64,000 nt of DNA from the NCBI GenBank assembly GCA_045591405.1, contig JAZNST010000051.1, positions 15,571 through 79,570 on the forward strand, written 5' to 3'. Source of the DNA: Ruminiclostridium sp. Lineage in GTDB: Bacteria > Bacillota > Clostridia > Oscillospirales > Ruminococcaceae. Numbering within the stretch: the first letter of the stretch is position 1; each line of letters starts with the position of its first letter. A model generated the notes under the pieces. That model did not search any database. It was given only the letters and a program-made list of their open reading frames with translations, and was not told where the DNA came from. The translations under genes and the position numbers were made by a program. Below, in pieces: positions 1 through 64,000 of the stretch.

Positions 1-1777
1 GATTTTCAAGGTCCTCCATAAGAAGATCAGCGTTAAATCGAACCTCCTCAACGATGCTCATCGCCTTTTGTCTGGCAATTGAAATCTCGTGGTCTTTTTC
101 CTTTTCAAGCCGTTCCTTCTGCTGTTCAAGCTCTTCGGTAAGAGCCTTTGACTTACGCTGTTCCTGAGAAACGCTTTCTTTGAGCGTTTCAAGCTCCTGC
201 CTTGTTTGTTCAAGCTTTTCAACAACTCGCTCAAATCGCTTGTTTTCATCGCTTACAAGCTCTTTTGCGCTTGCTACAACGCTTTCGTCCATTCCGAGAC
301 GTTTGACTATTGCAAAAGCGTTAGACTTACCCGGAACGCCGATTATAAGCTTATAAGTGGGCTGTAACGTGTTAACGTCAAACTCACAGCAAGCATTTTC
401 TACTCCGTCTTCTTCGATAGCGAAAATCTTTACTTCCTGATAATGCGTGGTTGCAATCACAGAACAGCCTCTATCTTTAAGCGTTTTGAGGATTGTAACC
501 GCAAGCGCCGCACCTTCGATTGGGTCTGTTCCCGAACCAAGCTCGTCAAGAAGAATAAGCGAACGAGAGCCTGCTGTTTTAAGTATTCTGATTACGTTAT
601 TCATGTGCGACGAGAAGGTTGAAAGGTTTTGTTCAATGCTCTGCTCGTCGCCGATATCAGCGTAAATACTGTCAAAGACGCCGATTACGCTTCCGTCAAC
701 GGCAGGAATCATAAGTCCGCACATTGCCATAAGAGTAAGAAGTCCTGCGGTTTTTATGGAGACGGTTTTACCGCCTGTGTTTGGTCCCGTTATAATAAGA
801 CAGCTGTAATCTCCGCCGAGCGTCAGCGTTGTAGGAACGACAACGTCGGGATTTATAAGCGGATGGCGGGCTTTGTTGAGATAAATGTACGGCTTATCGA
901 CAATCTGAGGAGTCGAAGCCTTCATCTTTGCGCCGAGATTTGCCTTTGCAAAGAACATTTCAAGCTTTATTGCATTTTCATAGCCCGTAATAAGCTCGTT
1001 GGCAAATTCGCCTATCTGAGTTGAAAAATCCTTGATAATTCTTTCTATTTCAATCTGCTCCTGAGCCTTCAGAAGTCTTATTTCGTTGTTAGCTTCAACT
1101 ACGCTGATTGGCTCTACAAAGAGAGTTGCGCCGCTTGACGAGGTGTCGTGGACAAGACCGTTGATTTCTTTTCTGTATTCGGTTTTTACAGGAACGACAT
1201 ATCGCCCGTCACGCTGAGTTACAATAGCGTCCTGGAGATATTTGCTCGTTTGCTGACTTTTTATTATCTTGTCGAGCTGTTCCTTGATTTTTGCGCCCTG
1301 TCTTACAATCGCTTTTCTGATTCTTGAAAGCTCGGCGCTCGCGTTGTCTGAAAGCTCTTCTTCTGATACTATTGCATTTGAAATCGCTTCTTCAAGGCGT
1401 TTATTCGGAGTAAGCTGAGAGAAAAATTCACTAAGAGAGGTTTCTATCGAGCTACACTGAGAATACCACGAGCAAAGCCCGTCGATTTCTCTCAACAAGA
1501 GCGAACAATCAAGCAGTTCTCTGAGTGAAAGAATTGCACCCTGCTCTGCTCTTTTTGCGCTCGACGACATATTTTTCACCTTGTAAAAGCGAGGCGTTCC
1601 GAACTTACTTGAAAGAACGAATGCGTCGTCCGTATTTTTGAGCTGAAGCTCAATTTCGTGTAAATCGTGTGAAGGAGCGATTTTGTGGCAATTTTCCGCA
1701 CATTCTTCGCTCCACGTCTGTTCTGCAAGCATTTGCAGAATCTTATCAAGTTCAAGTTTTTTATATTCCTTTTTCAT
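1..1777 (-). CDS. mutS2: Endonuclease MutS2, N-terminal ~592 codons; the C-terminus lies beyond the left window edge
   Basis: Absent from the ORF track because the frame stays open to position 1. Reverse translation from ATG at 1777 gives MKKEYKKLELDKILQMLAEQ... It continues through Walker A LIITGPNTGGKTV (about 770-810) and LDELGSGTDP (about 520-550). The start lies 3 nt after the recO stop. Confidence 0.9.
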   Translation of the reverse strand, partial: MKKEYKKLELDKILQMLAEQTWSEECAENCHKIAPSHDLHEIELQLKNTDDAFVLSSKFGTPRFYKVKNMSSSAKRAEQGAILSLRELLDCSLLLREIDGLCSWYSQCSSIETSLSEFFSQLTPNKRLEEAISNAIVSEEELSDNASAELSRIRKAIVRQGAKIKEQLDKIIKSQQTSKYLQDAIVTQRDGRYVVPVKTEYRKEINGLVHDTSSSGATLFVEPISVVEANNEIRLLKAQEQIEIERIIKDFSTQIGEFANELITGYENAIKLEMFFAKANLGAKMKASTPQIVDKPYIYLNKARHPLINPDVVVPTTLTLGGDYSCLIITGPNTGGKTVSIKTAGLLTLMAMCGLMIPAVDGSVIGVFDSIYADIGDEQSIEQNLSTFSSHMNNVIRILKTAGSRSLILLDELGSGTDPIEGAALAVTILKTLKDRGCSVIATTHYQEVKIFAIEEDGVENACCEFDVNTLQPTYKLIIGVPGKSNAFAIVKRLGMDESVVASAKELVSDENKRFERVVEKLEQTRQELETLKESVSQEQRKSKALTEELEQQKERLEKEKDHEISIARQKAMSIVEEVRFNADLLMEDLEN

Positions 1778-1779
1778 CT

Positions 1780-2526
1780 TTATACCTTATAATAATACTC
1801 AAGACTTCTGAAGCTTCTGTTAAGATGCCCCAGAAGATATTTTTCCGTAAACGAATAAAACTGCTCGGCAGTAACTCCCGCAAGTGAAAAACCGAAAAGC
1901 TTTTCAACAGGCGAATAGACGACATATCTGAGCGTATAGAGCAACGACGGCGATAAGGTAAAAACGCCCTCGTCGTCTCTGTTTCCGTCGAAGCAATCAC
2001 CGCAGACAATCGTACTTTCGCCGAACAAAAAGAACATTTCGCTGTGCTCATAGCAAACGCACCTTCCGCAAGCCCGAAGGTCAGGCATAAAACCGAGCAT
2101 AGCTGCTGTTCTAAGCTCAAAAACCGATTTTATCAGCGCTTCGCAAGCGTCGTCCTTTTCAAGTCGGTATAACGTCATTGCAAAAAAGCGAAGAAAATCT
2201 CCGCCGTATTCCTCGGAAGCTGAGGTGTATCTTGCAATATCCGCAAAATAAGTCGCAAGGCTGAGCTTTTTCAAATCAGACGAGAGCTTATAAAAGAGAT
2301 AAATCGGCTTTGCGCTGTTGAGAGTATATTTCAGTGACGATTTGTTAAGGCAGAAGGTTGCATAGGAAAAAAGCCCCGTTGAACCGAGATTTGTGCTGTT
2401 GAGCTTTTTTACGCCGTGTGCAACAACCTCAATCACGCCGTATTCTTTCGTAAGAATATCGAGAAAGGCGTTATTATCGCCGATTTCACGGCGTGAAATA
2501 ACAATTCCGTCAACCGTTACAAGCAT
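1780..2526 (-). CDS. recO: DNA repair protein RecO
   Basis: Same frame as track ORF 1780..2556, trimmed to ATG 2526 (MLVTVDGIVISRRE...). That ATG is 1 nt after the era stop and has GAGG 7 nt upstream. The protein has a RecO-like N-terminus and a CxxC...CxxC zinc motif (CGRCVCYE...CGDC). era-recO synteny supports the call. Confidence 0.85.
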   Translation of the reverse strand: MLVTVDGIVISRREIGDNNAFLDILTKEYGVIEVVAHGVKKLNSTNLGSTGLFSYATFCLNKSSLKYTLNSAKPIYLFYKLSSDLKKLSLATYFADIARYTSASEEYGGDFLRFFAMTLYRLEKDDACEALIKSVFELRTAAMLGFMPDLRACGRCVCYEHSEMFFLFGESTIVCGDCFDGNRDDEGVFTLSPSLLYTLRYVVYSPVEKLFGFSLAGVTAEQFYSFTEKYLLGHLNRSFRSLEYYYKV

Positions 2527-2527
2527 A

Positions 2528-3436
2528 TCAATCCTCTGCATTAAGACCAAGCTCAATAAGGAACGATTCCTTGTTGCGCCAGTCTTCCTTAACCTTAACC
2601 CAAAGCTTCATATTGACCTTACATTCAAAATAATCTTCCATATCAGCTCTTGCAAGAGTACCGATTTTTTTGAGCATCATTCCCTGCTTTCCAATAATCA
2701 TACCCTTATGAGTTGACTTTTCGCAGATTATAACAACTCCAAGGTCAACAATAGCTTCACCTTTATTTGTCTTTGTTTCTTCAAGCGTTTCAATCTCAAC
2801 TGCTACTCCGTGAGGAACCTCCTCGTGCATAGTTCTGAGGATTTTTTCACGCACAATTTCGCTGAGCCATACCTTTTCGGGCTGGTCAGTCGGGAGATTA
2901 GCGTCAAAGAAATGGGGCGATTCCTTGAGAAATTTATCAACGGCAGGAATAATAAGCTCCGTATTGATTCTGTTCTTGACGCTTATCGGGATTATTTCAG
3001 CAAAATCATAAAGTGAAGAATAGTCTTCAATTGTTTTAAGGAGAGTGGTCTTGTCCTTAATTAAATCAACCTTGTTGATAAGAAGAATCACGTTGAGATT
3101 TTTTGATTTGAACGAGCGCACAAGGTCGCTTTCAATTCCCGAAAGCTTCTTGGTTGCGTCAACCATAAACAAAACAACGTCAACATCCTCGACGCTGCTT
3201 CTGATTGTTTTTACCATCTGCTCTGAGAGCTTGTTTTTGGGCTTGTGCATACCAGGCGTATCTATGAACACGTATTGGTTTTCACCGTTAGTAAGAACGC
3301 CGTTTATTCTTGTTCGTGTTGTCTGCGGTTTTGCGCTGACAATCGCTATTTTCTCCCCCACAAGCAGATTCGTAAGCGAGGATTTACCTGCGTTTGCTCT
3401 GCCTGAAATTGCAACAAAAGCTGTCTTTGTACTCAT
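2528..3436 (-). CDS. era: GTPase Era
   Basis: 302 aa with G1 GRANAGKSS, G3 DTPG, G4 NKVD and a C-terminal KH-like domain. Position in the ybeY-dgkA-era-recO block. Confidence 0.95.
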   Translation of the reverse strand: MSTKTAFVAISGRANAGKSSLTNLLVGEKIAIVSAKPQTTRTRINGVLTNGENQYVFIDTPGMHKPKNKLSEQMVKTIRSSVEDVDVVLFMVDATKKLSGIESDLVRSFKSKNLNVILLINKVDLIKDKTTLLKTIEDYSSLYDFAEIIPISVKNRINTELIIPAVDKFLKESPHFFDANLPTDQPEKVWLSEIVREKILRTMHEEVPHGVAVEIETLEETKTNKGEAIVDLGVVIICEKSTHKGMIIGKQGMMLKKIGTLARADMEDYFECKVNMKLWVKVKEDWRNKESFLIELGLNAED

Positions 3437-3909
3437 TTTTCTGTCTGTCCTTTATCTTTTTTCTTTTTTACGCCTCGTATGAACAAGAACGATAGTGCAA
3501 CTGTTGCGAACAATATCGCAATTTTTCTGATGTCGGTAAATATAGTGGTAAAAATATAGCCAATAACTTCAAAATCAAGGAAAAGAATCAGCCCTATCCC
3601 CACAGCCGCTATTGCCATAATAAGAACGGCGCCCGCCGCCGCATTCTTACTGATCTTGGCAAGCTTACTGTATTCAGGCGACGCTTTATCAACAACCGCT
3701 TCTATCGCAGTATTTACCGTTTCAAGAGCAATCACCGCCGCGCAGGTCAGTATCAATAGGATATATTCAGTCTTTGAAAGGCTGTAATAGCTTGAAAAAT
3801 AAAACACATAAAGCATAACTACAATATGTATTCTCATATTTCTTTCGCTGAGAACAGTTGAGCCTATTCCCTTAAAAGCGCAGGCAAAGCCCGTCAGAAA
3901 TTTTTTCAT
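3433..3909 (-). CDS. dgkA: Diacylglycerol/undecaprenol kinase (DgkA family)
   Basis: 158-aa polytopic membrane protein with an ETVNTAIEAVVD motif. It has 4-nt overlaps with both ybeY and era. Confidence 0.85.
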   Translation of the reverse strand: MKKFLTGFACAFKGIGSTVLSERNMRIHIVVMLYVFYFSSYYSLSKTEYILLILTCAAVIALETVNTAIEAVVDKASPEYSKLAKISKNAAAGAVLIMAIAAVGIGLILFLDFEVIGYIFTTIFTDIRKIAILFATVALSFLFIRGVKKKKDKGQTEK

Positions 3910-4382
3910 CTTGTTATTCCCAGCTTTTCAAGAACTTTTTCCTGTTTTTCGAACATTTCCTTTTCTTCTTCCTTACTATTTTCGTGGTCATAGCCAAGAA
4001 GGTGGAAAACCGAGTGAGTCGCAAGGAAGCAAACCTCTCGCTCAAACGAGTGATTATACTGATTTGCCTGTTGCTCGGCTCTTTCGAGCGATATTACGAT
4101 GTCGCCGAGCTGAAGACAGTTGGTGTCGGGATTTACGTCGAAATATCCGTCGTCGCCAAGCGGAAATGAAAGAACGTCGGTTACTGCGTCCTTTTCTCTG
4201 AATTCGGCGTTGAGTGCTTTTATCTCGTCGTTGTCAACAAAGCTCAGAGAAACTTCACATTCCTCGTCAAATTCTTCCATATCAAGAGCTGTTTCAAGGC
4301 ATTTTCTGATTGAAGTTCTTAGACCATTTGGAACCTCAAGCTTTTTCTGCTTATTTGAGAAGAAGATTTTTACCTTTGCCAT
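3906..4382 (-). CDS. ybeY: rRNA maturation endoribonuclease YbeY
   Basis: HSVFHLLGYDH (HxxxHxxGxxH) metal-binding motif, 158 aa, downstream of phoH. Confidence 0.9.
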   Translation of the reverse strand: MAKVKIFFSNKQKKLEVPNGLRTSIRKCLETALDMEEFDEECEVSLSFVDNDEIKALNAEFREKDAVTDVLSFPLGDDGYFDVNPDTNCLQLGDIVISLERAEQQANQYNHSFEREVCFLATHSVFHLLGYDHENSKEEEKEMFEKQEKVLEKLGITR

Positions 4383-4383
4383 T

Positions 4384-5355
4384 TCATTTACTTCCTTTCT
4401 GTCTGTCGTTATAATATTTGTCGTACGCCTTTACTATATCCTGTACGAGTCTGTGACGAACTACGTCCTTTTCTGTGAATTTTACCTGTGCAATTCCTTC
4501 TATGCTTTTGAGGACTCTTGACGCTTCAATAAGCCCCGAACGCTTTGAATCGGGAAGGTCGATCTGAGTAATATCGCCTGTGATAACCATTTTACTGTTA
4601 AAGCCAAGACGGGTAAGGAACATTTTCATCTGTTCAGAGGTTGTATTCTGTGCCTCGTCAAGAATAATGAAGCTATCGTCAAGGGTTCGTCCTCTCATAT
4701 AAGCAAGCGGCGCTACCTCGATAGATCCTCTTTCCTGATTTCTCTGAAAAGCTTCAGCGCCCATCATATCAAAAAGAGCGTCGTAAAGCGGTCTGAGATA
4801 AGGGTCAACCTTATTCTGTAAATCTCCGGGTAAAAATCCGAGCTTTTCCCCTGCTTCAACAGCGGGACGGGTAAGGATTATTCTCTGGATTTCGTGGGCT
4901 TTGAAGGCTCTTACTGCCTGTGCAACGGCAAGATAGGTTTTTCCCGTTCCTGCGGGGCCAATACCGAACACGATTGTGTTGTCTCTTATTGCGTCAACGT
5001 ATTTTTTCTGACCAACGGTTTTTGGCTTTATAGGCTTTCCCGTAAAGCTTACGCAAACGCAATCGCCCGAAAGCTTTTCAAGCTGCTTTTCTGAGCCTTC
5101 GTTAACCATATTTATAACGTATCTTACACGCTGTTCGTCGATTTCCTCGCCGTTGTCTATCGACTTACAGAGCGTTTCTATTACAGCCTTTGCCATAAAA
5201 GCGTTTGATTCTGCGCCTTTTATTTTTATTTCGTCGCCTCTGCTGAACACAGAAACTCCGTATTCCTTTTGAATAAGGTTTATATTGCGGTCATATTCAC
5301 CGAAAATCTCGTGAATATAATTCATATTTAATATCTGAATACTACACTCAGCCAT
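4384..5355 (-). CDS. phoH: PhoH-like ATPase
   Basis: Walker A GPAGTGKTYLAV with PhoH family architecture. Conserved yqfD-phoH-ybeY order. Confidence 0.9.
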   Translation of the reverse strand: MAECSIQILNMNYIHEIFGEYDRNINLIQKEYGVSVFSRGDEIKIKGAESNAFMAKAVIETLCKSIDNGEEIDEQRVRYVINMVNEGSEKQLEKLSGDCVCVSFTGKPIKPKTVGQKKYVDAIRDNTIVFGIGPAGTGKTYLAVAQAVRAFKAHEIQRIILTRPAVEAGEKLGFLPGDLQNKVDPYLRPLYDALFDMMGAEAFQRNQERGSIEVAPLAYMRGRTLDDSFIILDEAQNTTSEQMKMFLTRLGFNSKMVITGDITQIDLPDSKRSGLIEASRVLKSIEGIAQVKFTEKDVVRHRLVQDIVKAYDKYYNDRQKGSK

Positions 5356-5425
5356 TTTGCTCTCCGTTCTACAAAAATATAGAAATATTATAGCATAAAA
5401 TCGCTGAAAATAAAAGCCTTTTTCA

Positions 5426-6577
5426 CTAATTTACGGAAAATTCTTGCTGTTTTGCAATGTCGCCCCTGAGCGTGTAATCAATATGAAGGCTTACCGTGTT
5501 ATTTTCAAAGGAAAAGGTTTTTTCGCTCTTGACAATTTCATAGTGCGAATAAAAGTTTCTTTCGTATTCGTCAGCCTGCTGCAAAAGGAGCTTTTTTACG
5601 TCGTTCATCGTTCTTTCTACTGTTTTCTGAGTTGTTTCATAGCCTTTGACAACACAGATTTTCCAAGGCATATCAAGACCAAAAAGCTTTACGTTATGAA
5701 TTTCAGTGTCGTAAATGTAATTTTCCTGCGGATTAACCTGACGGTCGGATAAAAAGATACTGAAAAGTCTTACGTACTTCTCCTCTGTTGTTTTTCCTGT
5801 CTTTACTGTTTCTTCGGTAACAAGCGGCATTGAAAAATCCGCTGCTTCATAAAATTCCGCGATTATCTTGGCGTCGGCGTTGTTGTGAGTGATTTTTCCG
5901 TAGCTGTCTTCTATAATTCCGCTGACAATCAGATCTCCTTCTCTTACTGCGCTTCCCACAGGATAAAGAAGCTTTCCCCGATAAACCTCTGTGTTTACGA
6001 TTATTCCTGTTTTTTCGGCGATGACGTTGCAAGGAATTTTAACAGAAAGCTTTTGCTGAGGAAGCTCAAGTCGTTCGTTTACTTTTACATAGAGCTTTGC
6101 GCCTTCTTTTTGAATACTTATCCACGAGATTTCGGGAATAGAAAGCTTAGCGCAAAATTCAACGTGTCCCGAATCGAAGGTGTCGGGGTCTGCTCCTGCG
6201 TAAATTCCGTTTTCATAGAGCATTTCAAGTATCTGATCGTCGCTTACAGCCACGTTACCGCTTATTTTTATTTCCCAGATGAAGCTTGAACAAGCGCCGA
6301 TAATGATAGCGTATATAAGCGCTCCTATTGCTATTCCGTAACGGGATTTGTAGGGATTTATCTTAAAAATCGCGCCGTATTTTTTTATTATTCTCATCCT
6401 TACCCGATGCTTATAAGCGAAACGAGCTATTTCCTTGTAATCGGCGGGAGCAATTTTGGCGTAAAATATACCTTTTTCGTTTCTTACGTCCTTGAGACGA
6501 TAGCCTTGTGCAATTGCAAACGAAATAAATTTATCAGCGTAAGCTCCTATAAGCGAAAATTCCACGTAATTTCTCAT
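5426..6577 (-). CDS. yqfD: Sporulation protein YqfD
   Basis: 383 aa with one central TM segment and YqfD-like sequence. Overlaps the yqfC stop by 4 nt, and the yqfC-yqfD pair is conserved in spore formers. Confidence 0.8.
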   Translation of the reverse strand: MRNYVEFSLIGAYADKFISFAIAQGYRLKDVRNEKGIFYAKIAPADYKEIARFAYKHRVRMRIIKKYGAIFKINPYKSRYGIAIGALIYAIIIGACSSFIWEIKISGNVAVSDDQILEMLYENGIYAGADPDTFDSGHVEFCAKLSIPEISWISIQKEGAKLYVKVNERLELPQQKLSVKIPCNVIAEKTGIIVNTEVYRGKLLYPVGSAVREGDLIVSGIIEDSYGKITHNNADAKIIAEFYEAADFSMPLVTEETVKTGKTTEEKYVRLFSIFLSDRQVNPQENYIYDTEIHNVKLFGLDMPWKICVVKGYETTQKTVERTMNDVKKLLLQQADEYERNFYSHYEIVKSEKTFSFENNTVSLHIDYTLRGDIAKQQEFSVN

Positions 6578-6846
6578 AAGCTTTCACTCCCTGAAAATTC
6601 AACTGATGATAACGCGCCCGTTATCTTAACTCCGTCACGGGAAAAATTATTCATTGAAAGATTGTTTCCAAACACGCTGACAACACAGCCTGAAAGCTCT
6701 ATTTTTATGTAGTTTTCATCGTAAGAAATAACCTTTTCACAACCGTTTATCATCATTTCGGAATCGTCGGTTATCTGAATATCACTGTGTTTTCTTCTTT
6801 TTCTCTTAAATTCCTCGTATCTTGTTGCAAGCTTGTTTATATTCAT
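6574..6846 (-). CDS. yqfC: Sporulation protein YqfC (YabP/YqfC family)
   Basis: 90-aa YabP-like beta protein directly upstream of yqfD. Confidence 0.75.
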   Translation of the reverse strand: MNINKLATRYEEFKRKRRKHSDIQITDDSEMMINGCEKVISYDENYIKIELSGCVVSVFGNNLSMNNFSRDGVKITGALSSVEFSGSESL

Positions 6847-6934
6847 ATCCTTCTCCTGTCATTTTTCTTGAATTTTTCAATATAATTTATATGCCTTAGT
6901 GTCCACGTTATAACCTGTCAGAAAGAGAAGATTG

Positions 6935-7957
6935 ATGAAAAAAACGCTTGCTTCACTTTTTCTTATTATTTTTTCGGGATATTTGATAGCCAATGCACAA
7001 GCCGCTACAAATGCAATAACAGAAGGAATCGACGCCTGTCTTTCATCAATTATCCCATCGCTTTTTGCTTTTATGGTAATAAGCTCGTTTTTTATCTCAA
7101 CAGGCGTTAACAGGTTTATATTCAAGCCCTTTTTTGCAATTTCACGTTGGTGGTTCAAGGGTGACGAGAACGTATTTTCGGTTTTTCTCTCTTCTCTTTT
7201 CGGAGGTTACCCGATTGGCATCAAGCTTTTCTCTGACCTTATTTCGTATAACAAAAATTATAACGAAATTGGCGAAAAATATCTTATGTTTTGCTATTGC
7301 CCAAGCCCAACCTTCGTGATAGCGATTATAGGTCTTGGGATTTTCAAAAGCTCTCAGGCGGGGCTTATCGTATACCTTTCAAACGTCCTGTCGTGTGTTG
7401 TTCTTGCTTTTTTGGTAAATATTTTTTCAAAAAGAAGGTCGGTTTTTTCAGTTGAAAAAGGAGTCGGAATCAACCTTTCAGAGCTTTCAAATTCAATCAG
7501 CGGTACAGTCAAGGCTCTTTCCTTGATTTGCGCCTGTGTTCTTTTGTTCAGGCTTTTTTCTTCATTCTGTGAAACCGTCGGCTTATTTTCCTTCGTTGAT
7601 GAAAACACAGCGTCGATTCTGAAAGCGTTTTTTGAGGTAACGTCGTTGACGAACGCTCCCGCTGATTTCAGTCTTCTCCCCTTTTATTCGCTCCTGACTT
7701 CGTCAGGTGGACTGTGTATCCTTTTTCAGACGGCAGCTCTTGCGCCAAAGGGCTTCAAGCTAAGATATTTTCTTTTGGGGCGAATTATTTGCTCGATTAT
7801 GAGTTTCGTTTTTACAAAGGCTATCCTTCATTTTTTTACTCCTGCCTTGCCTGTTTTTGCTCAGAATTCTGTGAAGCTGTTTTCCGCAAACCCAATTTGC
7901 TCGTTTTGCCTAATAATCATGTGTTATATTTTGCTAAAATTACCACAAAAAAATTAA
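6935..7957 (+). CDS. Sporulation integral membrane protein YlbJ-like (nucleoside-recognition/Gate domains)
   Basis: Polytopic membrane protein. GIDACLSSIIPSLFAFMVIS and GGYPIGIKL resemble B. subtilis YlbJ as I remember it. ATG 6935 is preferred over TTG 6932. Confidence 0.55.
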   Translation: MKKTLASLFLIIFSGYLIANAQAATNAITEGIDACLSSIIPSLFAFMVISSFFISTGVNRFIFKPFFAISRWWFKGDENVFSVFLSSLFGGYPIGIKLFSDLISYNKNYNEIGEKYLMFCYCPSPTFVIAIIGLGIFKSSQAGLIVYLSNVLSCVVLAFLVNIFSKRRSVFSVEKGVGINLSELSNSISGTVKALSLICACVLLFRLFSSFCETVGLFSFVDENTASILKAFFEVTSLTNAPADFSLLPFYSLLTSSGGLCILFQTAALAPKGFKLRYFLLGRIICSIMSFVFTKAILHFFTPALPVFAQNSVKLFSANPICSFCLIIMCYILLKLPQKN

Positions 7958-8026
7958 TTAAAACAGTAGAAATTTGTCAAATTATATGATATAATGACAC
8001 TAGATAATAATTGTGAGGTGTTTTCA

Positions 8027-8242
8027 GTGAGAAAAAAGTTATTCGGAAACAACATCAAACCTGCTTGCAGATACTGCCTTAAAAGCTCTGTGGGTGAAAA
8101 CGGAAGAGGTTTGGTCTGCCCTCATTTCGGAGACGTCAAGTCTTCTGATTCGTGTAAGTCGTTTTCGTACTCTCCATTAAAGCGTATTCCTAAAAAAGAG
8201 CTTTGCCTTGCAAAATCGGACGCTAACGACATAGATTTCTGA
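8027..8242 (+). CDS. Small Cys-rich hypothetical protein (CxxC...C...C)
   Basis: Track ORF 7994..8242. GTG 8027 has GAGGTG 7-8 nt upstream, whereas ATG 7994 has no SD. The gene is followed by a clean terminator. No family recognised. Confidence 0.4.
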   Translation: MRKKLFGNNIKPACRYCLKSSVGENGRGLVCPHFGDVKSSDSCKSFSYSPLKRIPKKELCLAKSDANDIDF

Positions 8243-8246
8243 TATA

Positions 8247-8272
8247 AAGGACGGATTATCCGTCCTTTTTTG
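8247..8272 (+). terminator. Intrinsic terminator after the small Cys-rich gene
   Basis: GGACGGA/TCCGTCC hairpin followed by TTTTTTG. Confidence 0.6.
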
Positions 8273-8282
8273 TTTAAGAAAA

Positions 8283-8319
8283 AGCCGCTGCAGAAAGAAC
8301 TGCAACGGCTTCTTTTTTA
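8283..8319. terminator. Bidirectional hairpin between convergent genes
   Basis: AGCCGCTGCAG...CTGCAACGGCT stem with one mismatch. It has T-runs on both sides and abuts the yolD-like stop. Confidence 0.5.
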
Positions 8320-8745
8320 TTCCTTGAAAAGTAATCTGAATATTTCTCCGTCAATGAAAATAACGTCATCCATCGGGATTTTCTCCCCGCTATCAAGAAT
8401 AATCGTCGGGGCGTAATCGTTGATCTTTTTAACCGTACCGTTTGTTGTACGATATGAGCCTCCGCTTTTTTTGTTGTCGGGAACGAAAAAGGTTATACTC
8501 ACCTCGTCTTTTTCGTCTATACGTTCGGAGATGATCTGAATACGCCTGTTTATCTCGTCCTTTTCATAATCGTCAAGCTCAATCCGTTCATCAGTAAGCC
8601 GCCCTGCTTCTTTTATTACGAGATTGTGTCCTTTAAGCGTGGCGTAGGGGGCAAACTGCGCCGCCCTGTTTTCACGGCTCATTCTGTGTCTTTTTGTGCT
8701 GACGGGCATAGGGAGATTTATAATATCATCGTAACTGTTATCCAT
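8317..8745 (-). CDS. YolD-like protein (accessory partner of Y-family polymerases in Firmicutes)
   Basis: 142 aa with a MSRENRAAQFAPYATLKGH motif typical of the YolD family. It lies immediately downstream of the Y-family polymerase gene. Confidence 0.7.
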   Translation of the reverse strand: MDNSYDDIINLPMPVSTKRHRMSRENRAAQFAPYATLKGHNLVIKEAGRLTDERIELDDYEKDEINRRIQIISERIDEKDEVSITFFVPDNKKSGGSYRTTNGTVKKINDYAPTIILDSGEKIPMDDVIFIDGEIFRLLFKE

Positions 8746-8754
8746 TTTTCCTCC

Positions 8755-10233
8755 TTATGCCTTATGTCCGCCGATTTGTCCGTTGCGCTGAATTGCGGTT
8801 GCACCTTCCTGAAGGCTCGTTCCTTTGAGTACGGCGTTTTTTCCGTATTTTTTCTTGATTGTTACTACTGCGTTCTGAACCTTATTTTCTCTTTCAAGCT
8901 CTGTCTGAGTATTGGTTATATCGTCGTTGCTTGTGAATAAATCGAGCTGAATACACTTGTTGTTTTCTTCCGCCTGTTCTTTTGGGACAATGTCATCAAC
9001 GGATATAGCGAGCTTTCTCACGCAGAGCTTTTTGTCTGCGATTTTATCGTAAAGTCTGCATAGTGCATCGGTTATAAGCTTTGACGAAGCGGTTTTTCTC
9101 TCAAGATTGGCAGTAGAATGCGATGGCTTGGGAACTTTTCTTCCGAGATAGTCGGAAGCTGTTTCGCCTTTGAAATCCTTCGTTACGTTTGAAACGTCGT
9201 AGATAATGGTGAGTGTTAGCTGTTTTGTCACAAGTCCCTTTTCGACAAGCTCAAGAGCAACCCCTTCTGCCATTTCCTTTACGATTATCCTTGCTTTTTC
9301 AAAGCTGTAAGGCTCAGATAAAACCTGTCCTGAGCTCATTCCTGTTGTTGACGGCTTATATGCTTTTATGTCTGCCATAGTGCAAGGCTCGTATCCCCAC
9401 GCGTGATCAATCAGAAGCTCGGCGTTGACCCCAAAAAGCTTATAAAGAAGCTCTTCGTTTCTGAAATCGCCGCCATTTCCAAGCGAGCAACGGGCAACGT
9501 CTCCCATTGTATACATGCCGTATTGTGCAAGCTTTTCGGCATAGCCTCTGCCTATACGCCAGAAATCCCTTATCGGAGTATGTCCCCAGAGATTTTTTCT
9601 GTAACTCAGCTCGTCGAGCTGTGCAATTCTCACTCCGTCCTTGTCGGGCTTTATCTTCTTTGCGTGAATATCCATTGCTATCTTTGCAAGATAAAGATTT
9701 GTTCCGATTCCTGCGGTTGCGGTTATTCCTGTCTGAGAAAGTATATCAAGAATTATACTTTTTGCAAGCTCAGGAGCAGTTACGCCGTAAGCCTCAAGAT
9801 AGCTTGAGGTGTCAATGAAAACCTCGTCAATAGAATAAACGTGAATATCGTCGGGAGAAAAATATCTCAGATAAATATTATAGATCTTTTTGCTGTAATC
9901 AATATAATACGCCATTCTCGGTGCGGCTACGATATAATCAAGCTCAAGAGAGGGGTTGGTATCAAGCTGTTTTTCATGAGTGGATTTCCCTATGAATTTG
10001 TGTTCAGGGGCAACCTTTAGTCTTTGAAGATTTATCTCCTTGACCTTTTCGATGACCTCAAAAAGCCTTGCACGACCGCTTATACCGTATTTCTTCAGAC
10101 TCGGAGTAACCGCAAGACAGATTGTTTTTTCGGTTCGTCCCTCGTCTGCAACAACAAGATTCGTTTTAATCGGATCAAGACCTCTTTCAACACATTCTAC
10201 CGACGCAAAAAATGATTTGAGGTCAATACACAT
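8755..10233 (-). CDS. Y-family (translesion) DNA polymerase, UmuC/UvrX-like
   Basis: MCIDLKSFFASVECV and SIDEVFIDTS catalytic motifs. The track ORF starts at TTG 10311, but ATG 10233 matches the usual N-terminus of the family. The start remains uncertain. Confidence 0.85.
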   Translation of the reverse strand: MCIDLKSFFASVECVERGLDPIKTNLVVADEGRTEKTICLAVTPSLKKYGISGRARLFEVIEKVKEINLQRLKVAPEHKFIGKSTHEKQLDTNPSLELDYIVAAPRMAYYIDYSKKIYNIYLRYFSPDDIHVYSIDEVFIDTSSYLEAYGVTAPELAKSIILDILSQTGITATAGIGTNLYLAKIAMDIHAKKIKPDKDGVRIAQLDELSYRKNLWGHTPIRDFWRIGRGYAEKLAQYGMYTMGDVARCSLGNGGDFRNEELLYKLFGVNAELLIDHAWGYEPCTMADIKAYKPSTTGMSSGQVLSEPYSFEKARIIVKEMAEGVALELVEKGLVTKQLTLTIIYDVSNVTKDFKGETASDYLGRKVPKPSHSTANLERKTASSKLITDALCRLYDKIADKKLCVRKLAISVDDIVPKEQAEENNKCIQLDLFTSNDDITNTQTELERENKVQNAVVTIKKKYGKNAVLKGTSLQEGATAIQRNGQIGGHKA

Positions 10234-10330
10234 AAACACTGCTTTCACCGCCCTTCTATTCAGATTATAACCTGAAGCGTGTCCAAAAATACGGACTGAA
10301 TCCAACAACAATTTTCAAGCTTTTTGAGAA

Positions 10331-10366
10331 CAAAGAAAAACCGCTGAACCCCAAAAGGTTCAACGG
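10331..10366 (-). terminator. Intrinsic terminator downstream of tRNA-Leu
   Basis: On the minus strand, CCGTTGAACC/GGTTCAGCGG hairpin followed by TTTTTCTTTGTT. Confidence 0.6.
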
Positions 10367-10370
10367 AAGC

Positions 10371-10457
10371 TGGTGCCGCTGACCGGACTTGAACCGGTAC
10401 GGTATTTCTACCGAGGGATTTTAAGTCCCTTGTGTCTGCCTATTCCACCACAGCGGC
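10371..10457 (-). tRNA. tRNA-Leu (anticodon TAA), type II with long variable arm, CCA encoded
   Basis: Reverse complement is GCCGCTGTGGTGGAATAGGCAGACACAAGGGACTTAAAATCCCTCGGTAGAAATACCGTACCGGTTCAAGTCCGGTCAGCGGCACCA. It has a cloverleaf, a CTTAAAA anticodon loop and GGTTCAAGTCC T-arm. Confidence 0.9.
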
Positions 10458-10475
10458 GTCTTTGATTTGCAATTT

Positions 10476-10504
10476 ATTATATCACAACACAGGCGTACTG
10501 TCAA
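10476..10504 (-). promoter_or_regulatory. SigmaA-type promoter for tRNA-Leu
   Basis: On the minus strand, TTGACA, 17 nt, TATAAT, about 18 nt upstream of the tRNA 5' end. Confidence 0.6.
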
Positions 10505-10612
10505 GTGAAAAAAATTTTTTTAATTTATCGCTTTTAGGTCGTAAAGCGGCAAAGTAAGCGCATTTATGGGCATTATAGCTGTGTTTACAAAAAAATTTTT
10601 CAAAAAAAGGGG

Positions 10613-10640
10613 TTGACAAATCTAAAAAAAAGAGTAAAAT
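10613..10640 (+). promoter_or_regulatory. SigmaA-type promoter of the aro operon leader
   Basis: TTGACA (10613-10618), 16 nt, TAAAAT (10635-10640). An A/T-tract lies upstream. Confidence 0.6.
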
Positions 10641-10687
10641 AGCAATCGTAAGAGATGTCTCACTAACGAAGAAAGGAGTAAAAAATT

Positions 10688-10807
10688 ATGTCAGCTTTAT
10701 TTACAACAGCCTTTATATTCTTCTTTAGCTTTAGCTTTTATTTTAGCTACAAGTTTTATTTTGGTGCGAGAAAAAAGGTTGCTGAAAAAAGTATAGCTGC
10801 TGCGTGA
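10688..10807 (+). CDS. Candidate leader peptide, 39 aa, [39 protein letters not shown] (10 Phe, 3 Tyr)
   Basis: Too short for the ORF track. SD GAAAGGAG (10671-10678) sits 9 nt before ATG 10688. Phe/Tyr enrichment is specific to this frame. The ORF lies between the promoter and a terminator upstream of aroF. Confidence 0.6.
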
Positions 10808-10831
10808 TTTTTTATTCAACTCAGTAAATTT

Positions 10832-10871
10832 AAGCTTGTACTTGGGCAACCTTGTGCAAGCTTTTTTATTT
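10832..10871 (+). terminator. Intrinsic terminator (attenuator) in the aro leader
   Basis: AAGCTTGTAC (10832-10841) pairs with GTGCAAGCTT (10854-10863), 10 bp with one G-U. It is followed by TTTTTTATTT, 19 nt before the aroF start. Confidence 0.7.
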
Positions 10872-10889
10872 AAGAAAGGGAAAAAGATT

Positions 10890-11912
10890 ATGATTATCGT
10901 ATTAAAACAGGACGTAAACAAGAAGGCAGTCGATGAGCTTTGCTCGTACATTGAAGCACACGACATCAAGGTGAACGAGGTTATCGGTACACATAAGACT
11001 ATTATCGGTCTTATCGGTGACACACACAAAATTGACCTCGAAGCTATTCAGGCAAGAGACATCGTTGAATCCGTTCAGCGTGTTCAGGAGCCTTATAAGG
11101 CTGTAAACAGAAAGTTCCATCCCGAAGATACCGTTATTGAAATCGCAAACGGCGTAAAAATCGGCGACGGAAACGTATCGGTAATTGCAGGTCCTTGCTC
11201 GGTTGAAAGCGAAGAACAGATTATTGATACCTGTACAAAGGTTAAGGCAGCGGGCGCAAATCTTCTCAGAGGCGGTGCATTCAAGCCCAGAACCTCTCCT
11301 TACTCCTTCCAGGGTATGAAAGGCGAGGGTATCAAGCTTCTTCTCGAAGCTAAGAAGGCAACAGGTCTTCCTATCGTAACAGAGCTTATGTCGCTTGAAC
11401 ACCTTGATTTATTCGCTGACGTTGACGTTATTCAGATTGGCGCAAGAAATATGCAGAACTTCGAGCTTCTTAAAGAGATTGGCCGTTGTAACAAGCCTAT
11501 CCTTCTTAAAAGAGGTCTTGCAAATACAATTGAAGAGCTTCTTATGTCCGCTGAATATATTGCAGCCAGCGGTAACACAAACATTATGCTTTGCGAAAGA
11601 GGCGTAAGAACGTTTGAAACAGTTACAAGAAATACTCTTGATATTTCTGCAATCCCGGTTCTCAAATCCCTCACACACCTCCCTGTTGTTATCGATCCAA
11701 GCCACGCAACAGGCAGATATGAGCTTGTTGAGCCGCTTTCTATGGCAGCTGTTGCCGCAGGAGCCGACGCTCTTATCATCGAAGTTCACAACAATCCTCA
11801 GAAGGCGCTTTGCGACGGTGCTCAGTCGCTTACTCCCGAACACTTCGACAAGACAATGCAGAACTGCAACAAGATTGCAAAGGCACTTGATAAGAGAATA
11901 GGAACACTTTAA
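10890..11912 (+). CDS. aroF: 3-deoxy-7-phosphoheptulonate (DAHP) synthase, type I-beta, with N-terminal ferredoxin-like regulatory domain
   Basis: [18 protein letters not shown] and IGARNMQN motifs, plus a ~65-aa N-terminal extension as in Thermotoga-type enzymes. ATG 10890 has an AAGAAAGGG SD. The track start TTG 10836 lies inside the terminator hairpin. Confidence 0.9.
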
Positions 11913-11913
11913 T

Positions 11914-12948
11914 ATGAAAATACTGACCGTAAATGCAAGCAAATCGTATGATATAATAATAGGTAAGGGACTTCTTGAAAAGTCGGGAGAGCTTATCGGA
12001 AAGGTTTCTACTGCTAAAAAAGCGGTAATAATCACCGATGATATCGTTGACGGACTTTATTCAAAAAAGGTTGCGGCTTCTCTTGAAGAAAGCGGAATAA
12101 AATCGCTGAAGTTCGTTTTCCCCAACGGCGAAAAAAGTAAATCCCATGCTGTTTTACTTGAATTATACAGCTTTCTTGTCAAAAATGACGTTACAAGAGG
12201 CGATTTGCTTATTGCATTAGGCGGCGGAGTTACAGGCGACCTTGTGGGCTTTTGTGCGGCGACTTACCTCAGGGGAGTCGATTTCGTACAGATTCCCACT
12301 ACCCTGCTTGCTCAGGTTGATAGCTCCGTAGGCGGAAAAACGGCTGTAAATATCCCCGAAGGAAAAAACCTCATCGGCGCTTTTAAGCAGCCGCTTCTGG
12401 TTATTTCTGACGTTGATACGCTTTCAACTCTCAGCGATGAGATTTTTGCCGACGGAATGGGCGAGGTTGTGAAATACGGAATGATTCGCTCTTACACCCT
12501 TTTTGAAAAGCTTGAAAACGCAAACGTAAAGGATGACCTTGAAGATATAATTTACGAGTGCGTCGATATAAAAAGAGCCGTCGTTGAAAATGACGAGTTC
12601 GATACAGGCGAACGAATGATTCTGAATTTCGGTCACACTCTTGGACACGCACTTGAAAAAAAGTTCAATTTCAGCGGTATTTCACACGGAAAAGCTGTTG
12701 CTGTGGGAATGATGCTTGTTACTGAAAAGTTTGCGGACGAGTCAACCGCAAACAGACTCAGAAGCTGTCTTATTGCAAACGACCTCCCTGTTGTTGCAAA
12801 AGCGGAATTATCCGAGCTTTACGAGCTTTCGGTAAACGACAAAAAGCGACTTGCCGAAAAAATAAGAATTATCGTCTGCAAGCAAATAGGAAAAGCAGAA
12901 ATTATAACAATGTCAATGTCTGAGTTCCGTTCTTTTTTAGGAGTCTGA
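11914..12948 (+). CDS. aroB: 3-dehydroquinate synthase
   Basis: 344 aa with GGGVTGDLVGFCAATYLRG and HTLGHALE motifs. 1-nt gap after aroF. Confidence 0.9.
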   Translation: MKILTVNASKSYDIIIGKGLLEKSGELIGKVSTAKKAVIITDDIVDGLYSKKVAASLEESGIKSLKFVFPNGEKSKSHAVLLELYSFLVKNDVTRGDLLIALGGGVTGDLVGFCAATYLRGVDFVQIPTTLLAQVDSSVGGKTAVNIPEGKNLIGAFKQPLLVISDVDTLSTLSDEIFADGMGEVVKYGMIRSYTLFEKLENANVKDDLEDIIYECVDIKRAVVENDEFDTGERMILNFGHTLGHALEKKFNFSGISHGKAVAVGMMLVTEKFADESTANRLRSCLIANDLPVVAKAELSELYELSVNDKKRLAEKIRIIVCKQIGKAEIITMSMSEFRSFLGV

Positions 12949-12949
12949 A

Positions 12950-14161
12950 ATGGATATAAAAATAACGCCGTCAAGGCTCAAGGGAAGACTTACTGTCCCT
13001 TCGTCAAAAAGCATTTCTCACCGTGCGCTCATCTGTGCGGCTCTGTGCGACGGAACAAGCGTAATAAAAAATACGCTTGAGTGCGACGATACGGAGGCTA
13101 CGATAAACGCTCTTACTGCCCTTGGGGCAACAATAGCGGTAAACGGAGCTGAAATAACTGTCAATGGAATCAAAAACGCACCCCAAAACGCTGAAATCGA
13201 CTGTAATGAAAGCGGCTCAACGCTGAGATTCATTATGCCGATTGCGGCGGCTTTTGGCGTAAACGCTTCTTTCAGCGGAAAAGGAAAGCTTCCGTCAAGA
13301 CCTATAACCGAATACTTTACAGAGCTTTCAAAAAATGGTATAATATTTACTGCAAAAGAAATGCCCTATAAAATCGAAGGCAGACTTATGGGCGGAGAAT
13401 ACAGAATTGCAGGAAACGTTTCGTCCCAGTTTATAACGGGACTTTTGTTTGCTTTGCCGCTACTTAACGGGGATAGTAAAATTATTCTCACCTCCCCTCT
13501 TGAATCAAAGCCTTACGTTGATATTACAATCGCTTGTCTTAATTCGTTTGGCGTAGCCGTAGAAGAAACCGAATACGGCTATTTTGTTAAAGGCAATCAA
13601 CGCTACCACGCAACTGATTACAGCGTTGAAGCTGACTATTCAAACGCCGCTTTCTTCCTCGTGGCTAACGCTCTTGGAAGTGACGTTATCCTTGAAAATC
13701 TTAATGAAAAGAGTGTTCAGGGGGACGCTGAAATTATGAACGTTGTAAACAGCTACAACGGAAAAGCCTTTGATATAAGCGCTTCACAGATACCTGACCT
13801 TGTTCCTGTGCTGACTGTTCTTGCTTCCCTTTCGGTAGGAACATCAACTATTTTCAACGCAGAACGACTCAGAATAAAAGAATGTGACCGTCTTGCTGCA
13901 ATAACTGACGTTCTTTCTACGCTTGGCGCTAAGATTCACGAATACAATGACAAGCTTGTTGTTGAAGGCGTGGATATGCTCCAAGGCGGAACCTGTGACA
14001 GCTATAATGACCACAGAATACCAATGAGTATTGCAGTTGCCGCTACAAGAGCGACGCAACCGATTATCATAAAAAACGCAGAATGCGTTTCAAAATCATA
14101 TCCTCAGTTCTGGGAGGATTATAAAAAAATGGGAGGAATTGTTGATGTCGTCAACGCTTAA
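12950..14161 (+). CDS. aroA: 3-phosphoshikimate 1-carboxyvinyltransferase (EPSP synthase)
   Basis: LKGRLTVPSSKSISHRAL, ESGSTLRF and RIKECDR motifs. 1-nt gap after aroB. Confidence 0.9.
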   Translation: MDIKITPSRLKGRLTVPSSKSISHRALICAALCDGTSVIKNTLECDDTEATINALTALGATIAVNGAEITVNGIKNAPQNAEIDCNESGSTLRFIMPIAAAFGVNASFSGKGKLPSRPITEYFTELSKNGIIFTAKEMPYKIEGRLMGGEYRIAGNVSSQFITGLLFALPLLNGDSKIILTSPLESKPYVDITIACLNSFGVAVEETEYGYFVKGNQRYHATDYSVEADYSNAAFFLVANALGSDVILENLNEKSVQGDAEIMNVVNSYNGKAFDISASQIPDLVPVLTVLASLSVGTSTIFNAERLRIKECDRLAAITDVLSTLGAKIHEYNDKLVVEGVDMLQGGTCDSYNDHRIPMSIAVAATRATQPIIIKNAECVSKSYPQFWEDYKKMGGIVDVVNA

Positions 14162-15230
14162 ATTCGGCTCTTTTTCAATGACAATATTCGGTGAATCTCA
14201 CGGAAATGCCATCGGTGTGACAATCGACGGTCTTCCTTCGGGGTTTGCCGTTGATTTTGATGCTGTAAATGCTTTTATGGCTCGTCGTGCTCCTCGAAAA
14301 GACGGAACAAGTACGTTCAGAAACGAAAAAGACGCATTTGAAATTTTAAGCGGAATAACAGACTCAAAGACCAACGGCGCTCCGCTTTGCGCTGTGATAA
14401 AGAATACAGATCAACATTCTGCCGATTATAAAAGCGTTAGCTATCTTGCAAGGCCCGGACACGCCGATTACACAGGGTCAGTAAGATATAATTATTCAAA
14501 CGATCTTCGTGGCGGCGGTCATTTTTCGGGCCGACTCACTGCCCCGCTTGTTTTTGCGGGTGCAATATGCGGTCAGCTTCTTGAAGCGGAAAAAATTTAT
14601 TCGGGAGCGCATATTGCTTCTATTATGAACGAGGCTGACAAACAATTTGATCCCGTGAACGTAACCAAAGCTGAGCTTGATTCGGTAAAAAGCTCATATC
14701 TTCCGCTTATTGATAAAGAAAAGGACGCTAAAATGCGTGAGATTATCTTAGAAGCGTCTAAAAATCTTGATTCTGTCGGCGGAACGATTGAATGTGCAAT
14801 CATCGGCGTTCCCACAGGGGTTGGCTCGCCTATCTTTGACGGGATTGAAAACAGGATAAGTCAGATTGTGTTCGGAATACCTGCAATCAAGGGAATTGAG
14901 TTCGGAGTGGGATTTGAAGTCGCAAAGCTTCACGGAAGCGAAAATAACGACGAGTTTTTTATTGAAAACGAAGAAATAAAAACAAGGACGAATAATTGCG
15001 GCGGAATTCTCGGCGGAATTTCAGATTCAATGCCTATTATTTTCAGAGTGGCTGTAAAGCCAACGCCGTCTATTGCAAAAGCTCAGAAAACGGTTGACTA
15101 CAAGAGCGTAACAGAAGAAACGCTCGAAATAAAGGGCAGACACGACCCTTGTATCGTCCCAAGAGCTGTTCCGTGCGTTGAAGCGGCGGCAAATATTGCA
15201 ATCTACACACTTCTCAAGGAGAGCTTATGA
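14145..15230 (+). CDS. aroC: Chorismate synthase
   Basis: FGESHG and ARPGHADY motifs. ATG 14145 has GGGAGGA 8 nt upstream. The gene overlaps the aroA end. Confidence 0.9.
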   Translation: MSSTLKFGSFSMTIFGESHGNAIGVTIDGLPSGFAVDFDAVNAFMARRAPRKDGTSTFRNEKDAFEILSGITDSKTNGAPLCAVIKNTDQHSADYKSVSYLARPGHADYTGSVRYNYSNDLRGGGHFSGRLTAPLVFAGAICGQLLEAEKIYSGAHIASIMNEADKQFDPVNVTKAELDSVKSSYLPLIDKEKDAKMREIILEASKNLDSVGGTIECAIIGVPTGVGSPIFDGIENRISQIVFGIPAIKGIEFGVGFEVAKLHGSENNDEFFIENEEIKTRTNNCGGILGGISDSMPIIFRVAVKPTPSIAKAQKTVDYKSVTEETLEIKGRHDPCIVPRAVPCVEAAANIAIYTLLKESL

Positions 15231-15778
15231 TAAACGAAGCGCCAAAAATCACAGTTGAAGACAAGCTTGATATACAATTTTATATCTGCTTTTTGTTAGA
15301 TCAGCTAGGAAAGCTTACTGAAAACCAACTTTCAGATATAATTACTGAATGCGAAACAGTTAATTACTACGATTATCTTGAGGCGTTAAGTATTGTCGTT
15401 GAAAAAAAGTTGGCTGAAAAAAGCGAAGAAAAGTCTGAGCTTGTGTATAGCCTTCTGCCTCAAGGCAAAATGATGTCTGAGGAATTTTATCAGCATATTC
15501 CCCTTTCTGTCCGTGAAAAGTCAGTTGAATACGGGAAAAAGGTCCTTGAGCTTTCAGAGGTTGAAAGAGCGCTCCAGTGCAGAATTGAACGAACACAAGA
15601 AGCGCACTGCTTTGTTACCGTCAGGTTTATTAACGAAATGGGCGGTCCTGATCTTGTAAATCTCAGGCTTTACGCTCCGAATCTTGAAGAAGCAAAGAAA
15701 ATGAAGGAGCGTTTTTACGAACGCCCGTCTGAAATTATCACAAAAATAATGCAACTGTTTATAAAGGATAATTATTGA
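15227..15778 (+). CDS. Hypothetical protein, DUF4364-like (winged-helix-like N-terminus)
   Basis: 183 aa. Its start overlaps the aroC stop (ATGA). The resemblance to the clostridial DUF4364 family is from memory only. Confidence 0.45.
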   Translation: MINEAPKITVEDKLDIQFYICFLLDQLGKLTENQLSDIITECETVNYYDYLEALSIVVEKKLAEKSEEKSELVYSLLPQGKMMSEEFYQHIPLSVREKSVEYGKKVLELSEVERALQCRIERTQEAHCFVTVRFINEMGGPDLVNLRLYAPNLEEAKKMKERFYERPSEIITKIMQLFIKDNY

Positions 15779-15794
15779 TTAAAAGGCTGCAGTA

Positions 15795-15834
15795 TTGGCG
15801 CACCTGCTCTATCGTAGGTGCGCCAAACTTTTAT
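15795..15834 (+). terminator. Intrinsic terminator ending the aro operon
   Basis: TTGGCGCACCT/AGGTGCGCCAA 11-bp hairpin followed by ACTTTTAT. Confidence 0.75.
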
Positions 15835-15952
15835 GTCCAACTCAATTTTCAGTTTATAACCTCTCAATTACTGAGATGTGGACAAATTGTCAAAATCTTG
15901 GCATAATATAATCACAGACCGGTCAAGTAACAAAATCAGGAGAATATTTTAT

Positions 15953-16996
15953 ATGACATTTGGACAAAAAATAAAATTACTTCGTCGAGAAGCAAGCATG
16001 ACACAAGAAAACCTTGCAGAGCTTCTTTCTATTTCTCCGCAGGCGGTCAGCCGTTGGGAAACAGATGTTGCTATGCCTGACATTTCTTTATTGCCTCCGA
16101 TTGCCAATTTATTTGATGTAACCACCGACTATCTGCTTGGGATGGAAACATACCAAAAAGATTTGAGGAAAGCGGAATTTGACGAAGCATTCGATAAATA
16201 TTGGGAATGCGATGACAAAGAAAAGAATTATCAGATAGCTCTGCGTGCGGTTGCTGAATATCCGGGGAATATGGAATATGTAGAATGGTTGGCGTCGGCA
16301 GAATATTACGTCGCTATCGCGGCATTAGATAACAGTGAGTATATGCGTTTGCTTGAAAATTCAGTAAAACATTATAAATTTGTTTTGGATAACGCCAAGG
16401 ATTCAAAATTATATTCTAAAGCGTTGTGGGGAATCGTCCTTGCGCTTAGCAACGTTCAAAAAAGGGACGAAGCTAAGCAATATGCTATGTTAGAAGAGGA
16501 TGAGGAGAAAAGAAACGAGTTACTTTGTTGGTGCTTGGAGGGCGAGGAAAGGAAAAAACATTGTCAGCGCCTTACAAATATAAAGTTAAACAGCCTTCTC
16601 TTCCAGTTAACATTCGGTCAAAAAGACTCAATAGAAGCGTATGACGCCGTTGAAAAAGTACTGAATATTATGTTTCCGGACGGTAATTTTCAGTATTATC
16701 ACAATACTCTGCAATACAATTCTATTGGCAAAGCTTTTTGCTTTTGCAAAACACAACAATATGACTGTGCATTAAAAGAGCTGAAAAAAGCAAGATATCA
16801 CGCAGAAGAAATGACAAAAATAAATCACCAAAATATAATAAAATTCACAGCTCCGCTATTTTCACTTATCGAAGAAGAACACCCCGTTATAGATTCTGAT
16901 ATAACTGACGTTGATGATTTCATTCGCTGTTTGAAAAACAACCGTTGCTTTGATCCTATCAGAGAAAAAGACGATTTCAAGGCATTGATTGTATAA
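15953..16996 (+). CDS. XRE-family HTH transcriptional regulator with long helical-repeat (TPR-like) C-terminal domain
   Basis: HTH QKIKLLRREASMTQENLAELLSISPQAVSRWE. ATG 15953 has AGGAGA upstream, while the track start GTG 15878 has no SD. Confidence 0.7.
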   Translation: MTFGQKIKLLRREASMTQENLAELLSISPQAVSRWETDVAMPDISLLPPIANLFDVTTDYLLGMETYQKDLRKAEFDEAFDKYWECDDKEKNYQIALRAVAEYPGNMEYVEWLASAEYYVAIAALDNSEYMRLLENSVKHYKFVLDNAKDSKLYSKALWGIVLALSNVQKRDEAKQYAMLEEDEEKRNELLCWCLEGEERKKHCQRLTNIKLNSLLFQLTFGQKDSIEAYDAVEKVLNIMFPDGNFQYYHNTLQYNSIGKAFCFCKTQQYDCALKELKKARYHAEEMTKINHQNIIKFTAPLFSLIEEEHPVIDSDITDVDDFIRCLKNNRCFDPIREKDDFKALIV

Positions 16997-17084
16997 ATAA
17001 GACAAATTTCTTTGCTTGTGTGTTTGCTTATTTTTTCAAAGGTGTAAATGCCGGCTCCCCTTTCTTTATGTGTTTACGGCTCCC

Positions 17085-17118
17085 AAAAAAGAAAAAGCAG
17101 GAACTGCCAGTCCCTGCT
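17085..17118 (-). terminator. Intrinsic terminator for the MBL/DUF3006 operon
   Basis: On the minus strand, AGCAGGGAC/GTTCCTGCT hairpin (one mismatch) followed by TTTTTCTTTTTT. Confidence 0.55.
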
Positions 17119-17127
17119 TAAAGCTTT

Positions 17128-17161
17128 AAGTCACAGTCTGACTGTGACTTTTATTTTTTTA
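17128..17161 (+). terminator. Intrinsic terminator for the XRE regulator gene
   Basis: AAGTCACAG/CTGTGACTT 9-bp hairpin followed by TTTTATTTTTTT. It overlaps the 3' end of the convergent DUF3006 gene. Confidence 0.6.
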
Positions 17162-17360
17162 TTCTTCGCATTATCGAGAGGATTTCTTCCTTGCGTTTTT
17201 GCGTTGCTTCAACGTCAACCTCATAGCTTCCGTTTTTTTCAACAATGCAATCCCCCTCATGAGCATTTTCGGGGAGAAGCCTTCTCTCAATCACAAAACG
17301 CCGTGAATCGTCTTCTTCAACTACTGCAAAGCTATCTTCAAATCGGTCAATCACAAGCAT
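17151..17360 (-). CDS. DUF3006 domain protein
   Basis: 69 aa, MLVIDRFEDSFAVVE...LPENAHEGDCI pattern. It shows the usual partnership downstream of ComEC-type MBL genes, with a TAATG overlap. Confidence 0.7.
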   Translation of the reverse strand: MLVIDRFEDSFAVVEEDDSRRFVIERRLLPENAHEGDCIVEKNGSYEVDVEATQKRKEEILSIMRRIKK

Positions 17361-18385
17361 TACGCCGCCTCCGAATATTCTTTTTCGGTAATCACCGTTA
17401 TCCTGTTTCCGTCAGTTTCAAAAATTATATTTCCAAAAAGGTCGGTTCTATAAACGGAAACTCCAAGGTTAAAAAGTCGCTTGAGGGTATCGGGATGAGG
17501 ATGGTTATAATCGTTCGGCGATCCTACCTCAATTACGGCGTACTGAGCGTTTACACGCTTGAGGAAGCTCTTTTTGCTTGAGGTACTGCTTCCGTGATGG
17601 GCGATTTTGATTACGTCAGCGTTGATCATAGCGCCTGAATCGAGAATATCCTCTTCGGCTTCTTTTTCAATATCGCCTGTGAATAAGAATCTGTTATTTC
17701 CGTTTATGAAGCGAGTTACTATTGAATAGTTGTTAAGGTCGTCATATTCTCCGACAGGAGAAAGAATCTCAAGTCTTCCTTTTCCAAGCTCAAGCTCCAT
17801 TCCCTTTTTTGCATAGACTATCTTCACGCCGTTATTTTCTATCGACTTCATAAGGCGAAGATAAGTGCTTGTTGACGGGATTAGCTCGTCGGGGATTTCA
17901 GGCATTATCAAAGTCCCTACGTCAAACGTATCTATAATGTAGCTCATTGCACCCGCGTGGTCAGAATGAGGATGGGTTACGATTATGTAATCGAGCTTAT
18001 GAACTCCCTGTGCTCTGAGGTAATTTATAACGCTTGAATAATACTCCTTCTCGCCGCTATCAATCAGCACGTTATAACCACAGGAGCGAATAAGCTCGCA
18101 ATCGCCTTGCCCTACATCAATAAAATGCACAGATACTTCAGACGAGGAAACAACCGTGTTGTCAAGCCCGACGCTCTTATAAAGAGATTTCCACGTCGGA
18201 AGCCAGCTCACCTTGTAAAGATTACCGTTAAGTGAAATTGCAACAACAAGAACGGAGAACACAATTAAAAGACAAATCAGAGTTATTTTCTTTGAGCGTG
18301 AGTTATTTTCAGAAGCAATCTGCTTCATTTTTTTGGAGTTTCGTCTTCTGTATTTTTCAAGGTCGTTCAAGCGGTAACCTCTCAT
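17360..18385 (-). CDS. Membrane-anchored MBL-fold metallo-hydrolase (ComEC C-terminal-domain-like)
   Basis: One N-terminal TM segment, HFIDVGQGDC and THPHSDHAGA motifs. Confidence 0.8.
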   Translation of the reverse strand: MRGYRLNDLEKYRRRNSKKMKQIASENNSRSKKITLICLLIVFSVLVVAISLNGNLYKVSWLPTWKSLYKSVGLDNTVVSSSEVSVHFIDVGQGDCELIRSCGYNVLIDSGEKEYYSSVINYLRAQGVHKLDYIIVTHPHSDHAGAMSYIIDTFDVGTLIMPEIPDELIPSTSTYLRLMKSIENNGVKIVYAKKGMELELGKGRLEILSPVGEYDDLNNYSIVTRFINGNNRFLFTGDIEKEAEEDILDSGAMINADVIKIAHHGSSTSSKKSFLKRVNAQYAVIEVGSPNDYNHPHPDTLKRLFNLGVSVYRTDLFGNIIFETDGNRITVITEKEYSEAA

Positions 18386-18399
18386 AGCGTCCTCCTAAT

Positions 18400-21087
18400 T
18401 CAGTCGTGCTTATTAAGCCCTCTTTCGTACCATTCTTCCTTTGTAATAAGTATCTGTCTTGGCTTTGTGCCTTCAGACGGCCCAACAATACCCATACTTT
18501 CCATTATATCGATGAGCTTTGCTCCTCTGCCGTAGCCGATTGAAAGTCTTCGCTGAAGATTTGATACGCTTGCAACGCCTGCGCTGAGCACAACCTCAAT
18601 CGCTTCTTCAAGCTTATCGTCGTTTATATCAAGATCGCCCGAAATATCAATATCAGACTTACCGTCGTTTCCGACTCTTTCTGCTTGTTTTTCGATTTCG
18701 GCAATAACGTCTTCGTCGTATTCGGAAACAAACGCTTTCTTGATAAATTCGGTTACTCTTTCAACCTCCTGGTCAGAAACCCAACAACCCTGAACACGCA
18801 TAGGCTTTGGCATTGCAACCGACTTATAAAGCATATCGCCGCTTCCGAGGAGCTTTTCTGCTCCGGCTGTATCCATAATGGTACGGCTGTCTACCTGAGA
18901 CGCTACCTTGAGCGCAATTCTTGACGGAATATTTGATTTGATAAGACCTGTGATTACGTCAACAGACGGTCTTTGTGTTGCAACAACGAGATGAATACCC
19001 GCCGCACGCGCCTTTTGTGCAAGGCGGCAGATGCTCGCTTCTACTTCGTTTTTGGACGCCATCATAAGATCGGCAAGCTCGTCGATAAAGATTACAAGCT
19101 GAGGCATCGTCTGAAGCTCAGGATTATTCTTTGCAAGCTTGTTGTACGAATGAATATCTCTTACGTTGTTTTCACCAAGGAGCTTATATCGCTTTTCCAT
19201 CTCGTTTACCGCCCACGCAAGCGCACCGGCGGCTTTTTTGGGATCAGTTACGACAGGAACGTAAAGGTGAGGGATTCCGTTATAAATCATAAATTCTACT
19301 GCCTTAGGGTCAATCATAATAAATCTGACCTCTTCGGGAGTGGAACGGAAAAGTATGCTCATTATAATTGAGTTTACACATACCGATTTACCTGCCCCTG
19401 TTGTACCCGCAATAAGAATATGCGGCATTTTTGCAATATCGCAGATAACCGTTTCGCCTGAAATGTTTTTGCCGAGTGCGGCGCCGAGTCTGCTTGTTGT
19501 TTCTCTGAAGGTGTCGTTATCAAGCATTTCTCTTATAGGAACAGCTTCCTTTTCCTTGTTCGGAACTTCGATTCCCACAGCCGCCTTATTTGGGATCGGC
19601 GCTTCGATTCTGACTCCCGCTGTTGCAAGATTCAGCGCAATATCATCAACAAGATTTGTTATTTTTGAGATTTTTACGCCCGGTGCAGGCTGAAGCTCGT
19701 ATCTTGTAACAGACGGGCCTCTGACTGCCTCAAGGAACTTCGTTTCAACGCCAAAGCTCTTGAGTGCGTTTACGAGAATAGTTGAATTATTCTGAATTTC
19801 AGAGTCAATAATTGCCTGCTGATTTTCGCTCTTTATTATGTCGTTGAGCAAGGTGTACGGAGGAAGATTATAACCGTTCGCTTCCTCTGTGACCTGTTCT
19901 ATCATCTGCTGTCCGTCGCTCGCTTCGCTAATAACAGTATCAACAACAAGCTCTGTGGGCTTGTCCTTTGACGCAAGCTCGTTCTGATACTCTGCGATTG
20001 CCGCCTCAAAGCCTTGAACGGCGTCGTCAACCGGCTGAGGAAGCTCTTCTGCAACAATCTGAGGAGTCTCTTGTTCTACCTGTTCTTCTTTTTCTTCGAT
20101 ATGAACACTATCGGTAGTAAGCTGTTCGGCAGTTGCCTCAGGGTTAGCTATATTCGCAACAAGCTCACGGAAGCTCTTGTTTTCTTCTTCCTGGTCCTTA
20201 ACCATTTCTGCGGTTTCATAATGGTTATCGGGGACGATTTTTTCCTTTTCTTCTTTAGGAGGAACAACTTCCTTAACGCTGTTACCCATTGCTTCGATAC
20301 TGCTGATTTTCTTTGCTCGCTTTTCTTCTTCGGAAAGCTCCTTCATAATGCGCTTTTGTTCAGCTCGTTCAGCTTCAAGACGCTCGTTTTCTTCTTTAAC
20401 GTAAACGCTTTCCTGTGCGTATTCTTCACGCTTTCTTTTAAGATAACGGTGAAGCGCTACAAACGGTTTTGCGATTCCTCTGAAAAGCTGAATAAGCGTA
20501 ATATTCGCTATAAGCATAAAGATAACGAAAATAATGAGGATTATGATTATACTTGCGCCGACTCTACCGAGAAGCAACAGCGGAAAGCTTATAAGAATAC
20601 TGCTAACACCGCCACCCTTATAATTTATTCCGTCTTGATACATACCGCCGATAACTTGTCCGAAGTTTTCTGCGTTTTCAGGGCCTACCGTTCCGACAAA
20701 GAGAATCTGAATTGCCGCACTGAATAAAAATAAGAACAATACAAGCTGAAAAACCTTTGCAGAAATAGTAGATTTGCCCTTATTCATCGAAATCATAACT
20801 GCGGCGTAGATGAAAATCGGTCCTACAAAGAAAACGGCAAGACCAAAGACTCCGCAAAAGAAGCTATGTATATGATCCCACAGATTCATCTGCTCAGCGT
20901 GGGAATTTCCGATGATTGCAAACAGGAACATAAGAATGCCTATTGCAAAAAGCATAACTGACCAGAAGTTGCGCCTTTTTTTATCGTGAGCGAGCGCCGC
21001 TTCCCTCTTTGACGCTGTTGAAGCGGCGGAAGGCGCCTTTTTTGTAGTAGCGGCAGGTTTTGACGCCGTCTTTTTTGTTGTTGCCAT
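18400..21087 (-). CDS. ftsK: DNA translocase FtsK/SpoIIIE
   Basis: 895 aa with N-terminal TM helices, an acidic linker, Walker A GTTGAGKSV and a C-terminal gamma domain. Located next to ylzJ-tepA, as spoIIIE is in B. subtilis. Confidence 0.95.
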   Translation of the reverse strand: MATTKKTASKPAATTKKAPSAASTASKREAALAHDKKRRNFWSVMLFAIGILMFLFAIIGNSHAEQMNLWDHIHSFFCGVFGLAVFFVGPIFIYAAVMISMNKGKSTISAKVFQLVLFLFLFSAAIQILFVGTVGPENAENFGQVIGGMYQDGINYKGGGVSSILISFPLLLLGRVGASIIIILIIFVIFMLIANITLIQLFRGIAKPFVALHRYLKRKREEYAQESVYVKEENERLEAERAEQKRIMKELSEEEKRAKKISSIEAMGNSVKEVVPPKEEKEKIVPDNHYETAEMVKDQEEENKSFRELVANIANPEATAEQLTTDSVHIEEKEEQVEQETPQIVAEELPQPVDDAVQGFEAAIAEYQNELASKDKPTELVVDTVISEASDGQQMIEQVTEEANGYNLPPYTLLNDIIKSENQQAIIDSEIQNNSTILVNALKSFGVETKFLEAVRGPSVTRYELQPAPGVKISKITNLVDDIALNLATAGVRIEAPIPNKAAVGIEVPNKEKEAVPIREMLDNDTFRETTSRLGAALGKNISGETVICDIAKMPHILIAGTTGAGKSVCVNSIIMSILFRSTPEEVRFIMIDPKAVEFMIYNGIPHLYVPVVTDPKKAAGALAWAVNEMEKRYKLLGENNVRDIHSYNKLAKNNPELQTMPQLVIFIDELADLMMASKNEVEASICRLAQKARAAGIHLVVATQRPSVDVITGLIKSNIPSRIALKVASQVDSRTIMDTAGAEKLLGSGDMLYKSVAMPKPMRVQGCWVSDQEVERVTEFIKKAFVSEYDEDVIAEIEKQAERVGNDGKSDIDISGDLDINDDKLEEAIEVVLSAGVASVSNLQRRLSIGYGRGAKLIDIMESMGIVGPSEGTKPRQILITKEEWYERGLNKHD

Positions 21088-21105
21088 TATGAGTTGCCTC
21101 CGATA

Positions 21106-21969
21106 TTAAAATTGAAATGTGAAGTGATTTCCAGTTATGTTTTCATAAATGCCAAGACAAATGCAGATAAATCCGATTGAAACGGTATAAATAGCAAAAA
21201 TCTTGAACTTATCCTTTTTGGCGATAAGTCGCACCAGCTTTATTGACAGGAGTCCGACAACAGCTGAAATTACGAAGCCCACTGCAAGAACAGGGATATT
21301 GAACTCAACCCCCTGCTCGACTGCGTCCTTGATTTCAAGAACCGAGCCGCCGAGTATTGCGGGAATACCAAGAATAAACGAGAATGTAACGGCTGTATCT
21401 TTTGTAAAGCCGCTGAGTAATCCGCCCGTAATTGTTGAACCAGAACGAGAAACGCCGGGAAAAAGCGCCACAACCTGAAACAATCCCACAACAACCGCAT
21501 CCTTTACGGTAATCGCTCGCCCCGTTTTGAAGCCCTTAACACAAGCGTCTGAAAGAAACAGGAAAATTGCGGTTACAATAAACGCACAGCCTTCAAAAAT
21601 TATGTCTGCGTCGCCTTCCATTGAAGTAAAAAACTCCTTAAAGAAATAAACGGGCACGAGTATCAGCGTTGCGATAAGCACCATTATAAGCATTCGTCTG
21701 TCGTCGTTCATATTTTTCCACGAGAATTGTCCTGTGAAAATATCTCTTATTGTAAGGAAAAATTCCTTAATCATTCCCCAGATTGTCTTGCGAAATGCAA
21801 CGAAAACCGCTACCAGCGTTCCGAGATGAAGCACAATAGAAATCAGAAGCGACATTTCTTCTACGTTCATAAAGTGCTGAACAACTGATAAATGACCTGA
21901 GCTTGACACAGGTAAAAACTCTGTGAGTCCTTGGATTATTGCCTGAATTGCAATCTGTATGTATTCCAT
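21106..21969 (-). CDS. uppP: Undecaprenyl-diphosphatase
   Basis: LTEFLPVSSSGHL and PGVSRSG motifs. ATG 21969 is preceded by AAGGAG. The track start TTG 21999 would overlap ylzJ. Confidence 0.9.
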   Translation of the reverse strand: MEYIQIAIQAIIQGLTEFLPVSSSGHLSVVQHFMNVEEMSLLISIVLHLGTLVAVFVAFRKTIWGMIKEFFLTIRDIFTGQFSWKNMNDDRRMLIMVLIATLILVPVYFFKEFFTSMEGDADIIFEGCAFIVTAIFLFLSDACVKGFKTGRAITVKDAVVVGLFQVVALFPGVSRSGSTITGGLLSGFTKDTAVTFSFILGIPAILGGSVLEIKDAVEQGVEFNIPVLAVGFVISAVVGLLSIKLVRLIAKKDKFKIFAIYTVSIGFICICLGIYENITGNHFTFQF

Positions 21970-21995
21970 AGCTTCTCCTTTATGTAGCCCCGCTT

Positions 21996-22184
21996 TCAAG
22001 GGGCGTAATCGTCAATATTTTTAAGGTAGACCGAGGGATTTGTCGAAAATAAGCTCCAAGGAACAAATTTTCCGTTTTGCTTCATATATGTCATAATCCC
22101 GTCTTCAACGCGTACTTGTTTTGTTTCTATTTTCTCGTTTGGAGAAAAAATATCCTGATCGCTTACTATTGAATGAATTGGCAT
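21996..22184 (-). CDS. YlzJ-like protein
   Basis: 62 aa immediately downstream of tepA (1-nt overlap). STNPSVYL resembles the YlzJ C-terminal region. Synteny tepA-ylzJ-spoIIIE. Confidence 0.5.
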   Translation of the reverse strand: MPIHSIVSDQDIFSPNEKIETKQVRVEDGIMTYMKQNGKFVPWSLFSTNPSVYLKNIDDYAP

Positions 22185-23089
22185 TAGCTTTCACCTCCGT
22201 TATCCGAAGGACTGAAAACTCCGTTCTGATACAGCGAATCGCTCACACAGATACGGTCTGCAACAGAGGCACTCGCCGCTTTTTTCGTTCTTTTTGCCAA
22301 AGCCGTCTGTGGCTGTTTTTTATTTTTCACAGCTGTTGACTTCTTTTTGGTAGTCTTTTTGTCTGAAGGCTCCTTTTGCTCGCTTTCTATTAGCTCATAA
22401 AGCGATAAAACCGCCTCGGAAAGACCGCCAAGACTATCAATAAGCCCTTCTCTGACAGCCGTTTCACCGTCGAGAACCGAGCCTACGTCCATCACCAGCT
22501 CATCCTTTTTCATCATAAGCTCCTTAAAGCGTGAAGGTGAAATATTACTGTTTCTGGTGACGAAATTTATGATTCTGTCCTGCATTTTGTCAAAATAAGA
22601 AAGAGTCTGAGGTATTCCGAGAACCAGCCCATTCATTCTTACGGGGTGGATCGTCATCGTAGCAGAAGGAACTATAAAGCTTCTTTTTGCGCTCACTGCA
22701 AGAGGCACGCCGATAGAGTGACCTCCGCCTACGACGATTGAAACGGTCGGCTTTTTCATACCTGCGATAAGCTCAGCTATTGCAAGACCCGCCTCCACAT
22801 CGCCGCCGACGGTGTTGAGGATTATCAGTAAGCCTTCAATGTCAGTGTCTTGTTCGATTGCAACGAGAGCAGGAATTATATGCTCGTATTTTGTCGTTTT
22901 GTTTTGTGGCGGCAAAATGTAGTGCCCTTCAATCTGACCTATTACCGTCAGGCAATGAATCGAATGCTTGGCGTTGGTTGCAACAATTCCCGAATCAAAC
23001 AGCTGACTTGTATGCTGTTGAATAACCTCTTCGCTTTCTTCAGCTTCTTCGGAGCATTTTAAGCTCTTGTTTTCAATGCTTTTTTTCAT
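22184..23089 (-). CDS. tepA: ClpP-class peptidase TepA (translocation-enhancing/sporulation protease) with Lys-rich C-terminal tail
   Basis: IHCLTVIGQIEGH...PPQNKTTKYEH...LNTVGGDVEAGLAIAE is nearly identical in pattern to B. subtilis TepA. ATG 23089 has GGAAAGGA upstream. Confidence 0.85.
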   Translation of the reverse strand: MKKSIENKSLKCSEEAEESEEVIQQHTSQLFDSGIVATNAKHSIHCLTVIGQIEGHYILPPQNKTTKYEHIIPALVAIEQDTDIEGLLIILNTVGGDVEAGLAIAELIAGMKKPTVSIVVGGGHSIGVPLAVSAKRSFIVPSATMTIHPVRMNGLVLGIPQTLSYFDKMQDRIINFVTRNSNISPSRFKELMMKKDELVMDVGSVLDGETAVREGLIDSLGGLSEAVLSLYELIESEQKEPSDKKTTKKKSTAVKNKKQPQTALAKRTKKAASASVADRICVSDSLYQNGVFSPSDNGGES

Positions 23090-23190
23090 CTGCGTTTTCC
23101 TTTCCGTCTTTTTTTCTAGTATTTGATTGGAAAACACAAATATACAATTATATTATACCAAAACCTGCCCGAAAAGTAAATAATTTTATG

Positions 23191-23219
23191 TTGAAAAGTT
23201 TTATTTTTTGTGCTATAAT
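23191..23219 (+). promoter_or_regulatory. SigmaA-type promoter with extended -10
   Basis: TTGAAA (23191-23196), 17 nt, TGC-TATAAT (23211-23219). Confidence 0.5.
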
Positions 23220-23285
23220 GTTCATAACAATGAGAGAGGAAGTGAGAATATAAAAGTTTCAATCATTGATAACAGTCTTGTAAAT

Positions 23286-24191
23286 ATGGGAAGATCGACG
23301 ACTGCAAACGAAGAAATATTCAAGGATTACGTCATTTCTCTTTTCAGATGCGGAGTTGATTATATCGAAATTGACGGTCGCTTTGCTGATCTTACAAAAA
23401 CTATTGACACCTCACGCCACTTTATTTTTAACGTCCAGTTCCCCACAGACGTTTCTTACATAAACGAAAAAGCTTTTTCCTATGCGGTTTTACCGTTGAA
23501 TCTTCTTTTTATTGCTCCTGCAATAAGAAACACAAGAATAATAGTTGAGCTTAATACTGACAGAATTCCTGTTGAAGAGCTTATAGACCGTCTTTATGAT
23601 AATTATGCGCTTAAATACGCTTCTATGCTGAGAATAACAGGAAGCTTTTCCGATAAGCTCGACGAGCTTAAAAGGTTTATTTATGAGTTTCGTCATAAGT
23701 TTGCCGTTCCTATTGATATTTGTCCGCTTGATACAAATCTCGACGGTCTTGACGCCGCTTTTTGTGCTTATATGAACGGTTCTGACGCTTTGACGCTTTC
23801 CTTTGGCGAAACAAACTGTTATACGTCGCTCGAAAAATTCCTGATATATCTTCATGTCTATTACAGAAAGATAATCTCAAACGAATACGTGAAGGGGCTG
23901 TGTGCCGCGGCGCTTGATTGCAGCGTTTTGTCAAGTCGTTTTGAGCGAGGAGTAAAAAATCTGAGCGAGGTTGTTATTGCTCAGTCGGACAGAGTTATGA
24001 ATATTGACTTCCCTCAGAAATCTTCGACGGTACGAACAAAAAAAGGAACAAAGAGAGATGGCTCGTCGGTGAATATTTCCAACGAGCTCAGAACTGAGCT
24101 TCTTAGCGTAATTTCCGACAGTAAGCTAGACCTCGTAAACGACGAGGAAGCAAAAAAATTCCAGAAGAAAATTGAAAAAATCCTGTCATAA
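23286..24191 (+). CDS. Hypothetical protein; start uncertain, the frame is open from 23208
   Basis: Long ORF followed by a terminator. The track start TTG 23208 lies under the predicted -10 box. ATG 23286 is the first canonical in-frame start after the predicted TSS. An SD (GAGAGAGGAAG, 23231-23241) instead faces an in-frame ATA at 23250. The motif IIDNSLVNMGRS...VDYIEID faintly recalls DRE-TIM/HMGL-like barrels. Confidence 0.45.
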   Translation: MGRSTTANEEIFKDYVISLFRCGVDYIEIDGRFADLTKTIDTSRHFIFNVQFPTDVSYINEKAFSYAVLPLNLLFIAPAIRNTRIIVELNTDRIPVEELIDRLYDNYALKYASMLRITGSFSDKLDELKRFIYEFRHKFAVPIDICPLDTNLDGLDAAFCAYMNGSDALTLSFGETNCYTSLEKFLIYLHVYYRKIISNEYVKGLCAAALDCSVLSSRFERGVKNLSEVVIAQSDRVMNIDFPQKSSTVRTKKGTKRDGSSVNISNELRTELLSVISDSKLDLVNDEEAKKFQKKIEKILS

Positions 24192-24194
24192 ATT

Positions 24195-24229
24195 AAAGCC
24201 TCCGAAATAAACGGAGGCTTTTCTTTTTG
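24195..24229 (+). terminator. Intrinsic terminator
   Basis: AAAGCCTCCG/CGGAGGCTTT hairpin followed by TCTTTTTG. Confidence 0.7.
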
Positions 24230-24255
24230 TGTCTTATTCAGATGTTTTTATTCTT

Positions 24256-25239
24256 TTAGTTCTCCTCTGTTCCGCCATAGGCTACTCTGATTATATCGTC
24301 GATGTTTGCTTCTTCAAGTCTTACGTCCTTGATTTTTGCCTTCTTGCCGATATCTTCGATAAGCTTTGCGGCAGTAACGTCGCTCTTCATAAAACGATAA
24401 ATCGTCCTTGCACCCTCGGTTTTTACTATTTCTGCATTGGGATGAGTTATATTCTGCTCGGAATAAAAATCAATAACAAGGTGACGGTAAGGCGCAATTC
24501 TGTCTATAAGCTCGTCAAGAGAGCCGTCCTCAATAACAATTCCCTTGTTGATTATAATGATTCTTTTGCAAAGCTCCTGAATATCGCCAAGGTCGTGAGT
24601 GGTAAGGATAATTGTGGTTTTTCTTGTCTCGTTTATTTGCTTGATGAATTTTCTGATTGCGTGCTTTGCGTCAATGTCAAGACCGATCGTCGGCTCGTCA
24701 AGGAACAAAATATCGGGCGAATGAAGCATCGCGGCGGCAAGGTCGCCCCTCATTCGCTGTCCCAACGAAAGCTGACGCACGGGCGTATCAATAAAGCTCT
24801 TCAAGTCAAGAATTTCGTCCATCATTGCCATATTTTCTTCGTAAATTTCATCAGGAACATCATAAATACGCTTGAGAAGCTCAAAGCTTTCGCCAAGCCT
24901 CAGATCCCAATAAAGCTGCGTTCTTTGACCGAAAACGACGCCAAGATGCTTTACTACCGCTTTTCTGTCATCAATAGGAGATATTCCGTTTATAAGTATC
25001 TCTCCTGAAGTGGGACGAAGAATTCCCGACATCATTTTTACCGTAGTGCTTTTTCCTGCACCGTTGGGACCTATGTAACCGACGATTTCGCCCTGTTCAA
25101 TTGAAAAGCTTACGTTATCAACTGCAGTGACTATTTTTCTTTCGGGCTTGAAAAGACTTTTTACAGCGCCCTTTAAGCCTTTTTGCTTTTTTACTGTCTT
25201 AAATCTTTTGCTTAAATTTTTAACTTCTATAACAGCCAT
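24256..25239 (-). CDS. ABC transporter ATP-binding protein (ABC-2 type system)
   Basis: GPNGAGKST, LSLGQRMR and LFLDEPT motifs, 327 aa. Confidence 0.9.
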   Translation of the reverse strand: MAVIEVKNLSKRFKTVKKQKGLKGAVKSLFKPERKIVTAVDNVSFSIEQGEIVGYIGPNGAGKSTTVKMMSGILRPTSGEILINGISPIDDRKAVVKHLGVVFGQRTQLYWDLRLGESFELLKRIYDVPDEIYEENMAMMDEILDLKSFIDTPVRQLSLGQRMRGDLAAAMLHSPDILFLDEPTIGLDIDAKHAIRKFIKQINETRKTTIILTTHDLGDIQELCKRIIIINKGIVIEDGSLDELIDRIAPYRHLVIDFYSEQNITHPNAEIVKTEGARTIYRFMKSDVTAAKLIEDIGKKAKIKDVRLEEANIDDIIRVAYGGTEEN

Positions 25240-25260
25240 TCAGCAACATCCTTTCTCTGA

Positions 25261-26073
25261 TTATGAACCTGCGCTTTCGTACTGTGCAAAGCCTGCTTTG
25301 AATATTTTGCACGCAATCGTGAACAGCACAATGCCAAGTCCAAGCGTTATAAACGACATACCAAACGGCAAGGTAAGCATAGAATCCTTTCCCATAAATT
25401 CCGACGCAGGATAAAACGCTACCCAGCTCATAGGCATAATGAATGTAAATACGAACTGTACCCCTCTTGGATAAATTGAAAGCGGATACATATTTGTGCG
25501 GTTGAACATTTCCTGGAAAAAACCTGATATATGAAGCGGACTTTTTGTCCAGAAGGTAGTTGAGCCGAACGAAAGATAAATTGCACCTCGAAGAAGCGTT
25601 CCGCCGATTATTGCACTTATCATACAAACAGTATTTGCAAACGTCCACTGAAATTCAACTGAAATACAGCCGTAAACGAACAGAATTATTCCGGGAATAA
25701 GGTCGGTTATGCCGTAGAAATTCAAGTCAGCCGCAAGATACTGAAACAGAGTATTCATCGGTCTTAGTCTCATTCTGTCAAGCTCACCGTGAATAATATG
25801 CCAACCCATAAACCAAGTTTTTGTGAAGAAAATTACAGATAAGCCGTGAGTGAGCACCGCCATTCCGTAAAGAAACGCAAGCTCCTTAAAATTCCAGTCA
25901 GCAAGTGTTTCAAACTCCTCAACGACAAATCTGATAGTAGAAAACCCAACAAGAAATTGTATCGGGTTTGATATAAGCCAGCCAACAAATGCGGCGGGAT
26001 ATTCCATACAGGTCTGAAACGACAATCTGAAGGAAAGAGCCGCGACTGACATATAATGCTTAAATTTTTTCAT
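25261..26073 (-). CDS. ABC-2 family transporter permease
   Basis: Polytopic membrane protein. ATG 26073 has GGGAGG upstream and lies 4 nt after the upstream permease stop. Confidence 0.8.
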   Translation of the reverse strand: MKKFKHYMSVAALSFRLSFQTCMEYPAAFVGWLISNPIQFLVGFSTIRFVVEEFETLADWNFKELAFLYGMAVLTHGLSVIFFTKTWFMGWHIIHGELDRMRLRPMNTLFQYLAADLNFYGITDLIPGIILFVYGCISVEFQWTFANTVCMISAIIGGTLLRGAIYLSFGSTTFWTKSPLHISGFFQEMFNRTNMYPLSIYPRGVQFVFTFIMPMSWVAFYPASEFMGKDSMLTLPFGMSFITLGLGIVLFTIACKIFKAGFAQYESAGS

Positions 26074-26077
26074 TAAA

Positions 26078-26875
26078 TCAGCCTCCCTGAACCAATACAC
26101 GACGTGTTGCCCGTTTTTGTGCAAAGGCAAATATCAATGCGAGTCCGACAAGCCACGCCGCCTGGATACCAAGCTTTACAAGACATTCTTCAAGGGCGTA
26201 TTTTCCGATATAAATACTCAGTGGCTCCTGATACATATATACGAACGGCAAAAAGTACAATCCGTTTCTGAGCCACTCAGGGAAAAACCAAAGTGGAATC
26301 AGCGAGCCTGAAAGCATATTTACAAAATGATATTTTATCGAAAATACAGGGCCAAGGTCTATGGCTGTAAATGAAATCATAGAAAATACAGCCGAAAATA
26401 ACCAGTTAATCCCATACCCAAGCACAAAGCTCAGGAAGAATAGCAGGAAGTGTATGCCCGACGCAGGAACGGGAAGTCCGAATATCAGTACAGCGACAAT
26501 AAACATAGGAATGGTACTGAATATAAAATTGAACACAATATTTCCCATATCCCCTGCAAAGTACATTGAAAAAATGTTGACAGGCTTTATCATATCGGTT
26601 GCAATACTGCCCGATTTTACCGCTTCTGTTACTCTGTCTTCAACGCCCATATAGTAGAGCGAGCTCATAAGCATAGAAATCACGGTATAAGTTATCATCA
26701 TATCGCCCGTAACTCCGTGAGATGCCTCTGTTCCTCCGTATACAGCCTGCCAGAAAAAGCCTACGGCGACCATCATAAGGCATTGGAACAGCATAAAGGT
26801 CCACGTATCGACACGATACGCCATCATTGTCTGTATGCTCATTTTTGCAACATATCTGTATGCTTTGAAATTCAT
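26078..26875 (-). CDS. ABC-2 family transporter permease
   Basis: 265-aa polytopic membrane protein, first of two permease genes upstream of the ATPase. Confidence 0.8.
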   Translation of the reverse strand: MNFKAYRYVAKMSIQTMMAYRVDTWTFMLFQCLMMVAVGFFWQAVYGGTEASHGVTGDMMITYTVISMLMSSLYYMGVEDRVTEAVKSGSIATDMIKPVNIFSMYFAGDMGNIVFNFIFSTIPMFIVAVLIFGLPVPASGIHFLLFFLSFVLGYGINWLFSAVFSMISFTAIDLGPVFSIKYHFVNMLSGSLIPLWFFPEWLRNGLYFLPFVYMYQEPLSIYIGKYALEECLVKLGIQAAWLVGLALIFAFAQKRATRRVLVQGG

Positions 26876-26916
26876 GTTATCACCTTCTTGTGATTTCTCG
26901 GTTTAATTGTTTTATA

Positions 26917-27348
26917 TCAGGTTGCAAAATCAATATCAAATCTTATGCTGTTTGAAAAAAGTATACCTTTCGTAAGCTTGATACAAAGAATACAAGTGTT
27001 TTCATCGTCAAGATTACTGTGACCGTTGTCAATCCAACCGGAAAAAATCTTCCTCATTTTGTGAGCAACGTCTTTGTTTTTTTCGCTTGAAAACGAGCCT
27101 AACGAGACGGCTGTTCCCTGCGCTGTAAACCATTCACCCGATACAGCCACGACAGGATTTTTTTCAATCTGTTTCATCTTGCCCGATAAAGCATAGGTAA
27201 GCACGTAAAAAGCACCGTTTTCATAAAATGCGTCAACAGTTCTGACGTACGGTATATTATCAACAGACGTGGCAAGCGCAATAAGGCTGTCCTTGCCGAA
27301 TCGCTCAAGTAAAAGAGCGTTTATTTCCTTCGTAATTTTTTCAGACAT
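26917..27348 (-). CDS. Pyridoxamine 5'-phosphate oxidase-like (FMN-binding split-barrel) family protein
   Basis: 143 aa with a PNPOx-like pattern (IALATSVDNIPYVRTVDAFYENGAFY, KNPVVAVSGEWF). The family call is from memory. Confidence 0.55.
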   Translation of the reverse strand: MSEKITKEINALLLERFGKDSLIALATSVDNIPYVRTVDAFYENGAFYVLTYALSGKMKQIEKNPVVAVSGEWFTAQGTAVSLGSFSSEKNKDVAHKMRKIFSGWIDNGHSNLDDENTCILCIKLTKGILFSNSIRFDIDFAT

Positions 27349-27379
27349 TTTTACCTCTTGATTTATTAAATATACGTTT

Positions 27380-28009
27380 TCAAAAGCATTGCTTTACACT
27401 TTTGACGTTCATTTCAGGAATAGTCGTACACTCATTTGCTTTCCCCGATTTTATAAGCATCAGCATTCCGACAAATTCACAGCTAAGCATATCCTGAATC
27501 TCTTTTTGGGTAAAATTACACACCTTGCTTGCAATAAGCGAGCCTATGGCGTAGGTGTTTATCCAGTTATGTCTGAAGAGAAGCTTTGCATCCTCATAGC
27601 TTAATTCATAATCCCGCTGTATAACCTCAACGCTGAGCGTTGCAATATCGCCGAGGTTAGCAAACACACCATCAAAATTCTGAACCTCCGGCTTTTCGGT
27701 CATAAAGAGAAGCCTGTACAGCTTCGGCTCCTCGATTGCGAACAAAATCATCTGTACGCCAAGCTCCTTATACACAGGGGTATAGTTCAGAGCCCTTCTT
27801 GCATACTCCTCAAATCTTGCAAGAGCAGCCTCTCGCACTTGTGCATATACCTCGCTCATATTCTTGAACACGGTGAAAATGGGACGGGTAGAGCTGTTGA
27901 GAGCAGCGCCCAGCTCTCTTGCAGTAAGTGCTTGCAGACCTTTATCCGCTGCAATTTTAAGGGCGGTCTGGATGATTTTCTCTCTTGAGAATTTAGCTTT
28001 TGGCGGCAT
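27380..28009 (-). CDS. TetR/AcrR family transcriptional regulator
   Basis: N-terminal HTH (IIQTALKIAADKGLQALTARELGAALNSSTRPIFTVF), 209 aa. First gene of the five-gene minus-strand operon. Confidence 0.85.
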   Translation of the reverse strand: MPPKAKFSREKIIQTALKIAADKGLQALTARELGAALNSSTRPIFTVFKNMSEVYAQVREAALARFEEYARRALNYTPVYKELGVQMILFAIEEPKLYRLLFMTEKPEVQNFDGVFANLGDIATLSVEVIQRDYELSYEDAKLLFRHNWINTYAIGSLIASKVCNFTQKEIQDMLSCEFVGMLMLIKSGKANECTTIPEMNVKSVKQCF

Positions 28010-28027
28010 CGTTTTTCTCCATTCTGC

Positions 28028-28037
28028 AACAATTGTT
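28028..28037. promoter_or_regulatory. Perfect 10-bp palindrome AACAATTGTT between the -10 box and the tetR start (candidate operator)
   Basis: Palindrome seen directly in the sequence. The operator role is inferred from its position only. Confidence 0.3.
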
Positions 28038-28053
28038 ATAAAACAACCGTATC

Positions 28054-28082
28054 ATTATATCAGATGAAAATGTGCTTGTCAA
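28054..28082 (-). promoter_or_regulatory. Consensus sigmaA promoter of the TetR operon
   Basis: On the minus strand, TTGACA, 17 nt, TATAAT. Confidence 0.65.
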
Positions 28083-28116
28083 TACAAAATTACACATTTT
28101 TCAAAATCTTTTTTAC

Positions 28117-28155
28117 AATAAAAAATACCGTAGCTGATAACATCAACTACGGTAT
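28117..28155 (-). terminator. Intrinsic terminator after the tRNA-Ser pair
   Basis: On the minus strand, ATACCGTAG/CTACGGTAT hairpin followed by TTTTTTATTG. Confidence 0.65.
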
Positions 28156-28157
28156 TT

Positions 28158-28247
28158 TGGCGGAGAACAAGGGATTCGAACCCTCGCGCCGGTTTCCCGA
28201 CCTACTCCCTTAGCAGGGGAGCCCCTTCACCACTTGGGTAATTCTCC
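28158..28247 (-). tRNA. tRNA-Ser (anticodon GCT), type II, CCA encoded
   Basis: Reverse complement is GGAGAATTACCCAAGTGGTGAAGGGGCTCCCCTGCTAAGGGAG...GGTTCGAATCCCTTGTTCTCCGCCA. It has a CTGCTAA anticodon loop and a long variable arm. Confidence 0.9.
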
Positions 28248-28273
28248 AAAATGCTGAATTATGAGTATTAAAT

Positions 28274-28362
28274 TGGCGGAGTAGGTGGGATTCGAACCCA
28301 CGGTCCCTTGCGGGATCACTGGTTTTCAAGACCAGCTCCTTAAACCACTCGGACACCACTCC
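28274..28362 (-). tRNA. tRNA-Ser (anticodon TGA), type II, CCA encoded
   Basis: Reverse complement is GGAGTGGTGTCCGAGTGGTTTAAGGAGCTGGTCTTGAAAACCAG...GGTTCGAATCCCACCTACTCCGCCA. It has a CTTGAAA anticodon loop. Confidence 0.9.
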
Positions 28363-28377
28363 GTTTATTGCTTTTAG

Positions 28378-28406
28378 ATTATAGCACATTAAAAAAGAAA
28401 TGTCAA
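28378..28406 (-). promoter_or_regulatory. Consensus sigmaA promoter (extended -10) for the tRNA-Ser pair
   Basis: On the minus strand, TTGACA, 17 nt (ending TGC), TATAAT, 15 nt upstream of the tRNA 5' end. Confidence 0.65.
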
Positions 28407-28473
28407 GCCATATTTTTGTCATATTTGAAAATACAGGGCATATATTTTACAAAAAGGAAAACGAGGTTGCAAT

Positions 28474-28689
28474 ATGAAGCACAAAAATGAGGACAGGCAT
28501 ATCGAACAGCTGAGAAACGAATTTATGCTACTTGTTCAGGCGATGGACAAAAACTATGAGGAATATAACAGTGTTGACGATAACGACCTTATAGAAGCGC
28601 TGATTTACGAGCGTTGTTCGCTTGAGGCAAGGTATAAATACCTGCTTGGTATAGCAAAGAAGCTGGGTATCGAAACAGATGTTTCATAA
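28474..28689 (+). CDS. YaaL-like protein (DUF2508)
   Basis: 71 aa, DDNDLIEALIYERCSLEARYKYLL pattern. It directly precedes bofA as in B. subtilis yaaL-bofA. Confidence 0.6.
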   Translation: MKHKNEDRHIEQLRNEFMLLVQAMDKNYEEYNSVDDNDLIEALIYERCSLEARYKYLLGIAKKLGIETDVS

Positions 28690-28704
28690 CGGAAAGGAAA
28701 AGCT

Positions 28705-28944
28705 ATGGATATTTTGTTTATTGTTATCGGAATTTGTCTTTTTATTCGTTATTTATGCATTGTCTGTCAAACAAAAAAATGGCTTAAAAATGCTTTGATT
28801 AACACTTTTTCAGGTCTTGCTTCGCTTATGATTTGCACAGTGGTTACAAACTCGCTGAGCCTCTCCCCTGTTACCGCCTTTATATCAACAGTTCTTGGGG
28901 TTCCCGGAACGCTTCTGATGATGATAACGGGGTATGTTTTATAA
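28705..28944 (+). CDS. bofA: Pro-sigmaK processing inhibitor BofA
   Basis: 79-aa two-TM protein of BofA-like size, with C-terminal GVPGTLLMM. yaaL-bofA synteny. Confidence 0.7.
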   Translation: MDILFIVIGICLFIRYLCIVCQTKKWLKNALINTFSGLASLMICTVVTNSLSLSPVTAFISTVLGVPGTLLMMITGYVL

Positions 28945-28948
28945 TTTT

Positions 28949-28976
28949 GGGTGGCAAATAACGCCGCCCTTTTTTG
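28949..28976 (+). terminator. Intrinsic terminator after bofA
   Basis: GGGTGGC/GCCGCCC hairpin (one G-U) followed by TTTTTTG. Confidence 0.65.
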
Positions 28977-29005
28977 TGCATTGTGTAACAATAATCAATC
29001 TGTTA

Positions 29006-29034
29006 TTGAAAATTTTTTATAAATATGCTATACT
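29006..29034 (+). promoter_or_regulatory. SigmaA-type promoter (extended -10) of the DRTGG/ATPase/hydrogenase-like cluster
   Basis: TTGAAA, 17 nt (ending TGC), TATACT. Confidence 0.55.
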
Positions 29035-29090
29035 ATATAAAATAATAAGCGGGCATTGCCCAAAACCTATTTGAAGGATTCGGTGATTAT

Positions 29091-29444
29091 ATGACTATCA
29101 ACGACATTAAAAATTTACTTGAAGCGACTGTTCTTTGCGGAGAAGAACGAATTGACGACGAGGTAAGAAGCGCCTGCGGTTCTGATATGATGAGCGACGT
29201 ACTTGCTTACGTAAAGGATCAGGCTGTGCTCCTTACGGGACTTTTGAACCCACAGGTTGTAAGAACGGCTGAAATGATGGACATTATCTGCATCGTTTTT
29301 GTCAGAGGAAAAACCCCCGACGAAGCTGTTATAACGCTTGCAAAGGAAATGAACATTGCGGTTCTTTCTACCCCAATGCGTATGTTTGAAGCGTGCGGTG
29401 TTCTTTATTCAAGCGGTCTGAAAGGAGGAAAAGTCAAATCATGA
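29091..29444 (+). CDS. DRTGG domain protein
   Basis: 117 aa with MMSDVLA...AVLLTGL...IVFVRGK...A pattern typical of stand-alone DRTGG proteins. Confidence 0.7.
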   Translation: MTINDIKNLLEATVLCGEERIDDEVRSACGSDMMSDVLAYVKDQAVLLTGLLNPQVVRTAEMMDIICIVFVRGKTPDEAVITLAKEMNIAVLSTPMRMFEACGVLYSSGLKGGKVKS

Positions 29445-29863
29445 ATCCCATAACACTCAGATATGAAGTTCCGGGAGACGACTTCACTCGTGCAGGAGAA
29501 GCTAGCTCTGCAATCAAGAATAAGCTCAAGCAAATGGGTGTTTCTCCTTCCGTAATAAGAAACGTTGCTATTGCAACCTATGAGGGTGAAATAAATACCG
29601 TCATTCACGCAAACGGCGGCGAAATAATTGTTACAATCGACGCTGAATCGGTAACAATCGTTATCAAAGACACGGGAAAAGGTATTCCCGATATCAATCT
29701 TGCAATGCAAGAAGGCTATACAACAGCCCCCGACGACGTTCGTTCGCTCGGCTTCGGCGCAGGAATGGGACTTCCTAATATGAAAAAATATTCGGACGAA
29801 TTTGATATTCAGTCAACAGTCGGATTAGGAACAACTGTTACAATGAAAATCTATATCCGTTGA
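29441..29863 (+). CDS. GHKL-type ATPase, anti-sigma regulatory factor (SpoIIAB-like Ser/Thr kinase) family
   Basis: ATG 29441 overlaps the upstream stop (ATGA). DTGKGIPD and GFGAGMGLPNM ATP-lid motifs, ~140 aa. Confidence 0.75.
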   Translation: MNPITLRYEVPGDDFTRAGEASSAIKNKLKQMGVSPSVIRNVAIATYEGEINTVIHANGGEIIVTIDAESVTIVIKDTGKGIPDINLAMQEGYTTAPDDVRSLGFGAGMGLPNMKKYSDEFDIQSTVGLGTTVTMKIYIR

Positions 29864-29881
29864 TTTGAGAAAGGAAATGAA

Positions 29882-31174
29882 ATGGATACCTTCTTCCACT
29901 CTGTTTATCTTAATTCAGATTTATGCAAGGGATGTATAAATTGCCTCAAACGCTGTCCTACTCAGGCAATCAGAGTGAGAAACGGAAAAGCGCAGATAAT
30001 TAAGGAATTTTGTATTGATTGCGGCGAATGTATAAGAATTTGTCCTCATCACGCAAAAAAGGCTACATACGACCCTCTCGATATACTCAATAAATACGAA
30101 TACAAGGTTGCTCTTCCCCCTCCGTCGCTCTACGCTCAATTCAATAATCTGGAAGAAAAAGAGCTTGTTCTTGCAGCTCTCAAAAAGTTCGGCTTTGACG
30201 ACGTTTTTGAGGTTGCAACAGCAGCGGAAATGGTCTCGGAAATGACCAGAAAGCTTATCACAGAAAGAGGCGTTGAGCTTCCGATTATTTCTTCTGCCTG
30301 CCCTTCTGTTGTAAGACTTATAAGAGTTCGTTTCCCAAATCTCATTGATAAGCTTTCGCCGCTGAACGTTCCTGCTGATCTGGCGGGCTCGCTTGCGCTT
30401 GAAAACGCAATGAAAAAAACAGGACTCGCTCGTGAAAAAATCGGAATTATCTTTATTACCCCCTGTCCTGCCAAAATGACGGCAATCAACGTACCGATAG
30501 GAAAAAGAAAGTCGGATATAAACGGCGTTATTGCAATGAGTGAAATCTACCCTCGTCTTCTTCCGCTTATGAAAGAAATCTACGAAAACGATGAAGTTGA
30601 GGCTCTTACTAAGGATATTTCCCTTTCGGGAAAAATTGGTGTGAGCTGGGGACGAAGCGGCGGCGAAGCAGGTGGAGTAATAAGAGACAACTACCTTGCC
30701 GCAGACGGAATTGAAAACGTAATACGAGTTCTTGAGGATCTTGAGGACGATAAGCTTTCAAATCTTGAATTTATTGAGCTTAATGCTTGTTCAGGCGGCT
30801 GTGTCGGCGGAGTTCTTGCAGTTGAAAATCCATATCTTGCCAAAGTAAAGCTCAATATTTTAAGAAAATATCTTCCCGTTTCAGGCTCTCATCTTGAAGA
30901 TACAATTCCAAAGGAGTCGTTCCTTGATCAGAAGATTGAATATATGCCCGTTTACAGATTAAGCGATGATTTTGAGGAATCTATTGCTATGATGCAAAAG
31001 GTAGAAGAAATCACGGAAAGACTTCCGGGGCTTGATTGCGGCTGCTGTGGCGCACCGACGTGCCGTGCGCTCGCCGAGGACGTAGTAAGAGGTCAGGCTT
31101 CTGAAAAGGACTGTATTCATATTCTTCGTAAGTTCATTCATCAGATTTCTGACGAAATGAGTAAAATCAATTAA
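29882..31174 (+). CDS. [FeFe]-hydrogenase large-subunit-like Fe-S protein (2x 4Fe-4S ferredoxin + H-domain-like core + C-terminal Fe-S domain)
   Basis: CKGCINCLKRCP and CIDCGECIRICP ferredoxin motifs. H-cluster-like motifs SSACP (aa 137-141), TPCPAK (192-197) and ELNACSGGCVGG (299-310). C-terminal CGCCGAPTCRALAEDV. Confidence 0.8.
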   Translation: MDTFFHSVYLNSDLCKGCINCLKRCPTQAIRVRNGKAQIIKEFCIDCGECIRICPHHAKKATYDPLDILNKYEYKVALPPPSLYAQFNNLEEKELVLAALKKFGFDDVFEVATAAEMVSEMTRKLITERGVELPIISSACPSVVRLIRVRFPNLIDKLSPLNVPADLAGSLALENAMKKTGLAREKIGIIFITPCPAKMTAINVPIGKRKSDINGVIAMSEIYPRLLPLMKEIYENDEVEALTKDISLSGKIGVSWGRSGGEAGGVIRDNYLAADGIENVIRVLEDLEDDKLSNLEFIELNACSGGCVGGVLAVENPYLAKVKLNILRKYLPVSGSHLEDTIPKESFLDQKIEYMPVYRLSDDFEESIAMMQKVEEITERLPGLDCGCCGAPTCRALAEDVVRGQASEKDCIHILRKFIHQISDEMSKIN

Positions 31175-31186
31175 TAGAGGCTTATT

Positions 31187-31516
31187 ATGACTGTAAAAGA
31201 TTTAGTATGTGAAAACGACTTCGTATCTCTTTGCGAGGCGGATTTTACCCGTGAAATTTCTTGCATTTACTGCTGTGATTTGTTAAGCGTTGTTATGGGA
31301 AAAGCTCCTCAGGGCTGTGCTTGGGTTACGGTTATGGGAAATCTTAACGCCGCTGCCGTTGCCGCATTAGCGGACATCAGCGTTATAATTCTCGCTGACG
31401 GAAGCGCAATTGATGATAAAATGCTCGAAAAAGCAAAGGAGCAAGGAATAAACGTGCTTAAAACAGCGCTTCCGATTTATGAAGCGGCGGCGATTATAGG
31501 TGAAAAATTAAAATGA
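31187..31516 (+). CDS. DRTGG domain protein (second copy)
   Basis: 109 aa with LLSVVMG...WVTVMGN...VIILADG pattern. Confidence 0.65.
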   Translation: MTVKDLVCENDFVSLCEADFTREISCIYCCDLLSVVMGKAPQGCAWVTVMGNLNAAAVAALADISVIILADGSAIDDKMLEKAKEQGINVLKTALPIYEAAAIIGEKLK

Positions 31517-32232
31517 TTGAATTAAGCTACGATTTACACGTTCACTCTTGCCTCTCCCCTTGCGGCGACGACGAGTCAACCCCCGCAAATATCGCCATGC
31601 TTTCACAGCTTCTTGGGCTTGATGTTGTTGCAATCACCGACCACAGTAGCTGTAAAAACTGTCCCGCTTTTTTTGAAGCGGCTGAGGCTGTGGGGATAGT
31701 GCCGATTGCGGGAATGGAGCTTACAACGGAGGAAGAAATCCACGTGCTCTGTCTTTTTCCTGAGCTTTCTGCGGCTATGGAATTTGACGCAGAGGTTCAC
31801 GAAGCGCTTTTTCCGATAAAAAACGATCCTGAAATATACGGAAATCAGCTAATTGTGAACTCTGACGATGAAGTAATAGGCAAAGAAGAAATCTGCCTTA
31901 TAAACGCTACTTCTATCGGGATTTATGACTTGAACGCAAAGGTTCGCGCTCTTGGAGGGATTATAATCCCCGCCCACATTGACAGAAGCGCATTCAGCAT
32001 CATTTCATCGCTTGGTACGCTACCCGACGACTGCGGCTTCAACTGTGTTGAAATCAAATATCCCGAAGCTGAAAATAACCTCAAAGAAAAATATCCCTAT
32101 ATTTCAAAATGCAACGTCATTTACGATTCCGACGCTCACAGGCTTGAAAATTTATCGCTTGGAAACCATAAGCTTTTGGCTGAGGAAAAAACAGCACAGG
32201 CAGTGCTTAAAGCCCTTGACGCAAAAATATAA
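31513..32232 (+). CDS. PHP-domain phosphoesterase
   Basis: DLHVHSCLSPCGD and ITDHSS metal-binding motifs. ATGA overlap with the upstream gene. Confidence 0.75.
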   Translation: MIELSYDLHVHSCLSPCGDDESTPANIAMLSQLLGLDVVAITDHSSCKNCPAFFEAAEAVGIVPIAGMELTTEEEIHVLCLFPELSAAMEFDAEVHEALFPIKNDPEIYGNQLIVNSDDEVIGKEEICLINATSIGIYDLNAKVRALGGIIIPAHIDRSAFSIISSLGTLPDDCGFNCVEIKYPEAENNLKEKYPYISKCNVIYDSDAHRLENLSLGNHKLLAEEKTAQAVLKALDAKI

Positions 32233-32237
32233 CAACA

Positions 32238-32276
32238 AATCCCACAAAGAACGGTACTTTGTGGGATTTTTCCTTT
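32238..32276 (+). terminator. Intrinsic terminator ending the five-gene cluster
   Basis: AAATCCCACAAAG/CTTTGTGGGATTT hairpin followed by TTCCTTTT. Confidence 0.75.
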
Positions 32277-32280
32277 TCAA

Positions 32281-32312
32281 AACAAAAAGCGCTTGTGATT
32301 TCTCACAGGCGC
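32281..32312 (-). terminator. Intrinsic terminator after divIC
   Basis: On the minus strand, GCGCCTGTGA/TCACAAGCGC hairpin followed by TTTTTGTT. Confidence 0.6.
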
Positions 32313-32325
32313 CATATTTATCATT

Positions 32326-32649
32326 TTATTGTGGTATGAAGTAGTAAATCGTTTCATCGGGATAAGAATAGTCAAGCTGATCTCGTGCAATCTGCTCGAT
32401 ATATTCCATTCTGTTTTCATCTATGCTATAACGCTCAAGCTGTGCGTTTTTAGCGTTAAGCTCAGCAACGGTTTTAGTAAGAGTCTCATAGTGAGCGTTT
32501 TTCTGAGTAATTTCAACCTGCATTGAAACAAGTGAAATAAAACCGACAAGAACAATCGCAAGAACAATTATATAGAACAAAAAAGACTTACGTTTTTTTG
32601 GTGATGATACGAGCTTTGACTGCATTCTTGTTTTCACTTCCTTCAACAT
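32326..32649 (-). CDS. divIC: Septum formation initiator FtsB/DivIC family protein
   Basis: Single TM segment plus coiled coil (AELNAKNAQLERY) and C-terminal DYSYPDE. ATG 32649 has GGAG 5 nt upstream and overlaps the yabQ end. yabP-yabQ-divIC synteny. Confidence 0.65.
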   Translation of the reverse strand: MLKEVKTRMQSKLVSSPKKRKSFLFYIIVLAIVLVGFISLVSMQVEITQKNAHYETLTKTVAELNAKNAQLERYSIDENRMEYIEQIARDQLDYSYPDETIYYFIPQ

Positions 32650-33154
32650 TATTGCTCCGTTTGTTATTATACACCAAACTGTATCGCTTTTGCAATAGTT
32701 TTTTTGATAAAACAATGGGTTTGGTTAAAAAATTGTAGATTATTACAAATTGTAATTTGAATTTCTGTCTAATAAAGACAAAAAACCTTCTTGAATACTT
32801 ATGTGTAAATGCAAAAAAACGCCTTAAAATACGCCTAAGGAGAACAATCGTATGCTTTGAAATAAGATAAATTAATTTACCAAGAGTAAAATGATAAAGA
32901 ATAAAACCGATTGCCTCGAAGAAAACGTAATATAATCTGAAATATCCGCCGCCAACAGATAAAGCGACGATAAAGCTGACTATTGCGCTGACTGACGCAA
33001 AAAGACAGTCTTCAATTGTAACTGCGAGCGTATTATGGCGTATAAGAAGCCTTATAAAGCGAAAAAATTCGTATAATAATCCAAGAGCCGCACCAAGAAT
33101 CAAAAAATATCCGCCCAAAACCAGCGTCTGTGAAATCGTCTCAAACATAGGCAA
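32588..33154 (-). CDS. yabQ: Spore cortex biosynthesis protein YabQ
   Basis: Membrane protein with a YabQ-like N-terminus (GAALGLLYEFFRFIR), directly after yabP. The start is either TTG 33154 or ATG 33148. Confidence 0.6.
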   Translation of the reverse strand: MPMFETISQTLVLGGYFLILGAALGLLYEFFRFIRLLIRHNTLAVTIEDCLFASVSAIVSFIVALSVGGGYFRLYYVFFEAIGFILYHFTLGKLIYLISKHTIVLLRRILRRFFAFTHKYSRRFFVFIRQKFKLQFVIIYNFLTKPIVLSKKLLQKRYSLVYNNKRSNNVEGSENKNAVKARIITKKT

Positions 33155-33433
33155 TCACTTAAACAGCTTCGTTATGAAATTACGTGGACTTTTTTCCTTA
33201 CCCGACGAATAGCAGAAGGAATTAACGCAACCTGTCATAATAAGCTCGCCTGACGAAATATCTGTTTTTTCTATATGAAGCTCCCTGCCCTTGATTGTAA
33301 GCTCGCCAAGCTCAGTAAAAAGAATAATCTGAACGTCGGTAAAATCCTCGACCTCTTTTACGCCCGACATTACTACCCTGCTCCTGTTTTCCATTACAAA
33401 GCTGTGCATATTCTGAGATAAGCTTTTTTCCAT
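33155..33433 (-). CDS. yabP: Sporulation protein YabP
   Basis: 92 aa, VMSGVKEVEDFTDVQIILFTELGELTIKGRELHI, YabP/YqfC family. Confidence 0.8.
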   Translation of the reverse strand: MEKSLSQNMHSFVMENRSRVVMSGVKEVEDFTDVQIILFTELGELTIKGRELHIEKTDISSGELIMTGCVNSFCYSSGKEKSPRNFITKLFK

Positions 33434-33435
33434 AA

Positions 33436-33469
33436 AAACACCCCCTGCATCTGAATTATATGCAAGGGG
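33436..33469 (-). terminator. Hairpin/terminator between yabO and yabP
   Basis: On the minus strand, CCCCTTGCAT/ATGCAGGGGG (one bulge) followed by TGTTTTT. Confidence 0.5.
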
Positions 33470-33487
33470 TATTATTTTAAGTACAAG

Positions 33488-33727
33488 TCAGACAACCTCG
33501 TATAAATCGGCGCTTCCTTCTTTTCCGACAACCTCAGCTACCTTTACAACTCTGACCTTCAACGGATTTTTTCCCATATTTATTTCAATCACGTCGTTAA
33601 CTTTAACGTCGTAGGAGGCTCTTGCCGCCTTTCCGTTAACAAAAATCTTTTCAGCATCACACGCCTCGTTTGCAACCGTTCTTCTTTTTATGAGGCGTGA
33701 AACCTTGAGATACTTGTCCAATCTCAT
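33488..33727 (-). CDS. yabO: S4-domain RNA-binding protein (YabO/RqcP, Hsp15-like)
   Basis: MRLDKYLKVSRLIKRRTVA S4 motif. ATG 33727 has AAAGGAA upstream. The track start is TTG 33751. Confidence 0.8.
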   Translation of the reverse strand: MRLDKYLKVSRLIKRRTVANEACDAEKIFVNGKAARASYDVKVNDVIEINMGKNPLKVRVVKVAEVVGKEGSADLYEVV

Positions 33728-33799
33728 ATTACATTTCCTTTCAAACGCCAAAAGCAGATTTTTCCGCCGTAAATTATACGGCGGTCTGCAATCAGCGGA

Positions 33800-34075
33800 T
33801 TATTCTTCTACCGCTTTCTTGAGCGCTGTGCCTGCTCTGAATGCAGGTACTTTTCCTGCAGGAATAATAATTCTTTCCTGAGTCTGAGGATTAACACCGT
33901 TCTTTTGTGCTCTGGATCTTACTTCAAACGTTCCAAAGCCGACAAGCTGAACCTTTTCTCCGTTTGCAAGAGATTCGGTAACGCTATCAATAAACGCTGA
34001 GAGCGCCTTTTCGCTGTCTTTTTTTGTCAGCCCTGTCTTTTCCGCTATCTGTGCAATAAGCTCCGTTTTAATCAT
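33800..34075 (-). CDS. hup: DNA-binding protein HU
   Basis: 91 aa with GFGTFEVRSRA...NPQT...IPAGKVPAFRAG. Confidence 0.95.
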   Translation of the reverse strand: MIKTELIAQIAEKTGLTKKDSEKALSAFIDSVTESLANGEKVQLVGFGTFEVRSRAQKNGVNPQTQERIIIPAGKVPAFRAGTALKKAVEE

Positions 34076-34090
34076 TGTCGTTCCTCGCTT

Positions 34091-34888
34091 TCAATTTTTC
34101 TTGACCTCAAGCCAAATATCGTTAAGCTCGTCAGCAGAAAGCTCGTCAATGCGTTTGTTCATTGAAAGAACACGCTCCTCCAGCTTTCTAAAACGCATTA
34201 TAAACTTATTGATAGCCATTGTCAAGGCTTTTTCGGCGTCAATTTTCAAAAATCTCGACAGGTTGCAACAAGAAAACAGTATATCACCGAATTCTTCTTC
34301 AATATTCGACTGATTGTCCTCTTTTATCGCTTGCTCAAGCTCGGCAATTTCTGATTTTAGGCTTTTGAGAACCTCAGCTGTATCAGAAAAATCAAAGCCG
34401 ACGTTCCCTGCTCTTTTTCCTACCTTCGCACCTCTCATAAGGGACGGAAGGAGCTTCGGTACGCTTTCGAGACGCTCTGTTGCAGTTTCTTCTCCCTTTG
34501 ATTTGCTTTTAAGCATATCCCAGTTTTTGAGTACCTGTTCAGTTGTATCAGCTTTTATATCGCCAAAAACGTGAGGATGACGATAAATAAGCTTTTTACA
34601 AATTCCGTCGCAAACGCTGTCGAAATCGAAACTATCAACCTCAATTTCAAGCTGAGTATGAAACACAACCTGTAAAAGCAAATCGCCAAGCTCCTCTTTG
34701 AGCATTTCTGAATTTTCAGCGTCAATAGCCTCCATAACCTCATACGCTTCTTCAAGTAAATCCATACGAATGGAATGATGGTCCTGTTCCTTATCCCACG
34801 AACAACCGTTTTCGCTTCTGAGAATTTTTACTATATTCAGTAAATCATAAATATCATAGCTTTCCTTTACAGGATAAACCTCGCTCAT
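34091..34888 (-). CDS. mazG: Nucleoside triphosphate pyrophosphohydrolase MazG (YabN-like)
   Basis: Tandem MazG domains (EEAYEVMEAID, EEFGDILFS). ATG 34888 has AAGGAAG upstream. Confidence 0.85.
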   Translation of the reverse strand: MSEVYPVKESYDIYDLLNIVKILRSENGCSWDKEQDHHSIRMDLLEEAYEVMEAIDAENSEMLKEELGDLLLQVVFHTQLEIEVDSFDFDSVCDGICKKLIYRHPHVFGDIKADTTEQVLKNWDMLKSKSKGEETATERLESVPKLLPSLMRGAKVGKRAGNVGFDFSDTAEVLKSLKSEIAELEQAIKEDNQSNIEEEFGDILFSCCNLSRFLKIDAEKALTMAINKFIMRFRKLEERVLSMNKRIDELSADELNDIWLEVKKN

Positions 34889-34928
34889 TATCTGCACTTC
34901 CTTTTCTTTTTTATAAATCTATTCTACA

Positions 34929-36602
34929 CTATCCCCGTCTTTTTTTCAAGCCAAAACGCACTTTTTTAATAAGTGATAAAGTCTGCTTTTTGAAAAGAAA
35001 AGCGATTGCAACAAGATAAACGCCGCCAAAAGCGCAAGCAGAAAACGCAAGCCTGAAAAACAACGGAAGCTCTTTTAACAAAACGTAGCAGGACGTTCCT
35101 CCGCAAACTACCGCGATAACGCTTGCAACAAGCGCCAGGACGCCGCACGAGCTGATGTGAAGCGAGAATCCAAGCGATTTTCTTAACGAGTGAAAGCCGA
35201 CGATTGCCGCAAGCGAATAAGAAATTACCGTTGAAATAGCGGCGGCTTCAACCGAAACGGACGGTATTTTTATAAGGAGAATATTTCCTATAAGCTTAAC
35301 GCCTGAAATAAAAAGCATAAGCTTTATTGGAATATAGGATTTGTCTATTGCTTGAAAAATCGCTGAAAAAGCGGAAATAAGAGACACTCCGAAGCCCCCA
35401 AAGCCCATTATCAAAAGAGACTTTGCGGCAATTTCAACCTCGGCAACCTTCGACGGATATAATAGCTCAAGAATTGGCTTGCTGAACGTTCCGAGAAAAA
35501 AGCAAAGCGGAATCCCAAGCAAGAAAACGCCTGTAAACATTGACTTTATACATTTGGATAGCTTTTTTCTATTCCCACACTCCCAAAGCGAAGCAATTTT
35601 TGGAAGAGCGCTTTTTCCGATGAGCGCAGTAAGCGAGGTCGTAAGCATAAAGAGCGTCAGAACTATCCCTGAGTAACTTCCGTAAACAAAGGTTCCAAAG
35701 TCAGAAGGCGCAACCGTCGAAAAAACCGCCCGACCGTATCTTTGAGAGAAGAATGACGGGTTTGTGTAAAGACAGGCTGTAATTCCACTTGGAATTGTAA
35801 GTAAATCCAGAAAAGAATTTATGTTGATTACGATTGAATTTATTGAAATCGGGAGAGCCTGAAGAAGTATGCTTTTATAGATTTTCCTTCTTCTCGGAGG
35901 GACTGTGTTATCGTATAAAAGGTCGTTTTTTGTTATTCCGTCTCCCTTTATTTTGTTCCTTGCAATAAGAAAAACCGTTCCCGAAAGCTCGCCGAGCGTT
36001 ATTCCGAGAATAGCCGCCGCTGCCGCATAAGGAAGAAGCTCCTCAAAGGAGTAACCCATTGACGAAAAATACGAAACTGCGAAATTAGCAAGAAAAAGTC
36101 CTGCTACTGCCTTTATAAGAGCCTCAATGACCTGAGAAAAGGAGGTCGGAATCATATCTGAGAGTCCCTCGTAATACGCCTTGATTCCCCCTGCAATACA
36201 GCAAAAAAGAACCTGAGGCGCAATCAAATAAACTCCGATAATGCTTTGAGAAGACGAGGCAATAATGTTACAAAAAGGAACAGAAACTGCATAAACGGCT
36301 ATTGTTCCAATTGTGCCTGTAAAAATTGTCATTCTGATTGCAGCGGATTTGACGGCTTTAACCGTCCGAAATCGACCACAACCGAGATTCTGAGCTGTAA
36401 GTCTTGTTATGGCAATGGGAATACCCGCCGAAAGAAACGAATAAACAGGCATATAAAGGCTGATTGCTGTTGAGTAATAGCCCATTCCGACGCCGCCCAG
36501 AATGTTTCCGAGGGGGATTTTGAGAACTGCGCCGAGAATTTTGGCTATTGTCATAGCAAAAAATAAGATGACGGTATTTTTTATAAGACTTTTTTGCTTC
36601 AT
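34929..36602 (-). CDS. MOP-superfamily flippase (YabM/SpoVB/MurJ-like polysaccharide biosynthesis protein)
   Basis: 557 aa, about 14 TM segments. Adjacent to mazG as yabM is in B. subtilis. Confidence 0.75.
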   Translation of the reverse strand: MKQKSLIKNTVILFFAMTIAKILGAVLKIPLGNILGGVGMGYYSTAISLYMPVYSFLSAGIPIAITRLTAQNLGCGRFRTVKAVKSAAIRMTIFTGTIGTIAVYAVSVPFCNIIASSSQSIIGVYLIAPQVLFCCIAGGIKAYYEGLSDMIPTSFSQVIEALIKAVAGLFLANFAVSYFSSMGYSFEELLPYAAAAAILGITLGELSGTVFLIARNKIKGDGITKNDLLYDNTVPPRRRKIYKSILLQALPISINSIVININSFLDLLTIPSGITACLYTNPSFFSQRYGRAVFSTVAPSDFGTFVYGSYSGIVLTLFMLTTSLTALIGKSALPKIASLWECGNRKKLSKCIKSMFTGVFLLGIPLCFFLGTFSKPILELLYPSKVAEVEIAAKSLLIMGFGGFGVSLISAFSAIFQAIDKSYIPIKLMLFISGVKLIGNILLIKIPSVSVEAAAISTVISYSLAAIVGFHSLRKSLGFSLHISSCGVLALVASVIAVVCGGTSCYVLLKELPLFFRLAFSACAFGGVYLVAIAFLFKKQTLSLIKKVRFGLKKRRG

Positions 36603-36617
36603 CTGCTTCTCCTTGCC

Positions 36618-36653
36618 AAAAAAATAGTGTCACTCGATTTTATTGTGACAAGC
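36618..36653 (+). repeat. Direct repeat unit A (AAAAAAATAGTGTC...GACAAGC) in the flippase/spoIIGA intergenic region
   Basis: Shares AAAAAAATAG-GTC and GACAAGC blocks with unit B. It also contains the inverted pair TGTCAC...GTGACA. Confidence 0.5.
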
Positions 36654-36738
36654 CTTGAAATATGACAAGTTGGCATCTGTGGCTAAAAACGCATAAAATG
36701 GCGTTTTATGAAAAATAACATCATCTTATTTTTTACCG

Positions 36739-36770
36739 AAAAAAATAGCGTCGTATTATTTTCGACAAGC
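36739..36770 (+). repeat. Direct repeat unit B (AAAAAAATAGCGTC...TTCGACAAGC)
   Basis: Second copy of the motif. It contains TTCGACA (36761-36767), the reverse complement of the Spo0A box TGTCGAA. Confidence 0.5.
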
Positions 36771-36794
36771 TTTTCAACCCTGACAGGCTATACT
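36761..36794 (+). promoter_or_regulatory. Candidate Spo0A-activated spoIIG promoter (0A box / -35-like TCGACA, 21-nt spacer, TATACT)
   Basis: TTCGACA at 36761-36767 and TATACT at 36789-36794, 17 nt upstream of the spoIIGA GTG. The over-long spacer resembles the B. subtilis spoIIG promoter. Confidence 0.4.
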
Positions 36795-36811
36795 TATATG
36801 GGTGATGTCTT

Positions 36812-37633
36812 GTGATTGTTTATCTTGACGTTTTATTTCTTGTGAATGTTTATATTACATATTTTCTGCTCAGAGGAACTGCCTGTGCGCTTCATTGGAA
36901 AGGAAAAAACCTTCGTTTTTTGTCGGCGGCGGCTCTTGGAGGGGGATCATCTTTTTTTATTTTTCTTCCTGAGCTTAATTTTGTTTTTATCACGCTTATA
37001 AAGGCGGGGCTGGCGTGTTTGATTTCGGGAGTTGCTTTTGGCTTTTCCCGTAACGGCTTTCTCAAACGCACAGGCGTGTTCTTTTTACTGAGCGTAGCTC
37101 TTGCCGGAGCTGTAATCCTTATCCGTACGCTTTTAGAACCGCCGAATTTACTTACTAACAACGGCTTTACATATATAGACGTTTCTGCTGTTCTTTTACT
37201 TATTTCAACAATAATCGCCTACTTTTTACTCAGAGTAATAAGAATTTTTCTTGATAAGCGTGATTACAACGATAAGAAATACTCGGTTACAATAAGGAAA
37301 GACGGTTCAGAGGTTAAGGGAGAGGCTCTTTCAGATACAGGAAACTCCTTAGTTGATTATTTCAGCGGTGTTCCTGTGATAGTCTGCGAAGCCGCATTTT
37401 TAAGTTCTATTTTTCCCGATGCAACCAAAAGCGACGTCTTATCGGGGAAATTCAGATTAGTCCCCTTTTCTACCGTGAACGGAAGCGGACTTTTACCTGT
37501 TGCAAAAGCAGACGAAATAATCATAAGCTGGGAGGGTAACGAAAAAAAGGTAAACGCTCTTGTCGGGATTTCTGACGGAGAGCTGAAAAACAGCGAATAC
37601 AAAGCGATATTCAATCCGAAATTACTTAACTGA
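36812..37633 (+). CDS. spoIIGA: Sigma-E processing peptidase SpoIIGA
   Basis: N-terminal membrane domain (YLDVLFLVN...) and aspartic protease motif SDTGNSLVD. Immediately upstream of sigE. Confidence 0.85.
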   Translation: MIVYLDVLFLVNVYITYFLLRGTACALHWKGKNLRFLSAAALGGGSSFFIFLPELNFVFITLIKAGLACLISGVAFGFSRNGFLKRTGVFFLLSVALAGAVILIRTLLEPPNLLTNNGFTYIDVSAVLLLISTIIAYFLLRVIRIFLDKRDYNDKKYSVTIRKDGSEVKGEALSDTGNSLVDYFSGVPVIVCEAAFLSSIFPDATKSDVLSGKFRLVPFSTVNGSGLLPVAKADEIIISWEGNEKKVNALVGISDGELKNSEYKAIFNPKLLN

Positions 37634-37645
37634 AAGGAGAAGTTT

Positions 37646-38344
37646 ATGAAACTTATTGAAAAAATATTGATGAAGCTTTTCGGAAGAAAAGCTCAGCTTC
37701 ATTATATAAACGGTTCTGATACTCTCCCTCCTCCACTGACTAAGCAAGAGGAGGAAAAGGCGTTTGAGCTTATGAAAACCAATCACGAAAAGGCTCGTGA
37801 GCTACTTATAATACATAATCTGAGGCTTGTGGTTTATATTGCAAAAAGGTTTGAATCAACGGGAATAGGCATCGAAGACCTTATTTCTATCGGAACGATA
37901 GGCCTTATAAAGGCAGTAAACACCTTCAGCGTTGAAAAGAACATCAAGCTTGCAACCTACGCTTCAAGGTGCATTGAAAACGAAATCCTTATGTTTCTCA
38001 GAAAGTCAAATCAATATAAATTTGAAATTTCAATAGACGAGCCGCTTAACGTGGATTGGGACGGAAATGAGCTTTTGCTCTCAGATATTCTTGGGACAGA
38101 AAGCGACACGGTAAACGTAAATATTGAAAGCGAGGTAGAGAAAAAAATACTTCTAAGGCTTGTTTCCGAGCTTGACCCACGAGAAAGACTGATAATGAAA
38201 ATGCGCTTTGGGCTTGACAACGGAAAAGAAAGAACACAGAAAGAGGTTGCCGATGAAATAGGAATTTCACAAAGCTATATCTCACGGCTCGAAAAGAAAA
38301 TAATAAGACAGCTTAAAAAAGATTTGGAGCAGCTTTGCGGCTGA
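37646..38344 (+). CDS. sigE: RNA polymerase sporulation sigma factor SigE (pro-sigma-E)
   Basis: Pro-sequence [15 protein letters not shown]..., region 2 [13 protein letters not shown], region 4 [22 protein letters not shown]. Confidence 0.9.
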
Positions 38345-38361
38345 TTTGAAAAAAATACCAC

Positions 38362-38389
38362 GCATAAAAAAATCACTCCTGACAATACT
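38362..38389 (+). promoter_or_regulatory. Possible forespore (sigmaF/sigmaG-type) promoter for sigG
   Basis: GCATA (38362-38366), 16 nt, CAATACT (38383-38389). This is only a loose by-eye match to GCATR/CAnAnTA consensus elements. Confidence 0.3.
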
Positions 38390-38419
38390 TTTCTTAAAGA
38401 AAAGTCGGGAAGTGATAAC

Positions 38420-39190
38420 GTGTACTACAACAAGGTTGAAATAAGCGGCGTAAACACATCGAAGCTCAAAGTGCTGAAAGAATCGGAAAAGCTTGAGCTT
38501 TTGAAAAAAGTGAGAAACGGAGATATGCAAGCACGCGAGGAGCTTATAAAAGGCAATCTGCGACTCGTGCTCAGCGTAATACAGCGTTTTGCAGGGCGAG
38601 GCGAAAATCCCGACGATTTGTTTCAGGTAGGCTGTATCGGGCTTATGAAAGCAATCGACAACTTTGACGTAACGCTTGACGTAAAATTCAGCACCTACGG
38701 AGTTCCGATGATAATTGGCGAAGTGAGGCGCTTTCTTCGTGACAATACTTCAATAAGAGTAAGCCGTTCTATGAGAGACTTAGCGTATAAGGCGATGCAA
38801 GCAAAAGAAAAGCTCACAAACGAGCGACAGGAAGAGCCGACGATTGAGGATATTGCAAAGGAAATAGACGTTCCAAGAAGCGATATTGTTCTTGCTCTTG
38901 AGGCAATAGGCGAGCCTGCCTCCTTATATGATCCGATTTTCTCCGAATCGGGAGACACAATTTATATAATGGATCAGATCGGAGACAAAAACGACGATAT
39001 GAACTGGCTTAATGAAATTGCACTCAAGGACGCAATCGTAGGTCTTGGTCAACGTGAAAAGCGAATTTTATCGCTTAGATTTTTCCAGGGAAAAACACAG
39101 GTTGAGGTTGCACAGGAAATAGGAATAAGTCAGGCTCAAGTATCAAGGCTTGAAAAAGGAGCGCTTAATAAAATAAAAAAAGAAATATAA
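38420..39190 (+). CDS. sigG: RNA polymerase sporulation sigma factor SigG
   Basis: GTG start. KVEISGVNTSKLKVL, LRLVLSVIQRF, FSTYGVPMIIGEVRRFLRD and QVEVAQEIGISQAQVSRLE motifs. Confidence 0.9.
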   Translation: MYYNKVEISGVNTSKLKVLKESEKLELLKKVRNGDMQAREELIKGNLRLVLSVIQRFAGRGENPDDLFQVGCIGLMKAIDNFDVTLDVKFSTYGVPMIIGEVRRFLRDNTSIRVSRSMRDLAYKAMQAKEKLTNERQEEPTIEDIAKEIDVPRSDIVLALEAIGEPASLYDPIFSESGDTIYIMDQIGDKNDDMNWLNEIALKDAIVGLGQREKRILSLRFFQGKTQVEVAQEIGISQAQVSRLEKGALNKIKKEI

Positions 39191-39226
39191 AAGCCTCGAA
39201 AAGCGGCGTCAGTTTTTTTGTAACAG

Positions 39227-39268
39227 AAAAGTCCACAGAGAATAATCTCAGTGGACTTTATTTTTTTA
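39227..39268. terminator. Bidirectional intrinsic terminator (sigG / convergent CofE-like gene)
   Basis: AAAGTCCAC/GTGGACTTT hairpin followed by ATTTTTTTAT on plus and TTTTCTGTT on minus. Confidence 0.7.
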
Positions 39269-39288
39269 TTCAGCCGTCGTAGCGGAAA

Positions 39289-40482
39289 TTACTCTGTCGT
39301 GTAGTTATCGAAATAACCCTGAATGAACACGATAGGAGTTCCCTTATCGCCCGAACCTGACGTAAGGTCGCAAAGTGAACCGATAAGGTCAGTAAGCTGT
39401 CTTGGAGTTGTTCCTTCAGAAACCATCTGACCTACAAGGTTAGAATCCTTTTCCTGAATCTTTGTCTTAATAGCTTCTTTAAGAGCATCGCCCGAAAGGT
39501 CAGAGAAGTCGTTGTCAGCAAGATACTTGAGCTTAAGCTCGTTCGGTGTTCCTTCGAGTCCCGGTGTGTACGCAGGGGAAACAACAGGGTCAGGAAGCTC
39601 CCAAATTTTTCCTACGGGGTCCTTAAAGGCGCCGTCGCCGTAAACCATAACTTCAATATTCTTTCCTGTTGCTTCCTTGAGCTTCTTTGCGATAGCGTCA
39701 ACAACAGGCTGACAATCTCTTGGGAAAAGCTTTACGCTGTCTTCGGTTGACTTATTTGAGCCTAAAAGACCGTAGTTTTCGTTGTATCCGCTTCCGTTTA
39801 CGGGTGCATTAAGAATCTCATCAAGGCCAAACACTTTTTCAGCGCCTGCTGCTTTAAGAATACGCTTTGTTCTTGCACGAGTGTGAATATCACAGCAAAG
39901 AACGTTCTTTGTATAATCAAGAACAGCCTTCGGGTTATTTGCGAAAATAATTTCACATTCAGCACCTGCTTCACGAATCAGTTGCTGATAATACTCAACG
40001 TAATCAACGCCTGTGAATCTATGTTTTTCATAGCCGAAAAGCTCACGATATTTTTCAAGAGAGAGAACGTCTGTGTAGGGATTAACGCCCTTTTCGTCAA
40101 GTAAATCAAGACTTACAAGGTGGTTACCAACCTCGTCGGAGGGGTAAGAAAGCATAAGAACGATTTTCTTTGCTCCCATTGCGATACCCCTGAGGCAAAT
40201 TGCAAAACGGTTACGGCTAAGAATCGGGAAAATAACTCCGACTGTTTCTCCGCCGAACTTTGCCTTTACGTCCTGAGCGATGTCATCGACTTTAGCGTAG
40301 TTCCCCTGCGCTCTTGCAACGATTGCTTCTGTCATAGCAACGATGTCTCTGTCGTTGAATTTGAAGCCATCATCCTTTGAAGCTTCGAGAACTGACGATG
40401 TTACGATTTCGACAATATCATCGCCTTTTCTGATAATTGGGGGTCTGACGCCTCTTGAAACGGTACCGATTGTACGGCTCAT
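39289..40482 (-). CDS. CofE-like (F420-0:gamma-glutamyl ligase fold) family protein of unknown substrate
   Basis: IIRKGDDIVEIV...DRDIVAMTEAIVARAQG resembles the CofE N-terminal signature, in a ~400-aa architecture seen in Firmicutes. ATG 40482 has AAGGAG 9 nt upstream. Confidence 0.5.
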   Translation of the reverse strand: MSRTIGTVSRGVRPPIIRKGDDIVEIVTSSVLEASKDDGFKFNDRDIVAMTEAIVARAQGNYAKVDDIAQDVKAKFGGETVGVIFPILSRNRFAICLRGIAMGAKKIVLMLSYPSDEVGNHLVSLDLLDEKGVNPYTDVLSLEKYRELFGYEKHRFTGVDYVEYYQQLIREAGAECEIIFANNPKAVLDYTKNVLCCDIHTRARTKRILKAAGAEKVFGLDEILNAPVNGSGYNENYGLLGSNKSTEDSVKLFPRDCQPVVDAIAKKLKEATGKNIEVMVYGDGAFKDPVGKIWELPDPVVSPAYTPGLEGTPNELKLKYLADNDFSDLSGDALKEAIKTKIQEKDSNLVGQMVSEGTTPRQLTDLIGSLCDLTSGSGDKGTPIVFIQGYFDNYTTE

Positions 40483-40637
40483 AATGAACACTCCTTATTT
40501 TTAGAATGACTTTGCGCTTATACGCCATTAATCACAAGGTACATTTTAGCATACTTTTTTTCGTTTTTCAATAGAAAATATTAATTTTTTTTTGAATTCG
40601 CAAAAATATTATGCCCGAAAGCTCTCAGCATATATAA

Positions 40638-40670
40638 ACAGCGCAGCCTGTAAAAACAAAACTGCGCTGT
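40638..40670 (-). terminator. Possible terminator after the ABC exporter genes
   Basis: ACAGCGCAG/CTGCGCTGT hairpin with a weak U-tract (TTATATAT). Confidence 0.4.
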
Positions 40671-40674
40671 GGTC

Positions 40675-42552
40675 TTATGTTTTTCTTCCTGCAAACTGAG
40701 TCTGATAGAGCTTATAATAACAGCCTTTAAGCGCCAGAAGCTCCTCGTGGTTTCCCGCTTCGACAATATCGCCCTTTTCGATTACTACAATTTTATCAGC
40801 GTCTTTAATTGTAGAAAGGCGGTGAGCGATAATAAGACTTGTTCTTCCCTTCATAAGCTCGTTCATTGCTTCTTGAATCTGAACCTCTGTTCTGGTGTCA
40901 ATGCTTGAGGTTGCTTCGTCAAGAATAAGAATCTGAGGATTACATATCACGACTCTTGCTATTGCAATAAGCTGGCGCTGACCCTGGCTGAGATTTGAGC
41001 CGCTTTCAGTAAGCATAGTGTTATATCCGTCGGCAAGTGTGTTTACAAACTCGTCAAGCTTAGCTGTCTTTGCGGCGGCAATTATCTCCTCGTCAGTAGC
41101 GTCAGGCTTTCCGTAGCGGATATTCTGAGCAATCGTATCAGAGAATATAGTCGTATCCTGAAGAACTATACCGATGCTTTTTCTGAGGTCGTATTTCTTA
41201 ATTTCGGTAATATCCCTATTGTCAAGGGTAATCGTTCCCGAATCTACCTCATAAAAGCGTGTGAGAAGATTTACAACCGTTGTTTTTCCTGAACCTGTCG
41301 CACCTACGATTGCAATCTTCTGACCGTCCTTAACCCAAAAGTCAAAGCCCTTTAGAACAGGCTGACCTTCAACGTAAGAAAAGTCTACGTCAGTAAAGCA
41401 GATATCGCCCTTGATTTTAGAAAAGTCAAGAGAAACCGTTCCCTCGTCTATTTCGTCAGGCTGATCCATTATTTCAAACACACGCTCAGCGCCTGCGATT
41501 GCGGTCTGAATTGCCGCATACTGCTGGGCGATTTCGTTTATAGGTCTTGTGAACTGCTTTGAATAAATAATAAAAGCTTGAATTACGCCTATTGTCATTG
41601 CCCCTGCAAGAGACAAGGGGTTAAAGCCCGAAAAGGTCAGCCAGCCGCCAAACGCCGCAATCAGCAAGAAGCTTATATTGCTGATAACGTTCATACAAGG
41701 TCCCATACAGCCGCCGAAAACCTGAGCCTTTATTGCTGTTTTACAAAAATCGTCGCTGATTTTGTCGAATTCTTCCTTTGCTTTATCCTCTCTTCCGAAT
41801 GCAACCACAGTATGATAGCCTGTTACCATCTCCTCAATATGTCCGTTGAGAGTACCGAGATGACGCTGCTGCATAGGGAAATACTTTCTCATATATTTTG
41901 ACAGGAATTTCGTCGAAAAAAGCGTCAGAGCGACAGTCAGCATACTCACAAGCGTAAGCAACGGAGAAAAGTAAAGCATAATGAAAAAGCAACCCAGTAC
42001 CGTAATTACAGCCGAAAACAGCGACGCAATCGACTGAGAAATGGTATTTGAAATATTATCAACGTCGTTTGTCATACGGCTCATTATGTCGCCGTGCTTA
42101 TGTGAGTCGATAAATTTCAAAGGAAGTCTCGATATTTTTCTGAAAAGGTCGTTTCTGAGAATTTTTACGGTATTTTGAGAAAGCTTAGCGGCACATATTC
42201 CTTGAATAAGCGTCATAAACGCCGACAAAGCGTAAACCGCCGCAAGGGTAATCAGAATTGTGACAAGCGACTCAAAATCAACGTGGAGCTTTCCATCTGT
42301 AAGAGTGAAGGAGTCGATTGCTTTTGCCTGAAGGACAGGAGCCAGAAGAGAAAGCACCGTAATCACGATTATTACGCCAACAAGAGAAAACAGCAGATAT
42401 TTACTCTGACCTATGTATTTAAGAAGGCGCTTGAGCGTTCCCTTTGTGTCTTTTGCCTTTTCAGCGGCAAGACCGAGTCGTTCGTGAGGAGGGCCGCCTC
42501 TGCCCATTCCCATAGCCTGACGGAGATTTACGTTATTATTCTGCCCTGCCAT
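40675..42552 (-). CDS. ABC transporter ATP-binding/permease protein (type I exporter half-transporter)
   Basis: Six-TM domain plus NBD with GATGSGKTT, LSQGQRQ and ILILDEATS. Confidence 0.9.
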   Translation of the reverse strand: MAGQNNNVNLRQAMGMGRGGPPHERLGLAAEKAKDTKGTLKRLLKYIGQSKYLLFSLVGVIIVITVLSLLAPVLQAKAIDSFTLTDGKLHVDFESLVTILITLAAVYALSAFMTLIQGICAAKLSQNTVKILRNDLFRKISRLPLKFIDSHKHGDIMSRMTNDVDNISNTISQSIASLFSAVITVLGCFFIMLYFSPLLTLVSMLTVALTLFSTKFLSKYMRKYFPMQQRHLGTLNGHIEEMVTGYHTVVAFGREDKAKEEFDKISDDFCKTAIKAQVFGGCMGPCMNVISNISFLLIAAFGGWLTFSGFNPLSLAGAMTIGVIQAFIIYSKQFTRPINEIAQQYAAIQTAIAGAERVFEIMDQPDEIDEGTVSLDFSKIKGDICFTDVDFSYVEGQPVLKGFDFWVKDGQKIAIVGATGSGKTTVVNLLTRFYEVDSGTITLDNRDITEIKKYDLRKSIGIVLQDTTIFSDTIAQNIRYGKPDATDEEIIAAAKTAKLDEFVNTLADGYNTMLTESGSNLSQGQRQLIAIARVVICNPQILILDEATSSIDTRTEVQIQEAMNELMKGRTSLIIAHRLSTIKDADKIVVIEKGDIVEAGNHEELLALKGCYYKLYQTQFAGRKT

Positions 42553-44273
42553 CAGACCACCTCCTTGCTCTTGTTCTGGGATTTATAGATTTCCTGATAA
42601 ACCGAGCAACGCTCAAGAAGTTCGTTGTGGGTGCCTATGTCTTTAATTGTACCGTTTTCGATTATTGCTATTTTATCTGCGTTCATAACGCTTGCAATAC
42701 GCTGAGCGATTATAATAAATGTTGTTTCTCCGAGATTTTCTCTGAGTGCGCTATGAAGTCTTGCTTCGGTTGCAAGGTCGAGCGCTGAGGTGCTGTCGTC
42801 AAAGATAAGAATTTCAGGCTTTCTGAGAATGGCTCTTGCAATAGACAAACGCTGTTTCTGACCGCCTGAAAGTGACGCACCCTTTTCAGTTATCATCGTA
42901 TCATAGCCGTTTATAAAGCTTGTAATGAACTCATCCGCCTGTGCAATCGTAGCGGCGGCTTTGATTTCTTCATCAGTTGCGTTTTCATTTCCCCAACGGA
43001 TATTTTCAGCGACAGTTCCCGAAAACAGCTCGCTTTTTTGAAGAACAAAGCTTATTTTACTTCTCAGCTCTTCAAGCTTATAATCCTTGACAGGAACTCC
43101 GTCCACAAGCACCTCGCCTGAAACGGCGTCATAAAAACGGGGTAAAAGATTTACAAGCGTTGATTTTCCCGAACCCGTTGCGCCGAGAATAGCAACCGTT
43201 TCCCCTTTTTTCACTTCAAGATTGATATTATGAAGAACGGGCTTTCCCGATTGTCCTGGATAGCTGAAGCTTACGTTTTTGAAGCAAACCGTTCCCTTTT
43301 CGTCGGAGGTTATTTCAGCTGTTCCGTCAGAAATAACAGAATCCTCGGTGAGTACCTCTTTTATTCTTACAGCCGAAGCTTTAGCTCTTGAAATCTGCTG
43401 GAACATATTACCTATCATCATAACAGACATAAGAATCTGAGTTACGTAGGTGATTGACGCCATAACCTCGCCGACGTTCATCTGCCTTGCTTCAACCTGA
43501 CAACCGCCGATATAGATAATTGCAATTACCGACAGGTTCATAACTATCATCAGCACAGGAGATAGGAACGCAATAAGCTTCTGTACTCTGAGGTTATTGT
43601 TCACAAGCTCGCCATTAGCCTTTTCAAAGCGTTTTATTTCATATTCCTCATTTGTGTAGGCTTTTACGACTCTTGCGCCCGAAACGTCCTCCTGAACAAC
43701 GCTGTTGACCTTGTCAAGCTTTGTCTGAACTATGGTGAAAAGCGGAGACGCCTTTTTCAGTATCAGAAAAACTGCAAAAAGCTGAACAGGAAGCGAAATA
43801 ATAAGAACTATTCCAAAGTTCACATTCGTAACGAGAACCATAATGATACCGCCGATAAATTGCATTCCCGAACGCACCACCATACGAAGCGACATCGCAA
43901 CGAAATCCTGACAAGCAGTAATATCGTTTGTCAATCGGGTAATGAGCGAGCCTGTTGTAAATTTATCAGTCTGTTGCAACGACAGCGACATAACCTTTTT
44001 GAAGGTGTCCTTTCGCAAGTCGTTTCCGAATTTCTGAGATGCGGTGATTCCGAAATAAGCGGATAAAATTCCGCCAAGGCAACCAACAAGAACAAGACTG
44101 AGCATAGTCAGCCCAGTCTTGATAATAAGTTCCATATTTGAATTCAGAATACCGTCGTCAACAATTGTTGACATCAGTTTTGGCTGGAGTAAATCCATTC
44201 CTACCTCTATAATCATAAAGATAGGCGCAAAAATTGCGATTTGCCAATACTTTTTCAGGTACTTAATAATCAT
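42552..44273 (-). CDS. ABC transporter ATP-binding/permease protein (heterodimer partner)
   Basis: GATGSGKST, LSGGQKQR and ILIFDDSTS motifs. ATG 44273 (MIIKYLKKYWQ) overlaps the marR end. The stop overlaps the downstream start by 1 nt. Confidence 0.9.
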   Translation of the reverse strand: MIIKYLKKYWQIAIFAPIFMIIEVGMDLLQPKLMSTIVDDGILNSNMELIIKTGLTMLSLVLVGCLGGILSAYFGITASQKFGNDLRKDTFKKVMSLSLQQTDKFTTGSLITRLTNDITACQDFVAMSLRMVVRSGMQFIGGIIMVLVTNVNFGIVLIISLPVQLFAVFLILKKASPLFTIVQTKLDKVNSVVQEDVSGARVVKAYTNEEYEIKRFEKANGELVNNNLRVQKLIAFLSPVLMIVMNLSVIAIIYIGGCQVEARQMNVGEVMASITYVTQILMSVMMIGNMFQQISRAKASAVRIKEVLTEDSVISDGTAEITSDEKGTVCFKNVSFSYPGQSGKPVLHNINLEVKKGETVAILGATGSGKSTLVNLLPRFYDAVSGEVLVDGVPVKDYKLEELRSKISFVLQKSELFSGTVAENIRWGNENATDEEIKAAATIAQADEFITSFINGYDTMITEKGASLSGGQKQRLSIARAILRKPEILIFDDSTSALDLATEARLHSALRENLGETTFIIIAQRIASVMNADKIAIIENGTIKDIGTHNELLERCSVYQEIYKSQNKSKEVV

Positions 44274-44724
44274 AAACCGAATAGTCTCCGTATCCACGCA
44301 GATTTGTATACATCTTATCAAGAACCGTGATAAGCTCCTTCTTTTCCTGATCGCTTACGCTCTTGAGGAATACGCGCTCTGCCTGCTTAAAGCTTTCAAC
44401 CATCTTTGCGTTGATTTCTCTACCCTTATCGGTAATGAACACTCTTGTTGCACGAGCGTCGTCCTTGTCTGTTTCTCTTGTAACAAGGCCTTCAGCTTCC
44501 ATATTTCTGAGTGTTGTGCTGACAGTGGGGGCTTTGAGCTTTGAAACTCTTACGAGGTCAAGCTGAGTAACGCCGTCCTTTGTAGCGAGAGGTCCGAGAA
44601 GATGACGGTAAGATGTCTTCATACCGTTTCTCTTCATCTCAACGCGCATGATTCCGTCAAAAATCTTTGAAAGCTCAAGGATAAGCTTGACGGGTGTTCC
44701 GATTGCATTTTTCTTTTCTGCCAT
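44263..44724 (-). CDS. MarR family transcriptional regulator
   Basis: Winged helix (TQLDLVRVSKLKAPTVSTTLRNMEAEGLVTRETDKDDARA). ATG 44724 is preceded by AGGAGG. Confidence 0.85.
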   Translation of the reverse strand: MAEKKNAIGTPVKLILELSKIFDGIMRVEMKRNGMKTSYRHLLGPLATKDGVTQLDLVRVSKLKAPTVSTTLRNMEAEGLVTRETDKDDARATRVFITDKGREINAKMVESFKQAERVFLKSVSDQEKKELITVLDKMYTNLRGYGDYSVYDY

Positions 44725-44796
44725 AATTGTTGTCCTCCTGTTTTTTGTCTGTTGTTTTTTCATTGTTCTATTTTTGTTTATCTATGTGATAATTTC

Positions 44797-44825
44797 ATTA
44801 TAATACTAAAGTTGTTGTTTGTCAA
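44797..44825 (-). promoter_or_regulatory. Consensus sigmaA promoter of the marR-ABC exporter operon
   Basis: On the minus strand, TTGACA, 17 nt, TATAAT. Confidence 0.6.
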
Positions 44826-44853
44826 GGCTTTTCACAGGTTTATCAAAAAAATA

Positions 44854-44882
44854 TTGCAAAAATTGGAATTATCTATTATAAT
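44854..44882 (+). promoter_or_regulatory. SigmaA-type promoter of tyrA
   Basis: TTGCAA, 17 nt, TATAAT, 35 nt upstream of the GTG start. Confidence 0.55.
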
Positions 44883-44917
44883 GTGAATGAATATATAAAC
44901 TGAAAGGAAAAACATCT

Positions 44918-45772
44918 GTGAATATTATTGTTGTCGGACTTGGACTTATCGGCGGTAGCTTCTGCAAATCGCTCAAGAAAAACACTTTCCATACTGTTTG
45001 GGGAATTGATAAAAACGAGGCTGTGCTCAAAAAGGCTCTCGAATGCGGCGCAATCGACGAAGCAGTGGACGAAACAAGACTGTGCGAGGCTGACCTCACT
45101 ATAATCTGCCTTTACCCAGACGCTATAAACGAATTTGTAAAGAATAACGCCGATAACTTCAAAAAAGGGAGCATCGTTACCGATTCGTGCGGCGTCAAGA
45201 AAATGATTGTTGACTTTTGCTCGCCTATTCTCAAGGAAAAAGGAGTAATCTTCGTCGGCTCTCACCCGATGGCAGGACGAGAGTTTTCAGGATTTGAATA
45301 TTCAACCGATACCCTCTTTGAAAACGCAAGCTATATAATTACACAGACTGACGACACTCCGACTATCGCAATCAATCTTCTTTCAGCTCTTGTGAGTAGC
45401 ATCGGCTTTTCCAACGCCGTTATTTCCACGCCCGAAAAGCACGACCAGGTTATCGCTTACACGTCTCAGCTTGCTCACGTTGTCTCAAACGCTTACGTAA
45501 AAAGTCCGTCGCTGCTTGACTTCAACGGATTTTCAGCAGGCTCCTTTCTCGACCTGACGCGAGTTGCAAAGCTTAACGAAAATATGTGGACAAATCTTTT
45601 TGAAGCAAACAAAGACGCTCTCTTATACGAAATCGACACGCTTCTTGATAACCTCTCAAAATACAGAAAGGCTCTGTCCGAGGGGCAGACGGAAACGCTC
45701 AGAACGCTTCTCAAGGACGGACGAGAGCTTAAAGAAAAATCACTCGAAATTTACAACAAGGACAAATCATGA
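44918..45772 (+). CDS. tyrA: Prephenate dehydrogenase
   Basis: GTG start with GAAAGGAAA upstream. Rossmann VVGLGLIGGS and GSHPMAG motifs. Confidence 0.85.
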   Translation: MNIIVVGLGLIGGSFCKSLKKNTFHTVWGIDKNEAVLKKALECGAIDEAVDETRLCEADLTIICLYPDAINEFVKNNADNFKKGSIVTDSCGVKKMIVDFCSPILKEKGVIFVGSHPMAGREFSGFEYSTDTLFENASYIITQTDDTPTIAINLLSALVSSIGFSNAVISTPEKHDQVIAYTSQLAHVVSNAYVKSPSLLDFNGFSAGSFLDLTRVAKLNENMWTNLFEANKDALLYEIDTLLDNLSKYRKALSEGQTETLRTLLKDGRELKEKSLEIYNKDKS

Positions 45773-46314
45773 AAAGAAATACGGCAAAGCTCAGCTACAA
45801 TATCGCATATTGCGGAATAACCATATCGCTTGGTCTTGTGATAATGCTTATGGCGATGATTCCTGCAATGACCTACGTCGTTCCCGCAGTTTCGGGAATA
45901 ATTATCTGGACGATAAGCGAACAAATCAATAAGAAATGGGCGATCCTTGCGTACGTTGCTGCTTCCCTGCTCATTTTTATGATAATCCCTGAGCTTGAAT
46001 CAAAGGTTTACTTTATTCTGTTTTTCGGTTATTATCCCGTAATCAGGGATATTTTTGAAAAAAAGGTCCCAAAGCTTGTTGCATATCTTCTTAAATTTGC
46101 TGTTTTCAATGCGGCGGTTGTCATTGCATATAACATAGTAGCCCCGATAATAGGAGCCGATAAAATTCTTGACGGGCTTGAGTTTTTAGGAGATATGGCG
46201 GTATGGGGCTTTCTCGGTATGGCGAATATAGCGTTCTTTTGCTATGAAATATGCCTTGGGACTATTGTGTTTGCATTCAGAAAATGGCTTAAACCAAGGC
46301 TCAAAAGAAAATAA
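45769..46314 (+). CDS. Hypothetical integral membrane protein (about 5 TM segments)
   Basis: 181 aa, hydrophobic. The start overlaps the tyrA stop (ATGA). No family recognised. Confidence 0.6.
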   Translation: MKRNTAKLSYNIAYCGITISLGLVIMLMAMIPAMTYVVPAVSGIIIWTISEQINKKWAILAYVAASLLIFMIIPELESKVYFILFFGYYPVIRDIFEKKVPKLVAYLLKFAVFNAAVVIAYNIVAPIIGADKILDGLEFLGDMAVWGFLGMANIAFFCYEICLGTIVFAFRKWLKPRLKRK

Positions 46315-46318
46315 AGAA

Positions 46319-46350
46319 AAGAGGCTGATTTAGTTTCAGCCTCTTATTTT
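46319..46350. terminator. Bidirectional intrinsic terminator (tyrA operon / proS)
   Basis: GAGGCTGA/TCAGCCTC hairpin with T-runs on both strands. Confidence 0.7.
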
Positions 46351-46352
46351 TA

Positions 46353-47789
46353 TCAATAAGCCTTACCCCAATAAAGCATCTTCGTTGCAGGCTTTCCACA
46401 GCAAACGCATTTATCGGAAATCTGCTTCTGCTCAAACGGAATACATCTTGAACCAACGCCCGTCTTTTCTTTAAGAGCGTCCTCGCACGCCTCGTCGCCG
46501 CACCACATTGCACGAACGAAGCCGTCGCCGTTCTTTTCGAGAGTTTCGATAATCTGTTCTGCGCTTGTGCAGTCGTAGGTGCGTCTTTCCATGTTGTCGT
46601 AGGCGATTTTATAGAGATTGTCGCCAAGAGCCTTGAGAAGCTCATTAACACGCTGTTCAAGCTCGTCAAGCGGAACGAACGTCTTTTCACGGTTGTCTCT
46701 GCGGACGATTACGCACTGGTTATTTTCGATATCCTTAGGACCTATTTCAAGACGAAGCGGAACGCCCTTCATCTCGTATTCTGCGAACTTCCAGCCTGCG
46801 CTGTTGTCGCTGTCGTCGAGCTTAACTCTAAAGCTTCCCTTGAGGCGTTCCTTAAGCTCGTTAGCTTTTTCAAGAACGCCCTCCTTCTGCTGTGCAACAG
46901 GAATGATAACAATCTGAATAGGTGCAACTGCAGGAGGAAGAACAAGTCCGTTATCATCGCCGTGAGACATAATTATGCCGCCGATAAGACGGGTAGAAAC
47001 GCCCCACGAGGTCTCGTGAACGTATTCGAGCTTATTTTCCTTACTTGTATAGGTAATATCAAACGCCTTGGCAAAGCCGTCTCCGAAATAGTGAGAGGTG
47101 CCGGCCTGAAGAGCCTTTCCGTCGTGCATAAGAGCTTCTATGCAATAAGTGGCTTCAGCGCCTGCAAACTTGTCGCTATCGGTTTTTCTTCCCTTTACAA
47201 CAGGCATATTTAGATCTTTTTCGCAAAAATCAGCGTAGATGTTAAGCATCTGCTCAGTTTCGTCAATAGCCTCCTGAGCAGTAGCGTGAATTGTGTGTCC
47301 TTCCTGCCAGAGAAATTCTCTTGAACGAAGGAAAGGTCTTGTCGTTTTTTCCCAACGAACAACAGAGCACCACTGATTGTAAAGCTTTGGTAAATCTCTG
47401 TGTGACTGAACAATATTTGAATAATGCTCACAGAAAAGAGTCTCTGAAGTCGGTCTTACGCAAAGTCTTTCAGTAAGCTTTTCAGAACCGCCGTGAGTTA
47501 CCCACGCAACCTCAGGCGCAAAGCCCTCAACGTGTTCCTTTTCCTTATTCAGAAGGCTTTCGGGAATAAACATCGGCATATATACGTTTTCGTGTCCCGT
47601 TTCCTTAAAGCGTGCGTCGAGAAGCTTTTGGATATTTTCCCAGATTGCATAGCCGTAAGGTCGGATTATCATACAGCCCTTAACGCTTGAGTAGTCAATA
47701 AGGTCTGCTTTTTTAACAATATCGGTGTACCACTTTGCAAAATCCTCGTCTCTTGAGGTAATTGCCTCTACCATCTTTTTGTCTGCCAT
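46353..47789 (-). CDS. proS: Proline--tRNA ligase (archaeal/eukaryote-like type)
   Basis: [25 protein letters not shown]... with class II motifs and C-terminal CVCCGKPA...YWGKAY. ATG 47789 has GGAAGGAAA upstream. Confidence 0.95.
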
Positions 47790-47965
47790 TTCATTTTTCC
47801 TTCCTAGCTTGAAATTATCTCCCTTTATTATATAGCATCTCTGATCTTTTTGCAAGATTTTTCAGAGTTTTTGTGAAATATTTTACAAAAGCTATTTCAA
47901 AAATCAAGAACTTATGCTATAATGTATAAGTATTGATAATTATCTGCCGAGTGAGGTAAGTACAA

Positions 47966-48835
47966 ATGGCTTTTGAAACAATAAAAGGGCAAAAAGTTTA
48001 CAGTAGCGCAACAGGTCGCACCTTTATCTTTTCAGACTATTTTACCGTGTTTTTTAATGATAACACAATTCCTGAAATCTACAAATGGTCTGACATAAGA
48101 CAGATTACGGAAAAACCCGGTAGCTTCACGGTGTTCACATCCGACGATGAATATGAAATCCCCGCTGACGCCTTTAGCTCAGACGAGCAGTTTCTTGCAG
48201 TAAGAGCTATTATCGAGGGACAGATTTCAGAATATCCGTCAATCAAGTATAAATCTACACGGCGCATACTGCCTCTCAAATATCTTTACAAGTCAGCTTA
48301 CATAAACGATAACGCATATTTTATGAAGGGCTTTTATTCTGAAAAGGACATTAATTCATGTAATATTTCGCTGACAAGCACAAAATACAACAGATTTATC
48401 GTGCTTGGCTGTGTTCTGATTGCAATTATCATCTTTTCAATTCTCTGCGCCAATAATCACCGTGGGCAGACGAACTGGCTTTTCTTTATTCCTATCGCCC
48501 TTTTTTCCGCTACAATCGTGGGAATCGTTTCATATCTTGTGCTTGCTGTTTACGCAAGAACAAAATACCTCAGGCTTCAGAAATCTGACCCTGCTACCTC
48601 TCAGGAAATAACAATAGCTCTGACTCCCGAAGGCTTTTGTGCAGTCGAAAGCATAAATTATACAGGCTGTGATCTTATACCCTGGGGTGAAGCGAGCTTT
48701 TTCATTGAGACTCACGCGGGGCTCGTCATAATAAGAGACAACAAATCGGTATTCTGGCTCCCAAGAAGCTTTATTCCAAAGGAAGAGCAGACGGCAATTC
48801 TTTCGCTCATAACAGCGAACGTAAAACAAAGATAA
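47966..48835 (+). CDS. Membrane protein with two YcxB/bPH-like domains flanking two TM helices
   Basis: 289 aa. Central TM pair (FIVLGCVLIAIIIFSILCA, WLFFIPIALFSATIVGIVSYLVLAV). C-terminal IPWGEASFFIETHAGLVIIRDNKSVFWLPRSF pattern typical of YcxB-like domains. Confidence 0.55.
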   Translation: MAFETIKGQKVYSSATGRTFIFSDYFTVFFNDNTIPEIYKWSDIRQITEKPGSFTVFTSDDEYEIPADAFSSDEQFLAVRAIIEGQISEYPSIKYKSTRRILPLKYLYKSAYINDNAYFMKGFYSEKDINSCNISLTSTKYNRFIVLGCVLIAIIIFSILCANNHRGQTNWLFFIPIALFSATIVGIVSYLVLAVYARTKYLRLQKSDPATSQEITIALTPEGFCAVESINYTGCDLIPWGEASFFIETHAGLVIIRDNKSVFWLPRSFIPKEEQTAILSLITANVKQR

Positions 48836-48854
48836 ATCTGAAAGGAAATTCCGA

Positions 48855-50330
48855 ATGAAATCACTTGTTCTCACCGAAAGTCTGGTGCTTGATAACAAAG
48901 AAATCCATCTCGTGAGCGTTACAGGAAGCACGGGAGGCCTTGGAATCTGCGATACCACGCGCGACAAGCGCCAAGGAAAGAGAGAAACCTTTTTTGTCGG
49001 TTCAGAAGCGATATTGAACATCCTTCAGAAAAGCTATAAGGATGATTATTCAAATAAAATTATATGGCAGGTAAGCTCAACTGAAAAATGCGGAGATTTT
49101 CAGTCTAAAATCCAGCTTATGTGCGACGATTATTTTATCAAGAGTAAGCCTATGCTCGCTTCGGTTATGCCGTTGCTCAATATTCTCAAAAACGGAGTTT
49201 ATGCAGTTTATGAAAACGACCTGATACAAACTGACGGTTCAAGTAATTTTTTCTGGAACTCCTACCTCGTAGGTCACGAGTTTGTCGGCTCAGGAACATA
49301 CAGTAGCACCTGCGGAAAGCAACACAACTTGCCTCCCTGCTTCCTTATCCCGACAGATAATCTTCAGGCTTATTCTGAGGTGATGATAAGAAACGAGGAT
49401 AAAAGATACGCCGCAGGAGGCGAAACGGGAGGTATTGCCTTTCACATTTCAGGACTGTTCTGCGCTCTGCTCAGTAACCATAACGCCGCAACCTCAGCCC
49501 TAATACGAGGTCAGAAGCTCAAGTGCATAGTTATCGAGCCAATCAGAAACATTATGTTCAAGGAGGAATTTGAACAGCCCGGTGAAACAACCGCAGGAAA
49601 CAGCAAAATGCCGTACTACGAGGTTGACTGTCTTTATACTCACCCGTTAAAAATCCCTGTTACAAACGTTTCTTCTCCTATTCTTGAAAATTTCTTTACA
49701 ACAAGATACACAGATATTCCTCAGAGCTTTAATACTATAAGACAAAGCTCTGAAAGAACTACCAAGCTCAAAAACAAACGTGCAATACCAAGACCCATCC
49801 TTGATAAGTGCGAGGCAATGCCCGACGCTGAAATGATACAGTCAGCGGCAATCATTGACGAGCTTTCAGACCTTGAGCTTCAGGCGCTTCTTGAGGGCAA
49901 AACAGAGCTTAACGAAAAGATTATCATAAGCAAAAACTACTACTCAAGCGTTGTAAACGCCCTCAACTATCTTCAGTACAAGAATTATAACAGCTTTATT
50001 TCTTTTGCAACGGCAATTCTTAAAAACGAGGACCTCACCGCCGTTCACCTTTATGTTGCAAACAGGCTTCAGAGCGTTATGAACGAGGAGGTTTTTGCAA
50101 CCTTCAATGAAATTTTCCTTAGCGAAAGCCCTGTTTACGCTCCGCTTTCGTCGCTTGCCGAAAAATATAAGAAGCACTATACGGCTCATCTTGACAGAAT
50201 GAAAAGAGAGCGTGAGAGTGATTCTCTCGAAGAAGAAAACGCAAATGCCGCCGTGCCTGTCTTCAGACGCAACACCGAACAGGAAATCAATGCTCTTGAT
50301 ATGGCGAAAAAGCTCAACTTCAAGAAATAA
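48855..50330 (+). CDS. Hypothetical protein, 491 aa, no family recognised
   Basis: Long ORF 19 nt after the upstream gene, with a GAAAGGAAA SD, followed by a hairpin. No motif I can assign. Confidence 0.6.
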   Translation: MKSLVLTESLVLDNKEIHLVSVTGSTGGLGICDTTRDKRQGKRETFFVGSEAILNILQKSYKDDYSNKIIWQVSSTEKCGDFQSKIQLMCDDYFIKSKPMLASVMPLLNILKNGVYAVYENDLIQTDGSSNFFWNSYLVGHEFVGSGTYSSTCGKQHNLPPCFLIPTDNLQAYSEVMIRNEDKRYAAGGETGGIAFHISGLFCALLSNHNAATSALIRGQKLKCIVIEPIRNIMFKEEFEQPGETTAGNSKMPYYEVDCLYTHPLKIPVTNVSSPILENFFTTRYTDIPQSFNTIRQSSERTTKLKNKRAIPRPILDKCEAMPDAEMIQSAAIIDELSDLELQALLEGKTELNEKIIISKNYYSSVVNALNYLQYKNYNSFISFATAILKNEDLTAVHLYVANRLQSVMNEEVFATFNEIFLSESPVYAPLSSLAEKYKKHYTAHLDRMKRERESDSLEEENANAAVPVFRRNTEQEINALDMAKKLNFKK

Positions 50331-50334
50331 AAAA

Positions 50335-50360
50335 ATCCACCACAGAAACCTGTGGTGGAT
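50335..50360. terminator. Hairpin terminator shared by the convergent 491-aa gene and ackA
   Basis: ATCCACCACAG/CTGTGGTGGAT 11-bp stem. The T-run is on the minus-strand (ackA) side. Confidence 0.7.
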
Positions 50361-50374
50361 AAATTATCATCAAA

Positions 50375-51577
50375 TTAAAGACCGAAAAGTTCTTTTGTAT
50401 CTCTTGCAATAAGAAGCTCTTCGTTTGTGGGAACAACCCAGACCTCAACCTTACTGTCGGGTGTTGAAATCTTTGTGAGCTTACCCTTGATTGTAGCGTT
50501 GAGAGCTTCGTCAATCTTGATTCCGAAGAATTCCATATCAGCGCAGACGTCCTTACGAACTGCGGGAGCGTTTTCGCCGATACCGCCTGTAAAGATTACA
50601 GCGTCAAGTCCATTCATAGCGGCAGCGTAAGCACCGATATACTTCTTGATTCCGTATCTGAGAATTTCGCCTGCGAGAAGAGCTCTTTCGTCGCCCTTTT
50701 CAGCAGCGGCTTCGATATCTCTGTTATCGCTTGAAATTCCAGAAACACCAAGGAAGCCGGACTTCTTATTGAGATAATCACTCATCTGAGAAGGAGTAAG
50801 ACCAAGCTTATTCTGAACGAAGGTTACTGCAGAAGCGTCAACACAGCCGCTTCTTGTTCCCATAATAACACCGTCAAGAGGTGTGAAGCCCATTGAAGTA
50901 TCAACCGACTTACCGCCGTCAACAGCTGTAATGGAAGAACCGTTACCAAGGTGGCAAGAAACGATCTTAAGATCCTTAATGTCCTTACCCATTGCCTGAG
51001 CAAGAGCAGCAGAAACGAATCTGTGAGACGTTCCGTGGAAGCCGTACTTTCTTACGTGATACTTTTCATAGCACTCGTAAGGAAGACCGAACATATAAGC
51101 CTTTGCGGGCATTGTCTGATGGAAAGCTGTATCAAATACAACCGCCATAGGTACATTTTCGGGAATAACCTTCTGGCACGCTCTGAGAGCAAGTGCGTGA
51201 GGGTGGTTATGTACAGGAGCAAGCTCAGACATATCGTCAATCTTCTGAATAACCTCATCGGTTACAACGGTTGTTCTATCGAACACCTCAGCGCCCTGGA
51301 CAATTCTGTGACCTACTGCGCTGATTTCGTCCATGCTCTTGATTACAGCGGCGTTGCCTGTTGTCATAACCTCAACAACCTTTTCAAACGCTTCTGTGTG
51401 AGTCGGGAAATCGCAATCAATAGCCGCTTCTCTTCCGTCGAAGGTCTTGTGAGTAATTTTTCCGTTCTCCATTCCGATTCGCTCACAGTTGCCCTTTGCA
51501 ATTACGCTTTCATCGTCCATATCAATAAGCTGATATTTGAGCGATGAGCTTCCCGCATTGATAACAAGAATTTTCAT
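50375..51577 (-). CDS. ackA: Acetate kinase
   Basis: MKILVINAGSSSLKYQL and GFHGTSH motifs, 400 aa. Confidence 0.95.
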   Translation of the reverse strand: MKILVINAGSSSLKYQLIDMDDESVIAKGNCERIGMENGKITHKTFDGREAAIDCDFPTHTEAFEKVVEVMTTGNAAVIKSMDEISAVGHRIVQGAEVFDRTTVVTDEVIQKIDDMSELAPVHNHPHALALRACQKVIPENVPMAVVFDTAFHQTMPAKAYMFGLPYECYEKYHVRKYGFHGTSHRFVSAALAQAMGKDIKDLKIVSCHLGNGSSITAVDGGKSVDTSMGFTPLDGVIMGTRSGCVDASAVTFVQNKLGLTPSQMSDYLNKKSGFLGVSGISSDNRDIEAAAEKGDERALLAGEILRYGIKKYIGAYAAAMNGLDAVIFTGGIGENAPAVRKDVCADMEFFGIKIDEALNATIKGKLTKISTPDSKVEVWVVPTNEELLIARDTKELFGL

Positions 51578-51684
51578 TTTTCTCTTTTCCTTTCATTTTT
51601 GTAATATCTAACCTATATATTCTATATCAAATACTGTAAAAAATCAAGTCATTTTGCAGAAAAAATAACAAACGAGGTATTTTT

Positions 51685-52845
51685 ATGAAAATTGCAGGCA
51701 TAATCTGCGAATACAACCCCTTCCATAACGGTCATAAATATCATATCGAGCAAACCCGTGAAAAATTCGGTGCAACTCACGTCGTTGCAGTAATGAGCGG
51801 TAATTTTACTCAGCGTGGCGACGTTGCAATCATAGATAAGTATAAGCGAGCAAAAACAGCTCTCGAAAACGGCGTAGATATGGTTATAGAGCTTCCTGTT
51901 GCCTTCGCTCTGAGTAGCGCCGAGCAATTCGCTCAGGGAGCAGTTCACCTTCTGAACTCCCTCGGTTGCGTCGATATTCTGAGCTTTGGTAGCGAATGCG
52001 GCGATATAAAGCTTCTTGAAGAAACGGCGGGCGCTGTTTTTTATGCACAAGAAAGCGAAGAATTTATGAATTTTATGAAGCGTGGTGCGACTTACCCTGT
52101 TGCACTTCAAAAAACGATTGAGCATTTTTACACAGACGAAGTCATCGAAACGCTGGCAACACCAAACAACACTCTTGCAGTTGAATATATCAAAGCTCTC
52201 AATCAGCTCGGTTCGTCAATCGCTCCCGTTACCGTAAAACGCTATGGGGCGGCGCACGATAGCGAGAAAACCGACGTAAACACGATTCTGAGCGCTTCTG
52301 AGCTTAGAAAAAGAATAATCGCCAACGAGGACAATTCCCTGCTTATGCCCGAATCCGACTTTTCAAATACAGCTGACCTTTTACGTCTTGAAAACGCGAT
52401 TCTTTCAAAGCTCAGAATGATGACGAAGGCTGAGATAGAAAAAACGCCAAACGTAATGCTTGGACTTGAAAACAGAATTTATAAGGCAGTAAGAGCCGCC
52501 ACGTCGCTCCCTGAGCTTCTTGTGCTTATTAAATCAAAGCGTTTTACAATGGCAAGAATCAGACGAATTATTCTTTCGGCTTTTCTTGGAATTACCAAAA
52601 GCGACTTGAAAAATATGCCTGCTTATGTTAGAATCTTAGGTATGAATGAAAATGGCAAACAGATTCTATCCGCCGCTGACTGTAAGCTTCCTGTCAATAC
52701 GTCGCTGATGTCTCTTTTGAAGTCGGGAGAAATCGCAAAAAAGCAGGCAAGCTTAGAAGAAAGATGCGATAATATCTACGCCCTTTCGCTTCAGAAAAGG
52801 CTTTCGTGCGGTCTTGATTTTACCGCTAAACCGATTATTTTATAA
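51685..52845 (+). CDS. tmcAL: tRNA(Met) cytidine acetate ligase (TmcAL/YlbM family nucleotidyltransferase)
   Basis: EYNPFHNGHKYH HIGH-like motif and MSGNFTQRGD. ~386 aa with YlbM-like architecture. Confidence 0.8.
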   Translation: MKIAGIICEYNPFHNGHKYHIEQTREKFGATHVVAVMSGNFTQRGDVAIIDKYKRAKTALENGVDMVIELPVAFALSSAEQFAQGAVHLLNSLGCVDILSFGSECGDIKLLEETAGAVFYAQESEEFMNFMKRGATYPVALQKTIEHFYTDEVIETLATPNNTLAVEYIKALNQLGSSIAPVTVKRYGAAHDSEKTDVNTILSASELRKRIIANEDNSLLMPESDFSNTADLLRLENAILSKLRMMTKAEIEKTPNVMLGLENRIYKAVRAATSLPELLVLIKSKRFTMARIRRIILSAFLGITKSDLKNMPAYVRILGMNENGKQILSAADCKLPVNTSLMSLLKSGEIAKKQASLEERCDNIYALSLQKRLSCGLDFTAKPIIL

Positions 52846-52855
52846 GGAGAAAACT

Positions 52856-53788
52856 ATGGGTGTAATTTTTACTGAGCTTGATTATAAGAATTTTGGAAAA
52901 TGCGTTCAACTTGAAAACGAAACCACAAAGCTTATCGTGACCGTTGACGTTGGACCAAGAATCATCTATTATTCCCTCAAGGGTAAAGCCAACGTTTTTA
53001 ACGAGGATATAAACAGAGATACCGTAAGAGACGATAAAAAGCTTCACGATTTCTTTGAAACAGACGAAAACTGGTATATCTACGGCGGTCACAGACTCTG
53101 GAGCAGCCCTGAAAGTTATCCTGAAAGCTATACTCCCGATAACTCCCCCGTCAGATATGAGATAAATAATAATTCAATTACCCTTATGCCCGACGACCGT
53201 GTAAAGGTAGGAGAAAGACACGTCATCACTGTGACTCTTGACGATAAAACGTCAGAAGTATCAGTAAAGCACGCAATCAGAAATATCTCTGATTTTGACA
53301 TCAGACTTTCTGCGTGGTGTATGACGGTTGCAGAAAAAGGCGGAATTGAAATCATACCTCAGTGTAAGCAAGACGCAGGTCTTTTGTCAAACAGACGAGT
53401 TGTTCTTTGGAGCTACGCCGATATACAGGACGAGCGTTTTTACATAAGCGACAAATATATCACCCTTATGCAGACCGAAAAGGAAAAAGCCTTTAAGGTA
53501 GGCGTAAATAATGAGGACGGCTGGTGTGCGTATCTTAACTGCGGTCAGCTTTTCATCAAGCGCTTTGACTTTGATAAAAACGGCGTTTATCCCGATTATG
53601 ACGTAAACTTTGAAACCTACACAAATCAGTTCATAGTTGAAATCGAAACTCTCAGTACGCTTGAAACGCTCAAGCCAAACGAATACGTTGAATACGAGGA
53701 GCGTTGGGAGCTTAAAGAGTGTGAAGCTATGTTCAACCCAAGAAGCGACGAAAGTATCGACAAATTCGTTGACAAATATGTTTTCTGA
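52856..53788 (+). CDS. Hypothetical protein, possibly DUF4380/aldose-epimerase-like beta-sandwich
   Basis: ATG 52856 has AGGAGAA upstream. The sequence is beta-rich. The family call is from memory and weak. Confidence 0.4.
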   Translation: MGVIFTELDYKNFGKCVQLENETTKLIVTVDVGPRIIYYSLKGKANVFNEDINRDTVRDDKKLHDFFETDENWYIYGGHRLWSSPESYPESYTPDNSPVRYEINNNSITLMPDDRVKVGERHVITVTLDDKTSEVSVKHAIRNISDFDIRLSAWCMTVAEKGGIEIIPQCKQDAGLLSNRRVVLWSYADIQDERFYISDKYITLMQTEKEKAFKVGVNNEDGWCAYLNCGQLFIKRFDFDKNGVYPDYDVNFETYTNQFIVEIETLSTLETLKPNEYVEYEERWELKECEAMFNPRSDESIDKFVDKYVF

Positions 53789-53793
53789 CTATT

Positions 53794-53820
53794 TCCGCAG
53801 CTCAGGCTGCGGATTTTTTC
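53794..53820 (+). terminator. Intrinsic terminator
   Basis: TCCGCAGC/GCTGCGGA hairpin followed by TTTTTTC. Confidence 0.75.
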
Positions 53821-53894
53821 TTAATCTTTCAAAATATGCTTTTATTTTTCCTGTTTTTACTGTATAATGATAACATAGACGCAAAGGAGAAGTT

Positions 53895-55211
53895 ATGGAA
53901 AAATACACACAGCTAAGAGAAAAACATCAAAAGTTCATATACCACAGCTACGAGATTACAAAAACAGGCTTTCGCTTTCATTTTTCTATGGACGAAACTG
54001 AGTTTACCCCTGAATGGTCGTTTTCAGAAAAGCTGATTGAAAGCTGTCCTGACAGAAGCGTTCTTGAATATGCGGTTTTCTGTCTTGGAATGACTGAGCT
54101 TGTAAGCTATTGGAAATGCGCTTGCCCTCCGATTGTCGAGGTCAGATGCGGCGCTTTGTCGCAAGAACAGATTTTATGGTGGAAAAAGCTCTATTTTAAC
54201 GGTCTTGGCGAATTTTTCTACAAAAACAAAATCGTTCCCGACTTCGAAAGCTTTATGACGATAGTCCCAACCGACACCAACCCGCCTTCGTTTTTGGCTT
54301 CAGATACCTCTGCCGAGGGCTTCGTGATTCCCGTTGGCGGCGGCAAGGACAGCGTTGTGACTCTCGAATTGCTCCGTGAATATAAAGGTAAAAGCTATTG
54401 CTATATCATAAATCCACGCCCTGCAACTGTTGAGTGCGCCCATATCGGAGGCTATGACGATGACAGAATACTTTCAGTCAGACGAACGATTGATAAGGAG
54501 CTTTTGAAGAAAAACGCCGAGGGTTATCTTAACGGTCACACTCCACTTTCAGCTATAATCGCTTTTTCAAGCTGGATTTTTGCTTATTGCAACAACAAAC
54601 GCTATATAGCTCTTTCAAACGAAAGCAGTGCCAACGAAGCGAATATCAACGGAACCCAGATTAATCACCAATACAGTAAAAGCACAGAATTTGAACGGGA
54701 TTTCAGAGAATTTACAAAAAAATATCTCGTCTGCTCACCTGAATATTTTAGTATGCTCCGTCCTTGGAGCGAGTGGCAGATTGCCAAGGAATTTGTCAGA
54801 CACCCACAGTATTTCAGCACCTTCCAGAGCTGTAACGTCGGCTCAAAAACAAATACCTGGTGCTCAAACTGCGCCAAGTGCCTTTACGTTTATATTATGC
54901 TCGCAGCGTTCCTTGAGGACAAGACGCTGATAGAAATTTTCGGAAAGGATATGCTTGACGGTGAAGAATATACCGACCTTTTCAACGGTCTTGTTTATCA
55001 GGATTTTGATAAACCGTTTGAGTGCGTGGGAACAAAAGCCGAAATAAATCTCGCTCTTTACCGTGCGGCGGAAAAAAGAAAAGGCAAAAAGCTTCCGTTA
55101 CTTCTTGAGAAATATGCAATGCAAAACAATCCTCAGCCCGAAAATCTCGATAATTTTTTTGACAACGACAACTTCGTACCCGAATTTTTACTTGAGCTTT
55201 TAAGGAGTTAA
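53895..55211 (+). CDS. PP-loop (adenine nucleotide alpha-hydrolase-like) protein; candidate MurL-type UDP-MurNAc-L-Ala-L-Glu epimerase
   Basis: 438 aa with PP-loop VGGGKDS (nt 54336-54353) and C-terminal Cys cluster CNVGSKTNTWCSNCAKC. The stop is 1 nt before the murD-like start, and the murD SD lies inside its 3' end. Confidence 0.45.
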   Translation: MEKYTQLREKHQKFIYHSYEITKTGFRFHFSMDETEFTPEWSFSEKLIESCPDRSVLEYAVFCLGMTELVSYWKCACPPIVEVRCGALSQEQILWWKKLYFNGLGEFFYKNKIVPDFESFMTIVPTDTNPPSFLASDTSAEGFVIPVGGGKDSVVTLELLREYKGKSYCYIINPRPATVECAHIGGYDDDRILSVRRTIDKELLKKNAEGYLNGHTPLSAIIAFSSWIFAYCNNKRYIALSNESSANEANINGTQINHQYSKSTEFERDFREFTKKYLVCSPEYFSMLRPWSEWQIAKEFVRHPQYFSTFQSCNVGSKTNTWCSNCAKCLYVYIMLAAFLEDKTLIEIFGKDMLDGEEYTDLFNGLVYQDFDKPFECVGTKAEINLALYRAAEKRKGKKLPLLLEKYAMQNNPQPENLDNFFDNDNFVPEFLLELLRS

Positions 55212-55212
55212 T

Positions 55213-56529
55213 ATGAAGGAAAAACTCAGACAATTTTTCGACGGAAAATCCGTTCTTATTCTCGGCTATGGTCGTGAAGGTCAATCAACGCTTGAATTAA
55301 TCAAGGATTTCAACTGCGAAATTGCCATATCGGACAAAAATCTCAAAATAACCGATGAAATAAAGCAGTACCGTCTTTACGGCGGCGAGAGTTATCTTGA
55401 TTGTATCAACGACTACGATATTATAATGAAAACTCCGGGCATTGCGCTTTTTGATTCCGTTTCTTCTGAAACAAAGAAAAAAATCACAAGTCAGACTGAC
55501 CTTTTCTTGCGCTTTTGCAACAACAAAATCATCGGCGTAACAGGAACGAAGGGTAAATCAACAACCTCAAGCCTTATTTACCATATTCTTAAAGAGTGTG
55601 GAATGAAGGCTCACCTTGTCGGAAATATAGGAATACCGCCTCTTGCAAAAATCGACGAGTTTGAAGGCGACGCAATTATCGTGTGCGAAATGTCGTGTCA
55701 TCAGCTCGAATACGTAAGCGCTTCTCCCGATATTGCGGTTCTTCTTAATATCTACGAAGAGCATCTTGACCACTATGTTGATTTTTACGCTTATAAAACC
55801 GCAAAGGAAAATATCTACCGTTATCTTGAAAAAGACGGTCTTCTCGTTTATAATCTGCGTTGTTATAATGCTGAAATCGAAAAACTAAAGGCAAAAACTA
55901 TTCCCTGCTCTATGTACGGTTCGGGAGAGGTTTTCATAGACGGAGATAATATGAATATCTGCGGACTTGAGATTCCTCTTGAAAAAATCAGAACCAAGCT
56001 TGCAGGAGAGCATAATATTTATAATATCGGAGTTGCTCTTTGCGTCTGCATAAACGCAGGCTGTAACCCAGACGACGCAATAAGAAGCATTGAAAGCTTT
56101 AACGGACTTGAGCATCGCCTTGAGCATTTTGCAACCATAGACGAAGTCAAATTTGTAAATGACAGTATAAGCACCATTCCGATGGCGGCAATCTCTGCAG
56201 TGAAGGCTTTTCCAAATACCGACACGCTTATAATCGGAGGAATGGACAGAGGAATTTCCTATGATATACTTATCAGCTATCTTAACGAAGGCGCCGTAAA
56301 AAATATAATCTGTCTGAAGGACAGCGGATATAAAATCGCCTCCGAGCTTGACGGTGATAAACTCAATATCTATAAAGCAAGAGATATGGAGGACGCCGTA
56401 AGGAAAGCGCTTGAAATAACGAAAAACTGCTGTATTCTCTCCCCCGCCGCCGCAAGCTATGGCTTTTATAAAAATTTTGAGGAGCGAGGAACGCATTTTA
56501 AGGAGCTTGTGAAAAAACTTTCAAGATGA
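55213..56529 (+). CDS. murD: UDP-N-acetylmuramoyl-L-alanine--glutamate ligase (MurD family; possibly MurD2-type)
   Basis: Rossmann LILGYGREG and Mur ligase P-loop GVTGTKGKSTT, 438 aa. Not in an mraY/ftsW context. Confidence 0.85.
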   Translation: MKEKLRQFFDGKSVLILGYGREGQSTLELIKDFNCEIAISDKNLKITDEIKQYRLYGGESYLDCINDYDIIMKTPGIALFDSVSSETKKKITSQTDLFLRFCNNKIIGVTGTKGKSTTSSLIYHILKECGMKAHLVGNIGIPPLAKIDEFEGDAIIVCEMSCHQLEYVSASPDIAVLLNIYEEHLDHYVDFYAYKTAKENIYRYLEKDGLLVYNLRCYNAEIEKLKAKTIPCSMYGSGEVFIDGDNMNICGLEIPLEKIRTKLAGEHNIYNIGVALCVCINAGCNPDDAIRSIESFNGLEHRLEHFATIDEVKFVNDSISTIPMAAISAVKAFPNTDTLIIGGMDRGISYDILISYLNEGAVKNIICLKDSGYKIASELDGDKLNIYKARDMEDAVRKALEITKNCCILSPAAASYGFYKNFEERGTHFKELVKKLSR

Positions 56530-56572
56530 GCTTGAGATTAAAAACAGGCAAATACAATCGCTATATATAAAC

Positions 56573-56603
56573 AAACCCGTGAAAGCTCACGGGTTTTCTT
56601 TTT
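56573..56603 (+). terminator. Intrinsic terminator after murD
   Basis: AAACCCGTGA/TCACGGGTTT hairpin followed by TCTTTTTG. A second hairpin (AAAGCCGC...GCGGCTTT, 56612-56645) follows. Confidence 0.75.
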
Positions 56604-56650
56604 GAAGTGAAAAAGCCGCCCTTGATTAGCGTCAAAAGCGGCTTTTATTT

Positions 56651-59005
56651 TTATTCGGATGGTAACGACTTTACGCTGTACGTTCCGTCAAGCTGACGCA
56701 CAAGGTACTCGTTTTTATCCATAGGTACTATTGCGGCGCTTGAAACGATATTTCCCGTTGAGTCGGAGAGAATAAGCGTTTCGCCCTCTTTAAGATTAAA
56801 GTTTGTAACAAGTCGTCTTAAAGCGCTTGTTTCGGTGTTGTTCTTACAAACGATGGTAAGCGATGAGTCAGCGGGAATAGTTGCGGTAGGTATCTTCCAT
56901 CTATTAAGCTCAAGCTCGTTATCAGACAGGTAGAAATCCTTTGTCGTCATATCGGAATTATTGGGGTTAACAATAGTGAACCAGTCGCCGTCACCCGACG
57001 TATAAACCTCGCCAATATAAAGGTTTTCAAAGTCGTTCGTCTTCTTATATCTTGCAGTTACAAGAATCTTTCCCGAAGAATCCGCCATTGAAAAATCAAT
57101 CTTCATCTGAGCTTCTTTATATTCCTTGCCGTTGATAAGCCAGCTATCAAACTCATAGCCATTATAAGCAACAGCAGAAATCGGAACGGCATACGCCGTG
57201 AAATACTCGGTTGCAGCGGATCCTGCGTCTGATAGCGCTCTGGTGTTGAGAGTCGCCTTTCCGCCCTCGTTATTCACAAGCTCTATTGTATACTTATCCT
57301 TTTCAATTTCAAATTCCTTCACAAGATTAACGTACATTATGTTGGGGCGTTTCTTGAAGAATACGTCAATCTGGCTACGGCTGTCGTTAAAGGTGTCTCT
57401 GTGCGCCCAAGTCGATGTATAGCCGTTATCAAGAGCGTACATACACTCAGGATCGCAAATCTCGATTTTTTCTTCAAGCACAGGCTTTGCTTCTTCATAG
57501 GAGAAAGCTCCGCTTATAAGGTCGCACATTGTGTTTGCGAACTTTTCACGCATATCCTCACGCTCAAGGAGCGAAATAAGAATCTGCGAAGCGCCCTGCA
57601 TGTGTCTTCCCGAAAGAACGTCCGAAAGCGTTTGAGCTGAATATCCGCTTCCGTAAAGGCTCATAGCGTATTCCACGTCAAAGAGCATAAAACGCCACTT
57701 TCCGTCAAGATAAGGGCTTTGCGTAATTTCACCCTCGCTCGGATAATATCTCCACGCCTTAAAGTTGTTTCCGGGCCAGTCCTTATTATCAATATAAATC
57801 TGAATTGCATAATAGAGCATCAGATTATCTATATCAACAAGCGAGCAGAATTCTTCAAATCGAGCATTGTCAGTAAGTCCGCCCTGTGCAAGAGAGAACA
57901 TATAATTATAATCTTCTACGCATCTTTCGTCGTCGCCTTCAACCTCGTTCTCCTTTCCGCCGACAATTCTGAAATTTTCCTTGTTGCCGCCGTAGGTCTG
58001 TTCAAGGTAACCGTTGCAATAAGCCTCGTGAAGCCACGCAAAGCCGTAATATTCGCCGTTAAGGAAAACAGCGGCAGGATGAGTTTCCTGTGTATCAGGG
58101 AAGCCCGCGTTCTGAGAGAGCTGTAAAGCAACCTCGTCTCTGACGCTTGCAAACTCTCTGTCGTTCGCATTATTTCTGAGAGTAATTCTGTCATATTTTG
58201 TCAGAAGCTGACCGTAAGCGTCAGTAGCGCCGCTGAAGAAAGCGTATTTGAACATTCCGTTTCCTTCGCTGTACTCGTTTCTTGCAATAAGTCGCCACGA
58301 TTTTTGTTCGGTTGCTCTTGAATAGCCGCCGACAACTCTTGCGCCTGCCGCTTGTTCGAGGATTTTATCGCCCGTGTTGCTATAAACCTCAACGTACATA
58401 TTACGTTCGCTTTCACGACCTTTTATGTACCAGTTTGCAGGTGCATTATATTCAAGCTCGCCGCCGTCGTACTCGTCTGAATTGAGATATTGGTCACGGA
58501 CGTAACCCGGTACCGCAACCCCATAGTAATAGTCGTAAAGGTTATAAGGATCGGTAGAAAGCACGAAAACATAAGTATTTTCAGAAAAACGGCTGAAAAC
58601 ATTTTTACCTGTTATGTAGCTTTTTACAACAACGTCAGAGCTTTTATCGCCGTTAATTGCAATGGCTTTTATCGTTTTCGCCTTAACCTTTGAGCCTGAA
58701 GAAATCGAAATCGGTCCTTTATAAAGAGTACAGGTTTCGTCAGGATCCGTTCCGTCGGTAGAATAATAAATCTTAGCTTCACTGTCGGCACATTTTAGCT
58801 CTACCTCAATTGAGGAGCTATAAAAAGTATCGTTATGAGAAAACGAAATTGCCATCGGATCTGTCACGACAGCAACGGGTTGTTGGTCGGTATCGGTGAC
58901 GACAGCGTTTTCCTGGGGCTTTTGAATATCGCTGAAATATAAAAGCCCGACTGTACCGATTGCTCCAACCGCAAGCACAAGAATAAGTATCAGTATCCTT
59001 TTCAC
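56651..59005 (-). CDS. cotH: CotH kinase family protein with N-terminal anchor, Fn3-associated domain and C-terminal lamin-tail-like domain
   Basis: Signal anchor, KIYYSTDGTDPDE motif, CotH core (WRLIARNEY..., DNKDWPGNNFKAWRY) and C-terminal LTD-like YIGEVYTSGDGDWFTIVNP. Confidence 0.8.
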   Translation of the reverse strand: MKRILILILVLAVGAIGTVGLLYFSDIQKPQENAVVTDTDQQPVAVVTDPMAISFSHNDTFYSSSIEVELKCADSEAKIYYSTDGTDPDETCTLYKGPISISSGSKVKAKTIKAIAINGDKSSDVVVKSYITGKNVFSRFSENTYVFVLSTDPYNLYDYYYGVAVPGYVRDQYLNSDEYDGGELEYNAPANWYIKGRESERNMYVEVYSNTGDKILEQAAGARVVGGYSRATEQKSWRLIARNEYSEGNGMFKYAFFSGATDAYGQLLTKYDRITLRNNANDREFASVRDEVALQLSQNAGFPDTQETHPAAVFLNGEYYGFAWLHEAYCNGYLEQTYGGNKENFRIVGGKENEVEGDDERCVEDYNYMFSLAQGGLTDNARFEEFCSLVDIDNLMLYYAIQIYIDNKDWPGNNFKAWRYYPSEGEITQSPYLDGKWRFMLFDVEYAMSLYGSGYSAQTLSDVLSGRHMQGASQILISLLEREDMREKFANTMCDLISGAFSYEEAKPVLEEKIEICDPECMYALDNGYTSTWAHRDTFNDSRSQIDVFFKKRPNIMYVNLVKEFEIEKDKYTIELVNNEGGKATLNTRALSDAGSAATEYFTAYAVPISAVAYNGYEFDSWLINGKEYKEAQMKIDFSMADSSGKILVTARYKKTNDFENLYIGEVYTSGDGDWFTIVNPNNSDMTTKDFYLSDNELELNRWKIPTATIPADSSLTIVCKNNTETSALRRLVTNFNLKEGETLILSDSTGNIVSSAAIVPMDKNEYLVRQLDGTYSVKSLPSE

Positions 59006-59020
59006 GTCATTATCCTTTCT

Positions 59021-61688
<2,668 letters not shown>

Positions 61689-61749
61689 CACATTCACCGC
61701 CTTGACTATCATTATATGTTATGACAGTCAAAGCGTGAATAGACAGCCC

Positions 61750-63156
61750 TTACATAGAAATAAATGCGGCGAATGCCTTATAAGTCATATAAACGTCGTT
61801 CTTTGAGGTAACCTCAAACGGAGCGTGCATTGAAAGAACAGCAACTCCAAGGTCAACCGTATCGACTCCGAGATTTGCGATATATTTTGCAACAGTACCG
61901 CCGCCTCCGTTATCAACTTTTCCAAGCTCTGCGGTTTGCCAGATTATCTTATTCTTGTCAAAGAGTGCTCTTACTTCACCGACAAACTCAGCGTTAGCGT
62001 CATTAGTGCCGCCCTTTCCTCTTGAGCCTGTATATTTTGTAAGAACGGTTCCCTGACCGACAAACGCGGCGTTCTTCTTTTCGGTTACGTCAGGGAAGGT
62101 AGGATCAACGCCTGCGTTAACGTCTGCCGAAAGGCATTTTGAAGCGCTCAGAACATCTCTGCCGGTTGCGCCGAAGGCTTCGGCAATATCACAGATAAAG
62201 TTTTCAAGGTAACGGGACTGAAGACCTGTGTTTCCGTCGCTTCCTGTTTCTTCTTTATCAGTAAGAACCGTAACAACCGTTCTTCCGGGAGTTTTCTTAG
62301 CGTTTACCGTTGCCATAAGAGCAGTATACGAGCAAACTCTGTCGTCCTGACCGTAAGCGCCGACGAGACTTCTGTCAAAGCCGATATCCTTCGCCTTAAA
62401 AGCAGGAACAGCCTCAAGCTCAGCCGAAAGGAAGTCTTCTTCAATAATTCCGTATTTATTGTAAAGGATATTGAGAATATTAAGCTTTATAAGCTCGCTT
62501 CCCTCGTCAGCTCTGAACGGACGTGAGCCGACAAGTATATTAAGCTCCTCGCCCTTGATAAGCTGAGGTGCGGGGCGCTTGTACTGTGCGTCCGCAAGGT
62601 GTGGGAGAAGGTCGTTTACTACGAAAACAGGATCGTTTTCAGCTTCGCCGATATTAACCTCTACCTTTGTTCCGTCCTTCTTAACGATTACTCCGTGAAG
62701 CGAAAGCGGAACCGCCGTCCACTGATATTTTTTGATTCCGCCATAATAGTGAGTCTTAAAGAGCGCAAGCTCGCTGTCCTCATAAAGCGGATTCTGCTTG
62801 AGGTCAAGTCGAGGAGAGTCAATATGAGCCGCAAGAATATTAACGCCCTGAGTAATAGGCTTGGTTCCGATTATTGCCGCAATCACTGACTTACCCTTGT
62901 TGTTGAGATAAACCTTATCTCCTGCCTTATACTTTTTCTTCTTGTCAAAAAGACTAAAGCCTGATTTAACGAGAATTTCTTCAATGCAAGAAGCAGCTTC
63001 TCTTTCGGTTTTTCCCTCGTCGAGGAACTTTTTATAATCTTCGCAGAATTTGTCTGCCTTCTTAATTTCAGCATCAGTCATAATAAGCGCCGAATTTTTC
63101 TTTGTCATAAAGAGCTTTTCCTTCAGTTCCTTTACTTTGTCGTTTTTCTTTTCCAT
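61750..63156 (-). CDS. M18-family aminopeptidase
   Basis: 468 aa with AAHIDSPRLD, DKEETGS and SMHAP motifs typical of M18/M42-type metallo-aminopeptidases. Confidence 0.8.
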   Translation of the reverse strand: MEKKNDKVKELKEKLFMTKKNSALIMTDAEIKKADKFCEDYKKFLDEGKTEREAASCIEEILVKSGFSLFDKKKKYKAGDKVYLNNKGKSVIAAIIGTKPITQGVNILAAHIDSPRLDLKQNPLYEDSELALFKTHYYGGIKKYQWTAVPLSLHGVIVKKDGTKVEVNIGEAENDPVFVVNDLLPHLADAQYKRPAPQLIKGEELNILVGSRPFRADEGSELIKLNILNILYNKYGIIEEDFLSAELEAVPAFKAKDIGFDRSLVGAYGQDDRVCSYTALMATVNAKKTPGRTVVTVLTDKEETGSDGNTGLQSRYLENFICDIAEAFGATGRDVLSASKCLSADVNAGVDPTFPDVTEKKNAAFVGQGTVLTKYTGSRGKGGTNDANAEFVGEVRALFDKNKIIWQTAELGKVDNGGGGTVAKYIANLGVDTVDLGVAVLSMHAPFEVTSKNDVYMTYKAFAAFISM

Positions 63157-63157
63157 T

Positions 63158-63751
63158 TTAGTCCTCCGTTGAATATAAAGTTATATATTTTTGTTTAGCA
63201 TTTGTTATTTTTTCAAGATAATGCGACGTCGCCGCCACAGGAATGTGATCAAGCGTTTTTCCGTCGCTGCTGTATTCCTCGTTCGACAACCACACGTCAA
63301 CGTTTCCCGTTCCGGCGTGATAAGCGCAAATAGCAAGCGTCTCGTTGCCCTCGTAATATCTCATAAGATACCCAAGAAGAAAACAGCCGTACTGAAGGTT
63401 TTTCTCAGCTATAAACATATCGTCAAAAACTGCCCCGTCGTCGTCAGACCAGCTTTTAACCGTGTCAAACGTAACCTCCATAATCTGCATAAGTCCCCTT
63501 GCGCCCACGTTTGACTCAGCCTTCTCGTTAAAACCGCTTTCGGTCTTTACAACAGCATAGACGAGGTTTTTATCAAGCTTGTATTCATTTGCAAGGCGCT
63601 CTATTTCTTCTGAATACTTCTGAGGGTACGAGGAATAGAGATACTGGAGCCTGAGGTTGTCAAAAATACTTTTTCCGAATATCAGAATCAGCGTGACAAG
63701 AACAGCGCAAATTGCAAAAAACACAACAAGCCTAGCTTTTTTCTTAGTCAT
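63158..63751 (-). CDS. Lytic transglycosylase (SLT domain) with N-terminal membrane anchor
   Basis: ESGFN...GARGLMQIM catalytic region. The start overlaps the coaE stop. Confidence 0.85.
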   Translation of the reverse strand: MTKKKARLVVFFAICAVLVTLILIFGKSIFDNLRLQYLYSSYPQKYSEEIERLANEYKLDKNLVYAVVKTESGFNEKAESNVGARGLMQIMEVTFDTVKSWSDDDGAVFDDMFIAEKNLQYGCFLLGYLMRYYEGNETLAICAYHAGTGNVDVWLSNEEYSSDGKTLDHIPVAATSHYLEKITNAKQKYITLYSTED

Positions 63752-64000
63752 TGCACCTCTCGATTGTGTCGGCGATTTCCATTGTCATCTGTCGGAGTTT
63801 TTCAATATCTCCGCCGTTTTCAATATGAAAATCAGATTTTTCTATATAAAATTGCTTGTCAAACTGTGACGAGAGACGGGAGATTGCTTGCTCGTGAGTA
63901 ATTCCGTCACGATTCATTATTCTTTCAGCAAGAGTCTCCCTGTCTGCTATAACGCTTACGATTATATCGCATATATCGTCAATTTTACTTTCAAAAAGCG
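63744..64000 (-). CDS. coaE: Dephospho-CoA kinase, C-terminal ~85 codons; the N-terminus lies beyond the right window edge
   Basis: Absent from the ORF track because it is open at the window edge. Reverse translation gives ...VSVIADRETLAERIMNRDGITHEQAISRLSSQFDKQFYIEKSDFHIENGGDIEKL..., typical of the CoaE C-terminus. The stop TAA is at 63744-63746. Confidence 0.75.
   Translation of the reverse strand, partial: LFESKIDDICDIIVSVIADRETLAERIMNRDGITHEQAISRLSSQFDKQFYIEKSDFHIENGGDIEKLRQMTMEIADTIERCND

Follow-up and report, generated by a model that had tools for sequence, protein, structure and literature searches.

Organization of the aro locus

The window, meaning the whole 64,000-nt stretch of DNA analyzed here, carries the shikimate pathway operon aroF-aroB-aroA-aroC on its + strand, preceded by a promoter, a short leader ORF and an intrinsic terminator (Table 1). 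The promoter matches the consensus at 11 of 12 positions, and the predicted transcription start lies near 10647, approximately 40 nt upstream of the leader ORF. The first regulated gene of the operon is aroF, whose Shine-Dalgarno (SD) sequence, GAAAGGGA, is found at 10874-10881, and whose product has a ferredoxin-like (FXD) regulatory domain (PF18152) at its N-terminus. The DUF4364 gene overlaps the stop codon of aroC. The distance from the terminator to the aroF ATG is just 26 nt, and a further + strand promoter downstream of the leader was not found in the window. The sigma-A promoter, leader ORF, hairpin and DAHP synthase start that the earlier note had described from the sequence were all located where it had placed them.

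Table 1. Features of the aro leader and operon in the window.
Feature	Coordinates	Strand	Details
Promoter of the aro operon, sigma-A/sigma-70 type	10613..10640	+	-35 TTGACA 10613-10618, 16-nt spacer, -10 TAAAAT 10635-10640
Leader SD, GAAAGGAG	10671..10678	+	9 nt 5' of ATG 10688
Leader peptide ORF	10688..10807	+	39 codons plus TGA (10805-10807)
Regulatory codon run	10700..10762	+	10 Phe and 3 Tyr within leader codons 5-25
1:2 hairpin (anti-antiterminator, possibly pause hairpin)	10676..10817	+	-42.2 kcal/mol
Region 1	10692..10714	+	leader codons 2-9; pairs with region 2 unless ribosome-covered
Region 2, switch segment	10774..10799	+	leader codons 29-38; partner either region 1 or region 3
Region 3	10832..10852	+	terminator 5' arm and loop
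Intrinsic terminator (3:4)	10832..10871	+	stem 10832-10841/10854-10863, inner G-C pairs 10844-10845/10850-10851, -17.3 kcal/mol
aroF	10890..11912	+	type I-beta DAHP synthase; PF00793 1.5e-80, PF18152 2.5e-19; ATG 10890
Operon remainder	11914..15778	+	aroB 11914-12948, aroA 12950-14161, aroC about 14139-15230, DUF4364 gene 15227-15778

The Phe and Tyr content of the leader ORF and the spacing of its SD agreed with what had been claimed for them. The claim that the Phe/Tyr enrichment is specific to one frame was confirmed as well: the +1 frame contains 2 Phe codons and the +2 frame has early stops. The aromatic run is more than chance, as the best 12-codon stretch of the leader contains 8 aromatic codons and the maximum in 100 dinucleotide shuffles was 7. 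All other stretches of the window in which 7 or more of 12 codons are aromatic lie largely or wholly within long ORFs. When the whole window was scanned for further amino acid runs of leader type, with noisy output, no second attenuator candidate appeared. The protein collection contains this exact leader peptide as a called gene without a name. Searching NCBIfam HMMs with four leader peptides at E-values up to 10 gave no family match, and no Pfam-like family was found either.

Search for known RNA families

When 10300-11000 was searched against Rfam with cmscan, no leader or T-box model was listed at E-values of up to 10, and the only hit above threshold was a neighboring tRNA. At the Rfam gathering thresholds, neither the whole window nor any of 20 related loci had a hit to a T-box, riboswitch or leader family; tRNAs passed, together with an unrelated sRNA in one related locus (L040). 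The Rfam scan proposed in the earlier note was thus answered, in that no T-box or other riboswitch model explains the leader. Membership in the Clostridium-PBP family was considered and rejected. The hit scored 28 bits where the gathering score is 94, and the alignment covers only the region of the -10 box, SD and ATG. No aptamer-like conserved structure is present in the leader region.

Alternative structures of the leader RNA

The terminator hairpin begins 24 nt downstream of the leader stop codon and is followed by an unpaired U-tract, UUUUAUUU, at 10864-10871. The stem was borne out as it had been drawn in the earlier note, but the tail quoted there, TTTTTTATTT, includes the last two bases of the stem. 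A simple terminator scan missed this hairpin because its loop is 12 nt long, with two inner G-C pairs.

The antiterminator (2:3) joins 10833-10842 to 10790-10798 and 10845-10852 to 10776-10783, for a total of -23.5 kcal/mol with the inner hairpin included. The pairing of 10789-10798 with 10833-10843 that had been noticed by eye therefore exists, but it is just one part of a longer antiterminator, to which the 10776-10783/10845-10852 helix also belongs.

The third structure is the 1:2 hairpin. Its main helices are 10676-10691/10802-10817, 10692-10702/10789-10799 and 10704-10714/10774-10784, with a further small helix at 10718-10722/10768-10772 and an apical one at 10727-10736/10745-10755. The first of the main helices buries the 3' end of the leader SD, the spacer and the AUG. 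This burial of the leader SD and AUG went unmentioned in the earlier note. The leader region as a whole folds unusually well (-64 kcal/mol, z = -2.9). None of the alternative structures includes the aroF SD in a stem. In the minimum-energy fold without a ribosome, part of the U-tract is weakly paired with 10823-10828.

Folding was then evaluated on the nascent RNA, with the transcript end set at 10853 and the positions occupied by ribosomes masked. For the window leader, the probability of the antiterminator was 0.56-0.92 with a ribosome stalled at codons 9-13 or with ribosomes queued, and 0.91 with 10700-10765 masked. It was 0.01 with 10790-10820 masked, as for a ribosome at the stop codon, and 0.00 without a ribosome. 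A single ribosome at the late aromatic codons (e.g., F19) leaves region 1 free, and the 1:2 hairpin and terminator are predicted in that state unless trailing ribosomes queue. Of region 2 in the window, 45% lies within -15 to +14 of the leader stop codon, the footprint of a terminating ribosome.

When the full-length leader was folded to equilibrium, every ribosome state favored the terminator, with a probability of 0.4-0.98. Equilibrium alternation of the two structures was therefore rejected, since the full-length RNA prefers the terminator under all ribosome masks. The alternation for which the earlier note had proposed masked folding was seen on the nascent transcript (0.91 vs 0.01) but not at full-length equilibrium. 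It follows that the switch must be kinetic and that the nascent-transcript view is needed; the attenuator reading has to presume kinetic trapping. Taken alone, the window antiterminator was not significantly better than shuffled controls, as 43% of the shuffles reached the same level, and it ranked 11th of 81 in a cross-locus test. The statistical support for the antiterminator is at the level of the family and not of the window alone.

Recurrence of the leader upstream of aroF orthologs

The upstream regions of 156 related aroF loci were sampled, 80 from GTDB species-representative genomes and 76 from metagenomes. Leaders were selected by an SD core of at least 4 nt, a start codon at the right spacing and a strong intrinsic terminator. 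The leader architecture was found upstream of aroF in 49 of the 80 species genomes and 35 of the 76 metagenome loci, giving 82 non-redundant leaders, all of which have the selected features. These features occurred jointly with an aromatic run at about half of the loci examined, and the element was absent from about half of the 156 loci. Carriers belong to Oscillospirales, Lachnospirales, Christensenellales and Peptostreptococcales-type genomes, and one that can be cultivated is Ruminococcus sp. zg-924 (L006).

The leader ORFs of the family encode 14-47 aa, nearly always start with ATG and have a median of 9 aromatic codons. A promoter was found within 130 nt upstream of 69/79 homologous leaders, compared to 2/79 in a CDS control. 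The terminators have a median energy of -19.5 kcal/mol and start 13-79 nt past the leader stop codon. The element always lies directly upstream of aroF, with a median of 43 nt between terminator and aroF start.

The aromatic runs are specific to strand and frame. A stretch of 12 codons containing 7 or more aromatic ones was seen in 44/81 upstream regions on the + strand and in 4/81 on the - strand, and the family contains 772 aromatic codons in frame versus 231 and 260 in the other two frames. The codons used were TTT (365), TTC (79), TAT (160), TAC (151) and TGG (17).

The closest relatives of the window from genomes have AroF identities of 76% (L001) and 72% (L002), and a metagenome scan for closer relatives found none above 66%. 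Substitutions were analyzed in related pairs inside the family in place of close relatives of the window. In 27 such pairs, aromatic status was retained at 218 of 276 positions, among which were 39 synonymous changes and 28 swaps between F, Y and W, while 242 of 394 non-aromatic codons differed. Apart from their aromatic composition, what homologous leaders have in common is limited to short motifs at the positions of RNA pairing segments. The search of aroF orthologs proposed in the earlier note thus showed that about half of the 156 loci keep the SD-ATG ORF together with the reading frame and Phe/Tyr run, with synonymous codons varying.

The alternative pairings were also supported across the family. 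With a stalled ribosome, the 5' arm of the terminator was paired upstream with a probability of 0.73. The value was 0.39 when the ribosome stood at the stop codon and 0.54 when the upstream sequence was shuffled; these comparisons gave p = 3e-8 and 5e-8, the latter for stalled vs stop. The 2:3 duplex was stronger with partners from the same locus than with partners from other loci (-14.1 vs -10.6 kcal/mol, p = 1.9e-11), and so was the 1:2 duplex (-13.2 vs -9.8 kcal/mol, p = 1.7e-11). Some overlap between region 2 and the footprint of the terminating ribosome was found in 79% of loci, and an overlap of at least half of region 2 in 44%.

Proposed mechanism and alternative explanations

The analyses above demonstrated the sequence anatomy of the leader and its alternative folds, and they showed that all of its parts are conserved and co-vary among relatives. 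These findings suggest that the element in the window is a classical ribosome-mediated transcription attenuator of aroF-aroB-aroA-aroC that senses the charging of Phe- and Tyr-tRNA, a reading to which we assign a probability of about 0.85. It is the reading proposed in the earlier note, and every check against it that could be computed came out in its favor. From the sequence, we infer that the leader ORF is translated, that ribosomes stall within it and that read-through responds to Phe and Tyr. Most likely, then, a shortage of Phe or Tyr would switch on the aro genes through the leader.

In this model, transcription would begin about 40 nt before the leader ORF and a ribosome would load while the leader is being transcribed. 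When Phe-tRNA or Tyr-tRNA is scarce, the ribosome would be expected to stall within the 13 Phe/Tyr codons at 10700-10762, and trailing ribosomes may queue behind it. Stalled or queued ribosomes would cover region 1, and region 2 would emerge free. It could then pair with region 3 (10833-10852) before region 4 is synthesized, so that no terminator forms and transcription reads through into aroF. With plentiful charged tRNAs, the ribosome would reach the TGA and mask the 3' half of region 2; region 3 would pair with region 4 (10854-10863) and transcription would end at the U-tract. Were the leader left untranslated, the 1:2 hairpin would fold and termination would be expected likewise.

Another explanation is that the leader is an untranslated structured RNA or small RNA, with a hairpin and terminator that answer a protein or metabolite or act constitutively, and that the Phe/Tyr "ORF" is a by-product of a U-rich strand. 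The unusually stable fold would fit, as would the pairing of this U-rich strand with an A-rich strand and the burial of the SD and AUG in the 1:2 hairpin. However, the aromatic codons are frame-specific over the 82 loci, TAT and TAC are used about equally, and aromatic identity survives synonymous changes and F/Y swaps while the neighboring codons diverge. An SD and start at the right spacing in all 82 leaders also speak against it; these were selection criteria, and it is their joint occurrence with the run and terminator that is seen at about half of the loci. With neither an aptamer-like conserved structure nor an Rfam match, we consider such an RNA very unlikely. Still less probable, in our view, is that the ORF encodes a small hydrophobic (membrane) peptide with a function and a terminator of its own, aroF being expressed by leaky read-through or under some other signal. 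Gene callers do predict the leader peptide, which appears in the protein collection, is hydrophobic and has roughly the length of a transmembrane helix. The homologous leaders, however, vary from 14 to 47 aa, their short shared motifs coincide with RNA pairing segments, and the peptides match no Pfam-like or NCBIfam family. Such a peptide would also not be expected always to lie directly before aroF, with a terminator a median of 43 nt away and no promoter between them in the window.

The upstream ORF could also act mainly at another level, with Rho-dependent polarity, peptide-specific nascent-chain arrest, translational coupling or a blocked aroF ribosome binding site in place of the choice between terminator and antiterminator. 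Full-length equilibrium folding never favors the antiterminator, and aromatic runs could in principle slow elongation unaided, both of which leave room for this possibility. However, regions 2 and 3 co-vary, and a strong intrinsic terminator of canonical type is present throughout the 82 leaders, for which it was a criterion of selection. Apart from the weak pairing of the U-tract with 10823-10828 in the fold without a ribosome, the aroF SD stands clear of the alternative stems, and the leader sequences are too variable for a specific arrest peptide. Action at these other levels is therefore improbable, and attenuation by a translating ribosome is the reading we retain.

The mechanism is a textbook one and not new; what is uncatalogued is the Phe/Tyr leader version, and no description of a Phe/Tyr leader family in Clostridia was found in the literature searched. 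The recurrence of the element tips the balance slightly toward a broader reading, in which the window would carry one member of a large and as yet uncatalogued family of Phe/Tyr(/Trp) leader attenuators that is the prevailing control of shikimate entry in gut and rumen Clostridia. If this is true, ribosome-mediated attenuation would be mainstream in a major class of Firmicutes rather than a proteobacterial or actinobacterial specialty. The same element might also account for an orphan premature termination event that was mapped in the aroF 5' UTR of C. difficile (PMC8237595). If confirmed, many abundant gut and rumen Clostridia would gate the first step of the shikimate pathway by a translated Phe/Tyr sensor, a regulatory point relevant to the production of aromatic metabolites by gut microbes. 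The family could further serve as a rule by which dozens of small "hypothetical" ORFs are annotated, and its members are compact natural Phe/Tyr-responsive switches, as predicted here, with candidate use in the engineering of anaerobes.

Comparison with known systems

Control of aromatic amino acid genes in Firmicutes is usually credited to T-boxes, TRAP or repressors. T-box (RF00230) and TRAP leaders resemble the window leader in that a terminator or antiterminator is chosen in the 5' leader, and in the T-box the signal is also tRNA charging. The window leader lacks a specifier loop, a T-box sequence and a tRNA-binding structure, however, and its proposed sensor is the translating ribosome. 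The rarity of such attenuators in Firmicutes, as implied in the earlier note, was overstated, since leader-peptide attenuators have been predicted for his operons and for Acholeplasma aroF.

The same logic and the same four-region architecture are found in E. coli pheL-pheA and pheM-pheST, which belong to the trpL, hisL and leuL class. Common to this class and the window are a promoter-proximal SD-ATG leader, a run of codons for the end product, the 1:2, 2:3 and 3:4 helices and a terminator before the first structural gene. In that class the stop codon is sited so that a terminating ribosome masks region 2; in the window, such a ribosome would cover approximately 45% of that region. As in trpL, the switch would be kinetic. 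The two differ in host, as the window comes from Clostridia and the pheL class from a gammaproteobacterium, and the window shows no sequence or covariance-model similarity to the E. coli Phe_leader (Rfam, E-values up to 10). They also differ in target: the window leader precedes the common shikimate pathway genes aroF-aroB-aroA-aroC, whereas pheL-pheA serves the Phe branch. In addition, the window run mixes Phe and Tyr (with Trp too in some relatives), unlike the E. coli Phe leaders, and the leader is longer, with 39 codons of which 13 are aromatic.

Within Firmicutes, His leader-peptide attenuators have been predicted in the Bacillus cereus group, in C. difficile and other Peptostreptococcaceae and in Erysipelotrichales (PMC9413887), and hisS/hisZ leader-peptide attenuators in bacilli (PMC2965389). 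These are classical attenuators that replace T-boxes or repressors, and they rest on the same kind of comparative evidence as is used here. They have runs of His codons, precede his operons and are unrelated in sequence to the window leader. Nearer in target is the uORFC-13-1 motif, which precedes aroF in Acholeplasma as well as in environmental sequences. Its description draws on 24 sequences having "at least one" codon for Phe, and Phe-dependent attenuation was proposed for it as a prediction only (Brewer et al. 2021, PMC8632094). This predicted upstream ORF comes from a Firmicutes-related lineage and has a promoter, ribosome binding site, start codon and Phe-coding U-run followed by a terminator and aroF. 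Compared by description only, the window shows this same layout. The window family differs in its dense F/Y runs and in its spread over Oscillospirales, Lachnospirales, Christensenellales and Peptostreptococcales-type genomes.

By analogy, the closest functional counterpart with experimental support is aroR-aroF of C. glutamicum, as far as it is presented in PMC11802643. There, the aroR leader peptide (Phe-Tyr-Phe) is reported to attenuate aroF, with read-through increased under Phe limitation (Neshat et al. 2014, cited via PMC11802643). In that account, a DAHP synthase operon is regulated by the stalling of ribosomes on a leader that contains Phe and Tyr codons, which is what we propose for the window. 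The aroR leader is actinobacterial and has only the Phe-Tyr-Phe triplet in that description, compared to a run of about 9-13 aromatic codons in the window family. Its DAHP synthase and operon context also differ from those of the window.

Leader anatomy in the window

The promoter, SD, leader ORF, hairpin and aroF start described in the earlier note are all present in the sequence as claimed (see table), and the enrichment for Phe is indeed specific to the frame, since the +1 frame gives 2 Phe and the +2 frame early stops. The aromatic run of the window reaches 8 of 12 codons, compared to a maximum of 7 among 100 dinucleotide shuffles. The gap between terminator and aroF is only 26 nt. Because the next gene upstream, tRNA-Leu(UAA), is divergently oriented, the promoter at 10613 is the sole plausible promoter of the operon. 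The tRNA gene has its own terminator (10366-10341, - strand) and a TG-extended promoter (10504 to 10476, - strand) that matches the consensus perfectly (12/12). The genes downstream of aroF are aroB, aroA, aroC and, at 15227-15778 (+ strand), a DUF4364 gene. Given its 4-nt overlap with the aroC stop codon, the DUF4364 gene is probably co-translated as the last gene of the aro operon.

Features of the aro leader and its surroundings, in window coordinates
Feature	Position	Strand	Description
tRNA-Leu(UAA) gene	10371-10457	-	divergent from the aro leader promoter
Promoter	TTGACA 10613-10618, TAAAAT 10635-10640	+	16-nt spacer; 11/12 consensus positions
SD GAAAGGAG	10671-10678	+	9 nt 5' of leader ATG
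Leader ORF	10688-10807	+	39 codons; 10 Phe and 3 Tyr within codons 5-25
Region 1	10692-10714	+	leader codons 2-9
Region 2	10774-10799	+	switch segment, codons 29-38
Region 3	10832-10852	+	terminator 5' arm plus loop
Region 4	10854-10863	+	
Terminator hairpin	10832-10841/10854-10863	+	-17.3 kcal/mol; starts 24 nt past leader stop codon; followed by UUUUAUUU
aroF	ATG 10890	+	DAHP synthase with N-terminal FXD regulatory domain; first gene after leader

Conservation among aroF orthologues

Orthologues of aroF were sampled from 80 species-representative genomes and 80 metagenome contigs (76 usable metagenome loci), with AroF proteins 60-76% identical to that of the window. The genomes mostly carried Clostridia labels, and several were named Ruminococcus, Oscillospiraceae, Acutalibacteraceae or Lachnospiraceae. 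A locus was scored as having the full architecture if it held, in this order, an ORF of up to 60 aa with an SD and start codon (ATG in nearly all cases) and 6 or more aromatic codons within a stretch of 12, a terminator (-8 kcal/mol or stronger) no more than 90 nt from the ORF's stop codon, and aroF. The earlier note had proposed looking for such an SD-ATG ORF in relatives, and the full architecture was found in 49/80 genomes and 35/76 metagenome loci, giving 82 non-redundant leaders with the window included. These encode 14-47 aa (median 31) with a median of 9 aromatic codons. Their terminators (median -19.5 kcal/mol) start 13-79 nt past the leader stop codon and lie a median of 43 nt from aroF. 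A sigma-70-like promoter was present within 130 nt upstream of 69/79 leaders versus 2/79 CDS controls, with a median of 32 nt from the end of the -10 box to the leader start.

The coding signature is strand- and frame-specific. Runs of at least 7/12 aromatic codons were found in 44/81 upstream regions on the + strand and 4/81 on the - strand, and the family has 772 aromatic codons in frame versus 231 and 260 in the other two frames. Tyr and Phe are each encoded by both of their synonymous codons (TAT 160, TAC 151; TTT 365, TTC 79), and Trp codons occur occasionally. Across 27 related leader pairs, aromatic status was retained at 218/276 aligned aromatic positions, including 39 with a synonymous change and 28 with an F/Y/W swap; 242/394 non-aromatic codons differed in the same pairs. 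The Phe/Tyr run is thus conserved with synonymous variation, the pattern that the earlier note had suggested seeking.

Several single loci were also examined. In L001, the closest relative (76% AroF identity), about 230 nt are inserted between leader terminator and aroF (about 1270-1500), holding a long inverted repeat (about 1300-1480) that may represent either a MITE-like insertion or a second regulatory element. In L040, Agathobaculum butyriciproducens, aroF is not preceded by an aromatic leader; an Rfam SpF59/ldcC sRNA match (257-320, - strand, 62.9 bits) lies about 1.2 kb upstream of the gene. L070, a MAG labelled Victivallaceae, carries the aromatic run SFYYFFSCFAFYF and then a terminator of -22.3 kcal/mol upstream of aroF (84-368), which suggests horizontal transfer or mis-binning.

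Known RNA and peptide families

Control by a T-box or another catalogued leader would be an alternative explanation. No T-box, riboswitch or leader family reached the gathering threshold of Rfam in the whole window or 20 related loci, and a permissive scan of 10300-11000 also returned none of these, with only the tRNA above threshold. None of 4 leader peptides matched an NCBIfam family. A weak Clostridium-PBP RNA match at 10629-10690 was rejected. It scores 28 bits, below the gathering score of 94, spans no more than the region of the -10 box, SD and ATG, and reflects generic promoter/RBS similarity.

Folding of the leader RNA

Without a ribosome, the window leader is predicted to fold into a long 1:2 hairpin (10676-10817, -42.2 kcal/mol) plus the terminator. 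Regions 1 and 2 pair through two inner helices (10692-10702/10789-10799 and 10704-10714/10774-10784), and the outer helix buries the SD and AUG. The antiterminator pairing proposed in the earlier note exists but was incomplete, as the predicted structure joins 10790-10798/10833-10842 to a further helix, 10776-10783/10845-10852 (-23.5 kcal/mol with the inner hairpin counted).

Nascent transcripts were folded with the RNA 3' end at 10853, when region 4 is yet unmade. The antiterminator probability was 0.91 with the earlier note's mask over 10700-10765, 0.56 and 0.82 with a ribosome stalled at codons 9 and 13, and 0.92 with queued ribosomes. It fell to 0.01 with 10790-10820 masked (ribosome at stop) and 0.00 with no ribosome. 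The expected alternation, therefore, appears in nascent RNA but not in full-length RNA at equilibrium, where the terminator was favoured in all ribosome states modelled. If a single ribosome sits at a late aromatic codon (F19), region 1 stays exposed, and the thermodynamic model then gives 1:2 plus terminator. Given these two results, the switch in the window is plausible only if it operates kinetically, during transcription, as is likewise accepted for trpL.

At the family level (52 loci), the mean probability that the terminator 5' arm pairs upstream was 0.73 for a mid-run stall. It was 0.39 once the ribosome had reached the stop codon and 0.54 when the upstream sequence was shuffled (p = 3e-8 and 5e-8 for the comparisons, Wilcoxon). 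The terminator arm paired better with region 2 of its own locus than with region 2 of other loci (-14.1 vs -10.6 kcal/mol, p = 1.9e-11; 39% of loci in the top 5%), and the same held for the 1:2 duplex (-13.2 vs -9.8 kcal/mol, p = 1.7e-11). Region 2 overlaps the footprint of the terminating ribosome in 79% of loci. For the window alone, the antiterminator tests were not individually significant (43% of shuffles reached the observed value; cross-locus rank 11/81).

The peptides also conserve non-aromatic residues, FAAE before the run and FTAEK or DFCC near the C-terminus (L024, L033, L047, L053, L057, L059 and other related loci). These map onto regions 1 and 2 (GCAGC and UUUUGCUGC; window 10774-10799), which pair with the conserved terminator arm GCAGUGAAA. 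Their conservation seems to be driven by this RNA pairing.

Proposed mechanism and comparison with known systems

The comparative evidence and nascent-RNA folds support the attenuator interpretation of the earlier note, and on this basis we infer that the element is a real, conserved leader-peptide attenuator. The evidence best supports a classical attenuator with four regions (probability of the mechanism about 0.85). A stall at Phe/Tyr codons would cover region 1, so that region 2 would be paired with region 3 and transcription would read through into aroF. When translation is completed, the ribosome at the stop codon would mask region 2, and region 3 would pair with region 4, causing termination. 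An untranslated leader would form 1:2 and also terminate. We infer that the ORF is translated and that read-through responds to amino acid supply. That the run mixes Phe and Tyr (and in some leaders Trp) is fitting for the common pathway. Thermotoga-type DAHP synthases are known to be under allosteric feedback through their FXD domain, and the attenuator would add to probable feedback of this kind.

No published description of this family in Clostridia was found in the literature searched. The attenuator is of a well-known type, but uncatalogued, and is notable mainly for its spread in gut and rumen Clostridia. For his genes in Firmicutes, control by leader-peptide attenuators has been predicted (PMC9413887; PMC2965389). 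In C. difficile 630, premature termination was mapped in the aroF 5' UTR as an orphan event to which no known riboregulator is assigned (Fuchs et al. 2021; PMC8237595); it may reflect the same kind of leader. The predicted motif uORFC-13-1 from Acholeplasma and environmental sequences, compared here by description only, likewise places a uORF and terminator upstream of aroF (Brewer et al. 2021; PMC8632094). The window leader follows the same logic as E. coli pheL and trpL. Among analogues for which experimental support is reported, the closest in function is the aroR leader (Phe-Tyr-Phe) that precedes aroF in C. glutamicum (Neshat et al. 2014, as summarised in PMC11802643).

Follow-up and report, generated by a model that had tools for sequence, protein, structure and literature searches.

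A cluster of five genes, one of which encodes a 430-aa protein resembling [FeFe]-hydrogenases, lies between bofA and divIC in a 64-kb stretch of DNA from Ruminiclostridium sp. (contig JAZNST010000051.1; the whole stretch is called the window here), and raises the question of what such a protein does, and with which partners, away from any hydrogenase operon. The five ORFs (the module) are packed head-to-tail on the + strand in the order DRTGG–SpoIIAB-like ATPase–HydS–DRTGG–PHP, with the following features:

29006..29034, + strand, predicted promoter-like site TTGAAA-17 nt-TATACT (10/12 in a consensus scan; extended -10 TG)
29091..29444, + strand, DRTGG-domain protein 1, 117 aa (Pfam DRTGG 2.5e-9)
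29441..29863, + strand, SpoIIAB-like GHKL ATPase, putative Ser/Thr kinase, 140 aa (HATPase_c_2 4.5e-13)
29882..31174, + strand, group D (M2e) putative sensory [FeFe]-hydrogenase of the HydS type, 430 aa (Pfam domains, motifs)
31187..31516, + strand, DRTGG-domain protein 2, 109 aa (weak Pfam DRTGG match, 3.9e-5; profile 1e-39)
31513..32232, + strand, PHP-family metal-dependent phosphoesterase, 239 aa (Pfam PHP 1.9e-10)
32237..32269, both strands, intrinsic-terminator-like hairpin (13-bp stem, 5 GC pairs, a T-run on each strand)

The tight packing of five same-strand genes claimed in a preliminary description of this DNA was reproduced with its coordinates, its ATGA overlaps at 29441 and 31513 and its gaps of 18 and 12 nt; the 140 residues of the ATPase are counted from the ATG at 29441. 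The promoter and terminator proposed there were also located, as a sigma-70-like site 57 nt 5' of the first gene, with predicted promoter function, and as a bidirectional hairpin that separates the PHP gene from the convergent divIC. The flanks were as described, with DUF2508 (yaaL)–bofA upstream and divIC–yabQ–yabP downstream; spoIIGA–sigE–sigG are also close, sigE and sigG being 5–7 kb away. Transcription of the module is evident from a gut metatranscriptome, contigs of which cover its genes, bridge two of the gene junctions and start 3' of the promoter-like site; depth is 0 over 32123–32524, the region that contains the hairpin. The window holds no other hydrogenase gene and no maturase gene, as had been stated before: HydA, NuoE, NuoF, the hydABC-type ATPase and PP2C were found in no frame of the 64 kb by profile scan, an hfs-type SpoIIE/PP2C profile (built from locus L005) gave no match in the window, and none of 30 large ORFs encodes a radical-SAM or HydF-type protein.

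The 430-aa product had been described as a hydrogenase-like Fe-S protein. Its placement in the Fe-S hydrogenase family stood, but the qualifier did not: as judged from its sequence, the protein (HydS) is a genuine [FeFe]-hydrogenase of group D (M2e) and of the TamHydS class, a putative sensor type, with a complete H-cluster site, this assignment being made by domains, motifs, identity to TamHydS and the published M2e definition rather than by a tree. Pfam matches cover a Fer4 dicluster, Fe_hyd_lg_C (5e-31) and a C-terminal FeS domain (PF04060, 1.6e-12). Two N-terminal [4Fe-4S] sites (C15/C18/C21/C25 and C44/C47/C50/C54; Fer4_10 3e-10) are invariant. The H-cluster cysteines C140, C195, C303 and C307 lie in the motifs SSAC140P, TPC195PAK and ELNAC303SGGC307VGG (P1–P3), which show no variation among 29 diverse and 86 close homologues. 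A C-terminal Cx2Cx4Cx16C motif (C386, C389, C394, C411) is followed by only 19 residues, and no match to a PAS domain was found in HydS. Group D is marked by the absence of CpI-C299 and by Ser or Thr in place of CpI-M353 (Land et al. 2020, PMC8163306). In HydS, the position of CpI-C299, the proton-relay cysteine, is taken by Ala139 and that of CpI-M353 by Thr193; S[ST]AC and [ST]PC occur in 86/86 homologues, so that the proton-relay cysteine is replaced in all of them.

TamHydS of Thermoanaerobacter mathranii has the same two N-terminal [4Fe-4S] sites, H-domain and C-terminal Cx2Cx4Cx16C, likewise lacks a PAS domain, and shares both the Ala at the proton-relay position and a hydroxyl residue at CpI-M353. 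HydS matched it with 45% identity over 316 aa (tblastn, E 4e-86), the reference being the published coding sequence, machine-read with errors. The two differ in that CpI-M497 corresponds to Asn in HydS and to Leu in TamHydS, in that the HydS gene does not adjoin hydABC or an AraC regulator, and in that the host here is a mesophilic member of the bovine-gut Oscillospiraceae, in which HydS is known as a sequence. Sensor-like enzymology has been reported for TamHydS, groups of the D/M2e type are regarded as putatively sensory, and a gene for a histidine-kinase-like ATPase adjoins that of TamHydS (Land et al. 2020, PMC8163306). From this class, HydS is predicted to bind the H-cluster and to react with H2. 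The H-cluster site is complete, so HydEFG maturases are predicted to be encoded elsewhere. A catalytic-type site had been set against a regulatory role in the preliminary description; it is compatible with a sensor.

The nearest relatives of the 140-aa ATPase are anti-sigma Ser kinases: its top NCBIfam match is TIGR01925 spoIIAB, yet far below the family cut-off (66.9 vs 135), and its PDB sequence matches are SpoIIAB structures only. The nucleotide-binding motifs, on which the earlier proposal depended, are kept, with the N-box (E48, N52), G1 (DTGKG) and G2 (GFGAGMG) conserved across 83 orthologues. DRTGG protein 1 matched, by profile, the DRTGG protein AF_1212 (2ioj) and the DRTGG domain of a CBS-domain pyrophosphatase; D32, S35, D36, G50, N53, Q55, R58 and T59 are invariant in 47 orthologues. 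DRTGG protein 2, whose Pfam score (3.9e-5) is under the Pfam cut-off, is by profile comparison (1e-39) a divergent paralogue of protein 1, with D31, S34, T48, N52 and N54 invariant. The motifs D-x-x-S and T-x-x-x-N are common to both paralogues and fall at strand-end and helix-start positions in the model.

In the PHP protein the metal ligands H9, H11, D43/H44, E69, H77, H155, D207 and H209 are all invariant, and so are C13 and C17. Its AF2 model (pLDDT 96) was nearest to the EndoQ PHP domain, BAD_1165, RNase AM and TM0559, with TM-scores of at most 0.71 (normalised to query length); the AMP-binding 3',5'-bisphosphate phosphatase Cv1693 is also among its nearest relatives. In sequence and model, the protein thus resembles nucleic-acid or nucleotide phosphoesterases of the EndoQ, RNase AM and pAp-phosphatase type, not protein phosphatases; a PHP protein phosphatase of the CpsB/YwqE type, considered as a candidate, was absent from the Pfam, PDB-profile and Foldseek match lists. 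EndoQ, RNase AM (YciV/TrpH), BAD_1165, Cv1693 and TM0559 share the PHP barrel and full metal-ligand set with the protein, which is set apart from all of them by the invariant C13/C17 pair; at 239 aa it is a minimal domain that lacks EndoQ's Zn-ribbon and C-terminal domains as well as the RNase AM insertion.

A sequence search at E<1e-10 returned >8,000 sequence clusters and 2,444 representatives of 50%-identity clusters, some other hydrogenase groups included. Group D [FeFe]-hydrogenases occur widely among fermenting anaerobes, and the present locus is a further case of a known class. A neighbourhood survey bore out the suspected co-occurrence of the five genes, which stand in the same order and on the same strand in 79/80 species genomes and keep their order in 46/54 distant metagenome loci; the arrangement is therefore far beyond chance. 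The five genes are a conserved unit, the standard accessory set of group D (M2e) hydrogenases. A variant without PHP accounts for 7/54 of the distant loci. Natural fusions join HydS to DRTGG protein 2 in at least five representative proteins (P0131, P0135, P0201, P0246, P0263), DRTGG protein 1 to HydS (P0163, P0198), the ATPase to HydS (P0160) and DRTGG protein 1 to the ATPase (L117, L123, L146). Because these fusions link the module proteins pairwise, the five very probably assemble into one complex. The fusions place DRTGG protein 2 immediately beyond the C-terminal Fe-S domain of HydS, and the AF2 model of one such fusion was confident overall (pLDDT 93, pTM 0.83); in group C sensory hydrogenases the same place is occupied by a PAS domain.

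The module usually accompanies the electron-bifurcating hydABC operon, as had been stated beforehand, and abuts it in ~80% of species genomes. The gene set had been called interleaved with the hydABC genes, which proved incorrect: in 160 loci the two are adjacent, divergent or tandem. A divergent hydABC was found in 50/80 loci (median ~230 bp) and a tandem one in 13/80, and tandem arrangement prevails in the distant loci. The operon encodes a distinct GHKL ATPase of 185 aa (HK185), which also matches the MutL/Hsp90-type model HATPase_c_3 and is fused to PHP in three metagenome loci (L125, L136, L157) and, in a further fusion, to the [2Fe-2S]-ferredoxin-like protein p124. That the module can exist detached from its hydrogenase context holds here and for at least four other Oscillospirales lineages, with H-cluster motifs unbroken in every detached locus. 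Relatives of 76% identity match the present locus on the yaaL–bofA side only, and the flanks in the other detached lineages are unrelated (Rnf operon, tRNA synthetase, ABC transporter, patatin). STAS, PP2C, response-regulator and DNA-binding proteins are missing from the module, and no genes for them are conserved in the flanks of detached loci. Group C and group D systems stand side by side in L005, L021, L026, L028 and L037.

Taken together, the locus is the complete accessory operon of HydS, and somewhat more probably than otherwise it would act as an H2- or redox-responsive, ATP-dependent switch on HydABC in trans. H2 binding and slow turnover at the H-cluster would alter the conformation of HydS, the DRTGG proteins would relay this change to the SpoIIAB-like ATPase, and the latter would consume ATP in one of two ways, by phosphorylating a conserved Ser/Thr site on one of the DRTGG proteins or by exchanging its binding partners; PHP would then return the system to its starting state. 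The usual target may be HydABC, as suggested by its operon, which mostly abuts the module and encodes a second small GHKL ATPase that is sometimes fused to PHP. In this lineage the module, relocated beside bofA and divIC, would have to work in trans, its targets being hydrogenase genes located elsewhere in the genome, or their proteins. The C-terminal cluster of TamHydS does not change its redox state under H2, so the signal path there is not a simple redox relay. Counting against the switch are the PHP relatives that act on nucleic acids or nucleotides, the PHP-less variant (7/54) and the lack of an output-type protein in the module. A phospho-relay or partner-switching function, already proposed in the preliminary description, is what we would infer from the composition. 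In its specific form, with the DRTGG proteins as PHP-reset phospho-acceptors or switch partners of a SpoIIAB-like kinase, and hence an undescribed type of partner switching that converts group D H2 sensing, it is possible but doubtful; no DRTGG protein is known to be phosphorylated. Under that form, the persistence of the module far from hydABC in several gut Oscillospirales would imply a broader output, H2-dependent control of fermentation instead of a single operon.

Other readings of the same observations were weighed. The module could be an ATP-dependent machine for assembly, activation or conformational control of HydABC, chaperone- or repair-like, with HydS as a scaffold or redox-poising subunit; the fusion chain that reaches hydABC-operon proteins (PHP–HK185, HK185–p124), the HATPase_c_3 match of HK185, the lack of a conserved transcription factor nearby and the distant loci in which the module joins hydABC in a single long run of co-directional genes all point that way. 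We consider it unlikely, however, as the 140-aa ATPase is nearest to anti-sigma Ser kinases, the module stays intact apart from hydABC in several lineages, the solved HydABC complexes among the matches are named HydABC only, with no such subunits listed, and the kinetics of TamHydS are sensor-like (PMC8163306). Still less probable is small-nucleotide signalling, in which a nucleotide or dinucleotide would serve as messenger, hydrolysed by PHP and received by the DRTGG proteins. The kinship of PHP with RNase AM, Cv1693, BAD_1165 and EndoQ would suit it, as would the conserved polar DRTGG residues at the usual phosphate-ligand site of alpha/beta domains and the DRTGG domain in the CBS-domain pyrophosphatase matched by the profile of protein 1, an enzyme that is nucleotide-regulated; but no nucleotide cyclase or synthetase is encoded in the module, PHP can be missing, and we know of no ligand of any DRTGG domain.

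That HydS is a low-activity metabolic hydrogenase among unrelated passenger genes is very improbable, even though it has all H-cluster ligands and TamHydS catalyses reversible H+/H2 interconversion (PMC8163306): neither an electron carrier nor a flavoprotein partner is encoded in the module, 86/86 sequences have another residue in place of the proton-relay cysteine, and the passenger reading of the neighbours is made untenable by five-gene synteny in ~126 loci and six kinds of fusion. The least credible reading is a sporulation-linked anti-sigma partner-switching module, which the position between bofA and divIC–yabQ–yabP, near spoIIGA–sigE–sigG, and an anti-sigma-F factor as the top structural relative of the ATPase might suggest. 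That position is lineage-specific, being shared by the 76%-identical relatives on the yaaL–bofA side only; elsewhere among the detached lineages the flanks are unrelated, in most genomes the module sits at hydABC, and it is accompanied by neither a STAS protein nor a sigma factor.

Among known systems, group C hydrogenases (M2f: TmHydS, Ruminococcus albus HydS and HfsB of hfsABCD) have the same N- and C-terminal Fe-S domains, have lost the proton-relay cysteine and are linked to hydrogenase operons and Ser/Thr phospho-signalling genes; deletion of hfsB shifts the fermentation balance. They differ by a fused PAS domain and a PP2C (SpoIIE-type) phosphatase, whereas the module has a SpoIIAB-like ATPase, PHP and, where PAS would be, a DRTGG protein that is separate or in some cases fused. 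With SpoIIAB–SpoIIAA–SpoIIE and RsbW–RsbV–RsbU the module has in common a small stand-alone GHKL ATPase of the Ser-kinase type with intact N, G1 and G2 boxes, small alpha/beta partners in which a Ser at the start of a helix is invariant, and a metal-dependent phosphoesterase; unlike them, it has no STAS antagonist or PP2C phosphatase, and no sigma factor accompanies it, the neighbourhood that brings sigE and sigG within 5–7 kb here not being conserved. HoxBC of Cupriavidus necator, summarised as a slow regulatory [NiFe]-hydrogenase that senses H2 as part of a kinase complex and controls the expression of hydrogenase (PMC5707799), is a functional analogy only, its metal centre and proteins being unrelated; it works with HoxJ/HoxA, HoxJ being a histidine kinase of the PAS type that is paired with a response regulator, and the module contains no equivalent output protein.

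Recent reviews call group D [FeFe]-hydrogenases "functionally undefined", and identification of the interaction partners of the sensor has been named the critical missing step (Schumann et al. 2026, PMC13104023). The present comparison nominates such partners for HydS, namely the two DRTGG proteins, the SpoIIAB-like ATPase, PHP and, by way of fusions, HK185 from the hydABC operon; together with the attachment site of DRTGG protein 2, they open the way to direct pull-down, kinase and structural work. The detached layout provides a natural test of module action in trans.

H2 partial pressure steers the balance of acetate, ethanol and H2 in gut and rumen fermenters, and a sensor of this kind would therefore bear on the hydrogen and methane ecology of the rumen and on the engineering of biofuel strains.

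In the window, the module comprises five tightly packed genes on the forward strand, with two ATGA overlaps and gaps of 18 and 12 nt. The following features were located:

29091-29444, + strand: DRTGG1, ORF with a Pfam DRTGG match
29441-29863, + strand: SpoIIAB-like ATPase, ORF with HATPase_c_2 (Pfam/NCBIfam)
29882-31174, + strand: HydS, ORF with 4Fe-4S dicluster, Fe_hyd_lg_C and C-terminal PF04060 Fe-S motif
31187-31516, + strand: DRTGG2, ORF with a second, weaker DRTGG match
31513-32232, + strand: PHP protein, ORF with a Pfam PHP match
29006-29034, upstream of the module: sigma-70-like site with an extended -10 (from sequence)
32237-32269, both strands: 13-bp hairpin with T-runs on either strand (from sequence)

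A second GC-rich terminator-like hairpin (10-bp stem, 32289-32312) lies just 3' of this bidirectional terminator, at the divIC 3' end. The preliminary description had reported this gene packing, the five domain assignments (borne out by Pfam and NCBIfam) and a window free of other hydrogenase or maturase genes, and it is confirmed because the ORFs, overlaps, domains and window-wide checks agree. The Pfam scan of the 30 large window ORFs gave no other hydrogenase and no NuoE/F, radical-SAM or HydF match, and an all-frame search with profiles for HydA, NuoE, NuoF, the hydABC-operon ATPase, the small 2Fe-2S protein and the hfs-type PP2C gave no further match in the window. SpoIIAB was the best family for the ATPase and also supplied its sole PDB relatives.

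HydS had previously been called a "hydrogenase-like" Fe-S protein; the homology stood, and the wording proved an understatement, in that the motifs identify the 430-aa protein as a full M2e/group D [FeFe]-hydrogenase. When 29 homologues (31-76% identity) were aligned, the cysteines for two N-terminal [4Fe-4S] clusters, the H-cluster ligands C140, C195, C303 and C307, and the C-terminal Cx2Cx4Cx16C motif were all invariant. Ala replaces the proton-relay Cys of catalytic enzymes (CpI C299), Thr stands at CpI M353, and HydS carries no PAS domain. The protein was assigned to M2e/group D because these are the features by which Land et al. (2020; PMC8163306) define the group and its characterised member TamHydS. 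Identity to TamHydS was 45% over 316 residues (E 4e-86), as measured against the published CDS in a machine-read supplement that contains reading errors. HydS behaved as a group D member in every sequence-level test. PDB sequence and fold searches returned group A, group B and periplasmic-type enzymes only. The family is very large: one search gave no fewer than 8,000 clusters, and a second yielded 2,444 representatives with E<1e-10. Group D is labelled "putative sensory" or "functionally undefined" in the literature; according to a 2026 paper, its interaction partners are still to be identified and H2 does not reduce the C-terminal cluster.

Conservation of the unit was surveyed twice. Scanning of one genome per species gave 80 loci with 53-66% identity, from Lachnospiraceae, Oscillospiraceae, Acutalibacteraceae, Ruminococcaceae and others. 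With ORFs labelled by iterated profiles, the set DRTGG-ATPase-HydS-DRTGG-PHP was found in the same order and on the same strand in 79 of them, the single exception (L085) lacking PHP. Distant homologues were then used as seeds and gave 80 environmental loci, 54 with sufficient flank, of which 46 held the five-gene set, 7 a variant and 1 an aberrant arrangement. In the variant loci (L097, L098, L103, L105, L106, L122 and L152) both DRTGG genes lie upstream and PHP is absent; the order DRTGG-DRTGG-ATPase-HydS is followed by NuoE, a long NuoF (~590-790 aa by stop-to-stop calls, where complete) and a very long HydA (~1,060-1,210 aa). The module is also present in tractable hosts, namely C. thermocellum (Cthe_0335 region), T. 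mathranii and Caldicellulosiruptor bescii (Athe_1292 region). Locus L156 (5627-7300) encodes a HydS homologue whose sole module neighbour is one DRTGG gene; genes for the ATPase, a second DRTGG protein and PHP are missing from the 6 kb on each side.

Gene fusions were collected as unusually long HydS-family representatives (P numbers) or locus ORFs (L numbers), in frame and with the family motifs intact on both sides:

HydS-DRTGG2: P0131, P0135, P0201, P0246 and P0263; P0174 by inspection
DRTGG1-HydS: P0163 and P0198
ATPase-HydS: P0160
DRTGG1-ATPase: L117, L123 and L146
PHP-HK185 (HK185 being the 185-aa GHKL ATPase of the hydABC operon): L125:1840-3213, L136:2863-4212 and L157:5718-7019
HK185-2Fe-2S ferredoxin-like protein: L160:4316-5239 and L164:8972-9901

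The fusions are read as evidence that the module proteins work in physical contact, and the last two types join the module physically to proteins of the hydABC operon. The AlphaFold2 model of the HydS-DRTGG2 fusion P0131 (pLDDT 93.1, pTM 0.83) was confident along its whole length, also in the DRTGG domain that follows a short linker; a Foldseek search with it matched ordinary [FeFe]-hydrogenases only, with no group C or D structure among the matches. In group C sensors PAS directly follows the C-terminal cluster domain, whereas in the group D module DRTGG2 takes that position.

The partners retain their catalytic motifs. The Bergerat-fold N-box (E48, N52), G1 (D-x-G-x-G) and G2 (GFGAGMG) motifs of the ATPase are kept across 83 orthologues, and the PHP protein has all canonical metal ligands together with an invariant Cys13/Cys17 pair. 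The nearest relatives of the PHP model (pLDDT 96.3) were the EndoQ PHP domain, BAD_1165, RNase AM, TM0559 and Cv1693; CpsB/YwqE-type PHP protein phosphatases were not among its sequence or fold matches. DRTGG1 and DRTGG2 have an invariant Asp-x-x-Ser and Thr-x-x-x-Asn in common, and these motifs map in the model to strand ends and helix starts, the edge at which alpha/beta domains usually bind ligands or are modified.

Of the 80 species loci, 50 have the hydABC operon (NuoE-HK185-2Fe2S-NuoF-HydA) divergent from the module (median gap ~230 bp), 13 have it immediately downstream and 1 has it 3.6 kb upstream. It was missing from the available flanks in the other 16, half of which have ~5-9.6 kb of flank on each side. 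This group includes L073, moved there when its "NuoF" was recognised as RnfC; the NuoF/hydrogenase matches near the detached loci L065 and L073 were RnfC and RnfB. That the module can exist apart from hydrogenase genes, as had been proposed, holds for the window lineage, in which it follows yaaL-bofA also in 76%-identical relatives (including GCA_947630175.1), and more widely, detached loci occupying at least 4 separate positions in the HydS tree with unrelated flanks and H-cluster motifs kept in all. One detached locus, L056, belongs to the isolate Harryflintia acetispora DSM 100433. Flanks of detached loci differ by lineage and contained no conserved extra partner or regulator. In the detached locus L018 a second SpoIIAB-like ATPase gene (8443-8874, 144 aa) lies directly 3' of PHP. 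An hfsABCD-like group C operon (small NuoE-like protein, HydS-PAS, PP2C, group B hydrogenase) was seen a few kb from the module and hydABC at L005/L006, L021, L026, L028 and L037, so some genomes hold both putative H2 sensors at one locus.

Of 82 regions covering the 300 nt that precede the first gene, 29 contain Rex-box-like sites (TTGTTAAnnnnTTAACAA, at most 3 mismatches), against ~5 expected from shuffles. This enrichment is a lead, not a finding for the window, where the site at 28974-28991 has 3 mismatches, is no better than window chance and was rejected as an operator, being not significant alone. A published Rex-site prediction for T. saccharolyticum includes a 'PHP domain protein' gene, Tsac_1856. 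Rfam matches upstream of the module were two tRNA-Ser genes only, with no leader RNA or riboswitch. These genes (anticodons GCT and TGA; 28158-28362, - strand) lie between a TetR-like gene and yaaL, near a perfect (12/12) sigma-70 consensus site at 28406-28378, and their region showed very high depth in metagenome and metatranscriptome alike. The sequence is present in bovine-gut and faecal metagenomes. Metatranscriptome contigs from one run cover the module genes, bridge two of the gene junctions (DRTGG1/ATPase and DRTGG2/PHP) and end before the terminator region, DNA carry-over being possible.

The module is flanked by yaaL (DUF2508)-bofA on one side and on the other by divIC-yabQ-yabP-yabO-hbs-mazG, then spoIIGA-sigE-sigG. 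The conserved sporulation neighbourhood at 32326-39190, with divIC, yabQ, yabP, S4-domain yabO, hbs (HU), mazG, a spoVB/MurJ-like gene and spoIIGA-sigE-sigG, confirms an endospore-forming Clostridia host. Module GC (0.41-0.455) is in line with that of the flanks, and recent horizontal insertion is unsupported; an anti-phage defence system was rejected, the PADLOC match being a Fer4-type chance match only. Elsewhere in the window, a 400-aa protein (39289-40491, - strand) matches Pfam F420_ligase (CofE-like), which is unexpected for a gut Firmicute, and a 784-aa protein (56651-59005, - strand) combines CotH kinase, chitobiase-C, Fn3-associated and lamin-tail domains. Four long ORFs had no Pfam match at E<=1e-5: 6932-7957 (341 aa), 23208-24191 (327 aa), 48855-50330 (491 aa) and 53895-55211 (438 aa).

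The conserved five-protein set, the pairwise fusions and the retained catalytic motifs are direct observations. With these, a switch may be proposed in which HydS would alter its conformation on binding H2 at the H-cluster, a change that the DRTGG proteins would relay to the SpoIIAB-like ATPase. The ATPase would phosphorylate or switch partners, and the PHP phosphoesterase would return the system to its starting state. HydABC would be the target, acted on in trans in the window lineage. As a whole, this scheme is given a slightly better than even chance. The lack of STAS or PP2C, the nucleotide/nucleic-acid type of the PHP relatives and the PHP-less variant are its weak points. The module would work like SpoIIAB/RsbW partner switching, yet it is placed outside that family because STAS and PP2C were looked for and neither was found in it.

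Among the rival readings, one takes the proteins for an ATP-dependent machine that assembles or controls HydABC directly, and it draws support from the fusions that connect PHP, HK185 and the ferredoxin; another has the signal carried by a nucleotide messenger. A sporulation anti-sigma module is poorly supported, and other lineages show no linkage between the module and the sporulation neighbourhood; a plain metabolic hydrogenase is also poorly supported.

Neighbours of M2e genes have been described as "protein kinases" or "histidine kinase-like ATPase", and the searchable literature held no paper on DRTGG together with hydrogenase in the module context; the cluster in the window is thus another case of a known class, in a genomic arrangement shared by a minority of loci. 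What gives the finding its value is the set of partners and fusions that the comparison brings out, rather than an unusual composition of the window locus.
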